A DNA stretch of 33,155 nt from Janthinobacterium lividum (GCA_945864765.1 CAMBDR010000001.1:1-33155); one strand, 5' to 3'; counted from the stretch's first letter, positions 1 to 33,155 are shown. The notes: a model not told the origin generated them from the sequence alone. Numbers and translations: made by a program.

Positions 1-909
1 GCCGAGCTTGTGTTCACCTTGGCTTTCAAACGATGACGCCAGGTTATGCAAACCCAATGCCAGCATAGGGCTATAAGCCGCAAAATTTTGATGCGCCAAA
101 CTTTCGTAAATGGTTACCGCGCGTTTTCCAAGTTCCACGGCAGCAGTATGATTGTTCAATTTTTGAAAAATCAGGGATGAATTATTTAAACTTGCAGCCA
201 GTCCGTGGCCGTAGGCAGCAAAATTTTGCTGCGCTAAATTTTCATAGATTGCCACCACCTTTTGGCTCGCCGCAGATGCGGCATCACGCTCGCCTTGTTC
301 GAACAATTTGATAGATAAGTGGCTCAGGCTTTTTGCCAAATCAGCCCCATACGCGGCAAAATTTTGCTGCGCCAGTCTTTCAAATTTGATTACGTCCTGT
401 TGAATTTGCGCCAAAGTAGCGGTGGACTCGTTTGAATCACTTACCGGATTGGCAGGAATGGTTTCGATATACAGCGTTTGCTGGCGCACCTGTGCCATGC
501 GTGGCGAATCCAGAATAGTGGCAATCCGATCCAGATCGAATACATCGAGTAAGGAAAAATCACATACTTGCTTCAATTCGCCGCGCTCACTGCGGCTGAG
601 TTCTTGATTGGTAATAAACACAATGCCATTGGCCGGGATTGTTGCGACGCTGGCCAATTCATTCATAAATTGCGTTTTGATTTGCGCAAATGATTGTTGC
701 TCCTGCTGAAAATAAATCGTCATTAGCCAGCGTTGCCCATCCTTGACATACAGTATAACGGTTCCGCCATCTGGCCCGGCGACCGGGTGGCCGGGGCCGA
801 GAAGGGTGAAGCCTTGGTCAAGTAACACCTGTGCTGCAAGCTGCTGGGCGGCAGCCAAGCCGTATGGCCAATTCAATAAGCGATACCAGGTTTCGTCAGT
901 GCGGGTCAT
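1..909 (-). CDS. Partial CDS (first 303 aa, continues past the left edge): Mrr/restriction-endonuclease-like N-terminal domain fused to TPR-type helical repeats
   Basis: Absent from the ORF track because it has no stop in the window. Hand translation from ATG (907-909, minus) stays open to nt 1: MTRTDETWYRLLNWPYGLAAAQQLAAQVLLDQGFTLLGPGHPVAGPDGGTVILYVKDGQRWLMTIYF...ANGIVFITNQELSRSERGELK. This is followed by three repeats of LAxQNFAAYxxxLAxSLxN...AVxIYExLA. GCAAAATTTT recurs at nt 80, 218 and 356, a 138-nt (46-aa) period. Confidence 0.7.
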   Translation of the reverse strand, partial: MTRTDETWYRLLNWPYGLAAAQQLAAQVLLDQGFTLLGPGHPVAGPDGGTVILYVKDGQRWLMTIYFQQEQQSFAQIKTQFMNELASVATIPANGIVFITNQELSRSERGELKQVCDFSLLDVFDLDRIATILDSPRMAQVRQQTLYIETIPANPVSDSNESTATLAQIQQDVIKFERLAQQNFAAYGADLAKSLSHLSIKLFEQGERDAASAASQKVVAIYENLAQQNFAAYGHGLAASLNNSSLIFQKLNNHTAAVELGKRAVTIYESLAHQNFAAYSPMLALGLHNLASSFESQGEHKLG

Positions 910-1066
910 GGGTAGTGGGTATGATAGTGATGACCCGGCAATTATGCCTCACTTTGGCGGTGGATAGTCGCGAACCTGAGCGATTCGCGCATCAAAATGG
1001 TTACCCGTGCTAAAAAGTAATGTGGAATAGGGGAGGGACTCATGGAAAGCCTGCATCAGCCCCAAT

Positions 1067-1609
1067 CTAAAACTGAATAAACTTGACTGGCACCTTCCCG
1101 GTCAACCACACCCCGTTTTCAGCCTGATAAAACTCATACCCTTGTTGCTGCATGCTGGCCGCATCCACCCGCAACACCACAGGCAAACCATGGCGTTGCC
1201 CCACCTTGACGGCGGTAGCCTGTTCCTGAGACAGATGAACAAACTGGCGCGAGCCAGGGATTAAGCCCTGCTGCTTGATCGACTGCAAAAACCGTGTCGC
1301 CGTGCCGTGGTACAGCACAGCAGGCGGGGTGATGGCCTGGTAGCCAATATCCACCGTTTTGAGCGAATGCCCTTGCGCGGCGCGGATGCGCAAACCATCT
1401 TCGGAAATAGTGAAACGCTTTTTATCGTTGGTATCAACCACGGTTTGCAACAGTTCGCGATTGAGGCGCTTGCCTTTTTTATTGGCGAGCAGGATCAAGG
1501 TGTCAATTTCGGCCCAGCCTTGTGGGTCGAGGGTGATGCCTATGGTTTCGGGACTGTGACGCAGGATAAGACTGAGGAATTTACTAAATTTAATTATTTG
1601 ATCGTTCAT
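1067..1609 (-). CDS. kptA: RNA 2'-phosphotransferase (Tpt1/KptA family)
   Basis: 180-aa ORF with family-typical length and motifs: [52 protein letters not shown]. Confidence 0.9.
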
Positions 1610-1884
1610 TTTTTGTTATTGTTCGCCCACGATGGGCAGAATTTAAAGTTATTTTTATTGGTATTTGTTATTTTTAGCCAGTGCAAAAAACGGCTGCGGT
1701 ACAACATGGTTGAACCTGATTTAGCCTGATTTAGCGCCTTTTTTGCATTGCTGGCGCAGTCTAGCAGAAAAAAATTCATTTGACCAGTGTTTGCGGCACA
1801 ATAAAAATTGCCTCACATCACGGTAAGCAGCAAAAAGTGGGGTAGGATAGGGCATCCATTACACTTTTTGGAACGGGAATCGTC

Positions 1885-2820
1885 ATGCCAATACAGAGTC
1901 AACTAACACGGTTAGCGCGCGCGGTCTGCGCTGCCATCAGCACTATCAGCACCATCATTGCCATGAGTGTCATCAGTGCCCTCAGTTCATCTGCCCATGC
2001 CGATACGCTGGGCAAAATCCGCGACAGTAAAACCATCACCATTGCCCATCGTGAAGCGTCGCTGCCCTTTTCCTATTTTGACGAAAATAAAAAACCAATC
2101 GGCTATTCGATTGATTTATGCCTGAAAATTGTCGAAGCCATCAAGCATGAGTTGAAATTACCCAAATTGACGGTGCTGTATGTGCCAGTCTCTCCCTCGA
2201 CCCGCATTGCCACCATCATGCAGGGCAAAGCCGATCTGGAATGCGGTTCCACCACCAATAATGCGGAACGGCGCAAGCAAGTCGCGTTCACCATCCCGCA
2301 CTTTATGGCGGCCTCGCGCATGGTGGTGCGGACTGATTCCAACATCAAAAACTGGAACGATTTGCGCGGCAAGCGCGTGGTTACCACCAAGGGCACCACC
2401 TCCGTCAAATTGATCAGTGATCACAATAAAGGCCTGGCACTGGCCATCTCACTGGTGGAGGCCAATGACCATGCTGAATCGTTTGGCAAAGTCGAGAAAA
2501 ACGAAGCCGATGCCTTTCCAATGGACGATGTGTTGCTGTATGGTTTGCGCGCCAAGGCCAAAACGCCCGCCAATTTTGAGGTGGTGGGTTCGCCGATCTC
2601 AACTGAGCCGTATGCGATTATGATGGCCAAAGATGACCCCGCCTTCAAGGCGCTGGTGGACCTGGAAATGGCGCGCTTGATCAATGACGGGGAGTTGAGT
2701 AAAATTTATGACAAGTGGTTTAAGAAACCGATTCCACCGAATGGTATCAATATGAATATGCCAATGGGGCATTTATTGCGGGATACCTTGCTTTTCCCAA
2801 CCGACAAAGTTGGAGATTAG
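1885..2820 (+). CDS. gltI: Amino-acid (glutamate/aspartate-type) ABC transporter periplasmic substrate-binding protein
   Basis: 311 aa with a signal peptide ending SSAHA. It is a clear paralogue of the 5634-6611 ORF (shared GYSIDLCLK, ADLECGSTTNN.ERRKQVAF, EPYAIMM, YDKWF.KPIPP.GINMN). Family 3 SBP pattern. Confidence 0.85.
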   Translation: MPIQSQLTRLARAVCAAISTISTIIAMSVISALSSSAHADTLGKIRDSKTITIAHREASLPFSYFDENKKPIGYSIDLCLKIVEAIKHELKLPKLTVLYVPVSPSTRIATIMQGKADLECGSTTNNAERRKQVAFTIPHFMAASRMVVRTDSNIKNWNDLRGKRVVTTKGTTSVKLISDHNKGLALAISLVEANDHAESFGKVEKNEADAFPMDDVLLYGLRAKAKTPANFEVVGSPISTEPYAIMMAKDDPAFKALVDLEMARLINDGELSKIYDKWFKKPIPPNGINMNMPMGHLLRDTLLFPTDKVGD

Positions 2821-2842
2821 TTGGGGATTAGTTGGGGGTTAA
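2810..2842. repeat. Three tandem 11-mers, each ending in a stop codon, at the gltI 3' end
   Basis: ttggagattag / ttggggattag / ttgggggttaa. The first unit contains the real gltI stop (2818-2820). Confidence 0.9.
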
Positions 2843-2852
2843 ATTGTGCGTG

Positions 2853-3272
2853 TTATTTCAGCGCCACGACCATTTTGTAGCTGGCGTTGCCGTGGCTGCT
2901 GCCGATGACAATCAGATATTTTCCTGGCATGGGTAGCGCACCGACCCAATTGGTGGCATCGTCACCTGCGCTCGCCTGAGGCAAGCTTTTACCTTTGATC
3001 TCTTCCGAACCTGCCACACGCTTTGAGGTGTAGCCCGGTAAATAGATTTGAAATACCGCATTTTTTTCGCTGGAGGTTACTGCTACCGACAAGCCTTGCC
3101 CCGCCGTCGCATTGAACACATAGCTATGAATATAGCCATCAACCACCGTGCCTTGTACGGTGGTGTTATTGCCAGGCTTGGCAAAGGTGAGTACTTTTTC
3201 CAGCGCGTGTACCGTACCAAATGGGCAAGCCAAGGCCAGCAATAAGCATGTTTTTATGAGTAAGCGTGTCAT
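2853..3272 (-). CDS. Small secreted beta-rich protein, possibly a PliG-like (g-type lysozyme inhibitor) fold
   Basis: 139 aa with a signal peptide (MTRLLIKTCLLLALACPFGTVHA). The pattern G.V.DGY.HSYVFNATAGQGLSV...LPMPGKYLIVIG...ASYKMVVALK resembles my recollection of the YcgK/PliG family. Not verified by search. Confidence 0.45.
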   Translation of the reverse strand: MTRLLIKTCLLLALACPFGTVHALEKVLTFAKPGNNTTVQGTVVDGYIHSYVFNATAGQGLSVAVTSSEKNAVFQIYLPGYTSKRVAGSEEIKGKSLPQASAGDDATNWVGALPMPGKYLIVIGSSHGNASYKMVVALK

Positions 3273-3326
3273 TTTCAGCGGCCCTTTTATGAGATGTCGT
3301 GGCTATTTAGTATGGATATGTGCGTT

Positions 3327-3370
3327 GCTTAATGGAGGCTTAACGGAGGCTTAATGGCGGCTTAATGGAC
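3327..3370. repeat. Four tandem 11-mers duplicating the gltL stop region
   Basis: gcttaatggag / gcttaacggag / gcttaatggcg / gcttaatggac. The last unit holds the gltL stop (TTA at 3362-3364 on the plus strand) and its final codons. Confidence 0.9.
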
Positions 3371-4087
3371 GATCTTGGCTAAAAAGTCGCGTGCCCGATC
3401 TGAGCGCGGGGCACCGAAAAATTCATCTTTGGTGCAATCTTCAATCACCTTACCCTGATCCATAAACACAATCCGGTTCGCCACGCGCTTGGCAAAACCC
3501 ATTTCGTGGGTCACCACCATCATGGTCATGCCTTCTTGCGCCAGACCGACCATCACGTCCAGCACTTCATTAATCATTTCCGGGTCGAGCGCAGAAGTGG
3601 GTTCGTCAAACAACATGGCGATTGGGTCCATCGAGAGTGCGCGCGCAATCGCCACCCTTTGCTGCTGGCCACCCGAGAGTTGGCCGGGGAATTTATCTTT
3701 TTGCGCAATCAGGCCAACCCGATCCAAATATTTTAAACCGCGCACCCTCGCTTCTTCCTGGCTGCGCTTCAAGACCATCACCTGGCCGATGGTCAGGTTT
3801 TCGGTAATCGACAAATGCGGGAATAATTCAAAGTTTTGAAACACCATGCCAATTTTGGCGCGCAGGCTGGACAGATTGGTTTTGGGGTCGCCTACCGAAA
3901 TGCCATCGACGCTAATGTCGCCTTTTTGAAATGGCTCCAGGCCATTCACGGTTTTGATCAGGGTCGATTTGCCGGAGCCGGACGGGCCGCAAATAACCAT
4001 CACATCGCCTTTTTTGACATCGGTGGAGCAATCGGTCAGCACCTGAAACTGACCATACCACTTACTGACGTTTTTTAATGAAATCAT
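3362..4087 (-). CDS. gltL: Amino-acid ABC transporter ATP-binding protein
   Basis: Walker A GPSGSGKST, signature LSGGQQQRVAIARAL, Walker B MLFDEPTSALD. Start placed at MISLKNVSKWYG (ATG 4085-4087), not at the 75-aa Cys/Trp-rich extension in the track ORF, which overlaps gltK. Confidence 0.92.
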   Translation of the reverse strand: MISLKNVSKWYGQFQVLTDCSTDVKKGDVMVICGPSGSGKSTLIKTVNGLEPFQKGDISVDGISVGDPKTNLSSLRAKIGMVFQNFELFPHLSITENLTIGQVMVLKRSQEEARVRGLKYLDRVGLIAQKDKFPGQLSGGQQQRVAIARALSMDPIAMLFDEPTSALDPEMINEVLDVMVGLAQEGMTMMVVTHEMGFAKRVANRIVFMDQGKVIEDCTKDEFFGAPRSDRARDFLAKIVH

Positions 4088-4115
4088 GAAATTCTCCAAA
4101 TAGTGTGTGCGGTGT

Positions 4116-4808
4116 TTAGCGAATGATGGCGATTTTTTGTTGCAGGCGCTTGACGATGGTGGACAGTCCAAGGCACAGCACAAAATAGACAACTGCGACA
4201 AACAGATACATTTCCACCAGCCGCCCGTCGCGCTGCGCCACTTTTGAGGCGGCCCCAACGAAATCGGTAATCGACAACACATACACCAGCGATACGTCTT
4301 GAAACAGCACAATGGTTTGCGTCATCAGCACGGGCAGCATGTTGCGAAACGCCTGCGGCAAAATGATCTTGGCCATGGTTTGTCCGTAAGTCATGCCCAG
4401 CGCATGGCCAGCCCAGACCTGGCCGCGCGGTATCGATTGAATCCCGGCGCGCATGATTTCGCAGTAATAGGCGGCTTCAAATAAGATGAACGTGATCAGG
4501 CACGAGGCGAAAGCGCCGACCTTGATCGGTTCTTTGGCCCCAATCACCCATGCGCCGATATACGGCACCAAAAAATAAAACCAGAAAATAACCAACACCA
4601 GCGGCATTGAACGGATTAAATTCACATACGTGGTGGCAGGTAAAGAGAGCCAACGGGTACTCGATAGCCGCATCATCGCCAACAGCGTGCCCAGGAAAAT
4701 CCCGCCCACCATGGCTAACAGTGTGAGTTGGAGGGTAAATACCATCCCGGTTTGAAACAAATACACCCATGAACGCTCGATGACGTTGAAGTCGAAATTG
4801 GAAAACAT
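4116..4808 (-). CDS. gltK: Amino-acid ABC transporter permease
   Basis: 230-aa polytopic membrane protein of the HisM/GltK type with an EAA-like loop (EAAYYCEIMRAGIQSIPRGQVWAGHALGM). Sits between gltJ and gltL. Confidence 0.88.
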   Translation of the reverse strand: MFSNFDFNVIERSWVYLFQTGMVFTLQLTLLAMVGGIFLGTLLAMMRLSSTRWLSLPATTYVNLIRSMPLVLVIFWFYFLVPYIGAWVIGAKEPIKVGAFASCLITFILFEAAYYCEIMRAGIQSIPRGQVWAGHALGMTYGQTMAKIILPQAFRNMLPVLMTQTIVLFQDVSLVYVLSITDFVGAASKVAQRDGRLVEMYLFVAVVYFVLCLGLSTIVKRLQQKIAIIR

Positions 4809-4809
4809 A

Positions 4810-5550
4810 TCAGTGTCCTCCCGATTGGCCGATCAAGCCCGGTACGGACACGGCCCGTTCCAGCCGACGCATACAAAATACCACGAAAATATTGACCACA
4901 ATATAAATCAGAGTGGCCGCAGTAAAGGCTTCAAAAACCTGAAACGAAAATTCCTGCATCGAGCGGGCGCGTGCGGTCAGTTCCATCAAGCCGATGGTGA
5001 GCGCCACCGAACTGTTTTTGATGATATTCAAAAATTCGCTGGTGAGAGGTGGCATCACGATGCGAAACGCCATCGGCAGCAAGATGTAGCGGTAGGTTTG
5101 TGGTAGCGTCAAACCCAGCGCCGTGCCCGCCATTTTTTGCCCACGCGGCAGCGCCTGTATGCCGGAGGTAATTTGTACTGCCACCCGGGATGAAGTGAAA
5201 AACCCGAGGCAAATCACGGCGGTCACAAACGGGGCGTTGGGCAGGCTTTTTAACGCATCGCCCAAGGCCTTGGGTAATAATTCCGGTATCACGAAGTACC
5301 ATAAAAACATTTGCACCAGCAGGGGAATATTGCGAAACAATTCCACCCAGGCGTTGGAAAGGCGCACCACCCAGGGGTTGGGCAGGGTGCGCAGGGTGCC
5401 GATAATCGAACCCAGCAACAAGGCGATGACCCAGGCTAAAAGCGCCGTGGCCAGAGTCCAGGCCAGGCCCGACCACAGCGTGTCAAGATAGGTGCCCACG
5501 CCATCGGGCGACGTTTCCCAGAAAATGCGCCAATTCCAATTGTAATTCAT
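4810..5550 (-). CDS. gltJ: Amino-acid ABC transporter permease
   Basis: 246-aa polytopic membrane protein with an EAA-like loop (SSRVAVQITSGIQALPRGQKMAGTALGL). Its stop abuts the gltK start. Confidence 0.88.
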   Translation of the reverse strand: MNYNWNWRIFWETSPDGVGTYLDTLWSGLAWTLATALLAWVIALLLGSIIGTLRTLPNPWVVRLSNAWVELFRNIPLLVQMFLWYFVIPELLPKALGDALKSLPNAPFVTAVICLGFFTSSRVAVQITSGIQALPRGQKMAGTALGLTLPQTYRYILLPMAFRIVMPPLTSEFLNIIKNSSVALTIGLMELTARARSMQEFSFQVFEAFTAATLIYIVVNIFVVFCMRRLERAVSVPGLIGQSGGH

Positions 5551-5570
5551 GCTCTCCTCCGCTTACCGCA

Positions 5571-5618
5571 CTTATTTGCTGGCTTATTTGCTGGCTTATT
5601 TGCCAGCTTATTTGTTGA
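5571..5618. repeat. Four tandem 12-mers in the gltI-gltJ intergenic spacer
   Basis: cttatttgctgg x2, cttatttgccag, cttatttgttga, between the gltI stop (5634) and the gltJ start (5550). Confidence 0.9.
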
Positions 5619-5633
5619 CTGCCTTGCCCGGCA

Positions 5634-6611
5634 TTATTTTTTCTTGCCCAGCGATTTTTGTGCTTCCGGCACGGTTGCATAAGCGGCCGGATCACCCGAA
5701 TCGGTAGGGTGAGTGGACACGTATTTGAGTTGCGGCGTCAGCGGGAACAGCATATTGATGCCCTTGGGTGGGATCGGTGACATAAACCATTTGTTATAGA
5801 TTCTGAGTACGTCATCCGATTGATACAAACGGGTCAGGGTGGCATCGACCACTTTTTTAAACTCCGGATCATTGCGCCGCATCATGATGCCATACGGTTC
5901 CACCGACAGTGGTTCTTTGCTGATTTCATAATCGGAAGGTGCCTTGGAATTGGCGGCCAGACCCGCCAGCAAAATATCATCCATGGCAAAGGCGACCGCG
6001 CGCCCGGTTTCCACCATCAAAAACGATTCAGCATGGTCTTTGGCGGAAATTATCGTCATGCCCAGGTTTTGCTCGTTATTCATGATGGTGAGTTGCTTGA
6101 GCATGGTGGTGCCGGCGGTCGATACCACGGTCTTACCTTTTAAATCGGTCAGATTTTTGATGCCGGAGGCTTTTTTCGAAATAAAGCGGGCACCGGTCAC
6201 AAACATGGTGGGGGCAAACGCGACCTGTTTTTGTCGTTCGATATTATTGGTGGTAGAGCCGCATTCCAGATCGATGGTGCCATTGGCCATCAGTGGAATA
6301 CGCGTGGCCGAAGTCACGGGATTGAGTACGGTTTTGAGCGAAGTCAAACCCAAATGTTTTTGTACACCCAACACCGCTTTCAAACACAAATCAATCGAAT
6401 AGCCTTGGTAGGATTGCTTGTCGTCGAGGTAGGAAAAGGGAACCGATGAATCGCGCACGCCCAGGGTAATCACGCCGGACTCTTTAATCTTTTTCAAAGT
6501 GCCAGTGAGTTCTTCTGCTTGGCTTGCCGCACTGAAGACCATGCTGCTGCAAGCCACGGCGAGTAGGGTGGCCAATAGCTTGGGGGAACGACGATTTTGG
6601 GCTAACTTCAT
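5634..6611 (-). CDS. gltI: Glutamate/aspartate-type ABC transporter substrate-binding protein
   Basis: 325 aa with a signal peptide (…SAASQA). Family 3 SBP motifs are shared with the 1885-2820 paralogue. First gene of the minus-strand gltIJKL operon. Confidence 0.88.
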   Translation of the reverse strand: MKLAQNRRSPKLLATLLAVACSSMVFSAASQAEELTGTLKKIKESGVITLGVRDSSVPFSYLDDKQSYQGYSIDLCLKAVLGVQKHLGLTSLKTVLNPVTSATRIPLMANGTIDLECGSTTNNIERQKQVAFAPTMFVTGARFISKKASGIKNLTDLKGKTVVSTAGTTMLKQLTIMNNEQNLGMTIISAKDHAESFLMVETGRAVAFAMDDILLAGLAANSKAPSDYEISKEPLSVEPYGIMMRRNDPEFKKVVDATLTRLYQSDDVLRIYNKWFMSPIPPKGINMLFPLTPQLKYVSTHPTDSGDPAAYATVPEAQKSLGKKK

Positions 6612-6859
6612 GTGCTTCTCCTGGTGATGAATGATGATGGATGATTGTGAATGATCAAAAAGTGGCGAACTTAAAACAGCTAGTGTAGCAAAAGCCTTTG
6701 CCAGATACGAAAATTGATCTCAACAAGCGGCTGCAAGTGTCTGAATAATAGACGTTTATGCGCAATATTCCAACAAATTTAAATTCAGACGAAACAAAGG
6801 CAGGCAGTTGTCGAAGAAATATTGGATAATAACAGAATTGTTTTCGCAAAAGGTTTGTT

Positions 6860-8830
6860 ATGGGTTCGAGCGCAAATTCTCTCGTCGCTGCTGATGCCGC
6901 CGCGTTGTCTGCCACGCCTGCGGTGGTACGCCTGGGTATTCCTGGTCTTGCCAGCTTAACTGACAGCATGATGGCTGGCAGCCTGTATGCGCTGGTGGCG
7001 GAAGCGCCCCCCACCCGCTACCCCCTGATCGCCAGCAGTCTGGCCCATGCCTTGAAACACGATATTGCCTGCACCATCGTGGTGCCCGCCAATCCTGAGC
7101 AATTCATCGCGCGTATCGCCGGGTTTGCCCGGTTTGATTTGGAAACGGCGGTGGCGGAAGGGCGGATTCAATTCTTTGTGATGCAGGAAAATTTCAGCAA
7201 GACCATGTTTCGTTTTGGGCCGGAAACCTTTTGCCGCGAACTGGATCACTTTCAAATCCCTGACAACAGTTATTTTATTTTTGAACAAGCCGACGATTTG
7301 CTCAGCTTGCACGACGTATCGCTGGCTTTATCGCAGATCAGTGGTTTAAAGCAATGGTTTAGCCAGCATAATGTGACGGGTATGCTATCGTTTTCACGCA
7401 TTGGCAGTTCTGCCCAGTCTTTGGCCGCTTTGCAATGTCTGATGGATCAATTGGGCGGCATTACCCGTGTCGGTGGGCACCGCGACGGTTTGGAAATTAC
7501 CTTTGATTATTGGCATTCGCAAGAAGGCACGGTGGCGGCCAAGAGCTACCCGCTGCAAACGCTCGATTCGGGCATGTTGGTGGTGATGGCCAATGCGGCG
7601 CAAAACCATGGCACGGGCCGGGTTGAAGTGCCCGATGCCGAAGATGAAGGCGAGCCGCATTTCTTTTTTATGGATGCCGAACTCATCAGCATGGGCAAAC
7701 AAATGCCGGGCGTGTGGCAGCATGTTGATTCTTTGGTGGGGATGATGCATGTGACGCGCGAGCATCATTCGGCGACCGTCATCCTCACGTTCCGGCGCGA
7801 TACCGATTTACGCCAATTGGCGCAGGCGGTGCATACACTGCGCCATGGTTTGGGGCGGCGCGCGCGCATTGTGGTGCAAGAAAAAGGGGCGTCGCTGCGT
7901 TATCAAAACGAAGCCTTGTTATTGCGCCTGGGCTTGAATCTGGTGATTCACGTTGATGTCCACGCCAGCCGCTTACCTTTATTGCTGGCTTCGCTCAAGG
8001 GGCAAATTTTTGATCGGGATATCGATATCAATTTCGATATGGCCTTGGCCAGCGTCACGCCGTCCGGCTTGCGCGGCTATGTGTTGCCGCAACGCTTTGT
8101 GGCGGAGGCGCAAACTTTGCTGGAACGGGCGGAAACGTTGGATATCCCTTGCGCGCTGGTGCTGGGTATGCCGGGGCGGGATGTCACGGCGCAAGCCATT
8201 TTGGGTAAAATTTTGATGTCGCGCTCGGGCGATATGGTGAGCTTTGATCAGCAAAGCTGCTATATGTTTTTAAATGGCTGCCCGGAAACCAGTTTGCTGA
8301 TGACATTGGAGCGGGTATTGGGGCAAGACGTGGGCGCGGCGTTTGTGGAATCGCGCTTTGTTTTAAAGCGCCATGAAATTTTGGCCGAGCTGGCAGCGCT
8401 CACGCGCGCGGCGGAGCGCTACACCTTGCCAGATTATTCCGATGTGCCGATGCGGCCCGCACCGGTGCGGCCAGCGCCAGCGCAGGCAGTTGCGCCTGTA
8501 TCCATATCCGCACCTGGACCCGTTCATGCCCCCGCCCCCGCGCCAGCATTTGCGCGCGAGCTTGCGCCTGAGCCTGTACGTGTGCCTGCCTTCGTGCATA
8601 AGCCTGCGCCCGAGCCAGCACCTGCGCCTGTACCTGCGTTTGTGCAGCACAAACCTGCGCCCGTGATTGAGCTTGAGGAATCAAGCCCCGAACCTGCGGC
8701 AGCAGCCGTTGCTGCCAAGCCACCTGCTGGCGAAAGCGGCCAGTTCCATTATGGCGGCGAGTTAGGCAAAGTGGTTGCATTTGGCAAAAAAGAAGCCCCG
8801 CGTGCAACGCGGGCAGTGAAGAAAGCATAA
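6860..8830 (+). CDS. BcsE-like c-di-GMP receptor candidate (degenerate RecA-like, REC-like and degenerate GGDEF/GIL domains) with a Pro/Ala-rich C-terminal tail
   Basis: 656 aa. The N-terminus is KaiC/RecA-like but lacks a Walker A (LGIPGLASLTDSMMAGSLYALVAE). A REC-like segment follows (ATVILTFRRD...RARIVVQEKGASLRYQNEALLLRLGLNLVI). An I-site-like RSGD (nt 8222-8233) is followed by FDQQSCYMFL where GGDEF would sit. The three-part layout matches published BcsE architecture. Residues about 530-625 are PAPxPAP low complexity. Confidence 0.6.
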   Translation: MGSSANSLVAADAAALSATPAVVRLGIPGLASLTDSMMAGSLYALVAEAPPTRYPLIASSLAHALKHDIACTIVVPANPEQFIARIAGFARFDLETAVAEGRIQFFVMQENFSKTMFRFGPETFCRELDHFQIPDNSYFIFEQADDLLSLHDVSLALSQISGLKQWFSQHNVTGMLSFSRIGSSAQSLAALQCLMDQLGGITRVGGHRDGLEITFDYWHSQEGTVAAKSYPLQTLDSGMLVVMANAAQNHGTGRVEVPDAEDEGEPHFFFMDAELISMGKQMPGVWQHVDSLVGMMHVTREHHSATVILTFRRDTDLRQLAQAVHTLRHGLGRRARIVVQEKGASLRYQNEALLLRLGLNLVIHVDVHASRLPLLLASLKGQIFDRDIDINFDMALASVTPSGLRGYVLPQRFVAEAQTLLERAETLDIPCALVLGMPGRDVTAQAILGKILMSRSGDMVSFDQQSCYMFLNGCPETSLLMTLERVLGQDVGAAFVESRFVLKRHEILAELAALTRAAERYTLPDYSDVPMRPAPVRPAPAQAVAPVSISAPGPVHAPAPAPAFARELAPEPVRVPAFVHKPAPEPAPAPVPAFVQHKPAPVIELEESSPEPAAAAVAAKPPAGESGQFHYGGELGKVVAFGKKEAPRATRAVKKA

Positions 8831-8833
8831 AGG

Positions 8834-10591
8834 ATGCGTCGCTCAATTTCAACCCTCATCTTGTGGCTATTGCCGCTACTGTATTTTGGCCAGTACGGCA
8901 CCTGCCAGGCACAAGTGGAATCGGCCAAGCCAGCCGCTACTGCTGCCGCCACAACGACTTCTACTGACGACGCCAGCGCCGCCAACCCTGAGCCGCCCCC
9001 CTTGTCGCCCGTTGAAAAATGGTATCGTGGCGGACAATTTCAACAAGCGGCGGAACAAGGTTTGCAAGACTTGTTGCAAGAGCCATGGAATCACGAATTA
9101 CGCTTCATCGTGGCCGACAGTTTGCAGCGCAACGGGCAGATCGAACAAGCCATCGCCCAGTTTCAGGCACTCGATGGCACGCCGCTGGCGCATAGTGCCA
9201 ATGTGCGCCTGAATGCCTTGCGCGTCGGGCGCAATGAAATCCCGGACATTACCCCGCCCAATCCTAAATTGGCCAAATTGGCCAGCGCGCTACCCATATC
9301 CATACCAACTACCCAGCAAAACCTGGAAACCACCGCACCCCGGCCCGATAAGTTGGAGAAACCAGTCTCCACCCTGCGGGCGCGGGTATTGTTCCCGAAA
9401 AAATCCCCCGCCTTGCAAAAAATTGACGATTTGGCCAATAAAGGGGATTACGATGGCGTCGCACGCCAAGGCTTGCTCTTGCTGGCGCAAGATAAAAACA
9501 ATGCCGAGTTACGCTTGTTGGTGGCCAATAGTTTGGCCTGGACCGGCTTTTTGGATCAGGCAGCGGCGCAATATCAATTATTACTCGATACCTCGCAAGC
9601 GCAAGACGCGCAAGTGGGTTTGGCCAATGTCTACCGTTGGCGCGGTCAGGATGAACAAGCTTTGCCACTATATAAAGCGGTGTTGGCGCGCAGCCCTAAA
9701 AATGAGGCCGCGCTGGAAGGGCTGCGCCTGGCCGAGCGTGAACTGGCACCGCGCAGCCTGATCACGGCCGGTGCCGCCGTCGATTCGTCCGACGCCAAAC
9801 GGCGCGCTCTCGCCATCAACCACCGCTGGCGCGACAGGAGTGGCCGCCATGTGTTTGAAGTGGAAATGGGGGCCAACAACGATCAATTATTGGCGCTACA
9901 CCAAAATGAGCGCGATGTAACGCTACGCTACCAGGCTTTGGGCCTGCCGCTACAACCGAAGTTGGAAATAGCGGAACAGTATCAACCAAATCGTGTATTA
10001 ACGGGCAGCTTACGCCTGCATTGGTCGGGCGCGCAAAATTATATTGAGTTGGGGCGGCTGGATTGGGGTAAGCTGGCATCGAATGCCAAAGCCTTAAAAG
10101 GCGCGCTCACCGCCGACCACGTGGGGGCCGCCTTCGCAACTCGTGGCCGTTGGGGGGAATTGAGTGGTAAAATCGACAATTACAGCATTTCCGATGGGAA
10201 TGATATTATCAGCAGTGGCTTGCGCTTTGTGCCAGCATGGCGTCCTTTGGGCAACCATGTCAAATTATTTACCGGCATCGAAACGCGGGATGCACGCAAG
10301 GGCGCGGTAGCGGGTAGTTATTGGGCACCGGTGGATGGTTTTGGTTCCGGCTATGTCGGCTTGCAAACCGATTGGGGCGGGGCCGACTGGAGTTTATACG
10401 GTTCCGGCCAGGTCGGTGCGCGTTTATATGGCGAAGCGGGTAATAGTTGGAGTCTGTCGGCAGGTGGTAAGTGGTGGTTGGGCTCGGATTTTGCAGTCGG
10501 CTTAAATATGTTTGGCTTGGGTAGTCGGCGCGATAATGCGGGTTATCGGGCCAAAGCCGTGAATGTTAACCTGGAAAAATTGTGGAACTGA
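8834..10591 (+). CDS. Outer-membrane polysaccharide export porin with periplasmic TPR domain (PgaA/BcsC-like)
   Basis: 585 aa with a signal peptide (MRRSISTLILWLLPLLYFGQYGTCQA). TPR-like hairpins include LRFIVADSLQRNGQIEQAIAQFQAL, LRLLVANSLAWTGFLDQAAAQYQLLL and ALPLYKAVLARSPKNEAALEGL. The C-terminal 270 aa or so has a Gly/aromatic alternating beta-strand pattern ending ...VNVNLEKLWN. Confidence 0.6.
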   Translation: MRRSISTLILWLLPLLYFGQYGTCQAQVESAKPAATAAATTTSTDDASAANPEPPPLSPVEKWYRGGQFQQAAEQGLQDLLQEPWNHELRFIVADSLQRNGQIEQAIAQFQALDGTPLAHSANVRLNALRVGRNEIPDITPPNPKLAKLASALPISIPTTQQNLETTAPRPDKLEKPVSTLRARVLFPKKSPALQKIDDLANKGDYDGVARQGLLLLAQDKNNAELRLLVANSLAWTGFLDQAAAQYQLLLDTSQAQDAQVGLANVYRWRGQDEQALPLYKAVLARSPKNEAALEGLRLAERELAPRSLITAGAAVDSSDAKRRALAINHRWRDRSGRHVFEVEMGANNDQLLALHQNERDVTLRYQALGLPLQPKLEIAEQYQPNRVLTGSLRLHWSGAQNYIELGRLDWGKLASNAKALKGALTADHVGAAFATRGRWGELSGKIDNYSISDGNDIISSGLRFVPAWRPLGNHVKLFTGIETRDARKGAVAGSYWAPVDGFGSGYVGLQTDWGGADWSLYGSGQVGARLYGEAGNSWSLSAGGKWWLGSDFAVGLNMFGLGSRRDNAGYRAKAVNVNLEKLWN

Positions 10592-11949
10592 AAAAATCCT
10601 GGCGTTGGTTGGTGGCTGGCTCGGTGGTGGTGGGGCTGGTGCTGTTGATCGGCTTTAGCTACGATAAAATCCTCAATTTGGGTGAAGATTCGTTCAGCAT
10701 CCTGTTTGAAAACTTCGTGCTCTCGGCCATTTCCATCTATCTGATGTTTTTCCTGGCCTTGCTCATCATCCGCTATGCGGTGATGATTTTATATTCCTTT
10801 ATGGAGCACCTCGAATATTTGCTCAAGCGTCGCCGTGAAGACGCCAAAAGCGACACCAACTACCGCGAAGAAGGCAGCTTGCCGATGATTTCGCTGGTGG
10901 TGCCGGCTTATAACGAAGGCCCGGTGATACAACCTGCCGTGCGCTCCCTGCTGAAACTGGATTACCCGAACTATGAAATCATCGTGGTCGATGACGGTTC
11001 TTCCGACGATACCTATGAAAAAGCGCTGGCGGTATCGCGCGAGCAAAGCATTATCCCGGTGCGGGTGGTGACCAAGCGCAATGGCGGTAAATCTGATGCG
11101 CTCAACACCGGCATGACGCAAGCGCGTGGCGAATTCATTTTAAATATGGATGGCGATTCCAAACTCTCCAGCAATACCCTGCGCGCCTGCATCCGCCATT
11201 TTGAAGACCCCAGCGTGGGCGCGGTGGCCGGCAATGTTAAAGTTTTGAATCGTGAAAATTTATGGACCAAAGTGCAGGCACTGGAATATGTCGAAGGCCT
11301 GGCCATGGCGCGCAAGGCGCAAAGTTTTATGCGCGCCGTCAATATCATCCCCGGCCCCTTGGGCATGTTTCGCAAATCGGTATTGCAGCAGGCGGGTGGT
11401 TATGATCACGACACCTTTGCCGAAGATTGCGATTTAACACTGAAATTGCTGATGCGTGGCTGGCATATTGCCTACGAACCCACCGCCATTGCCTGGGTCG
11501 AAACCCCGAGCGGCCTGCTGGATTTACTCAAACAGCGCTACCGCTGGACCCGTGGCATTTTGCAAGCCACCAAAAAACATAGTTCGGCCCTGTGGCAACC
11601 GCGCAAAGCGGGCTTAAACTTCTTTATTTTATGGTATATGCTGTTTGAAGGCATTATGTGGCCTTTTTCCACCGTGCTGGGTAATATCTTTTTCGCCTAT
11701 ATCGGTTTGCAATATGGTGTCGCGATCTTTTTGTTTTATTGGTTGCTGCACTTAACCATGCTGGATATTATTTCCGCTGCCTATTGCGTCATCATCGAAG
11801 AAGAAGACCCTGGTTTGATTTTTTACTCGGTGGTATTTCGCTTGTTTTACATTACCATTATTGACGTTGCCAAGGTTTTTGCCACGCTGGAAGAATGGCG
11901 TGGCACCGCCATGACCTGGGGCAAATTGCAGCGCGAAGGAAAGCTTTAA
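10582..11949 (+). CDS. Processive family-2 glycosyltransferase, PgaC/IcaA/NodC-like polysaccharide synthase
   Basis: 455 aa with flanking TM helices. GT-A motifs: VVPAYNE, VVDDGSSDDT, NMDGDS, FAEDCDLT, QRYRWTRG (QxxRW). No PilZ domain. The GTG at 10582 overlaps the upstream stop; the exact start is uncertain. Confidence 0.85.
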   Translation: MELKKSWRWLVAGSVVVGLVLLIGFSYDKILNLGEDSFSILFENFVLSAISIYLMFFLALLIIRYAVMILYSFMEHLEYLLKRRREDAKSDTNYREEGSLPMISLVVPAYNEGPVIQPAVRSLLKLDYPNYEIIVVDDGSSDDTYEKALAVSREQSIIPVRVVTKRNGGKSDALNTGMTQARGEFILNMDGDSKLSSNTLRACIRHFEDPSVGAVAGNVKVLNRENLWTKVQALEYVEGLAMARKAQSFMRAVNIIPGPLGMFRKSVLQQAGGYDHDTFAEDCDLTLKLLMRGWHIAYEPTAIAWVETPSGLLDLLKQRYRWTRGILQATKKHSSALWQPRKAGLNFFILWYMLFEGIMWPFSTVLGNIFFAYIGLQYGVAIFLFYWLLHLTMLDIISAAYCVIIEEEDPGLIFYSVVFRLFYITIIDVAKVFATLEEWRGTAMTWGKLQREGKL

Positions 11950-11961
11950 TATGGAACTGCT

Positions 11962-12180
11962 ATGGATTTAATTTCTCTACTGGCCACGGTCATTTTGATT
12001 ACCACCATCGGCACCCTGGTGGTGGCGGTGGCCGCTTACATTGCCTTTAAATTGCGTGATAAACGTCGCCCCAAAAAGCGCGACCCCACCATGCATTCTG
12101 ACGGCCCCTATCAACCGATCTTTTTAGAGCGCTACGTACCCGGCAAAACGCTGGAAGACGCAACGCCCAAAGAATCATGA
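11962..12180 (+). CDS. Small single-pass membrane protein (possible PgaD/IcaD-type synthase partner)
   Basis: 72 aa with one hydrophobic helix (LISLLATVILITTIGTLVVAVAAYIAF) followed by the basic stretch KLRDKRRPKKRD. Its stop overlaps the next gene's start (ATGA at 12177-12180). Function is inferred from position only. Confidence 0.5.
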   Translation: MDLISLLATVILITTIGTLVVAVAAYIAFKLRDKRRPKKRDPTMHSDGPYQPIFLERYVPGKTLEDATPKES

Positions 12181-14030
12181 GTGCACTCGCCATGGCGAAG
12201 TTGGACGTAGACCAGTTTGAAAACCGCCCGGCCTATCGCCGTAATGGCATGTATTTGCCTGCGCTGTTTATTATGGGTATTGCCACCGCGATTTTGGGGT
12301 TTTTAATGGCCATGCAAAGCTTGGGCTGGAAAATGCCGATCGTCGGGGCCGAGCAAAAAAAGACTGATAGTGTGCAAAATGGCGTGGTGTTATATATCTC
12401 GCCCAATAGCCGCGCCTATTTCACCCAAATTGGTGGCAATTACGACAACTTGCTCATCCCCTGGCGCAATTACTTTAAAGAGCGCAAGGAAAAGATTAAA
12501 GAAATCACCGATATCGGCGAACTGATTAAACTCACCGAAGGCGTGTTGATTTTGCCTTCGGCCTTATCGCTCAATGAGGAAGAGCGCGGCGAAATTACCC
12601 GCTTCCAAAAAAACGGTGGCGCGGTGATGGCCACTTGGGCTACGGGTAGCAGAAATGGTAAAGGCGATTGGCAAGGCTGGGAATTATTGGCTGATTTGGG
12701 CGCGCAAGTGCTGGGTGAAATGGAAGTCGGTTCAACCGCCCAGCAATTGGTGTTGAATGGCGAATCGCCAATATCGCAACAAAACGCGGCAGGCAAGCGG
12801 ATTTGGTTGGGCAAACCAGCCGAGCGGTTTTTGCGCATCAAGGGGGAAAACCGGGGCGCGCAAATTATGGAATGGAGCCGCGCACCCACTAAAGAGCGTG
12901 CGGCTGAAGCGGCGATCACGTTTTCAGAAAAAAACGGAGGCCGCGCCGTGGTGTTTGCCTTTGCCGAATCGGCCTGGGAAGCGCAAGCCTTTCCCATTTA
13001 CGCGATGGTGGATGACGCGCTCACCTGGTTGCAGCGCAAACCGGCCATTGTTAAAGCCAGTTGGCCCAATGGGCGGCGCAGTGCGGAAATGATTGAAATG
13101 GATACCGAACAAGGTTTTCCGAATGCGCTGCGCTTTGGTTCGATGATGCGCGCCTTAAACTATCGCGGCACTTTTTATGTGCTCACCTCGGTCGGCAAGC
13201 AATACCCGGATGTGTTGCAATCCTTGGCGCGCGATTTTGAAATTGGCTACCATGGCGATGTGCATGATAATTTTAAAGGGCAAGCCATCAGCCTGCAGCA
13301 ACAGCGCATGAACACCATGCAAGCCGAAATGAAAGACGTGCTGCACGACACGCAAACGGTGCTTGGCTTTCGCGCGCCGTTTGAAAGTTATGATGCCAAT
13401 ACCGAAAAATTGCTGGTGAAAATGGGTGTGGGTCACCACGTGGTAGACCCTGGCCGCAGCGATGCGCGGGTGCCGGAGTTGGTGAAAATCGACAATGTAA
13501 AAGATGCGCTGGTGATTTTGCCGCGTACCCAGCGCGATGATATTAACCTCGACAAAGAAGGCTTGGCAGGCGACAAGCTGGGGCAAGCTTTGATTGATGA
13601 CTTTGATTTGTCCTATGAAATGGGAGCCTTGGGCTTGCTCAGTATTCATAGCCAAAATTATGGCACCGATGCGCCGCTTACGGCTGCCATGCCTTTGTTG
13701 CTTACCCATCTTAAAAAATATCGTGCCCAAGTCTGGTTGGCCTCCGGCACCGAAGTGGCTAATTGGTGGCGCGAGCGTGAGCGTTTGAAACTGTCTTCGC
13801 GCAATTTGGGGCGGCGGTTGGAATTTAACCTCTCGGTGACCGGTAAAACCCCGTTGCAAGGCGGAAGTTTAACGGTGATGCTGCCTAAAAAAGGTATCAT
13901 GCCCAATGTTCAGGCGTTGAAGGTGGGCTTGCCCAAGCCGCAAGTGCTGAAAATTGATGAATTTCGCGCCGCCATTGTGTTTGATTCCTTAAGCCCAGGT
14001 GATTATGCCTACCAGGCGACGTTTGAATAA
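12177..14030 (+). CDS. Membrane-anchored polysaccharide deacetylase (CE4/NodB-type) with an extra N-terminal periplasmic domain
   Basis: 617 aa with a TM anchor (MYLPALFIMGIATAILGFLMAM). CE4-like motifs: EIGYHGDVHDNF (HxxxH) and LGFRAPFESYD (RxPF). The canonical TFDDG motif appears degenerate (IEMDTEQG). Confidence 0.7.
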   Translation: MSALAMAKLDVDQFENRPAYRRNGMYLPALFIMGIATAILGFLMAMQSLGWKMPIVGAEQKKTDSVQNGVVLYISPNSRAYFTQIGGNYDNLLIPWRNYFKERKEKIKEITDIGELIKLTEGVLILPSALSLNEEERGEITRFQKNGGAVMATWATGSRNGKGDWQGWELLADLGAQVLGEMEVGSTAQQLVLNGESPISQQNAAGKRIWLGKPAERFLRIKGENRGAQIMEWSRAPTKERAAEAAITFSEKNGGRAVVFAFAESAWEAQAFPIYAMVDDALTWLQRKPAIVKASWPNGRRSAEMIEMDTEQGFPNALRFGSMMRALNYRGTFYVLTSVGKQYPDVLQSLARDFEIGYHGDVHDNFKGQAISLQQQRMNTMQAEMKDVLHDTQTVLGFRAPFESYDANTEKLLVKMGVGHHVVDPGRSDARVPELVKIDNVKDALVILPRTQRDDINLDKEGLAGDKLGQALIDDFDLSYEMGALGLLSIHSQNYGTDAPLTAAMPLLLTHLKKYRAQVWLASGTEVANWWRERERLKLSSRNLGRRLEFNLSVTGKTPLQGGSLTVMLPKKGIMPNVQALKVGLPKPQVLKIDEFRAAIVFDSLSPGDYAYQATFE

Positions 14031-14034
14031 TTGA

Positions 14035-15297
14035 ATGGTGACTATGTTGATCAAGCCTTACGAGGCCCTGCTGGCCTTGCGTTTTTTGTTGGGAAAAAAA
14101 AGTACCAATTACATTTCTTTTACCTCGTGGGCGTCGATTATCGCGATGTTGTTGTCGGTGATGACGCTCATTATCGTGCTCTCGGTCATGAACGGGTTTC
14201 GGGAGATTATCGAAACCACCTATGTCAGCGTCGATGCCGAAGTGCAAGTGCTGGGCGATGAGCATCAAGCCACGGATTGGAAAAAAATCGAACAAAGCAT
14301 TGCTGCCACCAGCGGCGTGCTGCGCCATGCGCCGTTTTTGGAAAAGCAGGGCTTGGTGTTGAATGGCAAGCGTGCCTTGCCGATGACGATACGCGGCATC
14401 GACCCGCTACAAGAAAAAGCCATCGTCAAAATCCGCCAGTCGATACCGGAAGATGTGTTTGCCACCCTGCAAGCCGATAGCCGCAATGTGGTGGTGGGTA
14501 GCGAGGTAGCGGCGGAATATGATTTGAATCTCGGTAAGAAACTCTCGCTGGTGATTCCCAAATCCGGTGCGGGCAATACCCTCAGCTCGCCCGACGTGGC
14601 CAGTTTTACCGTGAGCGGTATTTTCCAAACGCGCGACAATAAATCCAATGCCAGCTTCATTTATTTGCATCTGCAAGACTTGCAGCAGTTTGTCGGGGCG
14701 GCGGCGGGGGCGCAAAGCGGGTTTCAGGTGGCGGTGGTGGATATGGAAGGGGCACCAGCCATTGCCAAGCGTTTGCGCGCAACCCTGCCCACGAGTTTGC
14801 GCGTGGTGGATTGGCAGCAAAAAAACGCGGCGCAATACAAGGCGGTGAAGTTTGAAAAATTATTGATGACCCTGATGCTGTGCGTGATTATTCTCATTTC
14901 CGGCTTGAACATCATCATCACCACCATTATGACGGTCAACGCCAAGCGCGGTGAAATTGCGATTTTAATGACCATGGGCGCGCCAGAAAAAAGTATTGCG
15001 CGGGTGTTTATTTTCAACGGCTTTATTTTGGGCATGGGTGGGATTGTGTTTGGCGTGGGCGCAGGGGTGTGGATTGCGCCCAATATTGGCAACATTATCG
15101 CCACGCTGGAAAAAGCCTTGGCGTTTCGGGTGTTTGACCCGACGGTGTTGGATATTGTGCATATTCCTTCGCGGCTGGAAGGGGGCGATGTGTTGTTGGT
15201 GTCGATAGTGGCCTTTTCCGTGGCAATGATTGCGACCCTGCTGCCCGCTTTGCATGCGGCGCGCATCAATCCGGTGGAGGCGTTTCGCTATGAATAA
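14035..15297 (+). CDS. lolC: Lipoprotein-releasing system transmembrane subunit (LolC/LolE family; a single copy suggests LolF type)
   Basis: 420 aa with a MacB-type FtsX fold. The N-terminus (ALLALRFLLGKK...SVMNGFRE) resembles the LolC/E N-terminus, with a large periplasmic loop and C-terminal TM helices. Followed by lolD with an overlapping start. The true start may be the ATG at 14044. Confidence 0.85.
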   Translation: MVTMLIKPYEALLALRFLLGKKSTNYISFTSWASIIAMLLSVMTLIIVLSVMNGFREIIETTYVSVDAEVQVLGDEHQATDWKKIEQSIAATSGVLRHAPFLEKQGLVLNGKRALPMTIRGIDPLQEKAIVKIRQSIPEDVFATLQADSRNVVVGSEVAAEYDLNLGKKLSLVIPKSGAGNTLSSPDVASFTVSGIFQTRDNKSNASFIYLHLQDLQQFVGAAAGAQSGFQVAVVDMEGAPAIAKRLRATLPTSLRVVDWQQKNAAQYKAVKFEKLLMTLMLCVIILISGLNIIITTIMTVNAKRGEIAILMTMGAPEKSIARVFIFNGFILGMGGIVFGVGAGVWIAPNIGNIIATLEKALAFRVFDPTVLDIVHIPSRLEGGDVLLVSIVAFSVAMIATLLPALHAARINPVEAFRYE

Positions 15298-15994
15298 GGA
15301 GCAGGCGGAGGCAACTGAGGCAACTGAGGCGATTTTACAATGCCGCGATGTGAGTAAATCGTTTGAGATGGCGGGTACGCGGATTCATGTCTTAAACGGG
15401 GTGGATTTAAGCGTGGCGGCGCATTCCAGCGTGGCGATTATGGGGGCTTCCGGCGGCGGTAAGAGTACCTTGCTGCATATTCTGGGTGGGCTGGATCAGG
15501 CCAGCCAGGGTGAGGTGTGGATTGCCGGGCAAAGTTTGCAAGCCATGAAGCGGGCCGACATTGCCGCCATGCGCAACCGGCATTTGGGCTTTGTTTACCA
15601 GTTTCACCATTTATTGGGGGATTTAAGCGCGCTGGAAAATGTCATCATGCCCTTATTAATTGGTGGCATGGACAAAATGTCGGCCAGCAAGCAGGGGCTG
15701 GCATGGTTGGAAAAAGTCGGCCTAACGGCGCACGCCAGGAAAAAACCGGGTTATTTGTCCGGCGGCGAGCGCCAACGCGTGGCCATTGCGCGCGCGCTGG
15801 TGGCCAGCCCGAAATGCGTGCTGGCCGATGAACCGACCGCCAATCTGGATCGCGCCAATGCGGCGGTGGTGTTGGAACTGCTGCTCAATTTGTGTCGCGA
15901 TAGTGGCTGTAGTCTGGTGTTGGTGACGCATGATGCGCAAATTGCCGGGGCTTTGCAGCGTACCGTCAGGTTGGTGGATGGCAAGCTGCAGTAG
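15290..15994 (+). CDS. lolD: Lipoprotein-releasing system ATP-binding protein
   Basis: Walker A GASGGGKSTL, signature LSGGERQRVAIARAL, Walker B VLADEPTANLD. Start set at the ATG at 15290, which overlaps the lolC stop (ATGAATAA), rather than the track's 15230. Confidence 0.9.
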   Translation: MNKEQAEATEATEAILQCRDVSKSFEMAGTRIHVLNGVDLSVAAHSSVAIMGASGGGKSTLLHILGGLDQASQGEVWIAGQSLQAMKRADIAAMRNRHLGFVYQFHHLLGDLSALENVIMPLLIGGMDKMSASKQGLAWLEKVGLTAHARKKPGYLSGGERQRVAIARALVASPKCVLADEPTANLDRANAAVVLELLLNLCRDSGCSLVLVTHDAQIAGALQRTVRLVDGKLQ

Positions 15995-16133
15995 GCAGCA
16001 AGCGTGAGCCGATGACGTGAAGCGGGCGGTGAACAATCGTTAAATCGCGCATTATCGCCTGAATGTTTGCTTATTCGTGCATGAGAATACAAGCACACCA
16101 TGATTACAATCTGTCCCGTGAAAGCGCTATCGC

Positions 16134-16757
16134 ATGAACCTGATTGAAAAAGCCACGCTGATGCACTATCACCGCCACCGCATCGGCGAGTTTTCTTTGG
16201 CCGCACCCAAGGCATTGGGCTGGCGCGATCAGCACAGCCAGCTTGCGCGCTTTGCCGCGCTGGGGCAGATTGGAAGCGTACAAGGGTGCAGTGTGCTGGA
16301 CATTGGCTGCGGCTGCGGTGACTTCAAAGCCTGGCTGGACGGCGCGGGCGGGGTGGGCGATTATATCGGCATCGACCTCATGCCCGAATTTATCGCCGCC
16401 GCCAAGGCGCGCTTTGCGGCGTGCGGCAACGCGGCTTTTTTTCAAGCCGATTTTAGCAGCGCGGCCTTGCCGCAGGTGGATTATGTGTTCGCCAGCGGCG
16501 CGCTGTCGTATCGCTGCGCGGATGACGACTATTATTACGCCATGATCGCCAGGTTTTATCAGGCCGCGCGCCTTGGGCTGGCCTTTAACATGCTTGACGC
16601 GCAGCATTTTCCGCAGCACAAGCTGTTGCGCGGGCATGACCGGGCGGCGGTGCTGGCGTATTGCGGTACTTTGGCGCATCGGGTGGAGATTATCAACGGC
16701 TATGCGGACGATGATTTTACCTTGTGCTTGTATACCGCCTCAAGTATGGCAGCATAA
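16134..16757 (+). CDS. Small class I SAM-dependent methyltransferase
   Basis: 207 aa with motif I VLDIGCGCGDF, followed by GIDL and a post-I acidic residue pattern. Substrate is not predictable. Confidence 0.7.
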   Translation: MNLIEKATLMHYHRHRIGEFSLAAPKALGWRDQHSQLARFAALGQIGSVQGCSVLDIGCGCGDFKAWLDGAGGVGDYIGIDLMPEFIAAAKARFAACGNAAFFQADFSSAALPQVDYVFASGALSYRCADDDYYYAMIARFYQAARLGLAFNMLDAQHFPQHKLLRGHDRAAVLAYCGTLAHRVEIINGYADDDFTLCLYTASSMAA

Positions 16758-16795
16758 AAAGTCGCAATTAAACAACTCCGGTACGCAATAAATGC

Positions 16796-16825
16796 TTGCA
16801 GCCCGCCCGGTTGTTGGCGTAGCAT
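16796..16825 (+). promoter_or_regulatory. Candidate sigma70 promoter for the eCIS operon
   Basis: TTGCAG (16796-16801), 18 nt, then TAGCAT (16820-16825), about 30 nt upstream of the ATG at 16855. Pattern match only. Confidence 0.3.
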
Positions 16826-16854
16826 CGCCCGTACATTCATGACAGGGGGCGTTG

Positions 16855-17442
16855 ATGATTAACGATGCGATGAAATTTTTGGCAGGCCAACTGGATCAGT
16901 TTTGCAAGCATAGTTTAGGCGGGGAAGAAACGATCGCAAAAGCGGTGCATCTGGCCGAACCCGGTGACGCAGCAGGCACGCCAAAGTTGGCCTTGACCTT
17001 GGTGAATATTGAAAAAGATACCTTGCCCTACCGCCAGCGCGATTTGAGCGGTGTGCGCAGCGGGCCGGACGCCGGGCTGGCGGTGTATAGCGCGCCGCTG
17101 TACCTGAACCTGTATGTGATGCTGGCAGCCGATCCGCAAGGCGATTATGACGGGGCCTTGAAAAAAATATCGCTGGCGATCAATTTTTTTCAACTGCATC
17201 CGGTGTTTGATCACCAGACCAATCCCGACCTTGATCCAGGGATTGAAAAATTGATCCTCGATATAGCCAACCTCGGGCTGCATGATTTGCATAATGTCTG
17301 GGGTTTGTTGGGCGGCAAGTATTTGCCGTCGGTGTTCTACAAGGTGCGCATGGTGGTGGTGGATGCAAATGCGATGCTCAGGTCCGTGCCGCAGATCACC
17401 CAAATTGATAGCCAGGCCAGCGTCGTCAAGCCGGGCGTGTGA
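16855..17442 (+). CDS. eCIS tail terminator/cap protein, DUF4255 (Pvc16/Afp16 N-terminal domain)
   Basis: About 195 aa. Family-like features: MINDAMKFLAGQL, LALTLVNIEKD, LYLNLYVMLAA, NVWGLLGGKYLPSVFYKVRMVVV. AGGGGG lies 5-6 nt before the ATG at 16855 (the track uses TTG at 16852). Confidence 0.8.
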   Translation: MINDAMKFLAGQLDQFCKHSLGGEETIAKAVHLAEPGDAAGTPKLALTLVNIEKDTLPYRQRDLSGVRSGPDAGLAVYSAPLYLNLYVMLAADPQGDYDGALKKISLAINFFQLHPVFDHQTNPDLDPGIEKLILDIANLGLHDLHNVWGLLGGKYLPSVFYKVRMVVVDANAMLRSVPQITQIDSQASVVKPGV

Positions 17443-17673
17443 ATGATGCTGATCATTACATCAGTAACGACCTGAACAGTGACGCACCGCGTGTGGCGTA
17501 ATTGGTCACAGTGATTGAAAAAAATAAAAGATGAGCCAGCACATTGCGATGTTTTAAGCGTAGACTTTCGTTGGTTCGGGTGGTTATTGGCGGGTTGTGC
17601 ATGACTTTTACTGCATGGCTGTGTTGACAGGTATGTGCGGTAATGACGGTCCAAAAGGTGACCAGGAGCTGCG

Positions 17674-18438
17674 ATGGCGGGTTATGTGCATTTGTTGACG
17701 ATCAGCGTCAAGCATGAATACTTTGAGGGTGTTGCCGGCCCGGCGTGGGAATTTGTGCCGACGCAGGCATGCGCCGCGCTGGCGCGGCAATATGCGCTGG
17801 TGGTGCGGCAAAATGCCGATGGGATGGAGGTTTGGCATGACGGGTCGGCGCTCCCGGGGCCGCTTGCGTTGGCTTACCGCCTGCGCTGCCGCGATCCCTT
17901 GTTTCAATCCTATACCGATTGGGCTGCCACGCCGACCATTGGATTAATCGGTGGCGAATCTGGCGAATCTGGTAGCTCCGCCACAATTTCAGCGGTTTAT
18001 GAGGTTAATGTTGCCAATGAGCCGCCACCCTTTAAGCGCTTGCCTGACCCTTACTGCGACATTGCTATCACATTAACGACGGCCGAATTAAACGCGCAAA
18101 CGAAGCCAAGGCAATATCAAATTACCTTTAAGGCCGCAATGGTCAAGTGGCGGTATATCGTATCAGGCACGGCCGACACGGTAGCCGCCGCCACAGGCGA
18201 CGCTGGCGAGGTCGTGGCATTTGACAAAGCTGACCCGGTACAGTCAATGCCCCAATACACCACCTTTACCTCTACGGCCGCTATTGCGCTGCGCTACCGC
18301 TCGCCGCAACGTTTCAAACTCACCAGTGGCGTTAACGATCTTATTCAGTGTTTGCCAAACGCCAGCATCAACATGATTTGCAACAAGGGCACCAAAGCCG
18401 ATCCGCAGTACGTTGCAGAAATTTACGTTCACCAATAA
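17674..18438 (+). CDS. Hypothetical protein located between the eCIS cap and sheath genes
   Basis: 254-aa ORF with AGGAG 6 nt upstream of the ATG. Its composition matches neighbouring genes and I recognise no motif. Contains an in-frame GESGESGS microsatellite. Confidence 0.6.
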   Translation: MAGYVHLLTISVKHEYFEGVAGPAWEFVPTQACAALARQYALVVRQNADGMEVWHDGSALPGPLALAYRLRCRDPLFQSYTDWAATPTIGLIGGESGESGSSATISAVYEVNVANEPPPFKRLPDPYCDIAITLTTAELNAQTKPRQYQITFKAAMVKWRYIVSGTADTVAAATGDAGEVVAFDKADPVQSMPQYTTFTSTAAIALRYRSPQRFKLTSGVNDLIQCLPNASINMICNKGTKADPQYVAEIYVHQ

Positions 18439-18455
18439 CTTTTAAAGGAACCGAC

Positions 18456-20606
18456 ATGGCTAGTCAGTATAAAACCCCTGGTGTTTACATTAAAGAAATA
18501 AACGCCTTCCCCAATTCGGTGGTCGAGGTTGCGACTGCGGTGCCAGCTTTTATCGGCTATACGAGCAAGGCGAAGGATGATAAAGGCGCATCCCTCAGCA
18601 ACAAGCCGAAGCGGATTTCATCCATGTCGGAATTTACAACTTATTTTGGTGATGCGCCGGTTGATCAGTTTAACGTGACCAGTACCCAACCAAGCCAGCC
18701 GAAGCCGTCGCTGCCCTCTTTGGCCGAAGCAACAGCGATGAACAACGACGCTGCTAGCCAATTAGCCGAGATAAAAAAATCAGATGATGCGAAAAGCATA
18801 TTGTATAAACTCGCGGTGAGCAGCGGTGCGGCAGGTGCCATTACGAAAACAGTGGGTAGCCAGCTAACAACGGACAAGGTGAAATCATTGAAGGCAAAGG
18901 CGGAAGAGCCTCCTCAAGAAGTAAGTGCCACATTCACATTGGATGTGCCAAATGCGCTCAAGCAAGAAGAACTGAAAAACCTGGAGCCGGATCTGATATC
19001 TTCAAAGATAGCGTTGTTCAAAGCGCTAGCCAAAGCAACCCAAACACAGGCGGTCAAGGATGCCGTAAACGCTTTAGCAACTTCACCCGTTGCGGAGAAG
19101 GTGACGGCTGCCAATGTGGCGTTTGCTACGTTAAACAATGTAGCGGAAATGCTAGGCAAGGCCATCACACTGGGCGAAACAGCGAAAGATGTTCTTGAAA
19201 ATCAATATATGGCTGCTCCTATTGGGACAGCAGTTGACGCATTGAAGGCCGAACAAGCATCCCCCGGAGCCGCGACGGTTTCAACAACGCTGCCTGCCAG
19301 TCAGAATAACAATGTGGATGCCAACCCTGATTTCGTGTTCAAAAACGAGTCCGGTGGGGAAGTGAGTTGCTGGGTAAACAAAACCGGCAACAATTACTAT
19401 TTATATTACAGCATGCGGCTGTTCTTCCAAAACGGCGGCGGCGATTGTTACATCGTCTCTGTTGGTAATCACAGCGAAACTGTCACTTCAGAGAGATTAA
19501 CTAAAGCGCTTGACCTGCTGGAAAAGGAGCAGGAGCCAACAATCATTGTGATCCCCGATGCGATGGCGTTGGACAAGGGCACCATTGGCACGTTACAACA
19601 AGCCATGTTGACGCATTGCGGCTCTGATATGAAAAACCGCTTTGCGATTTTGGATGTATTGCCTGATGTTAGCAATGTTACTAATAGTGACGATGTCACT
19701 AGTGATTTTCGTGCCAGCATCGGCACCGACAACCTTGCCTATGGCGCAGCCTACTACCCATGGTTGAACACCTCGGTTGTGCAAGTTTCAGATCTTTCGT
19801 TTGATAATTTTACGTTTACTGGGGATAAGTTAGACGACGATGTCAAGAAGGTAGTGGACATGATCAAAGATGCGAAAAGTATAAAAACTTTTCAAGCGCT
19901 TAAGACTTTGTTCGCGAAACCCAACCCAGACCGCACCGATATAGCCAAATTAGCCCAATTCCGCAAGCTTTTGCCAGCGGTTAGCACTTTATACGCATCA
20001 ATCCTCACCGCCATAGCCAGCAAACTCAATCTATTACCCCCGTCAGCCGCCATGGCCGGCGTCTATGCCAGGGTGGACAACAGCCGTGGCGTCTGGAAAG
20101 CCCCCGCCAATGTCAGCCTGAACGCCGTGGTCGCGCCAGCCCTCAACTTCACAAAAAATCAACTGGACGGCTTGAACGTGCCAACTGACGGCAAGGCCGT
20201 CAACGCCATCCGCACCTTCATCGGCCAAGGCACTCTGGTGTGGGGCGCGCGCACGCTGGATGGCATCAGCGATGATTGGCGCTACATCAACGTGCGCCGC
20301 ACCATGATCATGCTGGAGGAATCGATACGCCTGGCCGCCGGGGCCTATGTGTTTGAACCCAACACCGCCAACACTTGGGCCAACGTCAAGGGCATGATCC
20401 GCAACTTTCTTACCGGCATCTGGCAGCGCGGCGGCTTGGCCGGTAGCAGCCCGGACGACGCCTTTGGCGTCTACCTTGGCCTGGGCGAAACCATGACCGG
20501 GCAAGACATTCTGGACGGCTACATGCTGGTGACGGTGCTGGTGGCACTGGTGCGCCCGGCGGAATTCATCGAAATTACCTTCCAGCAGGAGATGCAAAAA
20601 TCGTAA
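18456..20606 (+). CDS. Contractile tail sheath protein (Afp2-4/Pvc2-4-like) with a large internal insertion
   Basis: AAGGAA RBS before the ATG at 18456. Sheath motifs: MASQYKTPGVYIKEINAFP..VATAVPAFIGYT, YYLYYSMRLFFQNGGGDCYIV, EPTIIVIPDA, FAILD, AAYYPWL, LPPSAAMAGVYARVDNSRGVWKAPANVSL, NAIRTFIGQGTLVWGARTL, WRYINVRR. 716 aa. Confidence 0.93.
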   Translation: MASQYKTPGVYIKEINAFPNSVVEVATAVPAFIGYTSKAKDDKGASLSNKPKRISSMSEFTTYFGDAPVDQFNVTSTQPSQPKPSLPSLAEATAMNNDAASQLAEIKKSDDAKSILYKLAVSSGAAGAITKTVGSQLTTDKVKSLKAKAEEPPQEVSATFTLDVPNALKQEELKNLEPDLISSKIALFKALAKATQTQAVKDAVNALATSPVAEKVTAANVAFATLNNVAEMLGKAITLGETAKDVLENQYMAAPIGTAVDALKAEQASPGAATVSTTLPASQNNNVDANPDFVFKNESGGEVSCWVNKTGNNYYLYYSMRLFFQNGGGDCYIVSVGNHSETVTSERLTKALDLLEKEQEPTIIVIPDAMALDKGTIGTLQQAMLTHCGSDMKNRFAILDVLPDVSNVTNSDDVTSDFRASIGTDNLAYGAAYYPWLNTSVVQVSDLSFDNFTFTGDKLDDDVKKVVDMIKDAKSIKTFQALKTLFAKPNPDRTDIAKLAQFRKLLPAVSTLYASILTAIASKLNLLPPSAAMAGVYARVDNSRGVWKAPANVSLNAVVAPALNFTKNQLDGLNVPTDGKAVNAIRTFIGQGTLVWGARTLDGISDDWRYINVRRTMIMLEESIRLAAGAYVFEPNTANTWANVKGMIRNFLTGIWQRGGLAGSSPDDAFGVYLGLGETMTGQDILDGYMLVTVLVALVRPAEFIEITFQQEMQKS

Positions 20607-20675
20607 TCCGGCGACAGACAACAATCATGGGGGCGCGACCCCTGTCCTTTAATTTTTTAAGTAGCGAGGTTGATG

Positions 20676-21125
20676 ATGGCAGATGATGCAGCGGTAACGG
20701 CGTGGCCCTTGCCCAAGTTTTATTTTCAGGTGAAATGGGGTGCCAATAGCATGTCGTTTCAGGAAGTTTCCGGGCTGGACGTGCAATCGGAAGAAATGAA
20801 ATACCGGGCCGGCGACAGCCCGATTTTTGCCCCCATCAAAATGCCCGGCATGATGAAGTTCGGCAACGTGACCATGAAAAAAGGCGTCTTCAAGGGCGAC
20901 AATAAGTTCTGGGAATGGATGGCCCAGATCAAGGCCAGCACGGTGGCGCGCCAGACCGTCATTATCTCGCTGCTCGACGAAACCGGCAAGCCCAGCATGA
21001 TCTGGACCCTGCGCAACGCCTGGCCGACCAAGATCAGCGCCACCGATCTGAAGGCCGAAGGCAATGAGGTGGCGATCGAATCGATCGAAATCGTGCATGA
21101 CGGTTTAACCATCACCCTGAGCTGA
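20676..21125 (+). CDS. Contractile tail tube protein (T4 gp19-like; Afp1/Afp5 family)
   Basis: PLPKFYFQVKWG, FQEVSGLDVQSEEMKYRAGD, GNVTMKKGV, WTLRNAWPTKISATDLKAEGNEVAIESIEIVHDGLTI. The start could be 20670, 20673 or 20676; GAGG spacing favours 20676. Confidence 0.9.
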   Translation: MADDAAVTAWPLPKFYFQVKWGANSMSFQEVSGLDVQSEEMKYRAGDSPIFAPIKMPGMMKFGNVTMKKGVFKGDNKFWEWMAQIKASTVARQTVIISLLDETGKPSMIWTLRNAWPTKISATDLKAEGNEVAIESIEIVHDGLTITLS

Positions 21126-21135
21126 CGGCGGCGGC

Positions 21136-21600
21136 ATGGCGGACTATTTTGAAAACGGCTATCCGCCGCCAGCCTTCAGCTTCAGGGTCACCATTGGCAC
21201 GGCATCAGGCAGCGCCGATACCTCGTTTACCGATGTGTCGGGCATTGCGCTGGAGATGGACACTGAAACCGTGGTCGAAGGCGGCGAAAACCGCTTCGTC
21301 CACCATTTGCCAACCCAGCGCAAACACCCGCACCTGGAACTCAAACGCGGCATCGCATCGCTGAAATCGCCCTTGCTGCGCTGGTGCAAGGCGGTTTTGG
21401 AAGGTGGCCTGGGCCAGCCCATCGTCACCGAAACGGTGATCGTGCATTTGCTCGACGAAAAGCAATTGCCGCTGCGAACCTGGGAATTGAGCGACGCCTG
21501 GCCGATCAAATGGGAAGTCGAGGGCTTTTCCTCCAGCAAAAATGAGGTGGCGGTGGAAAAAATCGTGTTGGCCTACACCTGTGCAACCCGTACCAAGTGA
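21136..21600 (+). CDS. Second tail tube paralogue (Afp5-like)
   Basis: 154 aa: PPPAFSFRVTIG, FTDVSGIALEMDTETVVEGGENRF, HLELKRGI, WELSDAWPIKWEVEGFSSSKNEVAVEKIVLAY. Same gp19-like pattern as the upstream gene. Confidence 0.85.
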   Translation: MADYFENGYPPPAFSFRVTIGTASGSADTSFTDVSGIALEMDTETVVEGGENRFVHHLPTQRKHPHLELKRGIASLKSPLLRWCKAVLEGGLGQPIVTETVIVHLLDEKQLPLRTWELSDAWPIKWEVEGFSSSKNEVAVEKIVLAYTCATRTK

Positions 21601-21613
21601 ATAAGGATTTGTG

Positions 21614-21775
21614 ATGGCGATTGAAATCAGGCAGTTGATCATTAAGACCGATATTGTGCAGCAAGCCGAGGGCGCGCCGTTGGACGCCGGGCAACAGCAG
21701 CGCCTGAAACACGAGCTGCTCAACGCCTGCCGCCAAATGGTGCTGGCGCTGCTGCGCGAGCGCGGGGAGCGCTAA
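21614..21775 (+). CDS. 53-aa conserved small eCIS protein (Afp6 position; DUF5908-like)
   Basis: Not in the ORF track (under 60 aa). ATG at 21614, TAA at 21773-21775: MAIEIRQLIIKTDIVQQAEGAPLDAGQQQRLKHELLNACRQMVLALLRERGER. It fills the tube-to-LysM gap exactly. The M.IEIR.L.IK N-terminus matches my recollection of this family. Confidence 0.6.
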   Translation: MAIEIRQLIIKTDIVQQAEGAPLDAGQQQRLKHELLNACRQMVLALLRERGER

Positions 21776-21778
21776 GCC

Positions 21779-22468
21779 ATGGCCAAGACTGAACTGGTGA
21801 TTTCGACCTGCACGCTGGACGCCAAAGGCGTGGCGCGGGTTGACCGAAGCGGCGCGGAGTTTCGCGCACAAATCAATCCGGCAGGTTATAACCGTGATTT
21901 TTCGGTCAAATATACCAAGGACGCGGCGCTGGGCCAGGCCAGCAGTGAAGCGAAGTTCTTTGCCATCCTGCCGCAAACCTTGAACCTGAAAGAACTGGTG
22001 CTCGATGGCAGCGGCGTGGTGGCCGGCACCACGGTGACGGTGAAGCAACAAATCGACTTGCTGACCAAAGTGGCAGTTGGCTACGTGGGCGAGGATCACC
22101 AGCCATCGGTAGTCTGCGTGGTGTGGGGTAGCCTGATTTTTTATGGCCGCGTGGAAAGCCTGAAGTGCGACTACACCCTGTTCACCCCCGGCGGCGAACC
22201 CTTGCGCGCCAAGGTGACGCTCAATTTGACACAATACACCGGCAGCGTCGAGATTGCGCGCGAGATGGCGCAAAGTTCGCCCGACCTCACGCATCTGGTG
22301 CAGGTGCAGGCGGGCGATACCCTGGCGCTGCTGTGCAACCGGATTTACGGCGACAGTGCCTACTACCCCGAGGTGGCGCGCAGCAACGGCCTGAGCAATT
22401 TTCGCCAGCTCCAACCCGGCACCACATTGCGCTTCCCGCCGCTGGCCCAGGCCGGGCAAGACAAATAA
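21779..22468 (+). CDS. Tube-initiator-like protein with C-terminal LysM domain (Afp7/Pvc7-like)
   Basis: 229 aa. The N-terminal tube-like domain includes FRAQINPAGYNRDFSVKY and CVVWGSLIFYGRVESL. The C-terminal LysM is HLVQVQAGDTLALLCNRIYGDSAYYPEVARSNGLSNFRQLQPGTTLRFPP. Confidence 0.85.
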   Translation: MAKTELVISTCTLDAKGVARVDRSGAEFRAQINPAGYNRDFSVKYTKDAALGQASSEAKFFAILPQTLNLKELVLDGSGVVAGTTVTVKQQIDLLTKVAVGYVGEDHQPSVVCVVWGSLIFYGRVESLKCDYTLFTPGGEPLRAKVTLNLTQYTGSVEIAREMAQSSPDLTHLVQVQAGDTLALLCNRIYGDSAYYPEVARSNGLSNFRQLQPGTTLRFPPLAQAGQDK

Positions 22469-22488
22469 GCAGAAAGGATAACCAGCAC

Positions 22489-24279
22489 ATGCCCAGTTCC
22501 CCCTTATTGCAAGGCAGCGGCGTATTAAAATTAAGCATCAGCAGCGAAGGCAAACCCCTGCCGACTGCGGTGCAGGTGATGTCGGTGGAAATTCATCACG
22601 CCATCAACCGGATCGCATCGGCCACCATCATCGTGATTGATGGTGATATGCCCAGCGGCAAGTTTCCGCTCAGCGATGGCACCCTGTTCAAGCTCGGCGC
22701 GAAGATCGTCATCAAGGCCGGCTATGGCGACGACGAAACCCCGGTTTTTTCCGGGCTGGTGATCAAACACGCGGTCAAGGTGGATGGCAACAACTATGCG
22801 CGCCTGGAGCTGGAATGCCGCGACCCGGCGCTGGCCATGACGGTGGGCCGCAAGAGCGCCAGTTTTGTCAAAATGAGCGATAGGGCAATCATCGGCAAAC
22901 TGGTGGCGGGCTACGCCGGTTTAAGCGCCAAGGTGGATGCAACCGATGTCACCCACCCGGAACTGGTGCAGTTTTATGTTACCGACTGGGATTTTTTGCT
23001 GGCGCGCGCCGAAGCCAACGGCTTGCTGGTGATGACCGATGGCGGTGACATCAGCGTCAAAGCCCCCGCCACCACCGCCGAACCGGTGCTGAGCCTGACC
23101 TACGGCAGCGATTTGATGGAATTTGAGGCCGAACTTGATGCGCGTTGGCAGGTGGACAGTGTGGTCAGCAGCAGTTGGGACATGGCAACCCAAAAAGTGG
23201 TGCAAAAGCATGCCGCACCGCTCAGCCTGACCGGGCAGGGCGATTTGGACGGCAAAAAAATGGCCGCCGTGCTTGGCACCGGCCCGTTTGCGCTGCAAAC
23301 CATCGCCACCCAAGGGAGCGGCGACTTAAGCGCCTGGGCCAAGGCGCAACAGTTAAAGGTGGCGTTGGCGCGCATTCGCGGGCGGATGCTGTTTCAAGGC
23401 AATGCCAAGGCCAAACCCGGCGTGTTATTGCTCTTGAAAAACGTGGGCGACCATTTCAACGGCAAAGTGCTCGCCACCAGCGTGATCCAGCGCATCGTTG
23501 ATGGCAACTGGCTCACCGAAGTCGAGTTCGGCATGGCCCCGTCATGGTTTGCCGAGCAGCACCAGTTGGCGGCCCCGCCAGCGGCTGGGTTAACGGCGGG
23601 CATGGAAGGCTTGCAGATCGGCGTGGTCAAAAAAATCGATGCCGACCCCGAAAACCAATTCAGGGTGCAAGTGACGCTGCCGCTGATGCCGGCGCAAACC
23701 GAGGGCGTGTGGGCGCGCCTGGCCGGTTTTTACGCCTCCGCCGACTGTGGCGCGTTCTTTATCCCGGAAGTGGGTGATGAAGTGGTGCTGGGCTGCTTTA
23801 ACCACGACCCCTCGTGCCCGGTGATCCTGGGCAGCCTGTACAGCGGCAAGAAAAAGCCGCCGCAGGTCGCCACAGCCGATAACTTTATCAAGGCGCTGGT
23901 GACGCGCAGCAAGCTCACGCTGGAATTTAACGACGACAAGAAAATCATCACCCTGAACACGCCCGGCAAAAACCAGGTCGTCATCAGCGATGACGGCAAA
24001 TCGATTTTGCTGCAAGACCAAACCGGCAACAAAATTGAACTCAGCGAAAAGGGCATTTCGCTTGACAGCGCCAAAGATATCATGATCTCGGCCAAGGGCA
24101 AGGTCTCGATCACGGCCGACAACAATATCGAAACCGAGGCCAAAAAGGATATTAAATGCGATGCCGCCAATATCACGCTCAACGCCAAGACCGGGCTAAG
24201 CGCCAAGGGCGGTGCCACGGCGAAATTGACCGGCGGCACGCAAGTGACGGTGAAAGCACCGATGGTCAAGATCAATTAA
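22489..24279 (+). CDS. VgrG-like baseplate hub/spike protein (gpD + gp5/gpV OB-fold + beta-helix; Afp8-like)
   Basis: Start at the ATG at 22489 (MPSSPLLQGSG...); the track's 108-aa Arg/Pro-rich extension overlaps the LysM gene. Motifs: FYVTDWDFLLARAEANGLLV and VWARLAGFYASADCGAFFIPEVGDEVVLGCFNHDPSCPVILGSLYSG. The C-terminus has repetitive beta-helix strands (KIITLNTPGKNQVVISDDGKSILLQDQTGNKIELSEKGISL...). Confidence 0.9.
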   Translation: MPSSPLLQGSGVLKLSISSEGKPLPTAVQVMSVEIHHAINRIASATIIVIDGDMPSGKFPLSDGTLFKLGAKIVIKAGYGDDETPVFSGLVIKHAVKVDGNNYARLELECRDPALAMTVGRKSASFVKMSDRAIIGKLVAGYAGLSAKVDATDVTHPELVQFYVTDWDFLLARAEANGLLVMTDGGDISVKAPATTAEPVLSLTYGSDLMEFEAELDARWQVDSVVSSSWDMATQKVVQKHAAPLSLTGQGDLDGKKMAAVLGTGPFALQTIATQGSGDLSAWAKAQQLKVALARIRGRMLFQGNAKAKPGVLLLLKNVGDHFNGKVLATSVIQRIVDGNWLTEVEFGMAPSWFAEQHQLAAPPAAGLTAGMEGLQIGVVKKIDADPENQFRVQVTLPLMPAQTEGVWARLAGFYASADCGAFFIPEVGDEVVLGCFNHDPSCPVILGSLYSGKKKPPQVATADNFIKALVTRSKLTLEFNDDKKIITLNTPGKNQVVISDDGKSILLQDQTGNKIELSEKGISLDSAKDIMISAKGKVSITADNNIETEAKKDIKCDAANITLNAKTGLSAKGGATAKLTGGTQVTVKAPMVKIN

Positions 24280-24297
24280 CCTTTTGGGAGAGTAAGC

Positions 24298-24597
24298 ATG
24301 CCATCTGCCGCCCGTTTGAACGATATGCACGTATGCCCGATGCTCTCGCCCACCGTGCCACCGATCCCGCATGTGGGCGGGCCGATTAGCGGCCCCGGCG
24401 TGCCGACGGTGTTGATTGGCGGCTCGCCGGCGGCGGTGCTCGGGGATATGTGTGTGTGCGTGGGGCCGCCCGCCACCATCGTCAAAGGTTCGTCCAGCGT
24501 CATGATCGGCGGTAAACCAGCCGCGCGCATGGGCGACGCCACCTCGCATGGCGGTAGCATTGTGCTGGGCTGGCCGACGGTGCAAATTGGTGGCTAG
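24298..24597 (+). CDS. PAAR-domain spike tip protein (Afp10-like)
   Basis: 99 aa: AARLNDMHVCP, VLIGGSPAAVLGDMCVC, VMIGGKPAARMGDATSHGG, PTVQIGG. GGGAGAG RBS. Confidence 0.92.
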   Translation: MPSAARLNDMHVCPMLSPTVPPIPHVGGPISGPGVPTVLIGGSPAAVLGDMCVCVGPPATIVKGSSSVMIGGKPAARMGDATSHGGSIVLGWPTVQIGG

Positions 24598-24622
24598 CCT
24601 GCCAGCCTTGGGCGGCAAGGGG

Positions 24623-24739
24623 ATGCCAGCGGCTGCAAATGGCGACAATGAAGATAATGAAGCGGATGCCAATGGATACGATGGATACGATGGATACGAT
24701 GGATGTGGTGGATGTGGTGGCTGCCCTGGAGGGCGATAA
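24623..24739 (+). CDS. Candidate 38-aa acidic Gly/Cys-rich micro-ORF built from tandem repeats
   Basis: MPAAANGDNEDNEADANGYDGYDGYDGCGGCGGCPGGR. Its TAA overlaps the gp25 ATG (TAATG at 24737-24741). It fills the PAAR-gp25 spacer. The SD is poorly spaced, so translation is unproven. Confidence 0.3.
   Translation: MPAAANGDNEDNEADANGYDGYDGYDGCGGCGGCPGGR
24672..24719. repeat. Tandem 9-mers: ATGGATACG x3, then GATGTGGTG x2
   Basis: Read directly: atggatacg at 24672, 24681 and 24690; gatgtggtg at 24702 and 24711. Confidence 0.9.
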
Positions 24740-25146
24740 TGGATAATGAAGTGACATTTTTGGGACGCGGCTGGGCCTTTCCGCCCGCCTTCAAGCGTTA
24801 CGGCGCGGTAGACATGGTGAGCGCCGGGGACGACATCGCCCAGAGTTTGGCGATTTTGCTCGCCACCACGCCCGGCGAGCGCGTCATGCAGCCCGATTTT
24901 GGTTGCGCGCTGCGCTGGCAAACCTTTGAAAACTTCAACCAAAGCAGCGTCACGGCGCTGCAAGACGAGATCCGCCGCGCGATCTTGTTTTTTGAACCCA
25001 GAATCATCCTGGAAAGCGTCATCATTGATCAAAGCCGTTATGAGCAAGGCTATTTGGATCTGCTGCTACAGTACCTTATCATCCGCACCAACACCCGCAG
25101 CAATCTGGTGTATCCATTTTATTTCAGGGAGGCCACCGATGCCTAA
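24739..25146 (+). CDS. Baseplate wedge protein, GPW/gp25 family (Afp9-like)
   Basis: 135 aa from MDNEVTFLGRGWAFPP, with DDIAQSLAILLATTPGERVMQPDFGC and AILFFEPRI. The track start (24703) adds an implausible MWWMWWLPW leader. Confidence 0.9.
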   Translation: MDNEVTFLGRGWAFPPAFKRYGAVDMVSAGDDIAQSLAILLATTPGERVMQPDFGCALRWQTFENFNQSSVTALQDEIRRAILFFEPRIILESVIIDQSRYEQGYLDLLLQYLIIRTNTRSNLVYPFYFREATDA

Positions 25147-25167
25147 ACTGACACGCCGGGGGCAGCG

Positions 25168-33155: not shown

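Follow-up and report, generated by a model that had tools for sequence, protein, structure and literature searches.

BcsE, which senses the biofilm signal c-di-GMP, has so far been described only as an accessory of the cellulose machine. In the locus analyzed here, a BcsE-like protein is paired with a PgaC-like synthase, which raises the question of what such a receptor would control in this setting and how the combination came about. A literature search yielded no published description of a BcsE-family receptor linked to a cassette of PgaC-like synthase, CE4 deacetylase, and porin, in line with the earlier note on this DNA, whose author knew of none.

Gene layout of the locus

The window, i.e., the whole stretch of DNA that was analyzed, covers 33 kb of an incomplete genome. 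All five co-directional open reading frames (ORFs) that the earlier note had placed within positions 6860–14030 were present with the coordinates given there (Table 1). The BcsE-like gene is followed after 3 nt by the gene of the outer-membrane exporter (OMP), which overlaps the GT2 synthase gene by 10 nt; 12 nt separate the latter from the small ORF. The stop–start coupling proposed for the small ORF and the CE4 gene exists as an ATGA overlap if the CE4 start lies at 12177, but it is uncertain because gene callers place the start of the CE4 homologs at Met6 (nt 12192, resulting in 612 amino acids here). Across the family, the median junctions are 33, −10, 1, and 14 nt in operon order, the last value referring to the small ORF and the CE4 gene. 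Profile and neighborhood searches detected none of BcsA, B, Z, C, Q, or G in the rest of the 33-kb window, as had been claimed for the locus, and BcsR was also absent there.

Table 1. Coordinates of the genes, motifs, and upstream region of the locus
Feature	Position (nt)	Strand	Remark
Upstream control region	6764–6831	+	alignment of five upstream regions
BcsE-family gene	6860–8830	+	656 aa
R347-Y-Q-N350 in REC*	7898–7909	+	position of E. coli second I-site R306ATD
Primary I-site R455-S-G-D458 on GGDEF*	8222–8233	+	aligns to E. coli R415TGD
DQQSC at GGDEF position	8246–8260	+	3' of RSGD
C-terminal peptide FGKKEAPRATR	8780–8812	+	after Pro/Ala linker
OMP gene (TPR-porin)	8834–10591	+	585 aa
GT2 synthase gene	10582–11949	+	455 aa
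GT2 motif DDGS	10987–11007	+	invariant in 50 family members
GT2 motif DGD	11146–11160	+	invariant in 50 family members
GT2 motif AED	11416–11433	+	invariant in 50 family members
GT2 motif QRYRW (QxxRW)	11533–11547	+	invariant in 50 family members
Small single-pass peptide gene	11962–12180	+	72 aa
Tail motif AFKLRDKRRP	12043–12072	+	Arg/Lys-rich, juxtamembrane; conserved
Tail motif PIFLERYVP	12115–12141	+	conserved
CE4 deacetylase gene	12177–14030	+	617 aa; alternative start 12192
CE4 motif D309-T-E311	13098–13112	+	invariant or nearly so, 48 homologs
CE4 motif H359xxxH363	13251–13265	+	invariant or nearly so, 48 homologs
CE4 motif R399-A-P	13371–13385	+	invariant or nearly so, 48 homologs
CE4 motif L-S-I-H491	13638–13652	+	invariant or nearly so, 48 homologs

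The encoded proteins

The BcsE/GIL identity proposed for the leader gene was supported by the profile search. Residues 22–531 of the protein matched positions 4–473 of the 513 positions of the Pfam profile CBP_BcsE (PF10995; 240.3 bits, E 5e-71, cutoff 25), and phmmer against the E. coli BcsE structures 6YBB, 6TJ0, and 9FNN gave an E-value of 6e-17 over residues 285–524. The identity to E. coli BcsE is about 22%, and the NCBIfam equivalog cutoffs for BcsE were not reached (TIGR03369, 189 bits with at least 244.65 needed; NF011619, 72.2 bits with at least 929 needed). By these scores, the protein belongs to a divergent BcsE subfamily and is not an equivalog. A degenerate RecA-like N-domain is followed by REC*, GGDEF*, a linker rich in proline and alanine (47% Pro+Ala in residues 530–640), and a conserved C-terminal peptide. 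The sequence contains neither a Walker A motif nor any GK[ST], in accordance with the earlier description of the N-domain.

The RSGD motif reported before was recovered at exactly nt 8222–8233 and aligns residue for residue with the E. coli I-site; all 52 BcsE-like family proteins keep its R, G, and D. The degenerate GGDEF position described as FDQQSC was likewise found. The second I-site RxxD on REC* is not conserved: the arginine is present in 49 of the 52 family members and asparagine replaces the aspartate in 49, the motif lying within the near-invariant block ASLRYQNEALLLRLG. The C-terminal motif FGKKEAPRATR is shared by 40 of 54 full-length homologs but not by E. coli BcsE; it is a candidate docking peptide. 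Judged from its sequence, the leader gene encodes a genuine BcsE-family (GIL) protein and a predicted c-di-GMP receptor. E. coli BcsE acts largely via BcsQ; the window lacks a BcsQ gene, which might lie elsewhere in the genome.

The GT2 protein matches several GT2 Pfam models and is an inner-membrane protein with transmembrane (TM) helices at both ends, as deduced from hydrophobic segments. Its description as a PgaC/IcaA-like QxxRW synthase without PilZ proved accurate: the motif is intact, no PilZ domain was detected by profile search, and PgaC_IcaA was the best NCBIfam family with 228.8 bits (NodC 109, CelA 70), a score below the equivalog cutoff (TIGR03937, 422.3 bits). The protein is nearer to E. 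coli PgaC (32% identity, E 6e-47) than to BcsA (24%, E 2e-11). Its nearest relatives outside its own family are GH18-CE4-GT2 and CE4-GT2 fusions (35–38% identity, about 260 bits), and the resemblance to these outgroups links this type of GT2 to the predicted de-N-acetylation of GlcNAc polymers.

The small peptide consists of one N-terminal TM helix (hydrophobic segment 1–31) and a cytosolic tail. It was found in 53 loci, with strong conservation, and matched no Pfam family. Its assignment to a PgaD/IcaD slot was not upheld, since PgaD has two TM helices, no sequence similarity to PgaD was found, and the topology is BcsF-like; homology to BcsF was not detected by hhalign (probability 0.5%). Because of its topology and a short motif, we propose that the peptide may serve as a BcsF-like tether or co-subunit, in analogy to the BcsF mechanism and the docking of BcsF on BcsE (PMC11470070).

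The exporter comprises a signal peptide, TPR blocks at residues 59–133 and 192–304, and a 16-stranded beta-barrel (307–583). The top Foldseek PDB matches of its AlphaFold model (mean pLDDT 84.6) were BcsC (9B8A), PelB (9H80_M), and PgaA (4Y25; TM 0.77 normalized to the target, rmsd 3.7 Å). The label "PgaA-like" fits the fold of TPR plus 16-stranded barrel, but sequence similarity to PgaA was not detected (16 bits with TIGR03939, cutoff 366), Pfam recognized only TPR models, and the structural matches to BcsC and PelB were equal to or better than that to PgaA. According to the model, the protein belongs to the BcsC/PelB/PgaA structural class of TPR plus 16-strand porins.

In the CE4 protein, a TM segment (27–48) precedes a GATase1/GH42M-like domain (about 70–290), the CE4 barrel (about 300–535), and a beta-sandwich (537–616). 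Polysacc_deac_1 (PF01522) matched with 38.6 bits (cutoff 23.1). The top Foldseek matches of the AlphaFold model (pLDDT 87.1) were PuuE-like CE4 proteins (3RXZ, 3CL6, 1Z7A, 3S6O), HpPgdA, and NDST1. Its former designation as "PgaB-like" is reduced to an analogy: BLASTP revealed no similarity to PgaB (E-value 0.99), the domain architecture differs, and PgaB was absent from the top 50 Foldseek matches. The protein is predicted to be a membrane-anchored periplasmic deacetylase with conserved catalytic residues.

Related loci and descent of the arrangement

The neighborhood survey of BcsE-like relatives, which the earlier note had suggested, revealed the full cassette directly 3' of the BcsE-like gene in 44 of the 48 related loci with enough downstream sequence. 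Because the gene order recurs in this way, the five-gene arrangement is far beyond chance; the coupling is kept in about 60 species, mostly Burkholderiales. In at least four loci (L033, L036, L041, and L046), the BcsE-like gene is followed by a CE4 paralog plus AlgF/AlgX instead of the cassette, so that the link between receptor and GT2 is not strict.

The description "instead of cellulose genes" holds for the window clade and a few others, but not for the 30 of 36 loci with wide flanks in which Bcs-like or Alg-like genes adjoin the cassette. The neighbors in these 36 loci include BcsQ (26), BcsB (9), GH18 (13), and AlgX/AlgF-type acetylation genes (27); the BcsB and BcsQ of related loci are true BcsB and BcsQ. 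In the two hybrid loci in which a BcsA-like gene was readable over its full length, this gene is degenerate and lacks TED and QxxRW, so that the PgaC-like GT2 is the only intact synthase found in them. In another locus (L045), BcsB/Z/C and BcsQ surround the cassette, and its 10-kb flanks contain no BcsA-like gene. Cassettes that stand alone were found at several chromosomal sites with unrelated surroundings (the window, L005–L008, L055, L059, L067, L075, and L076). In the tree, the stand-alone window clade is nested inside Bcs-linked clades, which places the stand-alone form as derived. A better reading of the locus is thus that of a hybrid Bcs/Pga-like machine that has been trimmed, not of a pga operon that has newly captured a sensor.

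Proposed function and comparison with known systems

We consider it probable that the five genes form a self-contained operon for synthase-dependent exopolysaccharide secretion, gated by c-di-GMP via the BcsE-like protein and representing the core that remained when a hybrid Bcs/Pga-like machine was trimmed. The GT2 would polymerize and translocate a homopolymer derived from UDP-GlcNAc, the CE4 protein would partly de-N-acetylate it in the periplasm, and the TPR-porin would lead it out of the cell. Binding of c-di-GMP to R455xGD458 on GGDEF*, with R347 on REC* probably assisting, would gate the output post-translationally. The 72-aa peptide would keep the BcsE-like protein at the synthase, its cytosolic strand (P-IFLxRYV-P) docking on the degenerate RecA-like N-domain as the tail of E. 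coli BcsF does. In most relatives, the hybrid machine additionally contains BcsB, BcsQ, GH18, and O-acetylation genes, with a catalytically dead BcsA where examined.

The predicted polymer is probably GlcNAc-based and deacetylated. It owes the label "PNAG-like" to the GT2 alone, which is nearest to PgaC/IcaA; for the OMP, the CE4 protein, and the small protein, no homology to Pga proteins was detected. A hint at a linkage other than beta-1,6 comes from the association with GH18. It is quite improbable that the CE4 protein instead O-deacetylates a glucan or some other polymer that is not a de-N-acetylated hexosamine. CE4 enzymes can act as O-deacetylases, too, and the acetylxylan esterases of this family were among the structural matches; moreover, AlgI/AlgJ/AlgF/AlgX-type O-acetylation genes and CE4 paralogs beside AlgF/AlgX were found in 27 of the 36 related loci. 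However, the best families of the GT2, PgaC/IcaA and then NodC, are GlcNAc transferases, its outgroup relatives carry CE4 and GH18 as fusion partners, and no acetyltransferase genes were found in the 33-kb window. The hydrolase of the related clusters is GH18, which requires an N-acetyl group on its substrate.

The cassette might also not be autonomous, the window representing a split hybrid Bcs machine in which the BcsE-like protein and the cassette need BcsQ, BcsB, and a pseudo-BcsA encoded elsewhere. The Bcs- or Alg-like neighbors of most related cassettes, above all BcsQ, the limited view of 33 kb of an incomplete genome, and the binding of E. coli BcsE to BcsQ through GGDEF* (PMC7439463) are consistent with this. 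We regard it as unlikely, as stand-alone cassettes, free of Bcs-like genes over 10 kb, are found in three or more clades and in varied contexts, including contigs of 128, 327, and 411 kb (viewed over ±10 kb only), and as the cassette holds every function that a synthase-dependent system needs. That c-di-GMP is sensed at the interface of GT2 and small peptide, as proposed for PgaC–PgaD, with the BcsE-like protein being only a scaffold or enhancer or acting at the transcription level, would agree with the order of a PgaC-like GT2 and a small membrane partner that has a conserved juxtamembrane motif rich in Arg and Lys. PgaCD detects c-di-GMP through membrane-proximal arginines (reviewed in PMC8892547), and the N-domain of E. 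coli BcsE binds antitermination factors. The invariance of RxGD in the 52 BcsE-like proteins argues for retained ligand binding, though, and the single TM helix of the peptide and its dissimilarity to PgaD also make such sensing very unlikely.

The locus combines a membrane-embedded processive GT2 (D, DxD, ED, QxxRW), a periplasmic modifier, a TPR-porin, and a predicted c-di-GMP receptor in one operon, as is general for synthase-dependent exopolysaccharide systems. With the type II Bcs system of E. coli and Salmonella (BcsE-BcsF-BcsRQ-BcsAB), it shares the BcsE-family leader with degenerate NTPase-like N-domain, REC*, and GGDEF*, and a small single-pass peptide of BcsF-like size and topology in the same operon. 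It differs in the lack of BcsA, B, Q, R, G, Z, and C from the window, in the PgaC-like synthase without PilZ, and, compared to E. coli BcsE, in RYQN instead of RATD at the second I-site and in the additional Pro/Ala linker and C-terminal peptide. In functional layout, the locus matches the PgaABCD/IcaADBC systems, with a PgaC/IcaA-related GT2, a small membrane partner, a CE4-fold deacetylase, and a TPR-porin with a modeled 16-strand barrel. In contrast to PgaABCD, the gene order is different, a dedicated cytosolic c-di-GMP receptor is predicted for the window operon and Pga has none, and homology to Pga proteins is limited to the GT2, whose score lies below the PgaC equivalog cutoff. PgaB is a lipoprotein of CE4 plus GH153, whereas the CE4 protein combines a TM anchor, a GATase1-like domain, a PuuE-like CE4 domain, and a beta-sandwich without GH153.

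The trio of GT2 and CE4 (plus GH18) resembles the GH18-CE4-GT2 and CE4-GT2 fusion synthases, such as Streptomyces MatB; in the Burkholderiales superclusters these are separate genes, whereas the fusions are single polypeptides without BcsE-like protein, porin, or small peptide. PelD is a membrane GAF-GGDEF* protein with an architecture unrelated to BcsE, polymer synthesis in Pel relies on the cytosolic GT4 PelF together with PelG, and no Pel homologs are present at the locus. The pairing of receptor, deacetylase, and TPR-porin is Pel-like, and PelB is among the top structural matches of the OMP. In Pel, a c-di-GMP receptor with an I-site on a degenerate GGDEF domain goes together with a CE4-type deacetylase, a TPR-porin, and a hexosamine polymer that is partly de-N-acetylated (PMC8892547, PMC8461298).

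Upstream of the BcsE-like gene, no riboswitch was detected by Rfam, and a weak sigma-70-like match was located at 6720–6749. The alignment of five upstream regions showed two motifs that are invariant in the window clade, TATTCCAACAAA (about 6766–6777) and GGATAAT (about 6824–6830), which are candidate operator and −10 elements.

Organization and surroundings of the operon

All five forward-strand genes that the earlier note had proposed for this operon were found as open reading frames. As claimed there, the junctions are short or overlapping: genes 1 and 2 are separated by 3 nt, genes 2 and 3 overlap by 10 nt, and genes 3 and 4 are separated by 12 nt. The family-wide median junctions are 33, −10, 1, and 14 nt. 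The proposed stop–start coupling of genes 4 and 5 is readable as an ATGA overlap, but it is not certain because gene callers place the start of gene 5 homologs at Met6 (nt 12192). The claimed absence of cellulose genes also held for BcsA, B, Z, C, Q, and G throughout the 33-kb window.

Features of the window with their coordinates
Feature	Position	Strand	Remark
KptA/Tpt1 RNA 2'-phosphotransferase homolog	1067-1609	-	Pfam PTS_2-RNA, E 2e-49
Two solute-binding proteins, Glu/Asp-type ABC transporter	upstream of operon	opposite	
Motifs TATTCCAACAAA and GGATAAT	6764-6831		upstream of operon
Gene 1, BcsE-like	6860-8830	+	656 aa
Gene 2, OMP	8834-10591	+	585 aa
Gene 3, GT2	10582-11949	+	455 aa
Gene 4, small peptide	11962-12180	+	72 aa
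Gene 5, CE4 protein	12177-14030	+	617 aa
LolC/E-like permease, then LolD	14035-15994	+	first starts 4 nt past gene 5 stop
Pvc16_N	16852-17442	+	Pvc-like system
Sheath	18348-20606	+	Pvc-like system
Two gp19-type tubes	20670-21125, 21136-21600	+	Pvc-like system
CIS_tube	21779-22468	+	Pvc-like system
VgrG-like spike	22165-24279	+	Pvc-like system
Large ORF	25168-28863		1231 aa, no Pfam hit, Pvc region
Large ORF	29906-31987		693 aa, no Pfam hit, Pvc region

Across five loci of the clade that includes the window, both upstream motifs are invariant amid diverged flanking sequence; they may serve in regulator binding and as promoter elements. No Rfam family reached its gathering threshold anywhere in the window, which therefore holds no c-di-GMP riboswitch at this threshold. 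Downstream, the sole hairpin after the CE4 gene (14061–14079) was rejected as an intrinsic terminator because it falls within the LolC-like ORF. Transcription of the EPS operon possibly reads on into the LolC/E-like and LolD genes; this adjacency is absent in the relatives L005, L007, L075, and L076. The rest of the window also contains a methyltransferase gene and, at 16852–32000 of the forward strand, a Pvc-like extracellular contractile injection system.

The five encoded proteins

The assignment of gene 1 to the BcsE family was borne out by Pfam (CBP_BcsE, 240 bits, E 5e-71, residues 22–531). The NCBIfam equivalog cutoffs were missed (TIGR03369, 189 vs. 244.65; NF011619, 72 vs. 929), and the protein shares about 22% overall identity with E. 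coli BcsE. Residues 285–524 match the E. coli BcsE structures 6YBB, 6TJ0, and 9FNN (phmmer against PDB, E 6e-17), which cover the degenerate REC and GGDEF domains (REC*-GGDEF*). By these profile scores, the protein is a genuine but divergent BcsE that lies in the Pfam family and outside the NCBIfam equivalog. In a 53-sequence alignment, R455 corresponds to E. coli R415 and R347 to R306. The primary I-site R455-x-G-D458 (nt 8222–8233) is present and a Walker A motif is missing, both as the earlier note had stated; the I-site is invariant in 52 of 52 family members. The position of the second I-site, R306ATD in E. coli BcsE (PMC11470070), reads R347-Y-Q-N350 and lies within the near-invariant block ASLRYQNEALLLRLG. 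The C-terminal part (window 8448–8827) consists of a linker of about 110 aa with 47% Pro+Ala (residues 530–640), followed by the conserved basic peptide FGKKEAPRATR, a motif detected in 40 of 54 full-length homologs. E. coli BcsE has neither element. A shorter BcsE-like protein (513 aa) without the GGDEF* domain occurs in the related loci L065 (9941–11482), L066, and L069; where E. coli BcsE has its second I-site, this protein retains an RxxD (RSVD), and it still heads the same cassette (genes 2–5).

The GT2 protein contains DDGS, DGD, AED, and QRYRW, none of which varies among 50 family members, and it has hydrophobic segments at both ends; a PilZ domain is absent, as previously noted. Its similarity to PgaC/IcaA is real but loose: PgaC_IcaA is the best NCBIfam model (228.8 bits; NodC 109, CelA 70), but the cutoff of 422.3 is not reached. 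It is closer to E. coli PgaC (32%, E 6e-47) than to BcsA (24%, E 2e-11), in line with the original proposal. An exhaustive search of 1.84 billion representatives revealed relatives outside the family (35–38% identity) that include GH18-CE4-GT2 triple fusions of 1,100–1,340 aa. In P0370, P0373, P0387, and P0401, for instance, a single polypeptide combines the three activities that are encoded by separate genes in the Burkholderiales clusters.

For the outer membrane protein (OMP), Pfam matches are limited to TPR. In a confident AlphaFold model (pLDDT 84.6), the protein folds into two TPR blocks plus a 16-stranded barrel; the best PDB matches are BcsC, PelB, and PgaA (4Y25, TM 0.77 normalised to the target, rmsd 3.7 Å). 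The porin fold would fit the description as PgaA-like; at the sequence level, no similarity to PgaA or BcsC was found. Likewise, gene 5 had been called PgaB-like in function. Across 48 homologs, the CE4 motifs D309-T-E311, H359xxxH363, R399-A-P, and L-S-x-H491 vary little or not at all. BLASTP against PgaB was empty, and PgaB is not among the top 50 structural hits. The protein (model pLDDT 87.1) comprises a TM anchor, a GATase1/GH42M-like domain, a CE4 barrel, and a C-terminal beta-sandwich, and it structurally resembles the PuuE/HpPgdA-like CE4 subgroup and the NDST1 N-deacetylase. Superclusters (e.g., L002, 7843–9708, and L001, 7000–8769, both on the reverse strand) harbor up to three TM-anchored CE4 paralogs, each about 600 aa long. 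Besides the cassette type, there is one with 40% identity and another with 31% identity, the latter always located beside AlgF/AlgX.

The 72-aa ORF was found in 53 loci and is, judging from this conservation, a real gene. The peptide has a near-invariant N-terminal TM helix, a juxtamembrane AFKLRDKRKP, and a cytosolic P-IFL(K/E)RYV-P. Its placement in the PgaD slot was not upheld, since PgaD (137 aa) has two TM helices and BLASTP gave no match; BcsF (63 aa) has one, as does the peptide. Homology to BcsF or PgaD could not be shown, with no Pfam match for any of 26 members even at E values up to 10, an hhalign probability of 0.5%, and no BLASTP hit; therefore, only a topological analogy is retained.

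Related loci and hybrid clusters

A search of one genome per species yielded 65 loci, nearly all from Burkholderiales (Rhodoferax, Undibacterium, Noviherbaspirillum, Polaromonas, Curvibacter, Hylemonella, Acidovorax, Hydrogenophaga, and Azonexus) plus Silanimonas; the nearest relative is a Burkholderiaceae MAG (93% identity). The operon is one member of a conserved, uncharacterised family. Mapping of the cassette proteins, together with Bcs, Pga, and Alg references, onto these loci showed that the complete cassette directly follows the BcsE-like gene in 44 of the 48 whose downstream sequence extends over at least 7 kb. The arrangement "instead of cellulose genes" proved true for the window but not for most relatives: 30 of 36 cassette loci with wide flanks have Bcs- or Alg-like genes within 10 kb (BcsQ in 26, AlgX/AlgF in 27, GH18 in 13, and BcsB in 9), and six, including the window, are stand-alone. 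L005–L008 (60–93% identity to the window) are all stand-alone and occupy the same site beside the ABC transporter; two further stand-alone copies, on contigs of 411 and 327 kb, have very different surroundings. In a neighbor-joining tree rooted with E. coli BcsE and calculated without bootstrap values, at least three independent stand-alone groups are seen and the window clade is nested inside BcsQ/Alg-linked clades, for which reason the stand-alone form is most simply explained as a derived, trimmed state. By comparison, a canonical Burkholderiales BcsE (Caballeronia) is encoded in a classical bcsBZC-E-Q-A-G cluster. Plasmid carriage was rejected, as PLSDB contains only canonical BcsE (22–29% identity) in classical bcs clusters, e.g., of Caballeronia. 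In the stand-alone relative L076, a LuxR-type response regulator and a histidine kinase (1254–4248) are encoded directly upstream of the BcsE-like gene and may provide transcriptional control in that lineage.

The larger clusters contain genuine BcsB (Pfam BcsB, 683 bits) and BcsQ (CBP_BcsQ, 121 bits). A complete BcsA-like gene was detected in only two loci, L068 (3788–5965) and L039 (147–2348), and is degenerate in both: one copy has TKH and the other AEP in place of TED, neither contains QxxRW, the PilZ motif DxSxxG is lost while RxxxR is kept, and little or no Pfam GT2 signal remains. Because these proteins lack the motifs yet adjoin genuine BcsB and BcsQ, they are candidate pseudo-synthase scaffolds. 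In L045, two BcsQ copies, GH18, and BcsB/Z/C surround the cassette, and no BcsA-like gene lies within the flanks. Among the synthases seen in these loci, only the PgaC-like GT2 of the cassette has its catalytic motifs intact, which argues that the BcsE-like protein works with this enzyme rather than with a cellulose synthase. At least four loci (L033, L036, L041, and L046) speak against a strict pairing of the BcsE-like protein with this GT2: their BcsE-like gene is followed by a CE4 paralog and AlgF/AlgX in place of the cassette.

Proposed mechanism and relation to known systems

The GT2 protein would synthesize and translocate a GlcNAc-type homopolymer, as suggested by its nearest families PgaC/IcaA and NodC, the fusion of relatives to CE4/GH18, and its dedicated CE4 partner. 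In the periplasm, the TM-anchored CE4 enzyme would remove part of the N-acetyl groups, and the polymer would be exported through the TPR-porin. The BcsE-like protein is predicted to bind c-di-GMP at RxGD and to be tethered to the synthase by the 72-aa peptide. E. coli BcsF, which has one TM helix, offers a precedent for such a tether: the part of its tail that follows P43 attaches to the BcsE N-domain through beta-sheet complementation (PMC11470070). By analogy, the conserved P-IFLxRYV-P strand may plausibly correspond to this tail. The linkage may be beta-1,6 or beta-1,4, with the recurrent GH18 partnership as a hint at the latter.

The operon follows the logic of synthase-dependent EPS systems, with Bcs type II as the source side of its receptor and Pga/Ica as that of its synthase. 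Conceptually, it resembles Pel in the degenerate-GGDEF I-site receptor, the CE4 deacetylase, the TPR-porin, and the predicted, partially deacetylated hexosamine polymer. A PNAG/pga-like operon, as originally suggested, agrees with the loose GT2 similarity and the porin fold, but no other defining test identified the locus as pga; the observation of the earlier note is confirmed and its interpretation supported in part. A further-reaching reading, to which we assign a rather low probability, is a Bcs/Pga chimera forming an undescribed class of synthase-dependent EPS systems. A PgaC-like engine would stand in the place of BcsA; the full version would still carry BcsA, as nothing but a dead scaffold, and the minimal version of the window would have lost it. 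The c-di-GMP signal would be relayed by a BcsE-family receptor on a BcsF-like peptide instead of PilZ/PgaD, and the product would be a partially deacetylated, chitin/chitosan-like (beta-1,4) GlcNAc polymer, as the recurring GH18 partnership suggests.

Full-text searches yielded neither a BcsE-family-led PgaC-like/CE4 operon, consistent with the novelty claimed before, nor hybrid Bcs/PgaC-like clusters, although passing mentions of either in older literature are possible. BcsE was deliberately omitted from the queries of a systematic EPS operon survey (PMC7112194). A paper on Rubrivivax gelatinosus EmbRS, considered as a lead to related clusters, deals with unrelated PEP-CTERM/Wzy-type clusters.

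The main value of the family would lie in BcsE as a portable adaptor and in the exposure of a Bcs/Pga chimera with a dead BcsA. BcsE has been regarded as an accessory that marks cellulose secretion of the enterobacterial type. A conserved subfamily leading a PgaC-like operon would mark the BcsE module (degenerate NTPase, REC*, and GGDEF* with I-site) as a c-di-GMP adaptor that could serve various synthases, even those without PilZ and PgaD. The hybrid clusters, with dead BcsA, real BcsB/BcsQ, and an intact PgaC-like synthase, represent a natural experiment on scaffold versus catalyst subunits, and the five-gene minimal version is compact enough for heterologous reconstitution. Members of the family occur widely among Burkholderiales from freshwater and soil (Rhodoferax, Undibacterium, Polaromonas, and Noviherbaspirillum), and their polymer may therefore be an unrecognised matrix component of these habitats.
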